Shown here: positions 1 to 57,490 of the stretch, piece after piece
How the letters are laid out: every line of letters begins with the position of its first letter
How positions within the stretch are numbered: the stretch's first letter is position 1
Assembly: GCA_050010575.1 (NCBI GenBank)
Contig: JBEKKU010000001.1
Location: forward strand, 1-57,490
DNA: 57,490 bases
Direction of reading: 5' to 3'
Source: Thermacetogeniaceae bacterium
Lineage (GTDB): Bacteria; Bacillota; DSM-12270; Thermacetogeniales; Thermacetogeniaceae
The notes under the pieces: generated by a model
The model's input: only the letters and a program-made list of their open reading frames with translations
What the model was told of the DNA's origin: nothing
The model's database searches: none
Program-made: the position numbers and the translations under genes

Positions 1-181
1 GGGCCATGGTCTCCTCAAAGGCAAGACCGCGGAAAAACACTGCCATCAGGAAGGAAGCCATCTGGTAATCCGGGATGGCGCCTCCGGTGTAGCCTGCCAC
101 CATAAAGTCGATCTCTTCCGGTGATAGGCGCTGTCCATCCCTTTTTTTGATGATCAGATCCAGAGCATGCATGGCGTTCAT
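1..181 (-). CDS. pdp: pyrimidine-nucleoside (thymidine) phosphorylase, N-terminal ~60 codons; gene runs off the window
   Basis: Reverse complement translates to [60 protein letters not shown], a typical Pdp/DeoA N-terminus. Its ATG (179-181) overlaps the deoB stop as ATGA. Confidence 0.85.
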
Positions 182-1392
182 ACCCTCTCGCCAAGCTGGG
201 CGTCGAAAACTCCAGTGATCGGCGCTCCGTCGCCCGACCGCACTCCGAACAGACCAGCCAGGGTGGCGCCCAGGTCGGCCATGCTCTGGCGCGTGCCTAC
301 GGGCAGGGGATTGACCTGCGGCCCCGCCAACAGCAAGGGTACGTATTCCCGCGAGTGATCGGTGCTGGGCGTGGTCGGATCGCAGCCATGGTCGGCCGTG
401 ATCGCTAATAAATCGCCTGCTTGCAAGGATTTTAAAATCTCCGGCAGGAAGTCGTCGAACTCCTCGAGGGCCCGGGCGTACCCGGCGGAATCGTTGCGGT
501 GGCCATAAAGGGTATCGAAGTCGACCAGGTTGGCAAAGACCAGTCCCCGGTCCAGGTCCTGAAAGGCGCCCAGGGCCTGCCTGGCGATCTCCGGGTTGCC
601 GCTGGCGGCGATCTTCCTGGTGATGCCATGCCCGGCAAAGATGTCAAAGACCTTGCCCACGCCCGCCACCTGGTATCCCGCCTCGCTCAGGCGGTCGAGC
701 AGGGTGGGCGCCGGCGGCGGCAGAGAGATGTCGTGACGGCGGGCAGTACGCTGGAAGTGCCCCGGCGTGCCGATAAACGGGCGAGCGATCACCCGGCCCA
801 CGGCGTACTCACCGGTGAGAATCTCCCGGGCGATCTCGCAGATGCGGTAGAGTTCCGGCACCGGGATGATCTCCTCGTGGGCCGCCACCTGAAATACGCT
901 GTCCGCAGAAGTGTAAACGATGGGTGAGCCCGTTTCCAAATGTAGGACGCCCAGTTCCTCGATAATCTCCGTGCCCGAAGCCGCCTTGTTGCCGATCGCC
1001 TTCCTGCCGGTGCGCTCCTGGAAGGGCCCGATCACCTCCGGCGGAAAACCGTGCGGAAAAACCGGGAAGGGCCTGGCCAGGGTCACCCCCATCAGTTCCC
1101 AGTGTCCGCTGGTGGTGTCCTTGCCGGCAGAGCGCATCCGCAGCTTCCCATAGGCAGCCAGAGGCTGGACAGCGGGGGGCACACCCATGACGGGAATGAT
1201 GTTGCCGAGACCCAACAAGCCCAGGTGGGGCAGGTCCAACCCCCCCACCGCCTCCGCCAGGTGCCCCAGGGTGCATGAACCCTCATCGCCGTAAGCCGCG
1301 GCGTCGGGGAGCGCTCCAACGCCCAGGCTGTCCAGGACTATCACCAGCACGCGCCGTAGACAGTGTCCACCTTCAGGCCCGGGGGTGTGCAT
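178..1392 (-). CDS. deoB: phosphopentomutase
   Basis: 404-aa ORF with the VLDSLGVG metal-site N-terminus and full-length phosphopentomutase-like sequence. The deoB-pdp pairing matches Firmicutes. Confidence 0.93.
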
Positions 1393-2269
1393 GTTTATAG
1401 ACCTCCCTCAACTTTCTCTGGCTGAGATGCGTATAGATCTGGGTCGTAGTCACATCTGCGTGGCCCAGCATCTCCTGGACTACCCGGAGATCGGCCCCGT
1501 TTTCCAGCAGGTGGGTGGCAAAGGAGTGGCGCAGCACATGGGGGGCGATCTCCTTCTGGATGCCGCCTTTCCTGGCATACTCCTTGAGAATCTTCCAAAA
1601 TCCCTGGCGAGTCAGGCGCCTGCCGTGCATGTTCAGAAAAATGGCCTTCTCCCAGTTGTTTTTTCTTAGCTTGACCCAGCCCCTGGCGAGGTATTCCCGG
1701 TTGTACTGCACAGCGATCTCGCCGACTGGGATGATCCGCTCCTTGGAACCCTTGCCCAGGCAGCGGACAAAGCCGCGCTCCAGATTGAGGTGTTCGGTAT
1801 TCAGACCGATCAGTTCGGAGACTCTCATGCCGGTGGCATAGATCAGCTCCAGCATGGCCCGGTCGCGCAATCCAGCTATGGTGCCGCATTTCGGCTGCGC
1901 CAGGAGGATATCCACCTCCTTGACACTGAGAATGCGCGGCAGGTGCTTTTCCAGCTTCGGGGATTCCAGGTTCTCAGTAGGATCCGCAGTGATGCGATGC
2001 TCCTGCAGCAGGTACCGGTAGAAGCAGCGGATTGCCGCCAGATAGCGGGACAACGTCCTGGCGGTACAGCCCCGCTCCCGCTGTAGTCTGAAATAATTGA
2101 TGATGTCGGCCGGGGAGACGGTCTCCAAGGAGAGCTTTTCCGCAGCCAGGTGCTCGGCAAAATGCACCAGGTCGTACTGGTACGACTGTACCGTATTGCG
2201 GGCCATACCCCTGACCACCTGAAGATAATTTAAAAACTCCCTGAGCAACTCTTCTTTGACACGGGCCAC
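1373..2269 (-). CDS. xerD: site-specific tyrosine recombinase XerD
   Basis: 298 aa with N-terminal SAM-like domain and C-terminal RHSFATHLL...[14 protein letters not shown] catalytic motifs. It sits next to deoB as B. subtilis ripX does. Confidence 0.92.
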
Positions 2270-2354
2270 TTTAGAACACCTGCCTGCCCCATTATTTTCC
2301 TCTTGACATAATTAGTTTCCACGTCGAAAAAAAAAGTCCTCTTTTCCTAACACA

Positions 2355-2377
2355 CGGGGACGGTTCTCTTGTTTCGG
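2355..2377. repeat. partial copy of the dispersed repeat family (upstream of xerD)
   Basis: CGGGGACGGTTCTCTTGTTTCGG shares GGGGACGGTTCTC with the palindrome core and GGTTCTCTTGTTTCG with 28748-28770. Confidence 0.6.
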
Positions 2378-2428
2378 TTTTCGTAACTTCCCATGCTTCG
2401 CCCGAACTGACTGGCCACGACTTTCAAC

Positions 2429-2719
2429 CTAGTCAGAATCAGGCGGCGCCTGCTTGCCGTTGCCAAAATAATATTGCTGCAGTATTTTCAGAAACAGATC
2501 GCCCTGATTCTGACTAGACTGCTGCTGGGTCTCAGCCCCATGCTCGACCCTGAGCGCGGGAGGCTGACTCTCCCAGTGACGGCTCTTAAAGCTGGCAATG
2601 CTCCCGCAAACTAAGCTTAAAAACTGGGGGGTGATCAGTACAATCAACAGCAAAAACATCAGCAACCGGATAATTACGCTCACCTTATGCTTCCAGTTAG
2701 TGACTGTGATCAAAAACAT
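2429..2719 (-). CDS. small membrane protein (possibly YqzK/DUF4227-like)
   Basis: 96-aa ORF with one strong N-terminal TM segment (IIRLLMFLLLIVLITPQFL). It occupies the xerD-spoIIM interval where B. subtilis has yqzK. The family assignment is from memory only. Confidence 0.4.
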   Translation of the reverse strand: MFLITVTNWKHKVSVIIRLLMFLLLIVLITPQFLSLVCGSIASFKSRHWESQPPALRVEHGAETQQQSSQNQGDLFLKILQQYYFGNGKQAPPDSD

Positions 2720-2799
2720 AGGCTCCCCTCCAGATCAGGGTTTATTTGATAATATGCATCTCTCCTGGTATTTTAGAACATTATTCCCACATCTAAACA

Positions 2800-3474
2800 T
2801 TAGCCAATCAGCATCGTCAGCCGGATGATGCCTGGCACAAGGTAAGCTTCAATCCAGCTTCCCAGCAGGATCAGGATCGCACACGCCACGAAGAGCAGGG
2901 TATAGGTCAGGATGCCGGTAAACACCGTGGTCTCACGGGATGGTCTAAAGAGGGACAGGGAAAAGTAAAGAGCCAGGGTTCCCGCCACCAATAGCCCTGG
3001 CACATAACACAAGTTCTGGGGCAGCACTGCCACTAGGGCCAGCATTAACCCCTGGCCAGCCTTTTCTTGAACCAGAAAGCCGATTGTAAAACCTAAAATA
3101 AATCCACGGGCGCCAGTTAGCAGGATGACCAACGGAGCGCCAACCACAGTGAGCCCCATGAGCCACATGATGACCAGCGCATACAGCTGCCCCCTGAGGC
3201 TGTCTCCCCAGGTCTTGATGACCGGAAACTGGCCATTCTGGGCCAGAGCACCCATGTTGCTCAAAATACTGTCCAGATACTGCCTCAGTTCAGCTAACTG
3301 AGACGGATTCAGAGTATGAAGGATCGAGGCCCCGCCGATCAGGCCCAGGATAAAAGCACCGGCCACGTAGGCGGCAGGGATGAGCAACTCCTTCTGTGGG
3401 CTCAACCGGAAGCGCGACTTGATAGCCTGCATCATATCTCTCACCTTTGAGGTATTAAACTGATTGCTGTTCAA
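2800..3474 (-). CDS. spoIIM: stage II sporulation protein M
   Basis: 224-aa polytopic membrane protein with SpoIIM-like sequence and conserved position. Confidence 0.88.
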   Translation of the reverse strand: MNSNQFNTSKVRDMMQAIKSRFRLSPQKELLIPAAYVAGAFILGLIGGASILHTLNPSQLAELRQYLDSILSNMGALAQNGQFPVIKTWGDSLRGQLYALVIMWLMGLTVVGAPLVILLTGARGFILGFTIGFLVQEKAGQGLMLALVAVLPQNLCYVPGLLVAGTLALYFSLSLFRPSRETTVFTGILTYTLLFVACAILILLGSWIEAYLVPGIIRLTMLIG

Positions 3475-3551
3475 TAATATACCTCTTGAGAGATTTTATG
3501 CCAGCCTCAGGAAAGCAAGTACAAACTTGTATCCGCTTTGAGATCGCCAGA

Positions 3552-4118
3552 TCAGCTATCAGATCGGCCTTCCCGCATACGGTTTACCGCCAGAATGCCG
3601 ATAATCGTTTTGGCATCCCTGATCTCCCCCCGGTAGACCATGCGCAGCGCCTCGTCGACCGGAACAGTGACCACTTCGATAAACTCTTCCTCGTCGGTGT
3701 GAGCCTGTCCCTGCTTCAGGCCGGAGGCCTTGACGATATACAGCAGTTCGTCGCTGAAACCCGGAGTAGTATAGTAAGAAAAGAGGATCTCCCACTGCTC
3801 GGCGCGGTACCCCGTCTCCTCTTCCAACTCCCGGCGAGCGCAGACCAGCGGGCTCTCCCCCTGATCCCTCTTCCCGGCAGGAATCTCCAGTAATATCTCA
3901 GCTGTAGGATGACGGTACTGGCGCACCATGAGCAGATCGTCCCGGTCTGTCAGGGCAATCACCGCAACGGCTCCCGGGTGCTCGATCACCTCCCGGGTGG
4001 CTGTTTCTCCGTTGGGGAGGCAGACCGTGTCCACCCGCAGCCTGATCATCTTGCCCTCGAATATCCGCTCGGTGCTGATAGCCGTCTCCTCGAGGCTGGC
4101 GTCAGTTTTTGTGTACAT
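3552..4118 (-). CDS. nudF: ADP-ribose pyrophosphatase (Nudix hydrolase)
   Basis: Nudix box GKRDQGESPLVCARRELEEETG. The start was moved to ATG 4118 (MYTKTDASLEE...), which follows GGAAGAGGAGA. The ORF-track N-terminal 33 codons are Arg/Pro-rich read-through of upstream debris. Confidence 0.88.
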   Translation of the reverse strand: MYTKTDASLEETAISTERIFEGKMIRLRVDTVCLPNGETATREVIEHPGAVAVIALTDRDDLLMVRQYRHPTAEILLEIPAGKRDQGESPLVCARRELEEETGYRAEQWEILFSYYTTPGFSDELLYIVKASGLKQGQAHTDEEEFIEVVTVPVDEALRMVYRGEIRDAKTIIGILAVNRMREGRSDS

Positions 4119-4140
4119 CTCATTTCTCCTCTTCCTTAAC

Positions 4141-4358
4141 AGATCTTCACCGCTTCCAGGTCGCCGCCGAAGGCGTGGCGCACGATGTGGCCGAGAGCCA
4201 GGGCAAGGCAGCGCCATCGCTCATCATGTAGGCAATTTTCCGGCTATTAAATTCCAGGCCAGGTCCGGAGCGCCCCCACCGGACGCTTCAAGCTTCTGCA
4301 AGTCCGGTTCGTCCTGGATCACGCGCCGCACCTTAGCCTTGCGCCAGGCGATCATCAT
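4141..4358 (-). pseudogene. multi-frame remnant of a lost conserved gene (DUF3866-like by recollection)
   Basis: An SD+ATG at 4358 opens a 45-codon ORF (MMIAWRKAKVRRVIQDEPDLQKLE...). Downstream blocks MMSDGAALPWLS and LALGHIVRHAFGGDLEAVKIC* lie in the other two frames. Confidence 0.4.
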
Positions 4359-4368
4359 TTTGCCTCAT

Positions 4369-5508
4369 TTACGACAGGCCGGCGTTGAGCCTGACGATCT
4401 CCCAGAGCCAGCGGGCATCGGCCGCCAGGTCGCTCAGGAGGAGGAATTCCTCGGTGGTGTGCACCTGCTGCATGCCGATGCCCAGGTTGGCCGCTGTTAT
4501 TCCCAATGCATTGATAATATTGGCGTCGCTGCCGCCGCCGCTGGTCTCGTAGCTTATTTTCAAACCGGCCTTACCCGCAGCCTTGGCAGCGATCTTGAAA
4601 GCCGGCAGCCCTTTATTCAGGCGAAACTCCGGATATTGGAAGGTAACCCGGACCTCGCTCCTGGCTCCTGCAGCCTCCGCTACCCTGGTAAACTCGGAGG
4701 TGATTTGGGTGGTCAGGCTGTCCATCTTCTTCCGGTTGAGGCTCCTCACCTCACCCTGAATAAAGCAGGAATCGGGAATGATATTGGTCGCCTTGCCGCC
4801 CTCGATAACGCCCATGTTGGCGGTGGTTTCGGCGTCAATCCGACCGAGGGTCAACTGTGCCAGAGCCTGGCCAGCTACCTGGATAGCGTTGATCCCCCGC
4901 TCCGGTTCGATGCCGGCATGGGCGGCACGGCCTCTGACAATGATATCCATCAGGTTCTGAGCGGGTGCAGCAACGATCATAGTACCCGGCTTGCCGCTGC
5001 TATCCAGCACGTACCCAAACTTCGACTGCAACCGATCGCAGTCGAAGTTTTTGCTGCCTAGCAATCCCCGCTCCTCTGCCACCGTCAGCAGTATCTCCAG
5101 GTCGCCGTGAGCCAATGGTTGCTGCCGCAGCATCTCCAGCATCTCGAGGATAGCGGCGATGCCGCCCTTGTCGTCTCCTCCCAGAATCGTGCTCCCCTCG
5201 CTGCGAAAAACACCGTCTTTGAACTCCACCTTGACCCCGTTCGCCGGGTTTACCGTATCCATGTGGGAACATAGGAAAAAGGCGGGCCTGTTCTTCTCTC
5301 CGGGCAATCGGGCATAGATGTTCCCGCAATCGCCGCCGATCTTATCTCCCGTATCGTCCTCCATCACTTCGATGCCGAGCTGGGCAAAGCGATACTTGAC
5401 GTAATCGGCCAGTTCTCTTTCCCGGAAGGATGGCGAGTCGATCTCCGCCAGCCTGATAAACTCCCGGGTAATGCGCTCTTCGTTGACGCCCTCCGTATTT
5501 CTACTCAA
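4369..5508 (-). CDS. M20/M25/M40 family metallopeptidase (tripeptidase-like)
   Basis: Contains CSHMDTV and GGDDKGG motifs and has M20 length. The likely start is TTG 5508, 6 nt after GGAGGAGAGG; the alternative is ATG 5529. The 5646 start in the ORF track overlaps a GT2 stub and is unlikely. Confidence 0.85.
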   Translation of the reverse strand: MSRNTEGVNEERITREFIRLAEIDSPSFRERELADYVKYRFAQLGIEVMEDDTGDKIGGDCGNIYARLPGEKNRPAFFLCSHMDTVNPANGVKVEFKDGVFRSEGSTILGGDDKGGIAAILEMLEMLRQQPLAHGDLEILLTVAEERGLLGSKNFDCDRLQSKFGYVLDSSGKPGTMIVAAPAQNLMDIIVRGRAAHAGIEPERGINAIQVAGQALAQLTLGRIDAETTANMGVIEGGKATNIIPDSCFIQGEVRSLNRKKMDSLTTQITSEFTRVAEAAGARSEVRVTFQYPEFRLNKGLPAFKIAAKAAGKAGLKISYETSGGGSDANIINALGITAANLGIGMQQVHTTEEFLLLSDLAADARWLWEIVRLNAGLS

Positions 5509-5830
5509 AGTCGATCCTCTCCTCCACATTATTAGCCACCCGAGAGGCCGTGTCGTCCTCTGAACCGTCATCCACCACCGCCGCCTGACCAACTTCCGGC
5601 ACCATCCAGATTGCGGCAACAGTGGCTGCGATTGATTCTCCCTCATTATAGGCGGGAATGATCACAGAAATCAAACAAAAGCGCCTCCGGCTACAGCAGC
5701 GGCGGAATAAAGGACTCGGCAGTCTGCTTGATCCCGTACCTGCCATCGCCCCCACCAGGACTACCTGCCCGTAGGCAGTATCGATGTCGTCGATGGTGGT
5801 GATGCCCGCCTGTTCGTAATACCCGTACAT
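5501..5830 (-). pseudogene. truncated family-2 glycosyltransferase N-terminal stub
   Basis: The 109-aa ORF contains ISVIIPAYNEGESIAATVAAI...VVDDGSEDDTASRVA, the canonical GT2 start. It stops about 50 residues into the domain and overlaps the peptidase start. Confidence 0.55.
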
Positions 5831-5957
5831 GCGAGACCGGCGCCATGCTGTCTTCGGTCCCGAAAACCCGTCCCGGTATATGGCCTCCCGGGTGATCAGG
5901 AGGTGTCTCCGTCACGGATCTCCTGCATCACGGAGGAGCCGGACGCCTCAATAAGAG

Positions 5958-5989
5958 GGACCCCTATCCCTGATCAGGGATAGGGGTCC
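5958..5989 (-). terminator. hairpin terminator downstream of spo0A
   Basis: Perfect palindrome GGACCCCTATCCC-TGATCA-GGGATAGGGGTCC located 37 nt after the spo0A stop. The U-tract is weak (CCTCTTATT). Confidence 0.6.
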
Positions 5990-6025
5990 AGGGTCAAATG
6001 AACTAGTTACGGAGCAGGGATATCT

Positions 6026-6793
6026 TTAGCCAACCTTTATCCCAACCCGCAGCCGGTCGGCTACCATGGCAATAAACTCCGAATTGGTCGGCTTGCCACG
6101 CTCAACATCGATGGTGTAGCCGAACACCTTGTTCATCAGTTCCACGTTCCCACGGTCCCAAGCCAACTCGATGGCGTGACGGATGGCTCGTTCCACCCTG
6201 CTGGGCGTGGTGTTGTACTTCTCGGCGATCATCGGATATAGCTCCTTGGTCACCGCTCCCAGCAGCGTCATCTCTTTGATCACAAAGATGATCGCATCGC
6301 GCAGGTACTGATACCCCCGTACGTGAGCGGGCACTCCCATCTGGTGGATCAGGTTGGTCACGTCCACGTCCAGGTTGCGCGTTCTCGGATGAAAGTTCAG
6401 GATCTGGGCGCCTGTTGTGCCGTTGGCCAGCTGCCGGACACGGTTGCCCAGCACCTCCAGATCAAAGGGTTTCAATATATAATAGTTGGCCCCGAGTTCC
6501 ACCGCCCTCCTGGTTGTCTCCTCCTGCCCGAAGGCAGTCAGAATGATGATCTTTGGGCGCTCCTCGTATTCGGTGTTCAGCTGCTCCAGCACCCCGATCC
6601 CGTCAAGCTGGGGCATGATCAGATCAAGTATCATCACGTCAGGCATCTCCTGGTCCAGCATCTTCAGGGCTTCATGACCATTATGAGCGATGCCCGAAAC
6701 GGTACAGTCCTCCTGCCCTTCAAAATAATCTTTTAATATTTCACAAAATTCCTTGTTATCATCCACCAGCATCACCTTTACTGAATTCTCCAA
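6026..6793 (-). CDS. spo0A: sporulation master response regulator Spo0A
   Basis: 255 aa: receiver domain ([10 protein letters not shown]...[14 protein letters not shown]) plus the Spo0A-specific C-terminal DNA-binding domain ([12 protein letters not shown]). TTG start after AGGGGGGA. Confidence 0.96.
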
Positions 6794-6844
6794 CCCCCAT
6801 CCCCCCTATAATAATTCCTGGTATTCCTAAATCGTGTAAATTAT

Positions 6845-6873
6845 AGATTCGACACCCTCATATAAGTTCCTGC
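6845..6873 (-). promoter_or_regulatory. sigma-H-type promoter with embedded 0A box upstream of spo0A
   Basis: The minus strand reads GCAGGAACT-N-GTCGAATCT, with AGGA and GAAT 17 nt apart as in sigma-H promoters. TGTCGAA (6848-6854) matches the 0A-box consensus. Confidence 0.5.
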
Positions 6874-7025
6874 AAAGAATTATGACAGATGTTAGGTCTT
6901 CCTGACGCCAGAAGGGGATCGGCATCAGAATTATATGCCTAAATCTGCAGCGTTTATGCGCCAAAGGGGGAAGGCGGGAATAATTGTCGCCTTGCGGGTT
7001 GATAGCACGACTTTATAGTATTAGG

Positions 7026-8393
7026 CTAAGCTGCTTGATCCAGAATATCCTGATCAATCCAAGAGGTTTGGTTCTGGAGTTGTTTTCCCGGGAATAATCC
7101 GGCTTCATCCAGCATCAGTTCTGCGGCGATACCGTAGCCCAGAGTGGGATCATTGATAAAAACATGGGTAACCGCCCCGATCAGTTTGCCATTCTGGATG
7201 ATCGGGCTGCCACTCATCCCCTGGATAATGCCCCCGGCACGGTTGAGGATCCGGGGATCGACCACCCTGACGATAAAGCTCTTGCCGTCCGGGCGGGGCT
7301 GGGGAAAGACGGTTTGAATTTCGACATTGAAGGCCTCGACATTCTCGCCGTTCAATACAGTTAGCATCTGTGCCGGGCCCTCTTTGATCTGGCCGCCGAC
7401 AGCAACCGGTACCGGCTTCGGGTACAATTGGTTGATCAGATTGTTCTGCAGCACTCCATATATTCCGTAGGTCGTATTTTTATCGATGTTGCCGGAGGTT
7501 TTTTGATCATTTAGAAACAAACCGATCTTTTCCCCGATCTTTCCCCGCTGCCCCTTCTGGATTCCTTCAACGGCAGCGCCGACAATTTTTCCGTCTTTCA
7601 AGTCCAACAGTTCGCTAGTCTCGGAATTTGTGATCACATGTCCCAAGGCGCCATACTTTTTAGTCACCGGATCGAAAAATGTGAGTGTCCCTACGCCAGC
7701 AGCCCCATCTCTGACAAAAAGGCCGATCCGGTAGCGCTTGGTTTCACGGCAGAAGACTGGCTTGATCTGATAACCCTTGACCGTCTCCCGGTGTTTTACC
7801 TGAAGACTGATGGTGTCTTGGCGACGGGCAAACTGGTCTATGAGCAGGCTCACCTCGGCATCGCCCTGGATCTTGACACCCTGGATGCTGAGGATCACGT
7901 CTCCGGCCACGATCCCTGCCTGGCGAGCCGGGCAAGAGGTTTTCCCGTCAGTGGAGGTGATATCCGAAAACCCGGCCACGAACACTCCCTCTGTGTGCAG
8001 GAAGACGCCGATGGACTGCCCCCCCATCATTACCTGAACAGGCGGCACCACCTGCAGAGTGACACGTTTAAGGGGCAGAATGCCGAATAGGCGCAGGTCC
8101 AGATCGACGTTTCCGGGCCTGGCCGCAATCGGCGCCCGCCCCAGGAAGGGCAGAAACCCCTGCGCCACTGCCTGTCCCGCTTGCCAATTCAGCCTCTCCT
8201 TGCTTTCATTGGAAACGAAAGCAACAATCCGTTCGGCGAGCCGGGGAGGAAATATGTTTCCGAAAAAGACCTGATCCCCCACGTTAACCCGGTAGTGAGA
8301 GGGGATCAGGCTGAAGGACTGAAAGAAGATGGTATAAATGCAGGCCGCCAAAAAAAACGCCGAGAGAAGACTGTGAAGCCTTCGCTTGCTCAA
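7026..8393 (-). CDS. spoIVB: SpoIVB signalling serine peptidase (S55) with PDZ domain
   Basis: 455 aa with N-terminal TM, a PDZ-like block (GDVILSIQGVKIQG) and the S55 protease domain (GTLTFFDP...GALGH...GMSGSPI). It is adjacent to spo0A and recN as in Bacillus. Confidence 0.93.
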   Translation of the reverse strand: MSKRRLHSLLSAFFLAACIYTIFFQSFSLIPSHYRVNVGDQVFFGNIFPPRLAERIVAFVSNESKERLNWQAGQAVAQGFLPFLGRAPIAARPGNVDLDLRLFGILPLKRVTLQVVPPVQVMMGGQSIGVFLHTEGVFVAGFSDITSTDGKTSCPARQAGIVAGDVILSIQGVKIQGDAEVSLLIDQFARRQDTISLQVKHRETVKGYQIKPVFCRETKRYRIGLFVRDGAAGVGTLTFFDPVTKKYGALGHVITNSETSELLDLKDGKIVGAAVEGIQKGQRGKIGEKIGLFLNDQKTSGNIDKNTTYGIYGVLQNNLINQLYPKPVPVAVGGQIKEGPAQMLTVLNGENVEAFNVEIQTVFPQPRPDGKSFIVRVVDPRILNRAGGIIQGMSGSPIIQNGKLIGAVTHVFINDPTLGYGIAAELMLDEAGLFPGKQLQNQTSWIDQDILDQAA

Positions 8394-8534
8394 TCCAGAT
8401 CATCCCTTAGTCCTCTCCTGGCCTTTCCCCCGTGATTTTAAGTTATCCCCTTCCCATTGCTTTTATTCACACTTTTCCTGCCAGATCCGCCTTGCCGGAT
8501 CGCCAGCCGCGGTGAGTATACAGCAGCAACAGGG

Positions 8535-18053: not shown

Positions 18054-18926
18054 CTACGCCTCAGCTTTATCCTTGGCGGCAATAAGCAAATTGTAGATGA
18101 GCATGATGATCCGGACCGGGCCCAATCCACCCGGTACTGGGGTGATCGCTCCGGCTACCTCCACGGCGCTATCGTAGTCCACATCTCCGACCGACTTGCC
18201 GTCCACCCAGTTGGAACCAGTATCGATGACGATAGCTCCTGGCTTCAGCATGTCGCCGGTGATCGCCCGCGGCCTGGCGACCTCGGTGACCACGATGTCG
18301 GCCTGCCTGGTGTAGGGGGCAAAATCTTCAGCAGGGTTGACCAGGGTCACGATGGCGCCCTTCTCGAAGAGCATCAAGGTAATCGGCTTGCCGACCTCGA
18401 TGCCGAAGCCGACGACCACCGCGTGCTTGCCCTTGAAATCGATCCCCTGCTTTTCCAGGATCTTGATGCAGGCATTGGCGGTAACTCCCCAGTAGCACTT
18501 GTTGCCGATCAGCAGATTGCCGAGATTGACCGGGTGCAGGGCATCGATATCCTTCACCGGCAGGATGGCGTCCAGGACCTGGTTCTCATACTGGTGCAGG
18601 TGGTGTGGCAGGGGAAGCTGCACCAGGATCCCGTGCACGCTGTCGTCCCGGTTCAGCTTATCGATCAGGGCCAGCAACTGCTCGATGGCGGTATCCTCGG
18701 GAAGGTGGTGGGTCTCCGCAAAAGCGCCCACGCTCTCACAGGCCTTGGCCTTGGTGCGGACATACAGGGCGGAGTCCTGGGCGTCTCCGACCAGGATCAG
18801 GGACATGCTGGGGGTGATCCCCTTCTGCTTGAGATCCGCGGTCTCCTGGGTCAACTGCTGCCTGATCTCCTCGGCGATCTCTTTTCCCACAATACGTACT
18901 GCTGCCACTCGGATAACCCTCCTCAT
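18054..18926 (-). CDS. folD: FolD paralog 1 (methylene-THF dehydrogenase/methenyl-THF cyclohydrolase family)
   Basis: 290 aa with YVRTKAKA, GILVQLPLP, DIDALHP and PVPGGLGP. The dinucleotide-binding motifs are atypical (GFGIEVGKP, TLVNPAE). Confidence 0.88.
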   Translation of the reverse strand: MRRVIRVAAVRIVGKEIAEEIRQQLTQETADLKQKGITPSMSLILVGDAQDSALYVRTKAKACESVGAFAETHHLPEDTAIEQLLALIDKLNRDDSVHGILVQLPLPHHLHQYENQVLDAILPVKDIDALHPVNLGNLLIGNKCYWGVTANACIKILEKQGIDFKGKHAVVVGFGIEVGKPITLMLFEKGAIVTLVNPAEDFAPYTRQADIVVTEVARPRAITGDMLKPGAIVIDTGSNWVDGKSVGDVDYDSAVEVAGAITPVPGGLGPVRIIMLIYNLLIAAKDKAEA

Positions 18927-18999
18927 ATTTTTGCTTGATAAGGAAAGGAGAACTGGAGCCCATGCAGCATCCAGTTCTCCGATGTAGACGACTACCGAT

Positions 19000-19869
19000 C
19001 TATTCCTTTTTCTCGAGCTGCCACTTAGCTGCTTCCACCGTGTTCTTCATCAGAATAGCGGTGGTGGCAGTGCCGGCGCCGCCCGGTACCGGGGTGATCC
19101 AGGCTGCCTTCTCAGCAGCGATCTCGGTCTCCACATCACCGACGATCTTCCCGTCCTTGGTAGCGTTGATGCCGACATCGACGACGATGGCGCCTTCTTT
19201 GATCCAATCACCCTTGATCAGGTGAGGCACGCCCACGGCCACAACCAGGATCTCCGCCCTTCTGACGTGAGACTCGGACAGGCCGCGCTGGCCGGTGGCG
19301 ATATGACTGATGGTAACCGTGCCGAAGGCATTCAGGAACAGCAGCCCTGCCGGCTTGCCCACGATGTCGCTGTGGCCGACAATCACTACCTCCTTGCCGT
19401 AGATGTCCACTCCGGTGGATTTTACCAGCTCGAAGGCGCCCAGGGCGGTGCAGGGAACCAGGCGGGGCTTGCCGAAGGTGACCAGGCCCATGTTGGTCGG
19501 GGTCATGCCCTCGACGTCTTTCTCGTAGGCGATGCTCCACTGGCAGACCTTGGCGTCGATCTGAGCCGGCAGCGGCGTCTGCAGAATGATGCCGGTGACG
19601 TTCGGGTCGGCGTTAAGGCCAGCTAGGTGTTTCAGCAGCTGATCCTGGGTCAGGTCCGCAGGCAGTTCCTGAAGTTCATACTTGATGCCGACGGCATCAG
19701 CAACCTTGCGCTGGGCGTTGGTGTATACACGCGAGGCATCGTTCTGCCCCACTTGAACGGCGACCAGGCTCGGTGAGACTCCTTTAGCCTTTAAGGCTTC
19801 AACTTCAGCAGATACTTCAGCCTTAATTTTTTCCGCCAGCGGTTTTCCTAACAATAATTGTGCAGCCAT
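19000..19869 (-). CDS. folD: FolD paralog 2 (methylene-THF dehydrogenase family, catalytic Lys replaced)
   Basis: 289 aa with canonical Rossmann motifs GHSDIVGKP, VAVGVP, DVGIN and PVPGGAGT. It reads YTNAQRK where FolD has YxxxK, and VEGM where FolD has VDGF. Confidence 0.88.
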   Translation of the reverse strand: MAAQLLLGKPLAEKIKAEVSAEVEALKAKGVSPSLVAVQVGQNDASRVYTNAQRKVADAVGIKYELQELPADLTQDQLLKHLAGLNADPNVTGIILQTPLPAQIDAKVCQWSIAYEKDVEGMTPTNMGLVTFGKPRLVPCTALGAFELVKSTGVDIYGKEVVIVGHSDIVGKPAGLLFLNAFGTVTISHIATGQRGLSESHVRRAEILVVAVGVPHLIKGDWIKEGAIVVDVGINATKDGKIVGDVETEIAAEKAAWITPVPGGAGTATTAILMKNTVEAAKWQLEKKE

Positions 19870-20161
19870 TGCTTTTCCTCCCTAGATATATTTTCTTTAA
19901 GCTCAGTAAACACAAAAAGACCTGCCCACACCTCCTCCATCAGCACGAACTTCCCCATTCACCTTAGAAGCTCCGGAAATCATCATCCAAACAAAGCCGG
20001 CAGCTTCATGAAAAGACCGACTGTTATTAGAATAACCTGAAAGTATATCAGCTATTGACATGATCTATTCGTAAATAGAGCTCAAATTCCTGCCTGAACG
20101 CCAAAAACTTTCGTATTTTCATAAAACACCATCGGCAATAATTTGTGCAGTCAAAGAAGAC

Positions 20162-20186
20162 AAAAAAACTGGCTGTGATCAGCCAG
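20162..20186 (-). terminator. rho-independent terminator overlapping the nusB stop codon
   Basis: The minus strand reads CTGGCTG-ATCA-CAGCCAG followed by TTTTTTT. The nusB TGA lies in the stem/loop. Confidence 0.8.
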
Positions 20187-20592
20187 ATTCTACAGTGACT
20201 TCCTTAGCAATGCGGCCAAGAATTCCGTTGATGAAACGTGGGGCATCTTGGTGACTGAAAGTTTTAGCCAGTTCGAGGGCCTCGTCGATGGCCACGTTGA
20301 CCGGTGTGGCGGGGTAATACAGCATCTCAAACAGGCTCATCCTCAAGATGTTGCGATCCACGTTGGCCATTCTGGGCAGATCCCAGTCGGTGGCGTAGTG
20401 GATCAGGTAATCGTCGATCTGCTGTTGGTGCTTCAGGGTTCCCTCTACCAGGGTACGGGAATAATCTGCCGTTTCACCGGTGACCTGGCGCTCTTTCAGC
20501 ATATAGGCCAGGGCTCCTTCCGGCTGGGCCTTGCCCACATCGATCTGGAACAGAACCTGCAAAGCTAACTCACGGGCCCGCCGCCTACCCAA
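20179..20592 (-). CDS. nusB: transcription antitermination factor NusB
   Basis: 137 aa; RRRARELALQVLFQ N-terminus and overall NusB-like sequence. Confidence 0.94.
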   Translation of the reverse strand: MGRRRARELALQVLFQIDVGKAQPEGALAYMLKERQVTGETADYSRTLVEGTLKHQQQIDDYLIHYATDWDLPRMANVDRNILRMSLFEMLYYPATPVNVAIDEALELAKTFSHQDAPRFINGILGRIAKEVTVESG

Positions 20593-20625
20593 AAATAACC
20601 CTCCCTGGTCCCACTGCTTCAGGTC

Positions 20626-20859
20626 TCAGCGTTCCCCAAACAGACGCCTCCATAAAGCGTCCAGGCCGCTCCCGTCATCAAAACCCTTGCCGACAAAATA
20701 ACCGATCAGGATGCAGATAATGATAAAGACCGTCTTCCAGAAACCGAAGATAATGATCAGTAAACCCGCCAGCAGACCGAGGATGATACCGATCACTTTT
20801 CCCCGGTGGCTATCCATCAAATCCAGAAAGACCTCATAAAAAGACCGGCCACCCCACAT
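20626..20859 (-). CDS. DUF2273 small integral membrane protein
   Basis: 77 aa with two TM segments. It sits in the usual asp23-amaP-DUF2273 trio upstream of nusB. Confidence 0.75.
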   Translation of the reverse strand: MWGGRSFYEVFLDLMDSHRGKVIGIILGLLAGLLIIIFGFWKTVFIIICILIGYFVGKGFDDGSGLDALWRRLFGER

Positions 20860-20889
20860 GTAAATCTCCTTCTTTCTGGCGTCAACCCG

Positions 20890-21429
20890 CTACTCAGCCC
20901 TGGCACGGGATTCAAAGGAGACGCTGGTAACCAACACCTGCACCTGCAGCACGTGAATACCCGCCTTTTCTTCCAGGTAGTTCTTAACCGCTTCTTGAAC
21001 CTCCTGGGAAATCACTGGGATGTTGGCATCCGGACTGACATTCAGGTGCAGGACTACAACCACGCCGTCTTTTACGTGATGCAGCACCGGCCTGATCTCC
21101 CGGATCTCCCGCACCTGGCGGGAAGCCCTGCGAATCAGGTCTTCCAGGGCCGGCACGGAGATATCCACCCGCCCCAGGCTGGTATCCTGAATCATCAGTT
21201 CACGGTACTGACCTGCACCCCGGCTGGCAACCACAATCAGGTATAGAGCCAGCAAGATCACCAGGCCGCTGACGATACCGATGATCCAGCGATTATCCGA
21301 GATGGACAGGATCGATTGCAGATAGTCCTGGGGAATAACCCATCCCAGGGCCAGTGCCAACACGATGCCCGCAAAAATGATCGTTAAAATGGCAAATATC
21401 GTTGACAGAAAACGGTGGGCTGGCTGCAT
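20890..21429 (-). CDS. amaP: alkaline shock response membrane anchor protein AmaP
   Basis: N-terminal TM pair followed by an Asp23-like fold. Start set at ATG 21429 (MQPAHRFLSTIFAIL...), downstream of the asp23 stop. Confidence 0.75.
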   Translation of the reverse strand: MQPAHRFLSTIFAILTIIFAGIVLALALGWVIPQDYLQSILSISDNRWIIGIVSGLVILLALYLIVVASRGAGQYRELMIQDTSLGRVDISVPALEDLIRRASRQVREIREIRPVLHHVKDGVVVVLHLNVSPDANIPVISQEVQEAVKNYLEEKAGIHVLQVQVLVTSVSFESRARAE

Positions 21430-21460
21430 CAGTACGAGCCTCTCCTTCCTTAGCGTAAAA

Positions 21461-21859
21461 CTATCTGACTCGCTGCTGCTCCTCCTGCCCCTCGGCAAAG
21501 GAGACGCCCTGTACATGAACGTTGACCTCAATAACCGCCAGGCCAGTCATACTCTCGATCGCCTGCTTGACATTCTCCTGGACGCGCAACGCCACATCCG
21601 GGATACGCACGCCAAAGTCCACGATGATAAAAAGGTCTACCGCGGCCTCGCGCTCTCCGACCTCCACCTTGACACCCCTGGCCAGGTTGCGCCGGCCCAA
21701 CATTTCGGCGATGCCTCCGGCCACACCACCACTCATACCGGTAATCCCGTCGATCTCCGTAGCTGCCAGTCCGGCAATAACCGCCACCACATCGTTGGCA
21801 ATGCGAATTGCCCCCAGAGAGGTACGGCTTGTCTCCTCGATCATATTGCCTTCAACCAT
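21461..21859 (-). CDS. Asp23/Gls24 family envelope stress protein
   Basis: IANDVVAVIAGLAATEIDGITGM...VEVGEREAAVDLFIIV is typical of Asp23. The ATG at 21859 follows GGGGGGTGG; the longer ORF-track start would overlap accC. Confidence 0.85.
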   Translation of the reverse strand: MVEGNMIEETSRTSLGAIRIANDVVAVIAGLAATEIDGITGMSGGVAGGIAEMLGRRNLARGVKVEVGEREAAVDLFIIVDFGVRIPDVALRVQENVKQAIESMTGLAVIEVNVHVQGVSFAEGQEEQQRVR

Positions 21860-21947
21860 GCTGCGCCACCCCCCGATCTGTTCGGTATACAAATTATTTC
21901 CACTACCAGCATCATTATACCAGACAAAAATGGAATTGCAAGGCAGA

Positions 21948-23294
21948 TCACCGGTCTGACAGGCGCTGTTGTATAAAATTGGTATAGGTCTCGCCGCGCT
22001 GAAAATATTCATCGCTCATGATGCGCTGTAGGAAGGGAATGGTAGTGACCACCCCGGTGATCCGGAATTCGCCCAGGGCACGCTGCATGCGCCTGATCGC
22101 CTCCTGGCGGTCGTTTCCCCAGGTGATCAGCTTGGCGATCAACGAATCGTAATAGTGAGGAATGTTGTAGCCGACATAGATGCCGCTGTCAACCCGTACC
22201 CCGAATCCGCCCGGGGGCAGATAATCGGTCACCCGGCTCGGGCAGGGACGGAAGTCGTGGGCCGGGTCCTCGGCATTGATGCGGCATTCGATTGCCGCTC
22301 CCCGCAGCCCGATTCCCTCCTGGCGGTAGGGCAGCGGAGCCCCTGCAGCCACTTCGATCATGGCTGCCACCAGGTCAATTCCGGTCACCCACTCGGTGAC
22401 CGGATGCTCCACCTGGATCCTGGTGTTCATTTCAATGAAGTAGTAGTGGCCAGACTTGTCCAACATAAATTCCACGGTCCCGGCACCAGCATAATGCACA
22501 GACTGGGCAGCCCGAACTGCAGTCTCACCCATATGCTGCCGGAGTTTTTCGGTCAGCACCGGGCAGGGAGTCTCCTCAACCAGTTTCTGGTGCCTCCGCT
22601 GAATAGAACAGTCTCTTTCCCCCAGGTAGACCGCCTGGCCGTGTTGATCCGCCAGCACCTGAATCTCCACGTGCCGGGGCTCCTCCAGATACTTCTCCAG
22701 GTAGATGCCGCCATCACCGAAGGCGGCCGCGGCTTCGGTGCGGGCGGCAACCACGGCCTTCTCCAACTCGGCCTGGCCGTTGGCGATCCGCATCCCCCGG
22801 CCCCCACCGCCGGCTGAGGCCTTGACGATCACCGGATAACCGATGTCGCCGGCAATGTCAGCGATCTTGCTATCCTTGGTCAGCAGTCCCGGAGATCCCG
22901 GCACCACGGGCACGCCGGCAGCAGCCATCAGCTCCCGGGCACTGGCTTTGGCCCCCATCGACTCGATAGCAGAGGCAGGAGGGCCGATGAACCTGATCCC
23001 TGAAGTCTCGCAGATTTCAGCAAAATAGGGGTTCTCTGCCAGAAAACCATAACCCGGGTGGATCGCCTCAGCCCCCCTGCTGACCGCAGCACTGATGATG
23101 TTGGGGATGTTCAGATAACTGCGGGACGGTTGCGGCGCACCGATGCACACCGCCTCATCCGCCATCTGCACATGGAGAGCATCACGGTCCGCCTCCGAAT
23201 AGACGGCGACGGTCCGGATATTCATCTCCCGGCAGCTACGAATAATCCGCACGGCAATCTCGCCGCGGTTGGCTACAAGGATTTTTTTGAACAC
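21948..23294 (-). CDS. accC: biotin carboxylase (AccC / pyruvate carboxylase subunit A type)
   Basis: 448 aa, beginning MFKKILVANRGEIAVRIIR, with an ATP-grasp domain and full-length biotin carboxylase similarity. Confidence 0.95.
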   Translation of the reverse strand: MFKKILVANRGEIAVRIIRSCREMNIRTVAVYSEADRDALHVQMADEAVCIGAPQPSRSYLNIPNIISAAVSRGAEAIHPGYGFLAENPYFAEICETSGIRFIGPPASAIESMGAKASARELMAAAGVPVVPGSPGLLTKDSKIADIAGDIGYPVIVKASAGGGGRGMRIANGQAELEKAVVAARTEAAAAFGDGGIYLEKYLEEPRHVEIQVLADQHGQAVYLGERDCSIQRRHQKLVEETPCPVLTEKLRQHMGETAVRAAQSVHYAGAGTVEFMLDKSGHYYFIEMNTRIQVEHPVTEWVTGIDLVAAMIEVAAGAPLPYRQEGIGLRGAAIECRINAEDPAHDFRPCPSRVTDYLPPGGFGVRVDSGIYVGYNIPHYYDSLIAKLITWGNDRQEAIRRMQRALGEFRITGVVTTIPFLQRIMSDEYFQRGETYTNFIQQRLSDR

Positions 23295-23369
23295 TGATCA
23301 ACCTCCTAAGAAATGAATACCGCATGCTGGTCAGACATGCGGCCGGAATGAACTCCGTTGACGGCATAA

Positions 23370-25337
23370 CTAGGCCTCTGGCGCGATCAGGAACAGGACT
23401 TGCCCGTACTCCACCGGTTGGCCGTTCTCCACCAGGATCTTGACAATCTCACCCCGGCCCTCAGCCTCGATCTCGTTCATCAGCTTCATGGCTTCGATAA
23501 TACAGAGGGCCTGTCCTTCCTTCACCCTGCTGCCCACCTCGACAAAAGGTGGGGCATCAGGGGCCGGCGCCTGGTAGAAGGTGCCCACCATGGGCGCCAC
23601 CACCTCCACGAGGTTGGCCGTGTTTCCGGCCGTGGCAACATCCAAGCGATCGGAGACTGCCAGACCGGTCTCACCGGCATCAGTTTCCACCGTACCAGGC
23701 TTGGACTTGCCTGCGGTTTTAAACGGAGATTCCTCTCCGGCGGCGCCCTTCTTGATCTTCACCTTCATCTCGGCTGTCTCTATCTGCAGTTCGTTGACTT
23801 CGCTCTCGCTGATCAGCCTGATGAACTCTTTCACGTCTTCGAGGTTCATCTCTCCGTCCTCCCTGGATGCCTTAGAGGGATGGACTTTTGGCATCCTTAT
23901 CGCTACGGCGCCGACTGTCGCCTGTTTAGTGGCCGGCTTTGGCAGCAGTTTCGGCGGCTTTTCCTCTTCCTGCAAGCCTTCTAGCAGTGCCTGCCCCTCG
24001 CCATCCCGCGCCTTCTTCCGATGCTCGAAGAACTTTCTGGCCGTCGGCGGGAACATAGCATAGGTGATATAATCCTCTTCAGATTCCGCCAGATCGCCGA
24101 TCTCCTCTTTCGTTCTGTCAAACCTGTTCTCCAACAGGTCGGCCGGCCGGCAGGTGATCGGAACCTCGTCTCCGATGATCAGGCGCTGAATGGCCTGATC
24201 GATCGGGGCGGGCGGCTGTCCGTAATAACCCCGGACATAGGCCTTGACCTCCTGGGGCACTATCTTATAACGCTCGCCTAGCAACACGTTCCATACAGAC
24301 TGGCCTCCCACCACCTGGCTGGTCGGTGTGACCAGCGGGGGATAGCCAAGTTCGGCGCGCACCCGGGGGACCTCCTCTAGAACATCCTGCATCCGGTGCA
24401 GGGCTTTTTGCTCCTCTAGTTGGCTAACCAGGTTGGTGATCATCCCCCCCGGCACCTGGTGGTCGAAAACCTGCATGGCGCTGAGCCGGGTGACGCCGCG
24501 CTCATAGCCGCGCCGGCGCCGGACATCCTCCCAGTAGTTGGCGATCTCGAACAGATGGTGCAGATCCAGGCCGGTATCGTGCTCGGTGCCCTGCAACGCC
24601 CGGACCAGGGTCTCCACCGGAGGCTGGGATGAGCCGAAGGCCAGGGGCCCGGAACAGGCATCAAAGATATCCACCCCCGCCTCCACCGCCTTCAGGCAGG
24701 CGCCGATAGCCATGCCGCCGATGTAGTGGGTGTGCAGATGGATAGGCACATCGAGTTTTTCCTTGAACAGTGATACCAGCTCATACGAAACATAGGGAGA
24801 GATCATCCCGGCCATGTCCTTGATGCATATGGAATCCGCCCCCAGGTCCTGCAGCCTCAGGGCGTTCTCCAGGTAGCGTTCATTGGTGTGCACCGGGCTC
24901 AGGGTATAGACCACGCTGGCCTGAGCGTGCATTCCCGTCTTCTTGACCGCTTTCATCGGCATTTCCAGGTTGCGGGTGTCGTTCAAGGCATCGAAGATCC
25001 TGAAGACATCGATACCACACTCGGCTGATTTATCCACAAAAGCATGGACAACGTCATCGGCGTAGTTGGTGTAGCCGACCACATTCTGGCCACGGAGCAA
25101 CATCTGCAGGGGCGTGTTCTTGACGTGGGACTTGATTACCCTGATCCGCTCCCAGGGGTCCTCATTCAGGTAGCGGATACAGACATCGAAGGTGGCCCCG
25201 CCCCACATCTCCAGGGACCAGTAACCCACCTTGTCAAGCTCTTCCAGAATTGGTACCATATCCTCGGTGCGCATCCGCGTGGCCCATAGGCTCTGGTGCG
25301 CATCACGCAGCGTCGTATCGGTGATTCTTGGCCTCAC
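23370..25337 (-). CDS. carboxyltransferase (PycB/OadA-alpha/5S type) fused in frame to a complete AccB-type biotin carboxyl carrier protein
   Basis: 655 aa. The N-terminal ~470 aa are HMGL-like/PYC_OADA ([26 protein letters not shown]). The last 159 aa (from [18 protein letters not shown]...) look like a whole AccB, including [18 protein letters not shown] start after GAGGAGGAG. Confidence 0.9.
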
Positions 25338-25393
25338 TACCGGCTCCTCCTCGCATCACCAGGAAACCGTGCCCTCGGCACAAGTTATTGTCA

Positions 25394-25422
25394 ATTGTAT
25401 CCTAGAACAGCGGACTTTGCAA
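25394..25422 (-). promoter_or_regulatory. sigma-A-type promoter upstream of the carboxyltransferase-accC pair
   Basis: The minus strand reads TTGCAA-N17-TACAAT, 57-85 nt upstream of the GTG start. Confidence 0.4.
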
Positions 25423-25454
25423 CCAGCAGTATCCAAGTATACAGTATCCTACAA

Positions 25455-26018
25455 TCAGGGCTTGGGGATGACAAAAACGTTGGCGGCAACAAGGTCGGTC
25501 GCCTTGACTACCAGCGTCTTGATCTGTTCCATGGCGGCAGGGGTCACCGATGGCGTCTGGACTACGACTGTGGCCGAACCGGGCAGGATCATCACCGCGG
25601 CATCCTGGTAACCCCTGGCCATCACCAGTTTCTCCAGTTCGGTCTCCCTGGACATGTTTTCGGCCAGTTGCATCAGCGACCGCTGGGCGCTGTCCCGGAC
25701 CTCCTTGCTGGATTCGGACTGGCTGGCAATCTCCTTGAGGGTCTCCATCTGCTGGCTGCGTATCCGGTCGCGGGCCAGGCGGCAATCCACGAAGAACGCC
25801 TGTCCGGTCACATCCGGCAAGACCGGCGATGTCGGCAACAGATTAGGCTGCTGCTCCTCTTTTGCCGGCCGGTCGCTCGTCGGTGCAGCTGTAGCCGTTT
25901 TTCTGGGGGTAGAGTTGAAGTTGGCGATCAGGGAATACCCGGCCAGCAGTATGAAGAGAAGGAATAGCAAGCTAAACAGGGCCGACCTCTTGTTGACATA
26001 CATCACTCTCATGTTCAT
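25455..26018 (-). CDS. spoIIIAH: stage III sporulation protein AH
   Basis: 187 aa with N-terminal TM and a YscJ/FliF-like C-terminal domain. It is the last gene of the spoIIIA operon and overlaps AG as ATGA. Confidence 0.88.
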   Translation of the reverse strand: MNMRVMYVNKRSALFSLLFLLFILLAGYSLIANFNSTPRKTATAAPTSDRPAKEEQQPNLLPTSPVLPDVTGQAFFVDCRLARDRIRSQQMETLKEIASQSESSKEVRDSAQRSLMQLAENMSRETELEKLVMARGYQDAAVMILPGSATVVVQTPSVTPAAMEQIKTLVVKATDLVAANVFVIPKP

Positions 26019-26641
26019 CGCCTTCCTTTCGGCAACACCATCACCCGGTATGAGGGAACGTCCAGCACTGTCTGGACCGCCTGAATAAGCCGCTCGCGCA
26101 GGTCCGGGTTGCTGGCCCCCTCGGCCAGCACCAACACCCCGGCGATCTCCGGATGCTTATCCTTGACCACCACCGGTTCATCCTTGCCGCCGTTCGCTGT
26201 CTGCAACAGCACCAGGTTGTCGGTCTCGTTAACCTCATTGGTGGTCCGGTTGCCGCCGTTCTGGTCCTTCTCCTGGATCGTCTGGTCCTGCTTGATGACG
26301 TTCTGCGCATAGACGTGCTCCGCACCGGCCTTGAGGGTTATCGTCACCTGGACACTCCCCGCCCCGTCCACCGCGCTGAGGATCCCCGCCAGCCGGCCCT
26401 CAAGTTCCTGCTCCACGGGAGTCAGGTCATCACTGGCCACCGGCTGGCTTTTCACGCTGGCCACCGGTTCGCTGGCCGTGGGGCTGCTGCGCTGACCAAA
26501 CCAGGGTCCCGAAATAACCAGCAGTAGCAAGCCTATCCCGAACACCAACAGCAATTGCCACATCCGCGGCCCCCTTAAAAAATGGTACCGCTTCGTCAGA
26601 TCGCTCCAGATATCCTCCAATTTTTCAGTCATGCCACACAC
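26015..26641 (-). CDS. spoIIIAG: stage III sporulation protein AG
   Basis: 208 aa with TM and a ring-forming domain (VQVTITL...IAGVLVLAEGA...VPSYRVMVLP). Confidence 0.88.
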   Translation of the reverse strand: MCGMTEKLEDIWSDLTKRYHFLRGPRMWQLLLVFGIGLLLLVISGPWFGQRSSPTASEPVASVKSQPVASDDLTPVEQELEGRLAGILSAVDGAGSVQVTITLKAGAEHVYAQNVIKQDQTIQEKDQNGGNRTTNEVNETDNLVLLQTANGGKDEPVVVKDKHPEIAGVLVLAEGASNPDLRERLIQAVQTVLDVPSYRVMVLPKGRR

Positions 26642-27250
26642 CTACCTCTGATTAACAAAATTAACCGTAACCTGCTCTTTCGGCAATCCAAATAGGCTGG
26701 ACACGGTCTCCTGCACCTGGGCGGCGATCCCCTGCTGATCAACCACAGGAGTCGATATAGTCGGGGAGCCCTGCCCGATCCGTACCGGCTCTACCGGGCG
26801 GGCCACTTGCTGTTCTCCGGTTTGCAGCGATACGGCCACCTTCTGAACAGTGCCCAGCGATTGCAGGGGCGATTCGGGAGTCAGCACCACGTCAGCCTTG
26901 GCCGACTTGACTCCCGGGACGAGCCGGCACATGACCTCGATCTGGTCTTCCAGGCGCTGGACATAGGCAGATTGTTCCTGCGCCGCGGTCACCTGCTGCA
27001 AGCCCTGCCCCTGCTCCAGGATCTTGGACAGGCCGGCGCCGTCCCCGGTAGTGGCGGGCAGGGCAAAGTGCAGGGGGGAGGGCTGCTTGAACAGGGTCAC
27101 GATCGGCCCCAGCACGGCCAGCATGACAAATAGGCCGATGATCACCTGGACGAAGCGGCGCGTTCCCTGCAGCGGCAGCAGCATCTCCAGGAAGGCCGCC
27201 AGCATCACCAGAAATACCAGGTTTCGCACCAGCAGGCGAATGGTTTCCAC
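26642..27250 (-). CDS. spoIIIAF: stage III sporulation protein AF
   Basis: 202 aa with two N-terminal TM segments; position and sequence are typical. Confidence 0.85.
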   Translation of the reverse strand: METIRLLVRNLVFLVMLAAFLEMLLPLQGTRRFVQVIIGLFVMLAVLGPIVTLFKQPSPLHFALPATTGDGAGLSKILEQGQGLQQVTAAQEQSAYVQRLEDQIEVMCRLVPGVKSAKADVVLTPESPLQSLGTVQKVAVSLQTGEQQVARPVEPVRIGQGSPTISTPVVDQQGIAAQVQETVSSLFGLPKEQVTVNFVNQR

Positions 27251-27270
27251 TCCAACTCACCCTCTCCAGA

Positions 27271-28503
27271 TCAGCGCAGCATGGCGGTGACATTGCCCAA
27301 CCCTACCACAATGGTGATGGTTACAAAAAACATCAGCCCTACGGCCAGCACTGCAGCAAACACGATGAACAGATAGTTCCCCAGCAGGTGCAGGGCATCG
27401 CCGAGCCCCTGGGCGCCCAAGGGCTGCATCAGGGCCGCCGCCAGCCTGTAAACGATTACTGCCGACAGGATCTTCATCACCGGCAGGGCGCACAGGAAAA
27501 CCAGGGTCACCGCCCCGATGATGCCGATGGCGTTTTTCATGAACAGAGAGCAGCCCACCACCACGTCCACGGCGTCGGTCAGAATCTTGCCGATCACCGG
27601 CACAAATACTGCGGTGGCGAACCTGGCGGTGCGAATGCCGACCCCGTCGGTGATCGCCCCGGCAGCCCCCTGCACCGACAGCAGACCTAAAAATACGGTG
27701 ATAAACAGGCTGAGCAGGATGATGCTGCCGTCCCGGAAAAGCCCCGCTAGCCGCGATACCTGAAGGCGCTCGGAGAGCTGGTTGACAATACCCAGGATAG
27801 CGGCGCAGAAGATCAGGGGGAAGACCACATTGCTGGTCAGGGTGCCCAGTACCTCCAGCGCCATGACGATCGCTGGCTGCATCAGGGAAACGGTGGTGAG
27901 ACTGCCCATGGCGGCCATCAGGGTGAGGATCACCGGCAGCAGCGACTGCATCAGCCCGACCATATTGCCGATGGCGTCCCGCCCGGTGTTCACGGCCAGG
28001 GTGAAGGAACTCAGGGCCACGGTGAGCAGGGCCAATATCCCCACGCCATGGGCCAGCCGGGCGACGGTGTTCTCCTCAAAGGCGCTGGTCAGGTGCTCCA
28101 GCAGGGCCAGCAGCACCCCCAGCACCAGTAGTTTGCCAAGCAGGGCGCAGTGAGTCAGGACGTCCTGGAAAAAGACCTTGCCCAGCACCTGGAGCAGGCT
28201 GAAGATATTCAGCTTCAATTGGCCGCTCCGGATCGATTCCAGGGCCTTGACCAGGCTGAAGTCTGACAGTTGGGCCTGGAGGTCCTGGTCCACCTGCCTG
28301 ATGTATCCCTCCAGGTCCTTTAAATTCAATTGTTCAAACTGGGTGGCGATCAGATCGCCGGGGTTCGGCGCGGCCTGCGCATCCGGCGCCGCCTGAGTAC
28401 CGGGCGCAGTCTGAGTGACAGGCGCAGTTGCCGGCTCTGATCCGGGCTGTTGCGCCGCCCGAGCATCCGCCGGCAGCAGCAGCCACATAAACACTATCAC
28501 CAT
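27271..28503 (-). CDS. spoIIIAE: stage III sporulation protein AE
   Basis: Polytopic permease-like protein with a signal-peptide-like N-terminus (MVIVFMWLLLPADARA). The start is ambiguous: ATG 28503 has no obvious SD, while ATG 28656 has GAGGTG but reads 51 codons through the palindromic repeat. Confidence 0.85.
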   Translation of the reverse strand: MVIVFMWLLLPADARAAQQPGSEPATAPVTQTAPGTQAAPDAQAAPNPGDLIATQFEQLNLKDLEGYIRQVDQDLQAQLSDFSLVKALESIRSGQLKLNIFSLLQVLGKVFFQDVLTHCALLGKLLVLGVLLALLEHLTSAFEENTVARLAHGVGILALLTVALSSFTLAVNTGRDAIGNMVGLMQSLLPVILTLMAAMGSLTTVSLMQPAIVMALEVLGTLTSNVVFPLIFCAAILGIVNQLSERLQVSRLAGLFRDGSIILLSLFITVFLGLLSVQGAAGAITDGVGIRTARFATAVFVPVIGKILTDAVDVVVGCSLFMKNAIGIIGAVTLVFLCALPVMKILSAVIVYRLAAALMQPLGAQGLGDALHLLGNYLFIVFAAVLAVGLMFFVTITIVVGLGNVTAMLR

Positions 28504-28512
28504 GAGCGCGGT

Positions 28513-28568
28513 GAGCGCGGGGACGGTTCTCGCGCTCACGCGTGAGCGCGAGAACCGTCCCCGCGCTT
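28513..28568. repeat. palindromic repeat, full copy (two inverted hairpin units)
   Basis: GAGCGCGGGGACGGTTCTCGCGCTCAC-GC-GTGAGCGCGAGAACCGTCCCCGCGCTT. It can fold as one ~27-bp hairpin or as two 9-bp-stem hairpins. Confidence 0.9.
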
Positions 28569-28747
28569 CAGAACCAAGTAAACGTCCCCGCCATTTTCCG
28601 AAACCTGGTGACTGTGCTTCCGTTTTTTCCTGGAAACAACTAGTGAAAACTTTCATACCGGCACCTCATACAACACTTCGTCACCGAAGCCAACACAGTA
28701 ACGTAAACCATCGCCATGCATCCATCGTGACCGGTAGCAAACAGGAG

Positions 28748-28812
28748 CGAAACAAGAGAACCATCCTCGCGTTTTGCCGGCAGCTGAGCGCGAGAACCGT
28801 CCCCGCGCTCAG
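28748..28812. repeat. degenerate copy plus single hairpin unit of the same repeat family
   Basis: 28784-28812 reads CTGAGCGCG-AGAACCGTCCC-CGCGCTCAG and overlaps the spoIIIAD stop. 28748-28770 (cgaaacaagagaaccatcctcgc) matches 2355-2377 in reverse complement (GGTTCTCTTGTTTCG shared). Confidence 0.8.
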
Positions 28813-29195
28813 GGGAGCAGGCGGATGATGACTTCCAGGATGGCCGCAAAGATCGGGAGGGCCAGGATCATAATCAGGACCTTGCCCGCCAGTTCGATCT
28901 TATTGGCCACCATGCCCTCACCCGAATCCCGGCACACCTGGGCGCCAAACTCGGCAATGTAGGCAATCCCCAATATTTTTAACAGGGTGGCCAGGTAGAG
29001 CTCGTCCACCTGGGCGCGCCGGGTCACATCCTGGAACACGGTAATGATCGCCCCCAGCTTGTTCAGCACCATCAGGAAGACGATCACGCCAAAACCGAGA
29101 GCCAGCAGCATGGCCATCTCCGGGCGTTCCCGGCGCAGCAGCACCGCAAAAACCGCCACCACCAGGCCTAGCGCGACAACCTGCAGAATCTCCAA
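28809..29195 (-). CDS. spoIIIAD: stage III sporulation protein AD
   Basis: 128-aa, four-TM protein typical of SpoIIIAD. Confidence 0.88.
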   Translation of the reverse strand: MEILQVVALGLVVAVFAVLLRRERPEMAMLLALGFGVIVFLMVLNKLGAIITVFQDVTRRAQVDELYLATLLKILGIAYIAEFGAQVCRDSGEGMVANKIELAGKVLIMILALPIFAAILEVIIRLLP

Positions 29196-29219
29196 GGTTC
29201 TACACCCTTTACACCAGCC

Positions 29220-29417
29220 TCAGAACAGATGAAATACCGAACGCACCGTGGTAAACAACTGGTTGATCAGCTGCACAACCATGATCAGAACGACGACTAC
29301 TCCGGCCAATGTCACCATCTGGGCTTGCTCCTCCTTGTTTGCCTGTTTCAGGATGATGTGGAGCACGGAGATCAGGATACCGAGTCCGGCAATTTTAAAG
29401 ATCAGGTCAACATTCAT
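29220..29417 (-). CDS. spoIIIAC: stage III sporulation protein AC
   Basis: 65-aa, two-TM protein (MNVDLIFKIAGLGILISVL...). Confidence 0.88.
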   Translation of the reverse strand: MNVDLIFKIAGLGILISVLHIILKQANKEEQAQMVTLAGVVVVLIMVVQLINQLFTTVRSVFHLF

Positions 29418-29437
29418 CAGGCAGCCCCCTTCTCATC

Positions 29438-29956
29438 CTATAAAAACAACAACACCAGGCTGATGCCCACCAGAAATCCTCCATACTGCCAGATCCGTTC
29501 ATTTTTCTGGCAGGCCGTCTCGGCTTTTTCCGATTCCTGGCGCAGGTGGAACACAGTCAGCTCGATATGCTTATGCTGCTCGTTCCGGTCTGAGGAACCC
29601 AGGGCCTCGCCAAAGCTTTTTAGAATAGCCAGGTCCTCCTGCCTCAGAGCTGTGCGCCGGAAGTTGCGGTCAAAGGCCAGGCTCCAGGCCTCCCTTGCGC
29701 TGTAGCCATCGCTGGTGCCGAGCAGGCCGCCGGCATCCCGAAATACCGGGCCGATGCAGCCTCCGGTTGCAGCCGCTACCTTGCGCAGGGCCGCCGGCAG
29801 AGGGGTAGCCCCGTACATGATCTCCGTGTCCAGCAGTTGCAGGGCTTCCTGCAGTGCTCGCAGCTGGCGTGTGCGCAGGGAATAGACGGCGCCAACCCGC
29901 AGGCCTGCGAGGCCTGCTGAGCAGATGATCAGCAAAGAACCGATCAGTTTAAGCAT
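29438..29956 (-). CDS. spoIIIAB: stage III sporulation protein AB
   Basis: GspF-like small membrane protein. Start set at ATG 29956 (MLKLIGSLLIICSAG), overlapping the spoIIIAA end by 8 nt. Confidence 0.85.
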   Translation of the reverse strand: MLKLIGSLLIICSAGLAGLRVGAVYSLRTRQLRALQEALQLLDTEIMYGATPLPAALRKVAAATGGCIGPVFRDAGGLLGTSDGYSAREAWSLAFDRNFRRTALRQEDLAILKSFGEALGSSDRNEQHKHIELTVFHLRQESEKAETACQKNERIWQYGGFLVGISLVLLFL

Positions 29957-30956
29957 GGCCACCTCCCTCTCTTCCACAGCCCGGCAGCAACAGTCTCTGA
30001 TGCTCGTCCCAGATCCCCTCGAGCGTCCCCGGGCCCTTGCGCCTGCTCAGAAAGATATAGCGTTGGAAGACCCGCTCGGCGACCAGGTCCCGGAGATAGG
30101 GCCGCCGCTCCAGTTCCTCGAAGCGACTGGCATGCACGGTGGCCAGCACGCTCACCCCCGTATAGACCATCTCCCAGATAGCATCTACATCCTGTTGGCG
30201 GCCGATCTCGTCGGTGGCGATCACGTGGGGAGACATGGAACGAAGCAGCATCAGCATCCCGATCGCCTTGGGACAGTGGTCGAGGATATCCACCCGGGGG
30301 CCCAGGTCATGCTGGGGTACGCCCTCATAGCTGGCGGCAATCTCTCCCCGCTCGTCCACCACGCCAATTGAATAACCAGGAACCCCCAACTCTGCCACAC
30401 CGTAACTGAGCTGGCGTACCAGATCCCGCAGGATGGTGGTCTTCCCCGCCCGGGGCGGAGAGACGATCAGCGTATGATAGGGGCGCCCTTCCTGGCGGTT
30501 GATCAGGTAGGGCAGGAGGCGCCTGGCCGCTCCCGGCACCGCCCGGGCGATCCGGAAGCAGAGGCTGCCAATGTCACGCAGGGTTTTAAGGGAGCCCCCA
30601 TCCAGTACGGCCTTGCCCGCCAACCCCACCCGGTGCCCACCCGGCAGTGTCAGAAAGCCCTGCCGGAACTCCTCTTCAAAGGCATAGACAGAACTCTGAC
30701 TGATCAGTTGCACCGTTTTCCAGAGATCTTCCGCCGAGACCCGGTAGGCCGCCATGGGCAAGTCCGCCACATTGCCCCGCTGGTCAAGAAAGCAGTCCTG
30801 CCGGTCTGTCTTGATCGCCAGGGGGCGGCCCTGCCGCACCCGGATCTCTTCGAGGTTGCCGGCCAGCGAGGGGGACAACCGCTCCAGGATCTCTCTCAGC
30901 GATGGTGGCAGATAGACAAAGACCAGGCGCAGGTCGGCTACTGTATCCTGAGGCAT
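29949..30956 (-). CDS. spoIIIAA: stage III sporulation protein AA (secretion-type ATPase)
   Basis: 335 aa with Walker A SPPRAGKTT and Walker B-like ATDEIG; first gene of the operon. Confidence 0.9.
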   Translation of the reverse strand: MPQDTVADLRLVFVYLPPSLREILERLSPSLAGNLEEIRVRQGRPLAIKTDRQDCFLDQRGNVADLPMAAYRVSAEDLWKTVQLISQSSVYAFEEEFRQGFLTLPGGHRVGLAGKAVLDGGSLKTLRDIGSLCFRIARAVPGAARRLLPYLINRQEGRPYHTLIVSPPRAGKTTILRDLVRQLSYGVAELGVPGYSIGVVDERGEIAASYEGVPQHDLGPRVDILDHCPKAIGMLMLLRSMSPHVIATDEIGRQQDVDAIWEMVYTGVSVLATVHASRFEELERRPYLRDLVAERVFQRYIFLSRRKGPGTLEGIWDEHQRLLLPGCGREGGGHA

Positions 30957-30978
30957 CCGTATCCCCCCTGTCCTTATA

Positions 30979-31007
30979 TAGATATGGCTCTATTACCAGC
31001 TTTATGA
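30979..31007 (-). promoter_or_regulatory. sigma-E-type promoter of the spoIIIA operon
   Basis: The minus strand reads TTCATAAA-N14-CATATCTA, close to the sigma-E consensus (xCATAxx / CATACAxT). It lies 23-51 nt upstream of the spoIIIAA ATG; spoIIIA is sigma-E dependent in B. subtilis. Confidence 0.45.
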
Positions 31008-31008
31008 A

Positions 31009-31050
31009 ATTATCAAGCCTTCCAGCTCGCCAGCTGGAAGGCTTGATAAT
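31009..31050 (-). terminator. 19-bp-stem hairpin after the acidic Zn-ribbon gene (terminator-like, poor U-tract)
   Basis: ATTATCAAGCCTTCCAGCT-CGCC-AGCTGGAAGGCTTGATAAT. Confidence 0.5.
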
Positions 31051-31083
31051 CCTGATTGTGTTTTTTACTTGTCCAATAACCGG

Positions 31084-31635
31084 CTAGATGTCCTCGGTCT
31101 CCTCGCCTCTGGCCGGGTCTTTCTTGGCTTTCCCGGAGCCCTGGGGGGGCGGCATCGAACCGTCGTTGACAAACACCACCTGATTGCAGTTGGGGCAGGT
31201 GATCTCCACGATATCGGCGCCAGCGAGGAGATCTTCCTCAAAACAGATGATGTCGTGGCAGTTCTGGCATTCCACCTCTACATAGTTCAACTCTTCATCG
31301 GAGTCGCTGTCCGAGATCTCATCCTCATCCTCGCTCTCGATCTCGATCTCCACCTCCTGCCCGCCTCCGGCAGGTCCGGTCCCGGATTCCTCATCATCTT
31401 CCAACCCGTCCTCGTCTTCTTCCTCGTCCTCGTCGCCGTACAGGTCCTCATCGATGCTTTCCAGGTAATCCTCCAGGTCCTCCTGGGCGGCCTGGACCTC
31501 CTCCACCTTATCGATCAGGTCGGCGAGTATATCGATTATCTTCTTGAGGACGCGGGCCTCATCCTTTCCTTCCTCGAATTTCAGCCCTTCAGCCAATCCT
31601 TGCAGATAAGCAACTCTTTCACGCAAGTCATCCAT
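31084..31635 (-). CDS. highly acidic protein with C-terminal CxxC...CxxC zinc ribbon (conserved Clostridia family between efp and spoIIIAA)
   Basis: 183 aa: helical N-terminus, a ~70-residue D/E tract, then ECQNCHDIICFEE...ITCPNCNQVVF. Confidence 0.7.
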   Translation of the reverse strand: MDDLRERVAYLQGLAEGLKFEEGKDEARVLKKIIDILADLIDKVEEVQAAQEDLEDYLESIDEDLYGDEDEEEDEDGLEDDEESGTGPAGGGQEVEIEIESEDEDEISDSDSDEELNYVEVECQNCHDIICFEEDLLAGADIVEITCPNCNQVVFVNDGSMPPPQGSGKAKKDPARGEETEDI

Positions 31636-31680
31636 AGCCTTACCTCCCTGACATGTTTACGACTTTAGCCTGCTATCTAT

Positions 31681-32238
31681 TTACACTCGCTCCAGGTACT
31701 GTCCGGACCTGGTATCCACCCTGATTACCGTACCCGCTTCAATAAACAGGGGCACCTGGATGATCAGGCCGGTCTCCAGGGTGGCCGGCTTGGTGCCTCC
31801 GGTGGCGGTATCACCGCGGACTCCCGGGTCGGCCTCGACCACCTTGAGCTCCACGGTATTGGGCAGTTCCACCCCGATCAGGGCGCCGTTGTACGTGAGC
31901 AGGTAAATATTCATATTTTCCTTGAGGTACTTGACATTGTCCCCCAGCTGGTCGAGCCCGAGGCTATACTGTTCGTAGCTCTCGTTGTCCATAAAGAAGA
32001 AGGAGTCCCCGTCCCGGTACAGGTACTGCGTCTCCCTGTGGTCCATATGCGCCCGCGCCAGCTTCTCGCCAGCCCGGAAGGTCCGCTCCACCACACCGTT
32101 GGTGCGCAGGTTCTTCAGCTTGCAGCGCACAAAGGCCGAGCCCTTGCCCGGCTTGACATGCTGGAACTCCACCACCGAAAATATATCTCCATCCACCTCG
32201 ATGGTCAAGCCGGTACGAAAATCGTTTGATGAGATCAT
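31681..32238 (-). CDS. efp: translation elongation factor P
   Basis: 185 aa, beginning [43 protein letters not shown]. Confidence 0.97.
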
Positions 32239-32386
32239 GTTGTGGCCTGGCCAATTTTAAAGCAGCATGATCCGGGCCAGGTTTCCTCTCCTTTCGTTCC
32301 CATGTTCGCTAAATTACTAATCTGCCCAGGGATATCTATTTTAATCCAGCACCCGGCGACGAGAGCCGCCGAAGTGCCGTTGCCGA

Positions 32387-33478
32387 TCAGATCACCATGA
32401 AATCTTTGGTCACCGGGGTCAGGATCTCGTAGCCGGTGGCTGTCACCAGCACGGTATCTTCGATGCGTACGCCCCCCCACCCGGGCAGGTAGATCCCCGG
32501 CTCCACCGAGGTCACCATGCCTGGTTTCAGGATCACCTCATGCCGCGGAGCGAGCCTGGGTGGCTCGTGAATATTCAGCCCAATGCCGTGGCCGAGGGCA
32601 TGCGTGAAATAATCCCCATAGCCAGCCCTGGTGATCACCTGGCGCGCCGCCGCATCCACCTCGTTGGCAGCAACTCCCGGCCGGATCAATTCCAGGGCGC
32701 TGAGCTGCGCCTCCAGCACCACGTCGTAGACATGGCGCTGCTTGGCGTCGGACCGGCCCACGCACACCGTGCGGGTCAGGTCCGACATATAACCCTGGTA
32801 GGAGGCCCCGAAATCCATCACTACCAGTTGTCCAGCCATAAGCTGGCTGTCCGTGGCGCGCCCGTGGGGCATCGCTCCGCGCTCTCCGGCTGCCACGATG
32901 GTCTCGAAGGCAGGCATGCCGCCACCCCGGCTGCGCATAAAATACTCCAGGCGACTGGCGATATCCTGTTCGGTCTGCCCGGCGTGCATGTGCCCGAGCA
33001 GGTAGCAGTATGCCGCCCCGGTGATCACTCCTGCCTCCTGCAGCAGAGCGATCTCATCGGTATCTTTGATCAGCCGCAGTTTTTCCACTAGCCCCAGGAC
33101 CGGCCGCAGCCTGATGCCGCTGAAATATTCCTGGAACTGCTCGAACTGCTGGTAGGTGACATCGTCTTTCTCAAACCCCAGCTCTTGCACACCGTGCTTC
33201 CGGCAGGCATCGGCCAGCGCCTCCGGCGAGGAGGTCTCTGAAAGCAACACCTGCCATCCCGGGGCCTCCAATTGCGCCTGGGTCCCGTAGCGGCCGTCCG
33301 TGAGCAGGGAGGCCTCGTCGGGTGTGATCAGGATAATGCCGAAGCTTCCGGTAAATCCGCTGATATATCTCCTGTTTTCCAGCTTGGTTACCAGCAGGGC
33401 CTTGAGCTCCCGCTCCGCCATGAATTTCCGGAGCAGCCTCAACCTCCTGGCCATGTTGTCTGGTCTACCTGCTGTCAT
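32387..33478 (-). CDS. pepP: Xaa-Pro aminopeptidase (M24B)
   Basis: 363 aa with creatinase-like N-domain and M24 metal ligands (DFGASYQGYMSDLTRT, HALGHGIG, EPGIY). Alternative start at ATG 33454. Confidence 0.9.
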   Translation of the reverse strand: MTAGRPDNMARRLRLLRKFMAERELKALLVTKLENRRYISGFTGSFGIILITPDEASLLTDGRYGTQAQLEAPGWQVLLSETSSPEALADACRKHGVQELGFEKDDVTYQQFEQFQEYFSGIRLRPVLGLVEKLRLIKDTDEIALLQEAGVITGAAYCYLLGHMHAGQTEQDIASRLEYFMRSRGGGMPAFETIVAAGERGAMPHGRATDSQLMAGQLVVMDFGASYQGYMSDLTRTVCVGRSDAKQRHVYDVVLEAQLSALELIRPGVAANEVDAAARQVITRAGYGDYFTHALGHGIGLNIHEPPRLAPRHEVILKPGMVTSVEPGIYLPGWGGVRIEDTVLVTATGYEILTPVTKDFMVI

Positions 33479-33926
33479 GTCCTTGCCTTTCCGCCTTCAG
33501 CAACTGGCTGGCCGCAGCCAGGGCCAAGGAATAGCTCCGGCTCCCAAAACCGGCGATCTGGCCGCTGGCTACCGGGGCAATCACCGACTGGCGCCGCCAG
33601 GACTCCCGGGCATAGATATTGCTCATGTGCACCTCGATCACCGGCAGCCCCACCGCCTTCAGGGCATCCCGCAGGGCATAGCTATAATGGGTAAGGGCGC
33701 CGGGATTGATGATGATCAGGGCACAGCGCCGGGCAGCCTCATGGATCTTGTCGATCAGCTCGCCCTCGTGATTGGATTGAAAGCACTCCACCTCAAGGCC
33801 GCGCAGTTCCCCCTGCCGCCGCAGATCATCGTCGATATCCCCAAGGGATGCCGCCCCATAGATCTCCGGTTCCCGTACCCCGGTCAGGTTGAGATTGGGC
33901 CCGTGCAATACCATAATCCGTGGCAC
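33465..33926 (-). CDS. aroQ: type II 3-dehydroquinate dehydratase
   Basis: Contains HGPNLNLTGVREPEIYG and QSNHEGELIDKIH. The GTG start at 33926 lies 7 nt after GGGGGAGG; the longer ORF-track start overlaps pmbA. Confidence 0.92.
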   Translation of the reverse strand: MPRIMVLHGPNLNLTGVREPEIYGAASLGDIDDDLRRQGELRGLEVECFQSNHEGELIDKIHEAARRCALIIINPGALTHYSYALRDALKAVGLPVIEVHMSNIYARESWRRQSVIAPVASGQIAGFGSRSYSLALAAASQLLKAERQGHDSR

Positions 33927-33966
33927 TTTGATACCTCCCCCGCACCTGATGGTTCCAGGCACCGGT

Positions 33967-35304
33967 CTATTCACCGCTGATGGTCAGCCTGGCCACCCGT
34001 ACCGTGGGCGCCCCCTTGCCTACAAAGAAGCGCAGGTCCCTGCCGACCGCATCGATTCCTGCCAGCAGTTCCAGGATGTTGCCAGCTATTACCATACCCC
34101 GTACCGGTGTTGTAAATTCGCCATGTTCAATCCAAATTCCTGCCGCACCCACCGAAAAATCGCCTGAGATCGGGTTCACCGTGTGCATTCCCATGACGTC
34201 GGTCAGGTAGATGCCGCTGGTCGTCTGCTTGATAATCTCATCCTGGTCCAGGTCGCCCGGCGCCAGGTAGAAGTTGGTGCTGCCCAGTTCCGGAGGCGAT
34301 TTGTAGGAGCCCCGGCTGGCGTTGCCGGTGGAGGCCAGGCCGTCCTTGGCTCCTGTATAGGAGTTCTGCAGAAAACCCTGCAGTTTGCCACCTTGGATCA
34401 GGACATTGCGCTGGCTGGGCACCCCCTCCCCGTCAAAGGGAGCGCTCATCAGTCCGCCCTGCAGAGTACCATCATCGATGATGGTGATGCCGTCAGCCGC
34501 CACTTGCTCGCCAATACGCCCAGCAAACAGGGAGCGGCCCTTCTGCACCGCTTCCGCCGTCAGGGCCGAGGCGAGTACTCCCAGGAAATTGGTGACCACG
34601 TAGGGGTCGAAAACGACCGCCGCCCGCCTGGTGCCCAACCGGCGCGAACCCAGCAGGCGGACCGCCTTGAGGGCCGCCTCACGTCCGATCGCCTCCGGAT
34701 CCAACTCGGCGTAGCGGCGTGAATATTGGAGGCCGAACCCGGATTGCTGCTCCCCGTTGGCGCCGGCCACCAGTGCGGCCACCCCGCCGCAGTAGCTGCC
34801 TTCGTCCGAGGCCGAGACACCCCGGGAATTGGCGATGCTCACCTGGTAATGGGACTCCTCGTAGGCAGCCTGCTCGGTAACCTGGATGCGGGGGTCGTAG
34901 GACCGGCCGCTCTGCTCGATCCGGCGCGCCAAGGCGATTTTATCCTCCAGGGGGATCTCCTTGAGGGCGGGATCTCCCAGATTGATGGCGGGGTATGCTG
35001 CAGGCGGCTCCGGTAGGTTGTTGAAGGAGTCGGGGCTGGCGACGCGGGCGTTGGCCAGGGCGGCGCCGACCGCCTCCTGGATGGCCGGCCAGGACCGGTC
35101 GGAGGAGTAGGCGAACCCCAGGCAGCCGTCCCGGAGGATGCGGATGCCCACCCCGGACTCCTGAGCCACTTTTAAATTTTCCACCTCGCCGTCCCGGACC
35201 TCGATGACGATCTCCTCGCTGCGGTCGAAATAGACCTCCGCCGCCTCGGCGCCGCTGCGCCCCGCCTCTTCCACGGCAGCATTGACCAGTGCCTGCCCGC
35301 TCAT
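33967..35304 (-). CDS. pmbA: TldE/PmbA family metalloprotease subunit
   Basis: PmbA_TldD family sequence paired with tldD. The ATG at 35304 is preferred because it lies downstream of the tldD stop. Confidence 0.88.
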   Translation of the reverse strand: MSGQALVNAAVEEAGRSGAEAAEVYFDRSEEIVIEVRDGEVENLKVAQESGVGIRILRDGCLGFAYSSDRSWPAIQEAVGAALANARVASPDSFNNLPEPPAAYPAINLGDPALKEIPLEDKIALARRIEQSGRSYDPRIQVTEQAAYEESHYQVSIANSRGVSASDEGSYCGGVAALVAGANGEQQSGFGLQYSRRYAELDPEAIGREAALKAVRLLGSRRLGTRRAAVVFDPYVVTNFLGVLASALTAEAVQKGRSLFAGRIGEQVAADGITIIDDGTLQGGLMSAPFDGEGVPSQRNVLIQGGKLQGFLQNSYTGAKDGLASTGNASRGSYKSPPELGSTNFYLAPGDLDQDEIIKQTTSGIYLTDVMGMHTVNPISGDFSVGAAGIWIEHGEFTTPVRGMVIAGNILELLAGIDAVGRDLRFFVGKGAPTVRVARLTISGE

Positions 35305-35317
35305 TCCGTCTGTGCTT

Positions 35318-36736
35318 CTAATCGTCCTCACCCTCTTCCTCGGCGCCGCTTCCATCCTCGATGATCCCGCCCACGGTCAGGGACGGTATCCTGATCGTCG
35401 GCTGGGCGTCGGAAACCGGCACCCCCTGCCCTTCCTTGCCGCAGACTCCCAGGGAGAAGCCAAAGTCGCTCCCCACCAGGTCGATCTGGTTCAATACGTC
35501 CGGCCCGTTGCCGGTTAGGGTAGCTCCCCGTACCGGCGCCGTCACCTCGCCGTCCTCGATCAGGTAGCCTTCGGGCACATCGAAAACGAAATCGCCGTTG
35601 GTGGTGTTCACCTGGCCGCCGCCCATGCGGCGCACCAGCAGCCCTGATTTGGTCTCCCTGATAATCTCTGCGGGTGAGGACTCGCCAGAGGCCAGGTAGG
35701 TAGTGGACATCCTGGGGATCGGGCGGTGCTGAAAAGATTGCCGGCGGCCGTTGCCGGTCGGTTCCGCCCCGTCCTTGACGGCGGTGATGTGGTCATACAT
35801 GAAACCGCTCAGCACACCTTTGTCGATCAGCACCGTCTTTTGGGCCGGGTGGCCCTCGTCGTCAAACCGGAAGGACCCGAACCGGCCCGGCAGGGTGCCA
35901 TCGTCCACCACCGTCACCAGCGGTGAGGCCACCTGCTCCCCCTTCTTCCCGGAGTATACCGACAGGTTCTTCTGGGCGAGGTCCGCCTCCAGCCCATGGC
36001 CACAGGCCTCGTGAATCATGGTGCCCCCGGCCTCGCCGGACAACACCACTGGCATGCGCCCCGCTGGCGCCCGCCGGGCATGCAGCATCAGCAGGGCGCG
36101 CCGGGCGGCCTGGCGGCCCAGTTCGGATGGCCGCTCCTCGTCGAATAACTCGCAACCCTTCGTCCCTCCGGCCGAGTCGTAACCGGTCTGAATCACTGCG
36201 CCCTCTGCCGCCACAGCGTTCACCGACATGCGGCAACGCACCCGCTCGTCTTCGACATAGGCGCCATCGGTGTTGGCGATGGTCACCTGCTGGCAGGTGT
36301 CGGCATAACCCACCGACACCTGCCGCAACAGTTTCTCGTCCTGGCTCCGGGCTGACTGCTCGGCCTCCCGGACCAGGGCCACCTTCTCCTCCACCAGCGT
36401 GTCGTCGGGGCGTCTGGCCACGGGCAACTGCACCGGCGATGACCGCCGCTCCAGCACCACTGCCGCAGTCTCGTCCGACTGGGCAGCCCGGGCGACCTGC
36501 TCGGCCAGTTTTAATAAGCTCTCCCCGTCCAGGGCGTTGGTATAGCCGTAGGCCGTATGATCACCGTGCACCGCCCTGATCCCAGCCCCCTGCTCCCGGC
36601 CGGAGATCACCCGCTCGATCTGCCGGTCCTCGCAGCCGATCCGAGTCGACTCCAGTTGTTCCATGAAGATCTCGGCAAAATCGCTGCCCCGCCGGGCAAT
36701 TTTTAATATTTCCTCAAGATCAGTCCTATCGAGCAC
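35318..36736 (-). CDS. tldD: TldD family metalloprotease subunit
   Basis: 472 aa with the HEACGHGLE zinc motif. GTG start after GGAGGG. Confidence 0.92.
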   Translation of the reverse strand: MLDRTDLEEILKIARRGSDFAEIFMEQLESTRIGCEDRQIERVISGREQGAGIRAVHGDHTAYGYTNALDGESLLKLAEQVARAAQSDETAAVVLERRSSPVQLPVARRPDDTLVEEKVALVREAEQSARSQDEKLLRQVSVGYADTCQQVTIANTDGAYVEDERVRCRMSVNAVAAEGAVIQTGYDSAGGTKGCELFDEERPSELGRQAARRALLMLHARRAPAGRMPVVLSGEAGGTMIHEACGHGLEADLAQKNLSVYSGKKGEQVASPLVTVVDDGTLPGRFGSFRFDDEGHPAQKTVLIDKGVLSGFMYDHITAVKDGAEPTGNGRRQSFQHRPIPRMSTTYLASGESSPAEIIRETKSGLLVRRMGGGQVNTTNGDFVFDVPEGYLIEDGEVTAPVRGATLTGNGPDVLNQIDLVGSDFGFSLGVCGKEGQGVPVSDAQPTIRIPSLTVGGIIEDGSGAEEEGEDD

Positions 36737-36770
36737 CTATTTACCCTCCATGCCGATTCCATCGATGTAT

Positions 36771-36941
36771 TTATTTTCCATGATAACCCCACTCCCGCTT
36801 ATTGTCTACCCGTCGCTCCACCGCTATGCAAGCCGGCAATAAAGAAAATAGCCCTTGCGGGCTTAATCTGTGACTAATAATATACTCCTTGATTTCCCGC
36901 AAATCCTCCAAGGCGGCCGGACTTACTCTTATCCTGGGCAT
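36771..36941 (-). pseudogene. ParE/RelE-like toxin N-terminal stub
   Basis: GGGAGG-N8-ATG opens MPRIRVSPAALEDLREIKEYII..., the typical ParE start (xxAxxDLxEIxxYI). The rest is unrelated and the terminator lies inside the 56-codon ORF. Confidence 0.4.
36838..36863 (-). terminator. rho-independent terminator
   Basis: The minus strand reads AGCCC-GCAA-GGGCT (GNRA loop) followed by ATTTTCTTTATT. Confidence 0.75.
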
Positions 36942-36982
36942 ACGTTAACCTCCCAGCCAAGCTTAGCCTAGGGGCTAGGTCA

Positions 36983-37258
36983 TTATTCTTCAAATATCAT
37001 GCTGATAACGCCTTTATTAATGGAGACAAATGAGGTGCGAGTTATCTCCTCTTGACTCTCTAAATCGTAGATAATCGCATTCGTGAGCGGTATGAAGCCT
37101 TCGGAACCGTTTAGCAGATCGGTGAGCCGCATTTTTGGAAAGCTATGGGCATCTGCCTTGATTATATTGCGATTGGTATAGATGGTAATATGCGTAGAAA
37201 GCTTCTTTTGCTTCAGTTCAGGATCTTGTTTGATCATCATCCCTGGTTGTTCGCTCAT
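36983..37258 (-). CDS. hypothetical 91-aa protein
   Basis: ORF with a strong SD (AAAGGAGGGAAAAG). No family was recognised with confidence. Confidence 0.5.
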   Translation of the reverse strand: MSEQPGMMIKQDPELKQKKLSTHITIYTNRNIIKADAHSFPKMRLTDLLNGSEGFIPLTNAIIYDLESQEEITRTSFVSINKGVISMIFEE

Positions 37259-37558
37259 GTTTCTTTTCCCTCCTTTGCGATTTTGATCGCAGATTCGGCC
37301 TGTCCTGCTCAGTCAGTAGAAACACAACTTCTCCCTCGTCAATTCTTTGGCGATCTGGTCGTTCATCGTGAGTTGTCTCACCCTGTCCATGTACGACCTC
37401 TTCGACCCCCTGTCCCGGTCATCCAGTTGCTCTGTCGGCATCTACGATTGTTGAGACCTGCTTATACTCAATGATTCCGCCTGGCCGTCCGAAAGAACCG
37501 TTCCCACATGCACGTTTCATAGCAATACCCTGTTCATGTTCAGAATAAGGAACACTTC

Positions 37559-40459
37559 TTAATTTTGTGTAATTAAAATATTCTTAGTACCAGTTATATT
37601 CGTCCCATCCGTAGATGTCGCTTGAACTGTGACTGTTCCTGGATAATTATGGCCCGCTGTCAGCAAACCATTACTATTAATTGTACTGCCGGTTGAACTG
37701 GGATCTAAAAGTGTCCATGTAACATTTTGGTTGGCACTTGCTGGCAACACTGTGGCATACATCTGCAGTGTTCTAGTAGTACGCGTACCAGAATGTTTCA
37801 AGGACGTCGCATTGCCTGCGCTGGTTACAGTGACGCTTGCCACAGGCGCAATTGTGATAATAGTATAGCTCTGAGATCCGGTGAAGCCATGGCTGTCGGT
37901 GGCGGTGATGGTGAAGCTAAAAGTGCCTGTCGCTGTCGGGGCGCCGGAGATGATGCCGCCGCCGCTCATATTGAGGCCCGTCGGCAAGGATCCGCTGGTG
38001 ACGCTGAAATTATAGGGTGACGTCCCGCCGGCGGCAGCGATAGTCTGTGAATAGGTGTTGTTTATAGTGCCATTCGGCAGCGAGGCCGGGTTGAAGGTAA
38101 TGGCCGGAGCGTTCACGGCCAGGATGTAGTATTGGCTGCCGGTATAACCATAGCTATCGGTGGCGGTGACAGTGAGCGGGAATCCGCCTGTACCCGCAGG
38201 AGTCCCTGACAGGATTCCGTTGTTGAAAGTAATGCCCGCAGGCAATGCACCGCTTTCGCTGAAGGCGTATGGTGATGATCCACCGCCGGCGGTGATGGTC
38301 TGGGAGTAGGAAACGTATGCGGTGGCAGCCGGCAGGGTGCCCGGGCTGAGGGTGATGGGCGGAGCATTGATCATCAGGGTATAGTTCTGGCTGGCGGTGA
38401 GGCCAAGGCTGTCGGTGGCAGTGATAGTGAAGCTGGCGCTGCCCGCCACAGTCGCAGTGCCGGAGATGGCGCTACCACTCATGGTGAAGCCTGCAGGCAG
38501 GGAACCGCTGGTGATGCTGAGGCCATAGGGCGGCGTCCCGCCGGTGGCGGTGATGGTCTGAGAGTAAGGAACATCGGCGGTAGCAGGCGGCAATATGGGT
38601 GGATTTACTACCATAGGAACAATGTTGACGGTGGTTTGCCCGGATTTACCGGATCCGTCAGTGGCCGTCGCTTTAACTGTAACTATTCCCAGCGTATTGC
38701 CGGCTATCAGCAAACCCCCGTAGGGATCGATGGTAGCATTCGTCCCGCCGGAGTTGGTAACCGACCATAGCACGGTCTGAAAAGCGTTTTCAGGCTGGGC
38801 GCTGGCCTGCATCTGTAATGACCCGCCCACAAGGGCCGCCGTCGCATTGCCCAAGCCTGCCACAGTGATGCTCGTCGTCCGTGCGAACGGTATTGGAGGG
38901 ATGGTTATCCTGTGCCAATTCAGGACGCCCCAGCCGGCAGATTGCGGCTCCAGATAATGCGGCGGTGTCTCATAATTCATGCGCGGGTCATACCAGTATT
39001 GTTTGCTATAACCGCTGCCATCAGTTTGCCCCACAGGGCCCCGGTACTGTTGAATTAGTGAGCCATATAGGTTGATGTTGCCATAATTATTACCCCAAAA
39101 ATCTTCAACCATGAAGCTGTAATTGACAGACATCGCGGCGGCATGGATGTTGATATTATATGGAGCATATGAGGTGGTGTCATTAGAAAATGTTGGTGTT
39201 GTTTGGGCTAAGTTGCTGGGGTTATAATACGGCCAGCCATATTCCAGGACCATGATATAGTTATTGGCAACCAGGCCGAGCATGTCGTCACCGTTACTGA
39301 CATTGGCATCGGCAAGACGGCTGGCGTTAGCGCTGAACGTGGTCCTGCCGTAGATCAGACCATATGAATTACTGCTGCTCCCGATATTTGTTAATAATGT
39401 ACCGGTTGGAACTGACCCTGTGGGATCCACCGCCGTGATATAGATTCCGTTTGCGGCCGCAATCGTCAGGTGCCCCTGCAGTCCCTGCGGCTGGCCGGTA
39501 TTATCATAGCTGGAGACAAAGACATTACCGCGCGTCAGGATGAATTTTTCATCTTTGTTATATTGAGACGATGAGACTGCACTTGTTTGATCGGTGTCCC
39601 CGACGTCCCCGCTGGCATTATCGACGTAGATAACCCCGTTGGAGGGAAAGGGAACGTTTCGTCTGACGATAAAAATATGATAAGTTGAAGTATGCGCCGG
39701 ATTGCAGTCATAGTTTACATAATCAAATTGATTGCCGTGCAGGTAGATGCAGGTACGCCCCATCAGATATAGGCCGGCCTTTTTAGCATATGTCGCCATC
39801 TGAGAGTTGCTCTGGGGGAATGTCAGCGTCTGGACGCGCACGGGAGGGCCCGCATTATAACTGGGGGTACTTCCTGACTGAACGTTGGGCGAGCTGCCGG
39901 CATATTCCACCGTGCCATCAAAGATTGGACTGCCCTGGATATTGAGGGTGCCGTTGGTTGACAGCGGACCGTGCATCTCGTCGCCTGTGAACCACCAGAC
40001 CAGGCCCCCGCCAGGGCTGGTTTCGTTATTGCTCTCGTATACGCTGTTAGTGAACAGGCGTTTTGACACCGTGGCCTGGAAGGTGTACTGGTTGCCCGGG
40101 TCGCTGGCCAGCCAGCCAGTGCAGGTCAGTGTGGCGATCGACGGCGAGGCGCCGCTGGCAGCCTGATTCTGCTCAGTCACGTAATAATAACCATTTCCAT
40201 CTGGATAATAGCCAGAAAATGTGGCACTATTCTGCTTGAAGAAATCATAGTCATGGTTAAGGCCCCATAAATATTTGTTCAATCCGGTTTCTGCCACATA
40301 TTCCGCAGTGTATTTATGGGCATTGGCATTGTTCATCCTAAGCCGGGCCATATACAGTGCCACAAAACCAAACGCCACAATCATGACGCATGCCATGATG
40401 ATCATCACGACCGCCAGGGCCATGCCCCGTTGAGAAGAAGCAGGCTTCTCACGCATCAT
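37559..40459 (-). CDS. 966-aa PilX-N-domain pilus-associated protein with a beta-helix-like core, three tandem Ig-like (He_PIG-type) repeats and two Big_2-like domains; putative pilus adhesin
   Basis: Start reassigned to ATG 40459, which overlaps the upstream stop as ATGA. The N-terminus SSQRGMALAVVMIIMACVMIVAFGFVAL is PilX_N-like. The C-terminal half carries the repeats listed below. Confidence 0.8.
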   Translation of the reverse strand: MMREKPASSQRGMALAVVMIIMACVMIVAFGFVALYMARLRMNNANAHKYTAEYVAETGLNKYLWGLNHDYDFFKQNSATFSGYYPDGNGYYYVTEQNQAASGASPSIATLTCTGWLASDPGNQYTFQATVSKRLFTNSVYESNNETSPGGGLVWWFTGDEMHGPLSTNGTLNIQGSPIFDGTVEYAGSSPNVQSGSTPSYNAGPPVRVQTLTFPQSNSQMATYAKKAGLYLMGRTCIYLHGNQFDYVNYDCNPAHTSTYHIFIVRRNVPFPSNGVIYVDNASGDVGDTDQTSAVSSSQYNKDEKFILTRGNVFVSSYDNTGQPQGLQGHLTIAAANGIYITAVDPTGSVPTGTLLTNIGSSSNSYGLIYGRTTFSANASRLADANVSNGDDMLGLVANNYIMVLEYGWPYYNPSNLAQTTPTFSNDTTSYAPYNINIHAAAMSVNYSFMVEDFWGNNYGNINLYGSLIQQYRGPVGQTDGSGYSKQYWYDPRMNYETPPHYLEPQSAGWGVLNWHRITIPPIPFARTTSITVAGLGNATAALVGGSLQMQASAQPENAFQTVLWSVTNSGGTNATIDPYGGLLIAGNTLGIVTVKATATDGSGKSGQTTVNIVPMVVNPPILPPATADVPYSQTITATGGTPPYGLSITSGSLPAGFTMSGSAISGTATVAGSASFTITATDSLGLTASQNYTLMINAPPITLSPGTLPAATAYVSYSQTITAGGGSSPYAFSESGALPAGITFNNGILSGTPAGTGGFPLTVTATDSYGYTGSQYYILAVNAPAITFNPASLPNGTINNTYSQTIAAAGGTSPYNFSVTSGSLPTGLNMSGGGIISGAPTATGTFSFTITATDSHGFTGSQSYTIITIAPVASVTVTSAGNATSLKHSGTRTTRTLQMYATVLPASANQNVTWTLLDPSSTGSTINSNGLLTAGHNYPGTVTVQATSTDGTNITGTKNILITQN
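37850..38602 (-). repeat. three tandem 79-87-codon Ig-like repeats inside the adhesin gene
   Basis: Each unit reads ...P..Y.QTI.A.GG..PY.F......LP.G......G.ISGT....G...F.ITATDS.G.T.SQ.Y.L.I. Similarity is at protein level; the nucleotide sequence has diverged. Confidence 0.8.
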
Positions 40460-41136
40460 TGTGCCCCCACTCCCTGCAGGCTTAGATTTCCCTGTAAACT
40501 GAATATTGGATTGAAGACTATTGAGATATTGGGCCTGCCAGTATCTTTTAGTGTCAGCGTCGCCATGCTCAGGCCGGGATGATCGGGGTTTGTCGTGGTA
40601 ATGGTAAAGATGGGAGGCGTGCTCCCCGCAGTGGTGACATTGTTCAATAACGTCGTCCACTGGGCAGGGGTAGAGGTGGTGAATACCCCAGAGGCATTGG
40701 GTTGAACAATACCCCGTTGCAAAGCGTAGTAATTTTGCAGCGCCAACTGCTGCAGCCTAAAATGCACCTGCACCGGCGCAGAATCAGAAGCTGCGATTAT
40801 TTCGTAGAAAATGACCTCATATCCGGCATTCGCGCCTGTCGTGGTCACATTTATGGCCTTTGCGTAGGACGTATTTGATGCCAGCGAGTAATACTGCGCC
40901 TGTTTGATGTCAGTCTCCATTGTATTCATAGCAGTTTGGGCCTGGCGCTGCAGTTGTTCCGCTATCATCCCGTCGGCCCAGCTTCTATAGGCAAAGCCAT
41001 ATAAATGGCACACTGTATAGATGATCATGCTGAGGATCGCCATCGCTACCAGCATCTCGAGCAGGGTCATCCCCTGCTGGCATGCCCTCTCGGTGATCGC
41101 AGCCGTCCCATCACTGTTCATGCTTTTTCCCTTCAT
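40456..41136 (-). CDS. prepilin-type minor pilin (PilW-like)
   Basis: 226 aa with class III signal ...CQQG/MTLLEMLVAMAILSMII. Confidence 0.8.
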   Translation of the reverse strand: MKGKSMNSDGTAAITERACQQGMTLLEMLVAMAILSMIIYTVCHLYGFAYRSWADGMIAEQLQRQAQTAMNTMETDIKQAQYYSLASNTSYAKAINVTTTGANAGYEVIFYEIIAASDSAPVQVHFRLQQLALQNYYALQRGIVQPNASGVFTTSTPAQWTTLLNNVTTAGSTPPIFTITTTNPDHPGLSMATLTLKDTGRPNISIVFNPIFSLQGNLSLQGVGAQ

Positions 41137-41172
41137 CTCGTCTCTCCAAATATAATGCTATGTGATCGCAAG

Positions 41173-42711
41173 CTAAAGCTGTGCCGTGTATATTGTCAGA
41201 GTGGTACTCGATTGCTTCGTGCCGTCTGCCTGCGAGCCACACTGCATCTCTAGACCATAGCTATTGATCCAGAAGGCGTCATTATAAATTGCCGTTGTGT
41301 AGAGGGCCTTCGATACCTGAATGCCGTAAGTGGTATAGATACTTCCCTCGCTGGCGCTTGCCGGTGGCAAAGAGTTTGGTGTGAGGGAGTAGGGAGTGGT
41401 CGCATTAAATACGACGCTGCCATTGCTGTCGGTAGTGCCCGTAGCCATCAGCTCTCCCTGAGCCGGCGCGGTATCCCATGCCCCGCTGTGGTATGTGTGC
41501 GTGTCAAGATATACATTCACTGTGGCACCGGAAATATTCGTTCCCGCGCTAACAACCTTCACCTGTGGAAGTGGCACCAGTTTCAGGGGAACCTGCTTAT
41601 TTTCTCCCGGACCGCTGAATGTTCCGTCCCAATCAGGCAGGGGCAGCACCGGGGAAGAAATATTATAGCTATAATATCCGGGCGCGGCCACCTGAAGCCC
41701 GTACGAATCATGCCAACCGTCGCCTACTGGCCATAGATCGTCTCCAATGGTGTAAGCCGGCCCTGAACCGCCATAAGGCCCAGAAACAGTATACGTTTTA
41801 GAGGCCAGGCTGCCGGTATATCCGAAATCGGATGGCCAGGTCAGCGTTACTGTGCCGCTGAATCCACTGTCAACCTGACTATAGGTGGAAATTCCATTCG
41901 CCAGTTGCAGGTAATTAAAATTTATGGCAAGATGGCAGGGTGTTTCCACATGAATCTTCTTAATAGTCGTATTATCGGTGCTGGTTACCGTAACATTCAT
42001 ATTGCTGTTGGAGTCTCCCGGAAATTCAATCATTCCGGAGCCGCTGAGATTGACGCTTGGCGTGTAACTGCCGGCAGATAGCCCGGCAAAAATAACACCT
42101 CCGGTGTAAACGTCCGTCGGCATATCATAAGTGACCGGCCCGGCGAGATGAAGATTGATATTGCCGACCGGGATGGGGTTGAGATCTGGATTCGGATCTG
42201 TATTCCAGCCCTTATACGTATAAACAATAATATTGCTGCCGGGAAGGTCCTGTTCCTCGCCCTCCATCGAGGCCCTGCTGTAAAGCTTGATATCCTGGTA
42301 TATCTGCAATCCGTTCTTTGCGGTCACTTCTACATAAATATCCTTGTAATCGGTTTGAATCACGTCGGTATCAGACCTTGAAGGGTCTCGCGCCCACCAT
42401 ACGGTAGTAGTAACATGATAAGTAATACAGCTATTTGGATATGTAACATCCTGGTCATGTAAAAAGTAAGTGCTGGAAGGGTTGCCACCAATTGTTCCAA
42501 TCTGATTCCAGGGCATTGATCTAACTGCCTCAAGCCTACTTTGAGCCAGGTTTGTGGCCACCACCTTGGTAATATTTTTTATATTGCCGATCTGGATAAA
42601 TGAATATAAAGGAACTAGCCCTATAATCATCATTGCCACTACTAGCATAGCGACGATCGCTTCGACCAGGGTGAAACCACTCTGTTTCTGCATATTATTC
42701 TGTTTGCGCAT
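41173..42711 (-). CDS. large prepilin-type minor pilin (PilV-like) with CarboxypepD_reg-like segment
   Basis: Class III signal KQSG/FTLVEAIVAMLVVAMMI. The start is uncertain (ATG 42753, 42711 or 42693). 42711 lies 7 nt after the stop of an SD-driven 14-codon uORF. Confidence 0.8.
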   Translation of the reverse strand: MRKQNNMQKQSGFTLVEAIVAMLVVAMMIIGLVPLYSFIQIGNIKNITKVVATNLAQSRLEAVRSMPWNQIGTIGGNPSSTYFLHDQDVTYPNSCITYHVTTTVWWARDPSRSDTDVIQTDYKDIYVEVTAKNGLQIYQDIKLYSRASMEGEEQDLPGSNIIVYTYKGWNTDPNPDLNPIPVGNINLHLAGPVTYDMPTDVYTGGVIFAGLSAGSYTPSVNLSGSGMIEFPGDSNSNMNVTVTSTDNTTIKKIHVETPCHLAINFNYLQLANGISTYSQVDSGFSGTVTLTWPSDFGYTGSLASKTYTVSGPYGGSGPAYTIGDDLWPVGDGWHDSYGLQVAAPGYYSYNISSPVLPLPDWDGTFSGPGENKQVPLKLVPLPQVKVVSAGTNISGATVNVYLDTHTYHSGAWDTAPAQGELMATGTTDSNGSVVFNATTPYSLTPNSLPPASASEGSIYTTYGIQVSKALYTTAIYNDAFWINSYGLEMQCGSQADGTKQSSTTLTIYTAQL

Positions 42712-43347
42712 TATTTCGTCATGCAAAGCAGTCAATTCGCATAATTCTACCATATTTTTGCATTTTAGCTCCTTTGCATAACATATTATTGCTTATTAAT
42801 TTAATAATAACTATTATTTAGCCAATATTTTAAACAAGTTGAAGAGAATTAGGGTTTATTATGTTTTGGTGATATCGTTGTTCTGTCATACTGGGTATAT
42901 AGTCCTAGTCTTATTATCCTATATCTGAATAGATTCCCCATCTAAATTGTAACTTAATTCTTTCTATATAATACTTTAATTCCATCTCTATGTCTACATT
43001 TTATAATATCAACTATCATATTGGCATGCTTTCCAGATCATCGGCAGGAAATCCACCGACAAATATAGAATACCGCACCGCATCTCAAAGGAATATCACT
43101 ATACATCATTGTGTACTCTAAGTGGAGAACTTTTTTACTGTCAAGTTATAACAATTGTACTTCTATTGATTATGATTTTTAGCATAGACCTGCCTGCCTC
43201 GCCTCTGAGCAGATTGCCATAGTGGCCCTGGTACAAGGTGATGACCACCGGGCCAAACCTTAAGGCAAGGCCCTTCTGGATAACCGCTAGGATGAGATTC
43301 TTCAACGCCAGCAGGGAAAACGGAGCCAGGGCGCAGCTGATCCGCTA

Positions 43348-43854
43348 TCAGGATCCGTGGATCTCCCAGCTTTCCGGCGGCCGGTCACTGACCCGGACCC
43401 GGCCGGTGATCGCCGCCACGATCACATACAGTTGCTGACGGCTGTTAGCCTTGTTCGTCAGGGTGATGGTGCCGCCGTTTGCGCTTCCTTCAAGGCATGG
43501 TATAGTTAGCATTTTTTTAGGAAAGTTGGATTCCAGGGTGAGGGAGGCGGGCAGATGGACCATGGGAGTATCGCTTATGTAAACTGCCGTTTTTTTGATC
43601 AGATAGGCGTTGCCGGGATCCTGATAGAATTGGATGCCATATGGGCTATTCTCGGCAAAAGCGCGCTGTTGAGTAGTCCGGATCTCCTGCGCCAGCCGGT
43701 CGCTGGCCAACCGCAGGTTTACCGTCGCCGTCAACCGGGTGAGGCTCAGGACTGTGCCAGCCGTCAGTCCAGCCAGTATCAATATGGCGATCATGACCTC
43801 GATCATGGTAAAGCCGGTCTCTCTACCTGGCGCCTGAATGATCTTTATTTTCAT
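43348..43854 (-). CDS. prepilin-type minor pilin (GspH/FimT-like)
   Basis: MKIKIIQAPGRETG/FTMIEVMIAILILAG. The ATG at 43854 lies just after the pilD stop; the longer ORF-track start overlaps pilD. Confidence 0.82.
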   Translation of the reverse strand: MKIKIIQAPGRETGFTMIEVMIAILILAGLTAGTVLSLTRLTATVNLRLASDRLAQEIRTTQQRAFAENSPYGIQFYQDPGNAYLIKKTAVYISDTPMVHLPASLTLESNFPKKMLTIPCLEGSANGGTITLTNKANSRQQLYVIVAAITGRVRVSDRPPESWEIHGS

Positions 43855-43859
43855 CGATT

Positions 43860-44663
43860 TCACCCCAGAGGGCCGAATAGTAGTTTGAGGATCTGGCCGC
43901 CCCACAACAAGGCGACCATAGTGCCCAGGGCGATGAAGGGGCCAAAGGGGATCGAGTCCTTGCGCCCTTTGATTCCGGTCAGGAGCAGAATAATTGCCAG
44001 CAGTCCCCCGGCGCAGGCCCCGGCAAACAGGCCCACCAAGCCTTGTGGCCACCCCAGGAAGAGCCCGGTCACCAGTGCCAGTTTGACATCACCCATTCCC
44101 ATCCCCCCCCGGCTGATCAGGGCAACCAGGAACAGGAACCCGGAGCAGGAGACGGCGCCCAGCAGTGCCGACCAGAAGCTGGTATCCCGGACGATGAACC
44201 CGGCAGCGATGCCGAAGATGACCCCCGTCAGCACCAGGCAGTCGGGAATGAGGAAATGTTCCAGGTCGATGAAGGAGACGGCCACCAGCAGGGCGGCCAG
44301 GAACAGATACTTGAGCAGCGCTGTGACCAGCCCGAAATGAAGATACAGGATCAGGAACAGGGCGGCAGTCAGGAACTCCACCAGCGGGTAGCGCCAGGAG
44401 ATCGGCGCCCGGCAGGACCGGCATCGGCCTCTGAGCAGCAGGTAGCTCACCAGGGGAATGAGGTCATACCAGGCAATCTCCCGGTGGCAGTCAGGGCAGT
44501 GCGACCGCCTGACCACGATCGATTCCCCCCTGGGCAGCCGGTAGATGACCACATTGAGGAAACTGCCGATACAGAGGCCGAACACGGTTACGACCGCTAT
44601 TTCGAAGGCGGCAAATTGGGAGTCGCCAGCCAGGACACCGGCAGAGACTGCATTGATCATCAT
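43860..44663 (-). CDS. pilD: prepilin peptidase / N-methyltransferase (A24)
   Basis: 267 aa with CPDCHREI...CRSCRAPI Cys motifs, catalytic Asp contexts (FIDLEHFLIPD, GMGMGDVKL) and multiple TM segments. Confidence 0.93.
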   Translation of the reverse strand: MMINAVSAGVLAGDSQFAAFEIAVVTVFGLCIGSFLNVVIYRLPRGESIVVRRSHCPDCHREIAWYDLIPLVSYLLLRGRCRSCRAPISWRYPLVEFLTAALFLILYLHFGLVTALLKYLFLAALLVAVSFIDLEHFLIPDCLVLTGVIFGIAAGFIVRDTSFWSALLGAVSCSGFLFLVALISRGGMGMGDVKLALVTGLFLGWPQGLVGLFAGACAGGLLAIILLLTGIKGRKDSIPFGPFIALGTMVALLWGGQILKLLFGPLG

Positions 44664-45508
44664 TTCACCGCAGTTTTGTGGCTGACCTGCTTACTAGGGC
44701 GCAGGCTGGAGCTAGATGATCGGGTTATCTTGCGCTGTATGCGCAAGGGCTGCTGCAAGGAGCCAGCGTTTAACGGCTGCAAGGGCACAGGCTGAGGCAA
44801 GATCTCCAAATACGGCAGTGACGAAGCACCGCTGGCTGGCTGGAATATGTTGCCGCGGCCAATCGCCCATTTTCTGATCTCCTCCAGGCTGATCTTCTCC
44901 TGTGGTGTATTCGCCATGTAAATGATGACGCTCATGGAGATCGTGACGTCGCCAGGGTTATCTAGGCCCTGGATATAGGAGTTGGGGGGGGCAGCGCTCG
45001 GGCTATTGGTAGTCTGTCCGCTGCTGACCTGCGCGCCCTGAATTTTAAACATCCTGATCTCGCTCAGATTGGGCAGGCGTTCGATATCGGCACAGAAGTT
45101 GATGATGTTGGGATAATCGCCCTGCGCCGTGATGTTCAGAGGCAATTCCTGGTAGTTTGGCTTGACGGTAATATCTCCGGGCGTGATCGACATGATCTGC
45201 ACCTGGGAGGTGGCGGCCTGCAATCCCAGCAGGATCACGTTGGAGCCGTCCCGCATCTCGGTGTCGAACAGCTGGCCATACTTGTCCAGATCCAGGTTTG
45301 CCTGATTATATTGGTCCTTGACCATTTTTAGGGAATTAGCGACGCTGCGGGCGGTATTCACCTTGGCCCGCAGGTCATTCAATTCTGCGCTCATCTGCAG
45401 GTAGACCTGCACCTTCGGCACCACCACAAAATAGACTACCGCCACTAGGAGCGCCAGGGCTACGGGAATAACAACCAGCAACTGCTGCTTTTTATCCATG
45501 CAACTCAT
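44660..45508 (-). CDS. pilO: type IV pilus assembly protein PilO-like
   Basis: 282 aa with N-terminal TM, coiled coil and a PilO-like ferredoxin-type domain (LPLNITAQGDYPNIINFCADIERLPNL). ATGA overlap with pilD. Confidence 0.8.
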   Translation of the reverse strand: MSCMDKKQQLLVVIPVALALLVAVVYFVVVPKVQVYLQMSAELNDLRAKVNTARSVANSLKMVKDQYNQANLDLDKYGQLFDTEMRDGSNVILLGLQAATSQVQIMSITPGDITVKPNYQELPLNITAQGDYPNIINFCADIERLPNLSEIRMFKIQGAQVSSGQTTNSPSAAPPNSYIQGLDNPGDVTISMSVIIYMANTPQEKISLEEIRKWAIGRGNIFQPASGASSLPYLEILPQPVPLQPLNAGSLQQPLRIQRKITRSSSSSLRPSKQVSHKTAVK

Positions 45509-46133
45509 CCTTTACATAGGCAGTGATTTCAAAACTGTTGCCCCCGGTCTGGGCGGTGATCGTCTTGATCACCACATCCTTGAAGTAGGGGAGTTGCCTC
45601 ATGTTCTGAACAAAGATGCCTACTGAAGGCACACTGAGTGCCATCCCCTTGACTGTGACTGTGTCGGGAAAGGGCACCGGCTCAGTATTATTCTGGGCAA
45701 TGGAGGCGGCAGGGACCTTTCCGGCAGGCGTGGCCGTGCCCGTTTTGGGCTGGCTGGCGTTGGTCAGATCCAACTCCACCAGCCAGAGATCGGTCGGGGC
45801 GATGTCATCAAGTTCATAGAGCAGGCTGGACCATGTAACCTGCCGGTTCAGCAGAACCTTATAGCCAGTCACGATGCCCTGCATCATTTTGGTCTGGCCC
45901 TGCAAGGTCTGCACGTAGTTAACTGATGGTTGCAGGCTGGCCAGCTGGCTGGTTTCGGAGGCGATCTCCTGGCGCATATCGAAGTAATTCACCACAAAAA
46001 AGATAGCGGCCCCCAGCACCAGCATCGTCAAGGTGACACTGACCGCCAGAATCAATAGGCGGCGCATATCGATCAATTCTTCGCGCTGCAGATTTGGTGG
46101 CAGCAGGTTGACTTTGTACATCGGTTCGCTCAT
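45492..46133 (-). CDS. pilN: type IV pilus assembly protein PilN-like
   Basis: 213 aa with N-terminal YKVNLLPPNLQRE plus a TM segment, typical of PilN. Confidence 0.82.
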   Translation of the reverse strand: MSEPMYKVNLLPPNLQREELIDMRRLLILAVSVTLTMLVLGAAIFFVVNYFDMRQEIASETSQLASLQPSVNYVQTLQGQTKMMQGIVTGYKVLLNRQVTWSSLLYELDDIAPTDLWLVELDLTNASQPKTGTATPAGKVPAASIAQNNTEPVPFPDTVTVKGMALSVPSVGIFVQNMRQLPYFKDVVIKTITAQTGGNSFEITAYVKDELHG

Positions 46134-47206
46134 GATCCGATACCTCTCATCGCCAACCCGAGCGCCACGGCATAGCTGGGGTCGAAATTGGGAACTGGCA
46201 GCATGGCATCAGTAACGCCGATAGTCGTCTCCAGCTCGAGCATCTCATGGCAATAATCAGCAATCCCCTTAAGCTTGCTGGTTCCCCCGCTGAGGATGAT
46301 CCGCTCCACGTTCAGCCCCTCCTGGGCGGAACAGAAACTCAGAGACCGGCGCATCTCCTTCACAAACTCGGTCAGCCCCTCCCGTAAGACATCCCCGATC
46401 CGCCGCAGCGGACCGCCCTGCATGTAGATATCACTGTTCCTGGAGACGCTGGACTCCCCCTTATACTGCTGGGCCTGGGCCCTTTCCAGGCCTAGAGCCT
46501 CCACTATCGCTCCAGTCAGGGCCTCGCCACCCACGGGCAACTGCCGGATAAACCTGATCGTTCCGTTTCTGACTACCACAAACCGGGAGGTCTTGGCGCC
46601 AAAATCGACCAGGGCCACCGTACCGGTAATATCTCGGCCGAAGACGCGCCACAGGGCGAAGGCCTGCAGGTCGAAGGCAGTCACCGTGAGCCCCGCCCGG
46701 GAGAAGATGCTGTAGTACTGGTAGATCAAAGTTGTAGGCACCGCCATCAGCAACACGCTCTGGCCTTCAGGCTGGCTTCCGGCAAAGTCCGGGGATGCTC
46801 CTTTGCCAGCCAGTTCTTTGGCCGGCGTGGCCAACGTGGTGTGCCTGATGATCATCTGTTCGGTGGAGATCGGCAAATTCTTGCTGATCTCGATCTCTAC
46901 GGAGGCGGCCAATTCCTTATCGCTCATCACCGGAAACCGCACGCTGCGAGTGATCACCTTCTCGCCGCCGATACAGGAGACGACCTCATTTAAGGGAGAG
47001 CCGGCCTGGCTCAAAGCGAAAACCAGATCCTCCTCATTGAAACTATCCGTCCACACCCCCGCAGGGCTGGGAAAGGTGTGCTGCGTCATGACCTCCACCT
47101 GATCGTCATGGATCTTGATCTCGACCATCTTGATGGAGAAGGCCCCGACATCCACTCCCACAAAATGAGTTTTGCGGGGAATCAAATTTTGCAACAGTTT
47201 GATCAT
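46130..47206 (-). CDS. pilM: type IV pilus assembly ATPase-fold protein PilM
   Basis: 358 aa with an actin/FtsA-like fold (VGVDVGAFSIKMVEI...ILSGGTSKLKG). Confidence 0.9.
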   Translation of the reverse strand: MIKLLQNLIPRKTHFVGVDVGAFSIKMVEIKIHDDQVEVMTQHTFPSPAGVWTDSFNEEDLVFALSQAGSPLNEVVSCIGGEKVITRSVRFPVMSDKELAASVEIEISKNLPISTEQMIIRHTTLATPAKELAGKGASPDFAGSQPEGQSVLLMAVPTTLIYQYYSIFSRAGLTVTAFDLQAFALWRVFGRDITGTVALVDFGAKTSRFVVVRNGTIRFIRQLPVGGEALTGAIVEALGLERAQAQQYKGESSVSRNSDIYMQGGPLRRIGDVLREGLTEFVKEMRRSLSFCSAQEGLNVERIILSGGTSKLKGIADYCHEMLELETTIGVTDAMLPVPNFDPSYAVALGLAMRGIGS

Positions 47207-47228
47207 CTGTTTTCCTCTCCGCCTCAGT

Positions 47229-48143
47229 CTATTTGCAATCTGCCCTGTCGGTCGTCAGCATGATTGTCTGCATTCCCGAATCCTGGAGAAAATAGACCGT
47301 CACTATAATCGTTTTTACTCCGGCACCGCCGACAATGGCCGCAATCTCGTAGTCGTACTGATATAGCCGGTAGAGCGAGGTCTCATCAGGCGCCACCTCC
47401 CAGTCCCGGTCCAGCCAGGCCGTGGCCTGTGGGGCGGATGTCCCGTTATAATCCAGCACTCGCCTCACCTGACCGGAACCGGCGCCGCCGGCTATGCTCA
47501 GATAATATCCGTTATAGAGATCGTCCACGATGTTATCCCCTGTGGCTAGGACCAGTGTCCGGGCCTGACCGCCGCGGGCGATACCCATTCCCTGAAATCC
47601 ACTGTCGCAGATCAGGTAGGTTGATGCGCAATCCGGAAATTGCCCGTCAGCCCAGGGCGTTCGGGGATCGATGGCCGCCACCTGGGAGTCGCTGCCATAA
47701 GAGATGATATGCCGTATCTGGCCCCTGCCACTTCCTGCAGTGATCGCTATCAGCTTGTCTTTAAGGTCTATATCCCCGGTGCCGCCCGCCAGACTAATGG
47801 TGGTATCTGTACTGCCACGAGGATTGCCGACCATGTAATAAGGAATGCCCTTGACCGCCTCCTGCAGTTGTTGAGCGGTATATAGCGCCGCTATTTTGAT
47901 CCTGGCCTCACCGGCCAGCCTGGACCCCTGCACAAACATGCCCAACAGGGGAACCGCCAACGTCCCGACCATGATCAGCGCCACCATGACTTCCAAGAGG
48001 CTCATTCCGCCCTGACTATCGGTCGACCTGTTTCTGCCATCCAGTCTATAGTCACTTTTTATACAGATGGCAAGAATATTTAGAATATTACACTTTATCC
48101 ATATATTTATTGTTTTACCTGCACTAGGATTAAGATTCGGCAC
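47229..48143 (-). CDS. prepilin-like minor pilin with an anomalous N-terminus
   Basis: Hydrophobic pilin helix GG/MSLLEVMVALIMVGTLAV. The only in-frame canonical starts are GTG 48143 (46-residue AT-rich leader) or the +1 Met itself at 48005 (no leader). Confidence 0.65.
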   Translation of the reverse strand: MPNLNPSAGKTINIWIKCNILNILAICIKSDYRLDGRNRSTDSQGGMSLLEVMVALIMVGTLAVPLLGMFVQGSRLAGEARIKIAALYTAQQLQEAVKGIPYYMVGNPRGSTDTTISLAGGTGDIDLKDKLIAITAGSGRGQIRHIISYGSDSQVAAIDPRTPWADGQFPDCASTYLICDSGFQGMGIARGGQARTLVLATGDNIVDDLYNGYYLSIAGGAGSGQVRRVLDYNGTSAPQATAWLDRDWEVAPDETSLYRLYQYDYEIAAIVGGAGVKTIIVTVYFLQDSGMQTIMLTTDRADCK

Positions 48144-48213
48144 GTTTTTATCATATCCTTCAATAAAATGATATAAATGATAATTTTAGATACAAATCTA
48201 CCTCCAGCATAGG

Positions 48214-48669
48214 TTACTGCCAGGAGATCATGGTAACAGTGCTGGGATCACCACCGGGAACCACAGGTTTGTTTAGCTTGAACTGTGCTGTCACCGTGTA
48301 GAAACTGAAATAACCGGGGATAGATCCGGCACGATCCTTGGGCCCCGGATATTCACCAGTGCAGTTTACCGTGTACACGTCCTGCACAGGCCCGCTGTAA
48401 CTGGCAGCCGATACGATCCCTCCGGCGTAAGATTCATTTACGAGGCTGGCAACATTGTTCCTGCCGCCAGCGATCATGGCGATCGCCTGGTTGATGCCCG
48501 CCTCGGCAATATAGTAGGCCTGTTTCTGCCTGGTGGCCAACAGGGCGTTGCGCTGCACGGAGATACCGGCCAACAGCACGGCCTCCCCCAGTAATAGCAG
48601 CAGCATCATCACAAACAAGGTCAGGACCATGACCTGTCCGCTCTTCCGATCATCTTCAAATAATGCCAT
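48214..48669 (-). CDS. PilX-N-domain pilus assembly protein
   Basis: MALFEDDRKSGQVMVLTLFVMMLLLLLGEAVLL is PilX_N-like. The ATG at 48669 follows AAAGGGGG. Confidence 0.75.
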   Translation of the reverse strand: MALFEDDRKSGQVMVLTLFVMMLLLLLGEAVLLAGISVQRNALLATRQKQAYYIAEAGINQAIAMIAGGRNNVASLVNESYAGGIVSAASYSGPVQDVYTVNCTGEYPGPKDRAGSIPGYFSFYTVTAQFKLNKPVVPGGDPSTVTMISWQ

Positions 48670-48712
48670 ATGGCCCCCTTTATCGATGACCCGGTTTATT
48701 CGCCACCCAAGC

Positions 48713-49177
48713 TCACTGCACGCCGACATATACTTTGGTGTTCAGGACGCTGGTCGAGTCTGGGTGCGGTTTCTTTATGCCCCCGCTGACACTGATAGCG
48801 ACAACGTTGCTGTTGTCCAAGATAAAGGAGAGATCGCTAATATTGCTGGCCACCGGCAGCCATTTAGATTCAAACTTCTGCTCGATCTGCCGATTCACGC
48901 TATCCAGGCGGTAACCACCGGCCTTGCCCTGTCCATCAGTAAAGGTGATCTGGTGTCCGTTGGCAGCAATGAGCACCTTCCCAGCCTGGGCTCGGCGTAT
49001 GCCGTTGCTCATCTTATCCATGGCAATGCGCAGGCTCTCCTGGACATCGACCTGCTGAGACACCATGGCATAACTGGTATACCCCCTGACCAGCATGACG
49101 GATAGCATCATTAATACAAATCCATAGATGGTCAGCGCCACGATCACTTCAACCAGCGAAAAACCACTCTTTTTCAT
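48713..49177 (-). CDS. prepilin-type minor pilin (GspJ/PilW-like)
   Basis: MKKSG/FSLVEVIVALTIYGFVL class III signal; 154 aa. Confidence 0.85.
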   Translation of the reverse strand: MKKSGFSLVEVIVALTIYGFVLMMLSVMLVRGYTSYAMVSQQVDVQESLRIAMDKMSNGIRRAQAGKVLIAANGHQITFTDGQGKAGGYRLDSVNRQIEQKFESKWLPVASNISDLSFILDNSNVVAISVSGGIKKPHPDSTSVLNTKVYVGVQ

Positions 49178-49393
49178 TGCCCGCTCGCCGCCATTTCTTC
49201 AAAATACAATACCAGTATCTTCTATTATTGCATATACTGTCTTGTATTTACTATAGTCTGCATATTTTTACATATATTATTATTTTCGGCTGTCTTTCTT
49301 CCATATAACATCCTCGGCTCCATACGCCCGATTTCATCGGGCAGTGATTATCAACCATGTGCTGTCTATGATCAGCCAACGTCCAAATAGTTA

Positions 49394-49422
49394 TTGACAG
49401 GAGTAGTGCTAGATACTACCAT
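49394..49422 (+). promoter_or_regulatory. candidate sigma-A promoter for the glycan island in the divergent AT-rich region
   Basis: TTGACA-N17-TACCAT, ~35 nt upstream of the 49455 ATG. Confidence 0.3.
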
Positions 49423-49454
49423 AATTATTAAATAATCGACAATCTAGGAGCAAT

Positions 49455-50960
49455 ATGATTAATCCTGAAGGTAAACAGGTGATGCCTTGTCAGGTTGTAA
49501 ACAACAGACTGCCGGAAATTAGAACAGTACCATCCCTCTATACCATCCCGGCACTGGTCGTGACCGACGTGCTGGCATTGGGCGCCGCCCTGTGGTTGGC
49601 CTGGGAGGTCAGGCTCGGACTGTTGCCCATGTTCGGTTCACTGTATAACCTGGAGGTCACCGTCGATTTCTACCACCACCTGCTCTGGGTACTGGTGGTG
49701 GTACTCAGCTACCTGGCCATCGACGGCCTGTACACCTCCCGCCTGCCCTTCTGGCGGGAAACCGGCCGGGCGTTGAAGGTAATAACCCTTTCCTTCCTAT
49801 TGATTCTGGCCTCGATCTCCCTGGGCAAGATGAGCGGCGAGTTTTCACGCAGCGTGCTGGTGCTCTGCTGTCTGTTCGCCCTGTTGTTGTTGCCAGTCGG
49901 CCGCTGGGCTATGAAATCCCTGCTCTGGCAACGGGGATGGTGGGACCAGCCGGTACTGGTGTTGGGCGCCGGCAAGACCGGCGCACTGGTGGCACAGGCG
50001 TTGCTCAGGGACCGTTACCTGGGCTACCAGATCCGGGGGTTTTTAGACGACGAACCCGCCAAGCAAAAATCCGGCTTTAAAGTGAACGGCGTCTGTTTTC
50101 CGGTACTGGGCGGCTTTGCAGATTACGAGCAAGTTATGGCCGAGACCGGCGTCAGCGACCTGATCGTGGCTGCTCCCGGCATGGCTTCAACAAAGCTGGT
50201 CGATCTGGTCAACTCTATTCAGCGTATTGCCTCATCCGTCACGGTGGTGCCGGATCTGTTCGGTCTGCCAGTGGAGGGAGTGAAGGCCGATTATTTCTTC
50301 GATGAGCAGATGCTCACCTTCAGACTGGGCAACAACCTGGCCAACCCGGTCAATAGAATTATCAAGCGCTGCTTCGATTTTATCATCGGTCTGTTGATCT
50401 CCATCATCCTGCTCCCGCTACTGGCTGCGATCGCCCTGGCCGTCAAGCTGGATTCCCCCGGCCCGGTCCTGTTCGCCCACCGCCGGGTCGGACGCAACGG
50501 CAGGAGATTCAACTGTTACAAGTTCCGCAGCATGGCAATTAACGCCCAAGAGGTATTATCTGATCTTTTGGAGAATAACCAAGAAGCACAACAGGAATGG
50601 CAATACCATTACAAAATAAAAAACGACCCCCGTATTACGAGAGTCGGCAAATTCCTGCGCAGTTCCAGCCTGGACGAACTGCCGCAACTGCTCAACGTGC
50701 TGAGGGGCGAGATGAGCCTGGTCGGCCCCAGGCCGATCACCGATCAGGAGATCCCTTACTTCGGCAACCACATCGAGAATTACTACCTGGTACGCCCCGG
50801 TATCACCGGCCTCTGGCAGGTCAGCGGCCGCAGCGAGATGGACTATGAACACCGGGTCAGCCTGGAATCCTGGTACGTCCGCAACTGGTCTCTATGGACT
50901 GATATCAGCTTGCTGATCCGGACATTAACTGTATTAATTTCAAAATGTGGTGCTTATTAA
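49455..50960 (+). CDS. polyprenyl-phosphate glycosylphosphotransferase (WbaP/EpsL-type initiating sugar transferase)
   Basis: 501 aa with N-terminal TM bundle, a central Rossmann-like domain and the C-terminal bacterial sugar transferase domain (KFRSM...[21 protein letters not shown]...[14 protein letters not shown]). Confidence 0.92.
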
Positions 50961-51014
50961 TAACTTGACTGCTAAGGAACGGGAATTTATCCTCTGTTTT
51001 ACCGAGGAAAAGTA

Positions 51015-51845
51015 ATGAAATTTTCACTTATTCTTTGTACAATTAATAGATATGACGAATTGAATAATTTTTTGTTTTCTTTAAATACACAAATATATAA
51101 CAATTTTGAGTTAATTATTGTTGATCAAAATAGTGATATGCATGTTAAATCAATTATTGCTAAATATAATTATGATATTATATATCTAAAATCTGAACCT
51201 GGTCTTTCTAAGGCCAGAAATGTTGCTCTTAAATATGTATCTGGCGATATTATAGCCTTTCCAGATGATGACTGTGAATATCCGAAAGAGTTATTGAAAT
51301 CAGTGAATGACTTTTTTGTTAAATATTATGAATATGATGCTATTTCTGGACGTTCAGTTGATGCTCGTGGTCGAACTAGCGTATCCCATTTTGATATAGC
51401 TCCTGGTATCATTACAATTGACAATGTCTTTAAAAGAGCTAACTCAATTACAATATTTCTTAAGAACAAATTAGTAGAATCTACAGGGTATTTTGATGAA
51501 CAATTAGGACTAGGAGCAAAATCTCCTTTTTTAGCTTCAGAGGAAATTGATTATCTTATACGGGCCATTAAGTACGGATATAAAATATATTTTGATCCCA
51601 GCATAATTATCTTCCACAATGAACCCGTCAAAGAATATTCTGAGATAATTATTCTTCGCGGATACTTCTATGGAGCAGGCTATGGCCGAGTTGCAAGAAA
51701 GCATATGCTTTCTTCAAAACATGTTTTTCTAATGTTTATTAGGCCCTTAGGCGGATTTTTATTATCGTTGTTCTTTCTTAGATGGAAAAAAGCTAGATAT
51801 CATTTTTTTGTTCTAAAAGGAAGGCTTATGGGCTGGTTTGCATAG
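51015..51845 (+). CDS. family 2 glycosyltransferase
   Basis: Contains FSLILCTINRYDELNNFLFSL...ELIIVDQNSD and the FPDDDCEYP DxD region. Very AT-rich. Confidence 0.88.
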   Translation: MKFSLILCTINRYDELNNFLFSLNTQIYNNFELIIVDQNSDMHVKSIIAKYNYDIIYLKSEPGLSKARNVALKYVSGDIIAFPDDDCEYPKELLKSVNDFFVKYYEYDAISGRSVDARGRTSVSHFDIAPGIITIDNVFKRANSITIFLKNKLVESTGYFDEQLGLGAKSPFLASEEIDYLIRAIKYGYKIYFDPSIIIFHNEPVKEYSEIIILRGYFYGAGYGRVARKHMLSSKHVFLMFIRPLGGFLLSLFFLRWKKARYHFFVLKGRLMGWFA

Positions 51846-51879
51846 ATTGTAACTATTAAATGGAGGCAGATGGTCGTAA

Positions 51880-52986
51880 TTGAAACGCATACTCTATATA
51901 ACTGCTAGAGCAGACTACGGGGGAGGCCCCGAACATCTTTATACCCTAGCAAAATCTTTAAAGGATGAATATTCCTTATATATAGCATGCCCCCATGACA
52001 TTCCATATTGGGATGAATATGTGGCATTATTATCAGAATCAAGAATATGTGAAATCCCCCATAGAATATTTTCGTTTTTAAACTTAATTAAACTCATATT
52101 ATTTATACGTACAAATAAGATTATTATTATCCATTCTCATGGCAAAGGGGCAGGCATTTATTCCAGATTACTTAAATTATGTCTTCCCTATTTGAAAGTA
52201 ATTCATACTTTCCATGGTATCTATTATAAAGATAAAATAATATTTTCAAAGCGTCTGCATCTTTATGTTGAACAATTATTTTCTCACTTTACAGATTTTT
52301 TTATCTGCGTATCGAAGGGCGAGATGGCCGACGCTGTTTCATTGAAAATTTGTGCTGCCAATCGAACCATAGTTATTTATAATGGCATAGAAATACCAAC
52401 CAGGCAAGACACTATTGATCTTGATCCTAGTTATCTGGATATAAGTAAAGACCATTTTATCGTTCTTCATATTTCGAGATTCGACTATTTTAAAAATGTT
52501 AGCCTATTAATCGATATAGCCGAACAAGTCGGTTCATGCGATTCTAGTATAATATTTCTTCTAATCGGTGATGGTCCTGAAAAATCAACACTGGAGAAAT
52601 TAGCTTCTTCTAAAAGAATAGCGAATATCTTTTTTCTCGGGTTTCAGTCCCGAGCCTCCAGGTTCTTTAGTATCTCCAGTCTCTACCTGTCGACTTCCCG
52701 CAAGGAAGGCTTGCCACTCAGCTTGATTGAATCCCTAAGCATGGGTAATCCTATAGTGGCGACTGATATTCCAGGTAATGATGAAATAGTTAAGCATGGA
52801 TATAATGGCTTCCTGTTCCCCTTAAACAATCCAAAAGCTGCAGGCGATTATATTTTGGAACTAAAGAATGACCCATTAAAATTAAAATCACTAAGTGAGG
52901 GCGCCATTAATTCTTTTAACGCAATATTTTGCCTGAAAACCATGTTAAATGAGTATAGAAAAATATACCAGGGAGTAGATGTATGA
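51880..52986 (+). CDS. family 4 (GT-B, group 1) glycosyltransferase
   Basis: 368 aa with TTG start. The C-terminal TSRKEGLPLSLIESLSMGNPIVATDIPGNDEIV contains the EX7E-type GT4 motif. Confidence 0.88.
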   Translation: MKRILYITARADYGGGPEHLYTLAKSLKDEYSLYIACPHDIPYWDEYVALLSESRICEIPHRIFSFLNLIKLILFIRTNKIIIIHSHGKGAGIYSRLLKLCLPYLKVIHTFHGIYYKDKIIFSKRLHLYVEQLFSHFTDFFICVSKGEMADAVSLKICAANRTIVIYNGIEIPTRQDTIDLDPSYLDISKDHFIVLHISRFDYFKNVSLLIDIAEQVGSCDSSIIFLLIGDGPEKSTLEKLASSKRIANIFFLGFQSRASRFFSISSLYLSTSRKEGLPLSLIESLSMGNPIVATDIPGNDEIVKHGYNGFLFPLNNPKAAGDYILELKNDPLKLKSLSEGAINSFNAIFCLKTMLNEYRKIYQGVDV

Positions 52987-54110
52987 AAATTGCTCTCGTT
53001 CAAGATTGGGTGGTAACGCTGGGAGGGTCGGAGCGCTGCCTGCAAGCATTTCATGAACTCTGGCCAGCAGCTCCTCTCTATACTCTTGTCAGTGCAAAAG
53101 AAAGTTTGGGCAAGTTGGGATTTACCGAAACGATGGTGCATACATCATTCCTACAAAGATTTCCGCGCGCTATTAAATGGTACCGCAACTACTTACTCCT
53201 ATATCCAATAACTATAGAACAATTTGATCTCTCCGATTATGAAATTATTTTATCAAGTAGCCATGCTGTGGCTAAAGGTGTACTTACCCGCTCAGACCAG
53301 CTTCACGTCTGTTATTGCCATACGCCAATTCGCTATGCCTGGGATCTTTATCATCAATATTTGCAGGAGCATTCACTTGATAAAGGACTAAAATCTTTTA
53401 TTGCCCGTATGATCTTGCATTACATTCGCATATGGGATGTTTCTACTACCCCTCGCGTTGATTATTTTATCGCCAATTCCCACTATACAGCCAAACGTAT
53501 TTGGAGAGCGTATAGAAGAAAAGCGGTGGTTATCTATCCCCCTGTGGATGTAGATAAATTCACCCCTATTCAAAAAAAAGAAAACTATTTTATTTTTGTA
53601 TCCCGCTTAGTGCCCTATAAACATGCTGATTTGGTTGTCTCCGCTTTTACTAAAATGGGATTACCTTTATTAGTTATCGGTGATGGCCCGCATTTAAAAG
53701 AGTATCGCTCTCTTGCTGGTAAGAATGTTTCCTTCCTCGGATATCAGCCGGACGAAAAGTTAGCTGACTTGATGGCCAGGGCCAGGGCTTTGATATTTGC
53801 CGCTGAGGAGGACTTCGGCATTGTGCCTGTGGAGGCACAAGCCTGTGGTACACCAGTCATTGCATATGGAAAAGGTGGCATTATAGATACTGTAATTCCA
53901 GCTAATGGGAGCAATTGGGATCAGGCAACCGGAGTCTTTTTCTTTGAACAATCTGTTGATGTAATTATTTCAGCAGTTGGTGAATTCTTGAAATGTGAGG
54001 GTAATTTCAATATCAATATCCTCAGGCAAAATGCTGAACATTATGGAAGAGAAAGATTTAAAAAACAAATATCAGATTATGTCACAGATAAATGGCATAA
54101 ACACATTTAA
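52983..54110 (+). CDS. family 4 (GT-B, group 1) glycosyltransferase
   Basis: 375 aa with KIALVQDWVVTLGGSERCL N-terminus and the AAEEDFGIVPVEAQACGTPVIAYGKGG motif. 4-nt overlap with the upstream GT. Confidence 0.88.
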   Translation: MKIALVQDWVVTLGGSERCLQAFHELWPAAPLYTLVSAKESLGKLGFTETMVHTSFLQRFPRAIKWYRNYLLLYPITIEQFDLSDYEIILSSSHAVAKGVLTRSDQLHVCYCHTPIRYAWDLYHQYLQEHSLDKGLKSFIARMILHYIRIWDVSTTPRVDYFIANSHYTAKRIWRAYRRKAVVIYPPVDVDKFTPIQKKENYFIFVSRLVPYKHADLVVSAFTKMGLPLLVIGDGPHLKEYRSLAGKNVSFLGYQPDEKLADLMARARALIFAAEEDFGIVPVEAQACGTPVIAYGKGGIIDTVIPANGSNWDQATGVFFFEQSVDVIISAVGEFLKCEGNFNINILRQNAEHYGRERFKKQISDYVTDKWHKHI

Positions 54111-54132
54111 AGCACGAATAAGGAGCTTATTG

Positions 54133-55386
54133 ATGAACATTTCATTTGGCAATTTGAAGCTATGGTATGAGCGGCAATTAGCAGAGGGCACTTTTAATAT
54201 ACGTCATTTAATTCTCTGGTTTATGGTTGCTATCTTTCCTTTGATTGTGATCCCGCATAATTATTCGATAAAGTTTCTTATGGGAATAGCTTCTCCTAAC
54301 TATTACTATCTACCTAGATATATAATTTTAGGTATTATTGCTATCATTGCTTTGTTTATCTTATTAAGAGATAGAACGCAGATCAACCACCCAGCCTTTA
54401 TTCCCTTATTCTTCTTCATTATATTCTCGACAATCTCTGCTTTTCTCGCCCCTATACAGATGACCGCCTGGATAGGCAGCCCTTTTCGTTATACTGGCCT
54501 AACAACCTATTATTTCTGTATTATTCTTTTTCTTTTAGCATATAAAAATAATCATACAGAAAAACTAATTTATAGTCTAATAATTACAGCAGCAATAGTA
54601 TCTATATTGTCATTATTACAATACTTTGGACTGAATCTTGTTCCACATGATAAGTATTTACAATTAAGTACTGCATATAGTTTTGGAACGATGCCTCACC
54701 CAAACTTTTTAGGGACATATATGGCCTTTATATTACCGGCGGCAATTATCTTATACCTGCGTTCTAAAATGTTTTTTAATCTTCTTCTTGCATCATTAAT
54801 ATATACCGGTCTGCTGGTCAGTTTATGCAGGGGCACATGGATAGCATCGCTGATTGGTTTATTGATTATTACATGGTATGTTTGGCATAAGCCAGAGATG
54901 AAAAAATCTTATTGGTTGCTCTTAGGGGCTTTCGTGATTATAACACTGGCGCTGATGCCGGCGGAAAACTGGGCTCTATTGGCCAGGGTATCTTCTTTAA
55001 AAGATAGTTCTGGCTTAAATTTAAGCGACGCCGCCGGTTCCTATCGGATGTATATCTGGCGGGGAGCCTTTCATCTTTTTCTATTGTATTGGCCCTTTGG
55101 TATCGGCCCCGATCATCTTATCTATGCGCATCTGGTCACTCCTGCTCACGAAATAGCAGATAAAGCGCATAACATCTATCTAGAGATGGGTCTAACCATG
55201 GGTATTTTCACATTGTTATCTTATCTTGCCTTTATGTGCTTCTTTTTTAGAAAATGGAAAACTGAAATCAGTTTTATATTGTTAACGATGATCTCTGTAT
55301 ATTTAATACAGGGATTTACCAATATCGACGTGGTACCGATTATGCCCCTATTTTGGATTATATTAGGCTTTGCTTTAATAGAATAA
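54133..55386 (+). CDS. O-antigen ligase/Wzy_C-domain membrane protein (polymerase, ligase or O-oligosaccharyltransferase)
   Basis: About 12 TM segments with the Wzy_C signature region SLCRGTWIASLIGLLI ... AHNIYLEMGLTMGIFTL. The ATG at 54133 follows AGGAG; the ORF-track start at 53995 overlaps the previous gene. Confidence 0.85.
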   Translation: MNISFGNLKLWYERQLAEGTFNIRHLILWFMVAIFPLIVIPHNYSIKFLMGIASPNYYYLPRYIILGIIAIIALFILLRDRTQINHPAFIPLFFFIIFSTISAFLAPIQMTAWIGSPFRYTGLTTYYFCIILFLLAYKNNHTEKLIYSLIITAAIVSILSLLQYFGLNLVPHDKYLQLSTAYSFGTMPHPNFLGTYMAFILPAAIILYLRSKMFFNLLLASLIYTGLLVSLCRGTWIASLIGLLIITWYVWHKPEMKKSYWLLLGAFVIITLALMPAENWALLARVSSLKDSSGLNLSDAAGSYRMYIWRGAFHLFLLYWPFGIGPDHLIYAHLVTPAHEIADKAHNIYLEMGLTMGIFTLLSYLAFMCFFFRKWKTEISFILLTMISVYLIQGFTNIDVVPIMPLFWIILGFALIE

Positions 55387-55395
55387 TGAACTAGA

Positions 55396-55445
55396 AATAT
55401 AAAAGTACAGCGATCTCATTAATGAGATCGCTGTACTTTTATATT
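55396..55445. terminator. bidirectional intrinsic terminator shared by the Wzy_C gene (+) and pilA (-)
   Basis: Perfect 25-nt arms AATATAAAAGTACAGCGATCTCATT/AATGAGATCGCTGTACTTTTATATT, with an A-tract on one side and a T-tract on the other, on both strands. Confidence 0.85.
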
Positions 55446-55459
55446 ATTATCCTATTTTA

Positions 55460-55921
55460 TTATGGTGCATCTGGTATAGTTGCCGTTGTTTCACTTGGGC
55501 CTGATTTCCCAGCAAGACCAGTACCTACTACGTAATTAGAACCATCTAGTGAAGTTATAGTATTAATTTCATACCCTGAATTAGTACCATCTGGTTTGTA
55601 TTGATACTTTCTTGCTGATCCTGCTGTTGTTACAGCAGCGTTACCAACCAATTCTGTGCTTAGACCTGCTGCGGTCAGACTGGCATCATCACCTGCCGGG
55701 TAGGCATTGCTACCCGCGTTAGCCTGTGCATAGTATGAATCAAGCGCGGCCTGCATGGTAGTGATATCAGCTGTGGCTTTGGTAATCTTTGCCCTGCCGA
55801 TGTAGCCGATATAGAATCTGATACCGCCAGCGATCAACACGGCGATGATGATTAGTACTACCATCATTTCCACCAGAGTGAAACCTTTTTCGTTACGGAC
55901 ATACTTTTTTAGATCGATCAT
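55460..55921 (-). CDS. pilA: major type IV pilin
   Basis: 153 aa with class III signal MIDLKKYVRNEKG/FTLVEMMVVLIIIAVLIAGG. It has its own strong promoter and terminator. Confidence 0.9.
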   Translation of the reverse strand: MIDLKKYVRNEKGFTLVEMMVVLIIIAVLIAGGIRFYIGYIGRAKITKATADITTMQAALDSYYAQANAGSNAYPAGDDASLTAAGLSTELVGNAAVTTAGSARKYQYKPDGTNSGYEINTITSLDGSNYVVGTGLAGKSGPSETTATIPDAP

Positions 55922-56011
55922 TGTTTTTCACCCCCTCTCCCTCAAGAATGATCCCTGCCATTGTCTTACAGATATATCGGCATAATTAAAAATAAATTAA
56001 ATGCTATGAAA

Positions 56012-56040
56012 AATATACATTCAATCCCGTATTCTGTCAA
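56012..56040 (-). promoter_or_regulatory. sigma-A promoter of pilA
   Basis: The minus strand reads TTGACA-N17-TATATT, about 90 nt upstream of the pilA ATG. Confidence 0.55.
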
Positions 56041-56087
56041 TAGTACATTTATAATGTCGTTTAGGGTCGTAGATGGTTATTTTGTCC

Positions 56088-57335
56088 CTAGGGCGTAGGG
56101 ACTCCAGACCCAGCCGACATCGCCCCCGACAGGCCGAACAGCGGCATGTAGATGGAGATGGCGATGAAGCCGATAATCAGTCCCACCCCAGCGATCATCA
56201 GCGGCTCGATGGTGCTGGACAGGCTGGCAACCATCGCCTCCACCTCATCCTCGTAGAAGATGGCCAGCTTGTCCAGCAGGGTGTCCAGGGAGCCGGATTC
56301 CTCTCCGATGGAGATCATGCTGACCGCCATCGGCGGGAAGAAGTTGCTCCTGGCCAGTATCGGCGACATCCGGTCGCCCTCCTTGATGTTGCTTCTGGCC
56401 TCGGCGATATTGTCTGCGGCCACAGTATTGCCGACGATCTCCTCAACCGTCTCCAGCGCCCGCAGCAGAGGAATACCACTTTTCAGCAGTGTCGACAGGG
56501 TGCGGGCGAACCTGGCCACCGCTGTCTTTCTGGTCATGGAGCCCACGATCGGCAATTTAAGGATGATCCGGTCAAATGCCCGGCGGCCCTGTTTGCTAGC
56601 CAATAGTTGCGAGATCCCGACGGGAAGTACGATGAATAGCAGGGGCAGGATGATAAACCAGTAATGGATCAGCACATTGCTCAGCGTTAGCATGATTTGG
56701 GTAGGCAGCGGGAGCGTGGCCCCGGCCTGCTTGAAGATGTCGACAAAAATCGGCACCACGAAGATCAGCAGGGCGATGACGGCCACCAAAGCCATGATTC
56801 CTATCAGCATCGGGTAGGTCATCGCAGACTTGATCTTGGACTGCAGAGCGTGCTCCCGCTCGAAGGTCACGGCCAGGCGCTCCATGCACTGGTCCAGGGT
56901 GCCACTGAGTTCGCCGGCTGCGAGCATACTGACGAATATATCGGGAAACTGCTCCCGGTATCTCCTGAAGGCATCGCTGAGTCCGGTGCCTTGCTCGATC
57001 TCTTTGGCCACGCTCTCGAGGATCTTCTGCAATCTCACGCCTTCTGTCTGCCTGGCCAGGATGTGCAGACACTGCAGGATCGGTATACCCGCCTGATTCA
57101 TGGTGGCAAACTGCCGGCAGAAGATGGCCAGCGACCGGGCTCCGATCTTTCTCTTGAACAGTTTGTCGAGGTCAATGGTGGGCAGACTCCACTGTTGGTT
57201 GATGTTGACCACAAACAGATTGCGCGACCGCAGCAATGTGATCACTGCCGAGGTGCTATTAGCCTGCACGTTGCCGGTGATGATCTGGCCGGACAGGTTC
57301 CTGGCTTTGTAGCTGAAAGACTGAGACTGAGGCAT
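56088..57335 (-). CDS. pilC: type IV pilus platform protein PilC (GspF family)
   Basis: 415 aa with two T2SSF repeats and three TM regions. Confidence 0.93.
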   Translation of the reverse strand: MPQSQSFSYKARNLSGQIITGNVQANSTSAVITLLRSRNLFVVNINQQWSLPTIDLDKLFKRKIGARSLAIFCRQFATMNQAGIPILQCLHILARQTEGVRLQKILESVAKEIEQGTGLSDAFRRYREQFPDIFVSMLAAGELSGTLDQCMERLAVTFEREHALQSKIKSAMTYPMLIGIMALVAVIALLIFVVPIFVDIFKQAGATLPLPTQIMLTLSNVLIHYWFIILPLLFIVLPVGISQLLASKQGRRAFDRIILKLPIVGSMTRKTAVARFARTLSTLLKSGIPLLRALETVEEIVGNTVAADNIAEARSNIKEGDRMSPILARSNFFPPMAVSMISIGEESGSLDTLLDKLAIFYEDEVEAMVASLSSTIEPLMIAGVGLIIGFIAISIYMPLFGLSGAMSAGSGVPTP

Positions 57336-57377
57336 CCGCTCTCCTCCTCGCTGACTTTCATAATGCCTGAGTTGGCT

Positions 57378-57490
57378 CTAGATCAGGTCTTTCTTCAGAT
57401 TCTCCGGGTCCCGGGCATAGATCAGGGCATCTTCCCTGCCGATCAGTTGTTTCTGATACAGGTTCTTGAGGGAGGCATCTATTGTAGCCA
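57378..57490 (-). CDS. pilT: PilT-type retraction ATPase, C-terminal ~36 codons (gene runs off the window)
   Basis: Reverse complement translates to ...ATIDASLKNLYQKQLIGREDALIYARDPENLKKDLI*, the characteristic PilT C-terminus. Confidence 0.7.
   Translation of the reverse strand, partial: ATIDASLKNLYQKQLIGREDALIYARDPENLKKDLI

Follow-up and report, generated by a model that had tools for sequence, protein, structure and literature searches.

Why should a set of glycan-assembly genes lie within a type IV pilus locus, and on what might its terminal membrane enzyme act? The question is raised by a 57,490-nucleotide stretch of a Thermacetogeniaceae genome (the window), in which five tightly packed plus-strand genes separate the minor-pilin/pilMNO operon from pilA. 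The initial annotation read these as a pilin O-glycosylation cassette, and all the features that it placed at this location are indeed there (Table 1). We consider it probable (about 0.6) that the locus represents a new family of pilin O-oligosaccharyltransferase systems, one of Firmicutes, its likeness to TfpO being judged on architecture and position. If true, this would be a pilin glycosylation system in a spore-forming Firmicute, a kind of system genetically defined so far only in Gram-negative bacteria. That the host is a sporulating Firmicute is seen from SpoIIM, Spo0A, SpoIVB and the SpoIIIA operon, all found in Pfam scans.

Table 1. Features of the pilus-linked glycan locus, with positions in the window
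Feature	Position	Strand	Properties
Divergent AT-rich intergenic region	49178-49454		277 bp, GC ~36%; between minor-pilin operon (-) and glycan operon (+)
PGT, 501 aa	49455-50960	+	Bac_transf PF02397 (E=7e-66) and CoA_binding_3
Replaceable low-GC module	50961-55726		GT2, GT4a, GT4b, Wzy_C, predicted terminator and 3′ part of pilA (half to two-thirds)
GT2 glycosyltransferase	51015-51845	+	PF00535 (E=2e-20); GC 0.21-0.36
GT4a glycosyltransferase	51880-52986	+	PF00534 (E=1e-33) and PF13439
GT4b glycosyltransferase	52983-54110	+	PF00534 (E=1.5e-26); 4-nt overlap with GT4a
Wzy_C/WaaL-fold polytopic membrane protein, 417 aa	54133-55386	+	PF04932
Perfect 50-bp palindrome	55396-55445		Arms 55396-55420 and 55421-55445; flanked by A- and T-runs
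pilA, major type IV pilin, 153 aa	55460-55921	-	N_methyl (E=3e-9)
Flanking genes		-	Minor pilins, pilMNO and pilD on one side; pilC on the other

Gene content and an exchangeable module

The first gene codes for a predicted polyprenyl-phosphate hexose-1-phosphate transferase of the large WbaP type (494 bits against the TIGR03022 WbaP subfamily, cut-off 403), which would initiate an Und-PP-linked glycan. It has counterparts at the identical position in L001, L003, L004 and L033 (74-85% amino acid identity), its GC content is host-like (0.51-0.63), and it is syntenic with the closest relative, L004, at 83% DNA identity; on sequence grounds, it is a resident of the locus. Thus, the five genes of the proposed island are all present but do not form a single island: the exchanged block consists of GT2, the two GT4 genes, Wzy_C and the 3′ part of pilA, the last coding for the C-terminal globular domain and tail. 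The GC content of this module is ~35% against ~58% for the host. Its recombination boundaries are visible in blastn comparison with L004, wherein an identity of 82.9% stops at 50964 and restarts at 56093, with only Wzy_C (72%) and the 5′ end of pilA (55727-55940, 75%) aligning in between; the GT2 gene has no DNA counterpart in L004, where a different GT2 occupies the same position. Between flanks of 83% identity, the glycosyltransferase genes have been replaced or have diverged along with Wzy_C and the C-terminal domain of pilA, and all these can be seen as a putative variable surface module that is exchanged jointly. In other relatives, GT4a has positional counterparts that are 51-58% identical (L001, L008 and L012), and homologues of GT4b (61-74% identical) immediately precede Wzy_C (L001, L003, L008, L009, L012 and L014). 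GT4b and the Wzy_C gene are often paired in relatives.

The AT-rich region of 277 bp shared by the divergent operons, which had been pointed out earlier, was confirmed; it is kept at the DNA level in L004, inside a continuous 82.9% HSP, and a promoter-like sequence (TTGACA-17-TACCAT) is present within it at 49394-49422 (+). A promoter-like TTGACA-17-TATATT (11/12 matches) stands at 56040-56012 before pilA, with which the cassette is convergent, so that pilA and the transferase gene are not co-transcribed in the window. The palindrome between them begins 9 nt past the Wzy_C stop and ends 14 nt before that of pilA. Its symmetry, its folding energy of -37.1 kcal/mol (z=-10.8) and the failure of all shuffles (0/200) to fold equally well bear out the earlier claim of a terminator with perfect 25-bp arms; it is predicted to be a bidirectional intrinsic terminator common to the glycan operon and pilA. 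The convergent gaps of L004, L005, L006 and L139 hold GC-rich hairpins unrelated to this palindrome.

As the initial annotation had noted, companion genes for polymer export were not seen in the window: Pfam scans of the larger ORFs (≥150 aa) from 178 to 32238 and of nine pilus-locus ORFs found sporulation, housekeeping and pilus genes, but no Wzx/MOP flippase, no Wzz/PCP protein, no tyrosine kinase and no ABC exporter, nor any LCP ligase. The four ORFs at 32387-36736 were assigned by synteny with L054 (the same locus as L004) and L055, and the pilus-locus ORFs 40456-41136, 43348-47206 and pilC on the basis of pilin motifs and tblastn identity with relatives. Nor, in close relatives, is the cassette part of a larger EPS locus apart from pili, a finding that would have spoken against the initial reading: it stays in the type IV pilus locus, with no wzx, wzz or exporter gene there in the Pfam annotation of L001, L004, L012 (=L056) and the cassette ORFs of L014, L033 having been examined solely by tblastn/blastn with the window proteins. 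In six related cassettes, which contain from one to six glycosyltransferase genes, Wzx, Wzz/PCP, kinase, LCP ligase and exporter are likewise absent.

The Wzy_C enzyme and its pairing with pilins

The Wzy_C protein matches PF04932 with E=1e-13 (51.8 bits, gathering cut-off 31.7), and its start at 54133 is supported by an AAGGAG Shine-Dalgarno sequence 7 nt upstream of the ATG and by the lengths of its homologues (417-430 aa). The AF2 model (pLDDT 88.9) has WaaL (7tpg; E=3e-5, TM 0.56) as its sole significant PDB match, and the family profile matched none of the PDB sequences. A catalytic-type set of residues, namely R233, R305 and H346-N347-x9-G357, is invariant in 32 homologues of 40-72% identity; a His is also needed by TfpM (PMC9829042). 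Profile HMMs had been proposed for discriminating among the known classes; a Pfam scan of the protein finds Wzy_C without PglL_A or Wzy_C_2. Polymerases and ligases are not separable by fold or motif. In its Wzy_C-only architecture of ~420 aa the protein corresponds to TfpO/TfpM, the classes specific for pilins, and not to PglL/PglS; it is a candidate pilin O-oligosaccharyltransferase.

In 23 of 36 evaluable loci a pilin gene lies ≤1 kb from the Wzy_C homologue, and such loci turn up in almost every branch of the family tree; the remaining 13 have no adjacent pilin, e.g., in Desulfofarcimen acetoxidans the Wzy_C gene adjoins groESL. The pair occurs in two gene orders: convergent in the window, L001, L004-7, L011-12 and L048, and on the same strand, with pilA preceding Wzy_C in pilC-pilA-wzyC-pilD operons, in L021, L022, L026, L038, L039, L045, L047 and L049. 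It is present in cultured strains, including Thermacetogenium phaeum DSM 12270, Desulfofundulus kuznetsovii DSM 6115 and Heliorestis acidaminivorans. Of four cultured strains sampled around PilA, three have a convergent Wzy_C gene adjoining pilA, namely T. phaeum DSM 12270 (full length, 49% identity), D. kuznetsovii DSM 6115 (a 344-aa call) and D. thermocisternus (only a 141-aa fragment); the shortened genes of the latter two, whose pilins nonetheless retain the motif, weigh against the proposal. As a control, a relative of the Wzy_C family was seen in 0/41 unrelated pilin or pseudopilin loci of at least 5 kb versus 2/2 close PilA relatives.

In L005-7, L139 and L140 the Wzy_C gene stands solo in the pilus cluster, with neither a PGT nor a glycosyltransferase gene nearby, which points to a transferase using a glycan made elsewhere, as in the TfpO paradigm, and not to a polymerase. 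In the lineage of the window, 1-6 variable glycosyltransferase genes precede it. The pilA/Wzy_C pair thus appears to be the conserved core, and the glycosyltransferase genes a lineage-specific variable add-on. Given that the pairing recurs in many other Clostridia, the most likely function of the Wzy_C enzyme is to decorate the pilus with a short sugar chain; pilin adjacency far beyond the window lineage and the TfpO/TfpM-type architecture both support the earlier reading of pilin O-glycosylation. Its novelty in Firmicutes holds insofar as no genetic system was found described, but a glycosylated type IV pilin has a biochemical precedent in GP25 of Ruminococcus albus, described as a 'glycoprotein of 25 kDa' (PMC3796261).

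Acceptor, pathway and competing readings

PilA, the proposed acceptor, has a 13-aa leader with cleavage after G13 and F+1/E+5, and a pilin fold in the AF2 model (pLDDT 87). Its C-terminus (...GKSGPSETTATIPDAP) carries the hallmark G135-x2-G138-x-S140 followed by the tail GPSETTATIPDAP. Homologues of PilA number 183, and the hallmark is conserved, with G138 invariant and S140 kept in at least 90%. The family-wide G-x-S-x-P motif falls in a confidently modelled β-hairpin (pLDDT 90-95), and may be structural rather than a sequon. Since the last residue is Pro and not Ser/Thr, PilA departs from the C-terminal acceptor rule of TfpO/TfpM. Wzy_C-adjacent pilins have an S/T/P fraction of 0.34 in their last 20 residues against 0.21 in the rest of the protein and 0.26 in the last 20 residues of non-adjacent pilins (one-sided Mann-Whitney p=0.014), the latter test being weak because its controls are mostly minor pilins.

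In the proposed pathway, the PGT would load hexose-1-phosphate onto undecaprenyl phosphate at the cytoplasmic face, and GT2 and the two GT4 enzymes would lengthen the resulting Und-PP-hexose to a short oligosaccharide of about four sugars. A flippase presumably encoded elsewhere would turn the lipid-bound glycan over to the outer side of the membrane, where the Wzy_C enzyme would move it en bloc onto Ser/Thr in the C-terminal region of PilA, with the latter still membrane-anchored through its N-terminal helix prior to assembly. In evolutionary terms, a dedicated glycan-synthesis cassette appears to have been recruited upstream of the transferase in the window lineage, and its biological role might relate to phage or to surface variation.

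Several observations could also be accommodated by a general, PglL-like O-glycosylation system, wherein Wzy_C acts on low-complexity S/T/P/A stretches of various surface or secreted proteins (S-layer, adhesins, pilins) and lies beside pilA only because pilin is its most abundant substrate. General O-oligosaccharyltransferases favour low-complexity regions, which the PilA tails resemble; moreover, some family members are not beside pilins, PGT-GT4-GT4-Wzy_C persists in L003/L055 although pilA, pilC and pilMNO have disappeared from the pilus locus, and the Wzy_C neighbour in L017 is a secreted NHL-repeat protein with a pilin-like tail, ...GPQAPPVTP. Firmicute S-layer O-oligosaccharyltransferases, too, are Wzy_C proteins (PMC2943079). 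We nevertheless consider this reading rather unlikely: the PglL/PglS marker domains are absent from a protein of ~420 rather than 520-600 aa, the enzyme is exchanged jointly with the C-terminal domain of the pilin, and tight linkage to the substrate gene typifies dedicated O-oligosaccharyltransferases, being 'not widely observed' for general ones (PMC12645811).

An unlikely alternative dispenses with a protein acceptor: Wzy_C would be a Wzy/TuaE-like polymerase or ligase for an envelope glycopolymer (secondary cell-wall polymer, teichuronic-acid-like or EPS), with the pilus locus being a recombination hot spot or the polymer being needed where the pilus crosses the wall. Wzy_C is common to polymerases and ligases, Wzy-dependent loci, too, have a PGT, glycosyltransferases and Wzy_C at their core, and both the variable low-GC block, as in O-antigen or capsule loci, and the persistence in L003 without pilA would agree with it. 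Yet the accessory genes listed above are missing from the window and the six related cassettes, solo Wzy_C genes in many pilus clusters without sugar genes make little sense for a polymerase, and the adjacency is specific to the major pilin gene in two gene orders and in deep branches. Those solo genes, in pilus loci without any glycosyltransferase, likewise argue against polysaccharide expulsion via the type IV pilus apparatus, akin to the cyanobacterial hormogonium polysaccharide (Hps) system. The NCBIfam matches that recall the latter (GT2 to HpsN/HpsE, PilA to the pseudopilin HpsC) are weak and sub-threshold, scoring 10-50 bits against cut-offs of 200-425, and with its polymerisation/export gene set also absent it is highly improbable.

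Comparison with known systems

The O-antigen ligase WaaL (7tpg) resembles the window enzyme in structure and in its conserved Arg/Arg/His set, but shares only 15% sequence identity, and a lipid A-core acceptor is not expected in a sporulating Firmicute. PglL/PglO of Neisseria and PglS of Acinetobacter are members of the same Wzy_C superfamily, count pilins (PilE, ComP) among their substrates and use internal rather than terminal sites; the window protein differs from them in lacking their additional domains, in being 100-180 aa shorter and in its tight substrate linkage. A Firmicute precedent is provided by the S-layer slg clusters of Geobacillus stearothermophilus and Paenibacillus alvei, in which a WbaP-homologous Gal-1-P transferase (WsaP/WsfP) and cytoplasmic glycosyltransferases are combined with the Wzy_C O-oligosaccharyltransferase WsaB/WsfB acting on a surface protein (PMC2943079). 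Unlike these, the window has neither the Wzm/Wzt ABC transporter nor nucleotide-sugar genes, has its cassette tied to pilA and to the pilus machinery rather than to an S-layer gene, and would produce a short glycan instead of a long polymer.

TfpM and TfpO/PilO are parallels from Proteobacteria. TfpM of Moraxellaceae, a pilin-like-protein O-oligosaccharyltransferase, has 420-440 aa, Wzy_C only and a conserved catalytic His, its gene adjoins that of a pilin-type substrate, and the enzyme accepts Glc or Gal as the reducing-end sugar; it differs in modifying a C-terminal Ser/Thr and in having no linked glycan-synthesis cassette. With TfpO/PilO (Pseudomonas aeruginosa group I pilin strains, e.g., 1244, and Acinetobacter), the differences are a monoderm spore-forming host with no LPS O-antigen to borrow, a Wzy_C gene that converges on pilA rather than following it and ends a dedicated PGT and glycosyltransferase operon, and a PilA without a terminal Ser/Thr. 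Further, with a WbaP-type initiator the reducing-end sugar should be a hexose, whereas 2-N-acetyl sugars are documented for TfpO (PMC9829042). Common to both are a Wzy_C-only membrane enzyme of ~420-470 aa beside the major pilin gene, an expected short glycan, a gene that in many relatives of the window stands solo and must use a glycan made elsewhere, and a pilin allele that travels with its accessory gene as one variable cassette. The window enzyme may thus be seen as a monoderm Firmicute functional analogue of the proteobacterial TfpO/PilO and TfpM.

Layout of the pilus locus and its glycan cassette

The gene list and coordinates put forward in the initial annotation were borne out by an ORF map together with Pfam and NCBIfam scans (table below). 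Five plus-strand genes, here called the cassette, code for a phosphoglycosyltransferase (PGT), one GT2 and two GT4 glycosyltransferases and a Wzy_C protein, and are separated from one another by 54, 34, -4 and 22 nt. The Wzy_C and pilA stops lie 73 nt apart; the palindrome between them (folding energy -37.1 kcal/mol, z=-10.8) begins 9 nt past the former and finishes 14 nt ahead of the latter. The remaining window is occupied by sporulation and housekeeping genes, including SpoIIM, Spo0A, SpoIVB, RecN, the SpoIIIA operon, EF-P and DXS, and the sporulation set identifies the host as a spore-forming Firmicute.

Among the window ORFs scanned with Pfam, no flippase, chain-length regulator (Wzz/PCP), kinase or exporter/attachment component was found, and the window ORFs scanned likewise include no ABC transporter, rml/gal or S-layer gene. 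The cassettes of five related loci (L001; L054, which is the same locus as L004; L055, = L003; L056, = L012; and L014) are similarly devoid of Wzx, Wzz/PCP, a kinase and an export/attachment component. There are no tRNA genes in the window and therefore no tRNA-linked island. In an Rfam search of the whole window, neither pilA nor the cassette had a riboswitch or any further RNA close by. The sole match was an OLE (Ornate Large Extremophilic) RNA elsewhere, a known element whose surroundings here, dxs among them, are the classical ones.

Features of the window, with coordinates and supporting matches
Feature	Position	Strand	Evidence or remark
Membrane protein, 193 aa	14311-14892		Neighbour of OLE RNA; probably oapA
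OLE RNA, full-length	14943-15541	-	RF01071, 475 bits
ispA-like polyprenyl synthetase	15618-16541		Neighbour of OLE RNA
Tandem FolD-type methylene-THF dehydrogenase/cyclohydrolase paralogues (two)	18054-18926, 19000-19869	-	
ORF-poor low-GC gap	36737-37558		About 820 bp
1033-aa protein	37559-40660		Three He_PIG Ig-like repeats, Big_2 domain
Pilin-like protein, 226 aa	40456-41136		
Pilin-like protein, 526 aa	41173-42753		N_methyl
ORF-poor low-GC gap	42754-43347		About 590 bp
pilD	43860-44663	-	ORF map
pilO, pilN, pilM	44660-47206	-	ORF map
Three minor pilin-like genes	47229-49177	-	ORF map
AT-rich gap	between minor pilin-like genes (-) and the five plus-strand genes		277 bp
PGT, WbaP-subfamily polyprenyl-phosphate hexose-1-phosphate transferase	49455-50960	+	TIGR03022, 494 bits (cut-off 403)
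GT2	51015-51845	+	Shine-Dalgarno 5' of start
GT4, first	51880-52986	+	
GT4, second	52983-54110	+	
Wzy_C protein, 417 aa	54133-55386	+	PF04932, 51.8 bits (gathering cut-off 31.7); Shine-Dalgarno 5' of start
Palindromic terminator, perfect, 50 bp	55396-55445		
pilA	55460-55921	-	Convergent with Wzy_C gene
pilC	56088-57335		Next to pilA, on its upstream side

A low-GC tract from the glycosyltransferase genes into pilA

A single horizontally acquired island of all five genes is rejected: the PGT matches the host in GC and keeps synteny at the host level, and both the GC and the blastn boundaries speak against it. In a 200-bp profile, GC stays at the host level of 0.51-0.63 through the PGT, falls sharply at about 50960 to 0.21-0.45 over the GT2, both GT4 genes, the Wzy_C gene, the terminator and the 3′ part of pilA, and recovers within pilA at ~55650-55700. 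Boundaries were obtained independently by blastn against L004, a Peptococcaceae MAG locus and the closest relative found. Identity holds at 82.9% without interruption over 43334-50964, ending at the PGT stop; for 50965-54183 there is no alignment at all; the Wzy_C gene reaches just 72%; the 5′ end of pilA (55727-55940) aligns at 75% while its 3′ part is unalignable; and from 56093 onward the identity is back at 82.9%.

In place of the three glycosyltransferase genes of the window, L004 carries one unrelated GT2, and further relatives have two methyltransferases with two GT4 (L001), two GT4 (L055), heparinase-like and GumK-like genes with two GT4 (L056) or six glycosyltransferase genes (L014). 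These varied sets, taken with the GC and blastn boundaries, indicate that the PGT is a resident of the locus in the window's lineage. As read from the sequence comparison, the exchangeable module is the glycosyltransferase genes plus the Wzy_C gene plus the pilin C-terminal domain.

A second variable module of the pilus locus, at 37000-43333 (~6.3 kb), has a lower GC of 0.41-0.52 and no DNA similarity to L004, where its counterpart is a 150-aa pilin only; it may be an exchangeable set of tip adhesin and minor pilins. The two ORF-poor gaps that flank it gave no Rfam match and no tRNA.

The Wzy_C family, its gene neighbourhood and the adjacent pilin

The Wzy_C protein matches PF04932 at E=1e-13 and has no other Pfam domain at E<=0.01, both PglL_A (PF15864) and Wzy_C_2 (PF11846) being absent; nor does any NCBIfam model fit it. 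Against PDB sequences its family profile returned spurious PPR matches only and reached no solved structure, so that a structural search was needed to arrive at WaaL: with the AF2 model (pLDDT 88.9, pTM 0.90), the top and sole significant Foldseek match in the PDB is the WaaL O-antigen ligase 7tpg (E=3e-5, prob 1.00, TM 0.56/0.57, 15% identity). A function as WaaL itself is rejected, the host being a sporulating Firmicute for which no genes of a lipid A-core are in view. Residues R233, R305, H346, N347 and G357 are invariant in the homologues (n=32, 40-72% identity), and the spacing of R233/R305/H346 is similar to that of the Arg/Arg/His set of WaaL and PglL, enzymes whose activity depends on two Arg and one His (E. 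coli WaaL R215, R288, H338; PglL R298, H349; PMC3643930); TfpM also needs a His (PMC9829042). An hhalign comparison with E. coli K-12 WaaL sets R233 on R215, a statistically weak match (prob 1.3) that gives a hint of equivalence only.

Profile searching across 1.84 billion representatives recovered 837 clusters, defined at 50% identity, with E<=1e-30, which makes this a sizeable subfamily. It ranges over Desulfotomaculia/Peptococcaceae, Thermacetogenium, Syntrophomonadaceae, heliobacteria and Thermoanaerobacterales, with outliers in Armatimonadota and Lentisphaeria. Some homologues (P0070, P0075, P0097-P0120, P0004, P0010) have MORN repeats (PF02493) or Prok-RING_1 (PF14446) fused N-terminally to the Wzy_C body, and the MORN-fused ones form a sub-clade without adjacent pilins.

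The neighbourhood was scanned at one genome per species, giving 51 loci with Wzy_C relatives, which were annotated by tblastn with the window proteins and by a prepilin-motif search. Among the 36 with enough flank, window included, 23 have a pilin gene no more than 1 kb away from the Wzy_C gene, and 13 are without an adjacent pilin; pilin-adjacent members occur on nearly every major branch of a neighbour-joining tree. The order convergent with pilA is found in the clade to which the window belongs and in neighbouring ones (window, L001, L004-L007, L011, L012, L033, L048). Same-strand pilA-to-Wzy_C order, in operons of the pilC-pilA-wzyC-pilD type, is found in L021, L022, L026, L038, L039, L045, L047 and L049, whose carriers include Syntrophomonas, Syntrophomonadaceae and Heliorestis acidaminivorans. 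In another clade, consisting of Desulforadius tongensis and related MAGs, one binned as Armatimonadota (L031, L035, L036, L040; about 8900-12900 each), the Wzy_C gene has a distinct architecture around it, being flanked by two pilin-like genes of unusual size, about 300 and about 520-540 aa.

Seen from the pilin side, a convergent Wzy_C gene directly follows pilA in three of the four cultured strains with PilA homologues, namely Desulfofundulus thermocisternus, Thermacetogenium phaeum DSM 12270 (Wzy_C protein 49% identical to the window's over its full length) and Desulfofundulus kuznetsovii DSM 6115. A set of 43 metagenome loci (5 kb or longer) with a pilin or pseudopilin gene, drawn by N-terminal similarity to the PilA alignment, consists mostly of distant pseudopilins alike at the N-terminus only and is good only as a background control; in it, a Wzy_C relative accompanies 2/2 true PilA relatives and 0/41 others. 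Almost every close PilA relative found carries a Wzy_C gene, and the G-x-S-x-P hallmark is present in almost every member of the pilin family.

PilA itself (N_methyl E=3e-9) has the features of a type IVa major pilin, with a class III signal peptide (13-residue leader, G-1, F+1, E+5), a pilin fold in the AF2 model (pLDDT 87; hydrophobic 54-residue α1 helix and β-sheet head) and a pilC-adjacent gene; against the PDB, Foldseek gave this model no significant match. In the best-scoring 120 of 183 homologues there is a C-terminal hallmark, ...[YF]-V-x-G-x-G-x-x-G-x-S-(N/D/S/G)-(P/S/A)-P..., past which come 8-15 variable, Ser/Thr/Pro-rich residues. Within it, G138 is invariant and S140 kept at 90% or more in an alignment of 42 sequences. 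The model places the hallmark, with confidence, in a β-hairpin, where its role may be a structural one. The S/T/P fraction is 0.34 in the tails of Wzy_C-adjacent pilins versus 0.21 in the remainder of the protein and 0.26 in non-adjacent pilins (p=0.014), a weak comparison, most of the controls being minor pilins. In the window, PilA terminates in ...TIPDAP, its nearest Ser/Thr standing 6-14 residues from the end; in some relatives the terminal residue is Ser/Thr (L001, L012, L048, L022, L038).

A candidate pilin glycosylation pathway and its known counterparts

A role for the Wzy_C protein as a predicted pilin O-oligosaccharyltransferase (O-OTase) is well supported by gene neighbourhood. In the proposed pathway, the WbaP-type PGT would load hexose phosphate onto undecaprenyl phosphate, the GT2 and two GT4 enzymes would extend it, a flippase encoded elsewhere would translocate the product, and the WaaL-fold enzyme would pass the glycan, ahead of pilus assembly, to the C-terminal region of prepilin or pilin still anchored in the membrane. 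The main gap in this pathway is the flippase, found neither among the window ORFs scanned nor in six related cassettes.

We give a probability of about one half to a joint reading in which many clostridial type IV pilus loci hold an unrecognised family of pilin-directed O-OTases, the glycan genes, the transferase and the pilin C-terminal domain are swapped as one hypervariable surface module, and the acceptor rule is unlike that of TfpO, TfpM, PglL or PglS, with a sub-terminal site and a hexose-initiated glycan. Such swapping would plausibly occur under phage pressure.

A glycopolymer polymerase or ligase is improbable. L005-L007, T. phaeum and D. kuznetsovii have a lone Wzy_C gene in the pilus cluster and no PGT or glycosyltransferase gene nearby, and a polymerase is hard to reconcile with such solo genes. 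That the protein serves general O-glycosylation we consider unlikely too, and a part in Hps-like secretion very far-fetched. Some family members may nonetheless act on other substrates. In Desulfofarcimen acetoxidans the gene lies beside groESL, without an adjacent pilin. In the close relative L055 (4876-13059), pilD is followed by PGT-GT4-GT4-Wzy_C and then directly by pilB; pilA, pilC, pilMNO and minor pilins were not found in this reduced pilus locus, a picture that would reflect either a cassette outliving the pilin gene or misassembly of the MAG. In D. thermocisternus (L138 7581-8006) all that adjoins pilA of the Wzy_C gene is a fragment of 141 aa, and in D. kuznetsovii DSM 6115 (L140 7488-8522) the gene is called at 344 aa, without both ends, which suggests decay in some cultured strains. 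Thus, given L055, the truncated Desulfofundulus genes and the 13 loci without a pilin, the enzyme appears dispensable in some lineages. In a Pelotomaculum MAG (L017), the Wzy_C gene (9992-11263, +) is divergent from one for a secreted NHL-repeat protein (8652-9608, -) that ends, much like a pilin tail, in ...GPQAPPVTP and may be a non-pilin substrate.

Pilin O-glycosylation of the Wzy_C type has been well studied in Proteobacteria, where it influences phage resistance, immune evasion and the surface chemistry of the pilus, and the enzymes are used for bioconjugate vaccine production. Among the carriers of the present family are many syntrophic or sulfate-reducing anaerobes. Their pili figure in models of contact between cells and of electron transfer, on which a glycan coat, if real, would bear. 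In full-text searches of the literature, pilin O-OTases were found in Proteobacteria only (TfpO, TfpM, PglL, PglS) and none in a Firmicute, which falls short of proof of absence. The string 'glycos' is absent from a review of type IV pili in monoderms dating from 2019, that review and a 2025 glycosylation review are both silent on glycosylated monoderm pilins and on an enzyme for the reaction, and the genome papers of T. phaeum and Syntrophaceticus schinkii make no mention of the Wzy_C gene. The sole precedent is biochemical: the major pilin GP25 of R. albus, a 'glycoprotein of 25 kDa' (PMC3796261), a report for which the pilA-Wzy_C pair may account. If correct, the proposal would define the first genetically defined pilin glycosylation system in monoderm bacteria and a fifth class of O-linking oligosaccharyltransferase. 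Should the enzyme prefer glycans that start with a hexose and an acceptor site that is sub-terminal, this would be of practical interest in glycoengineering, and the conserved pair offers a testable candidate in cultured T. phaeum, D. kuznetsovii, H. acidaminivorans and D. tongensis.

The logic of a pilin-linked Wzy_C transferase is familiar; novelty lies in the phylum, the distinct sequence family, the self-contained swappable glycan cassette and an acceptor geometry predicted to differ. TfpO and TfpM are the pilin-specific classes with Wzy_C alone, TfpO being about 440-470 aa (Table 2 of PMC9829042), and the window enzyme has the domain architecture of the TfpO/PilO class at a slightly short length, within the TfpM range. 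PglL and PglS, in contrast, are 520-600 aa and marked by PglL_A and/or Wzy_C_2 (PMC12645811), domains that it lacks. As with TfpO/PilO, the O-OTase candidate adjoins a pilin gene; the same-strand order of at least eight distant relatives is the classical pilA-tfpO one, whereas the window is convergent, and the solo genes are organised exactly like tfpO. The TfpO/TfpM acceptor, however, is a C-terminal Ser/Thr, whereas the window PilA ends in Pro. Wzy-dependent O-antigen, capsule or EPS loci differ from the window and the five related cassettes in having Wzx, Wzz/PCP with a kinase, and an export/attachment component. A chemical parallel within Firmicutes is S-layer glycosylation in Geobacillus and Paenibacillus, which employs a WbaP homologue, glycosyltransferases, WsaB/WsfB as the Wzy_C transferase and a Wzm/Wzt exporter (PMC2943079): these slg clusters share the type of initiator and Wzy_C O-OTase with the window and follow the chemistry proposed for it, but add Wzm/Wzt and linkage to S-layer or nucleotide-sugar genes.
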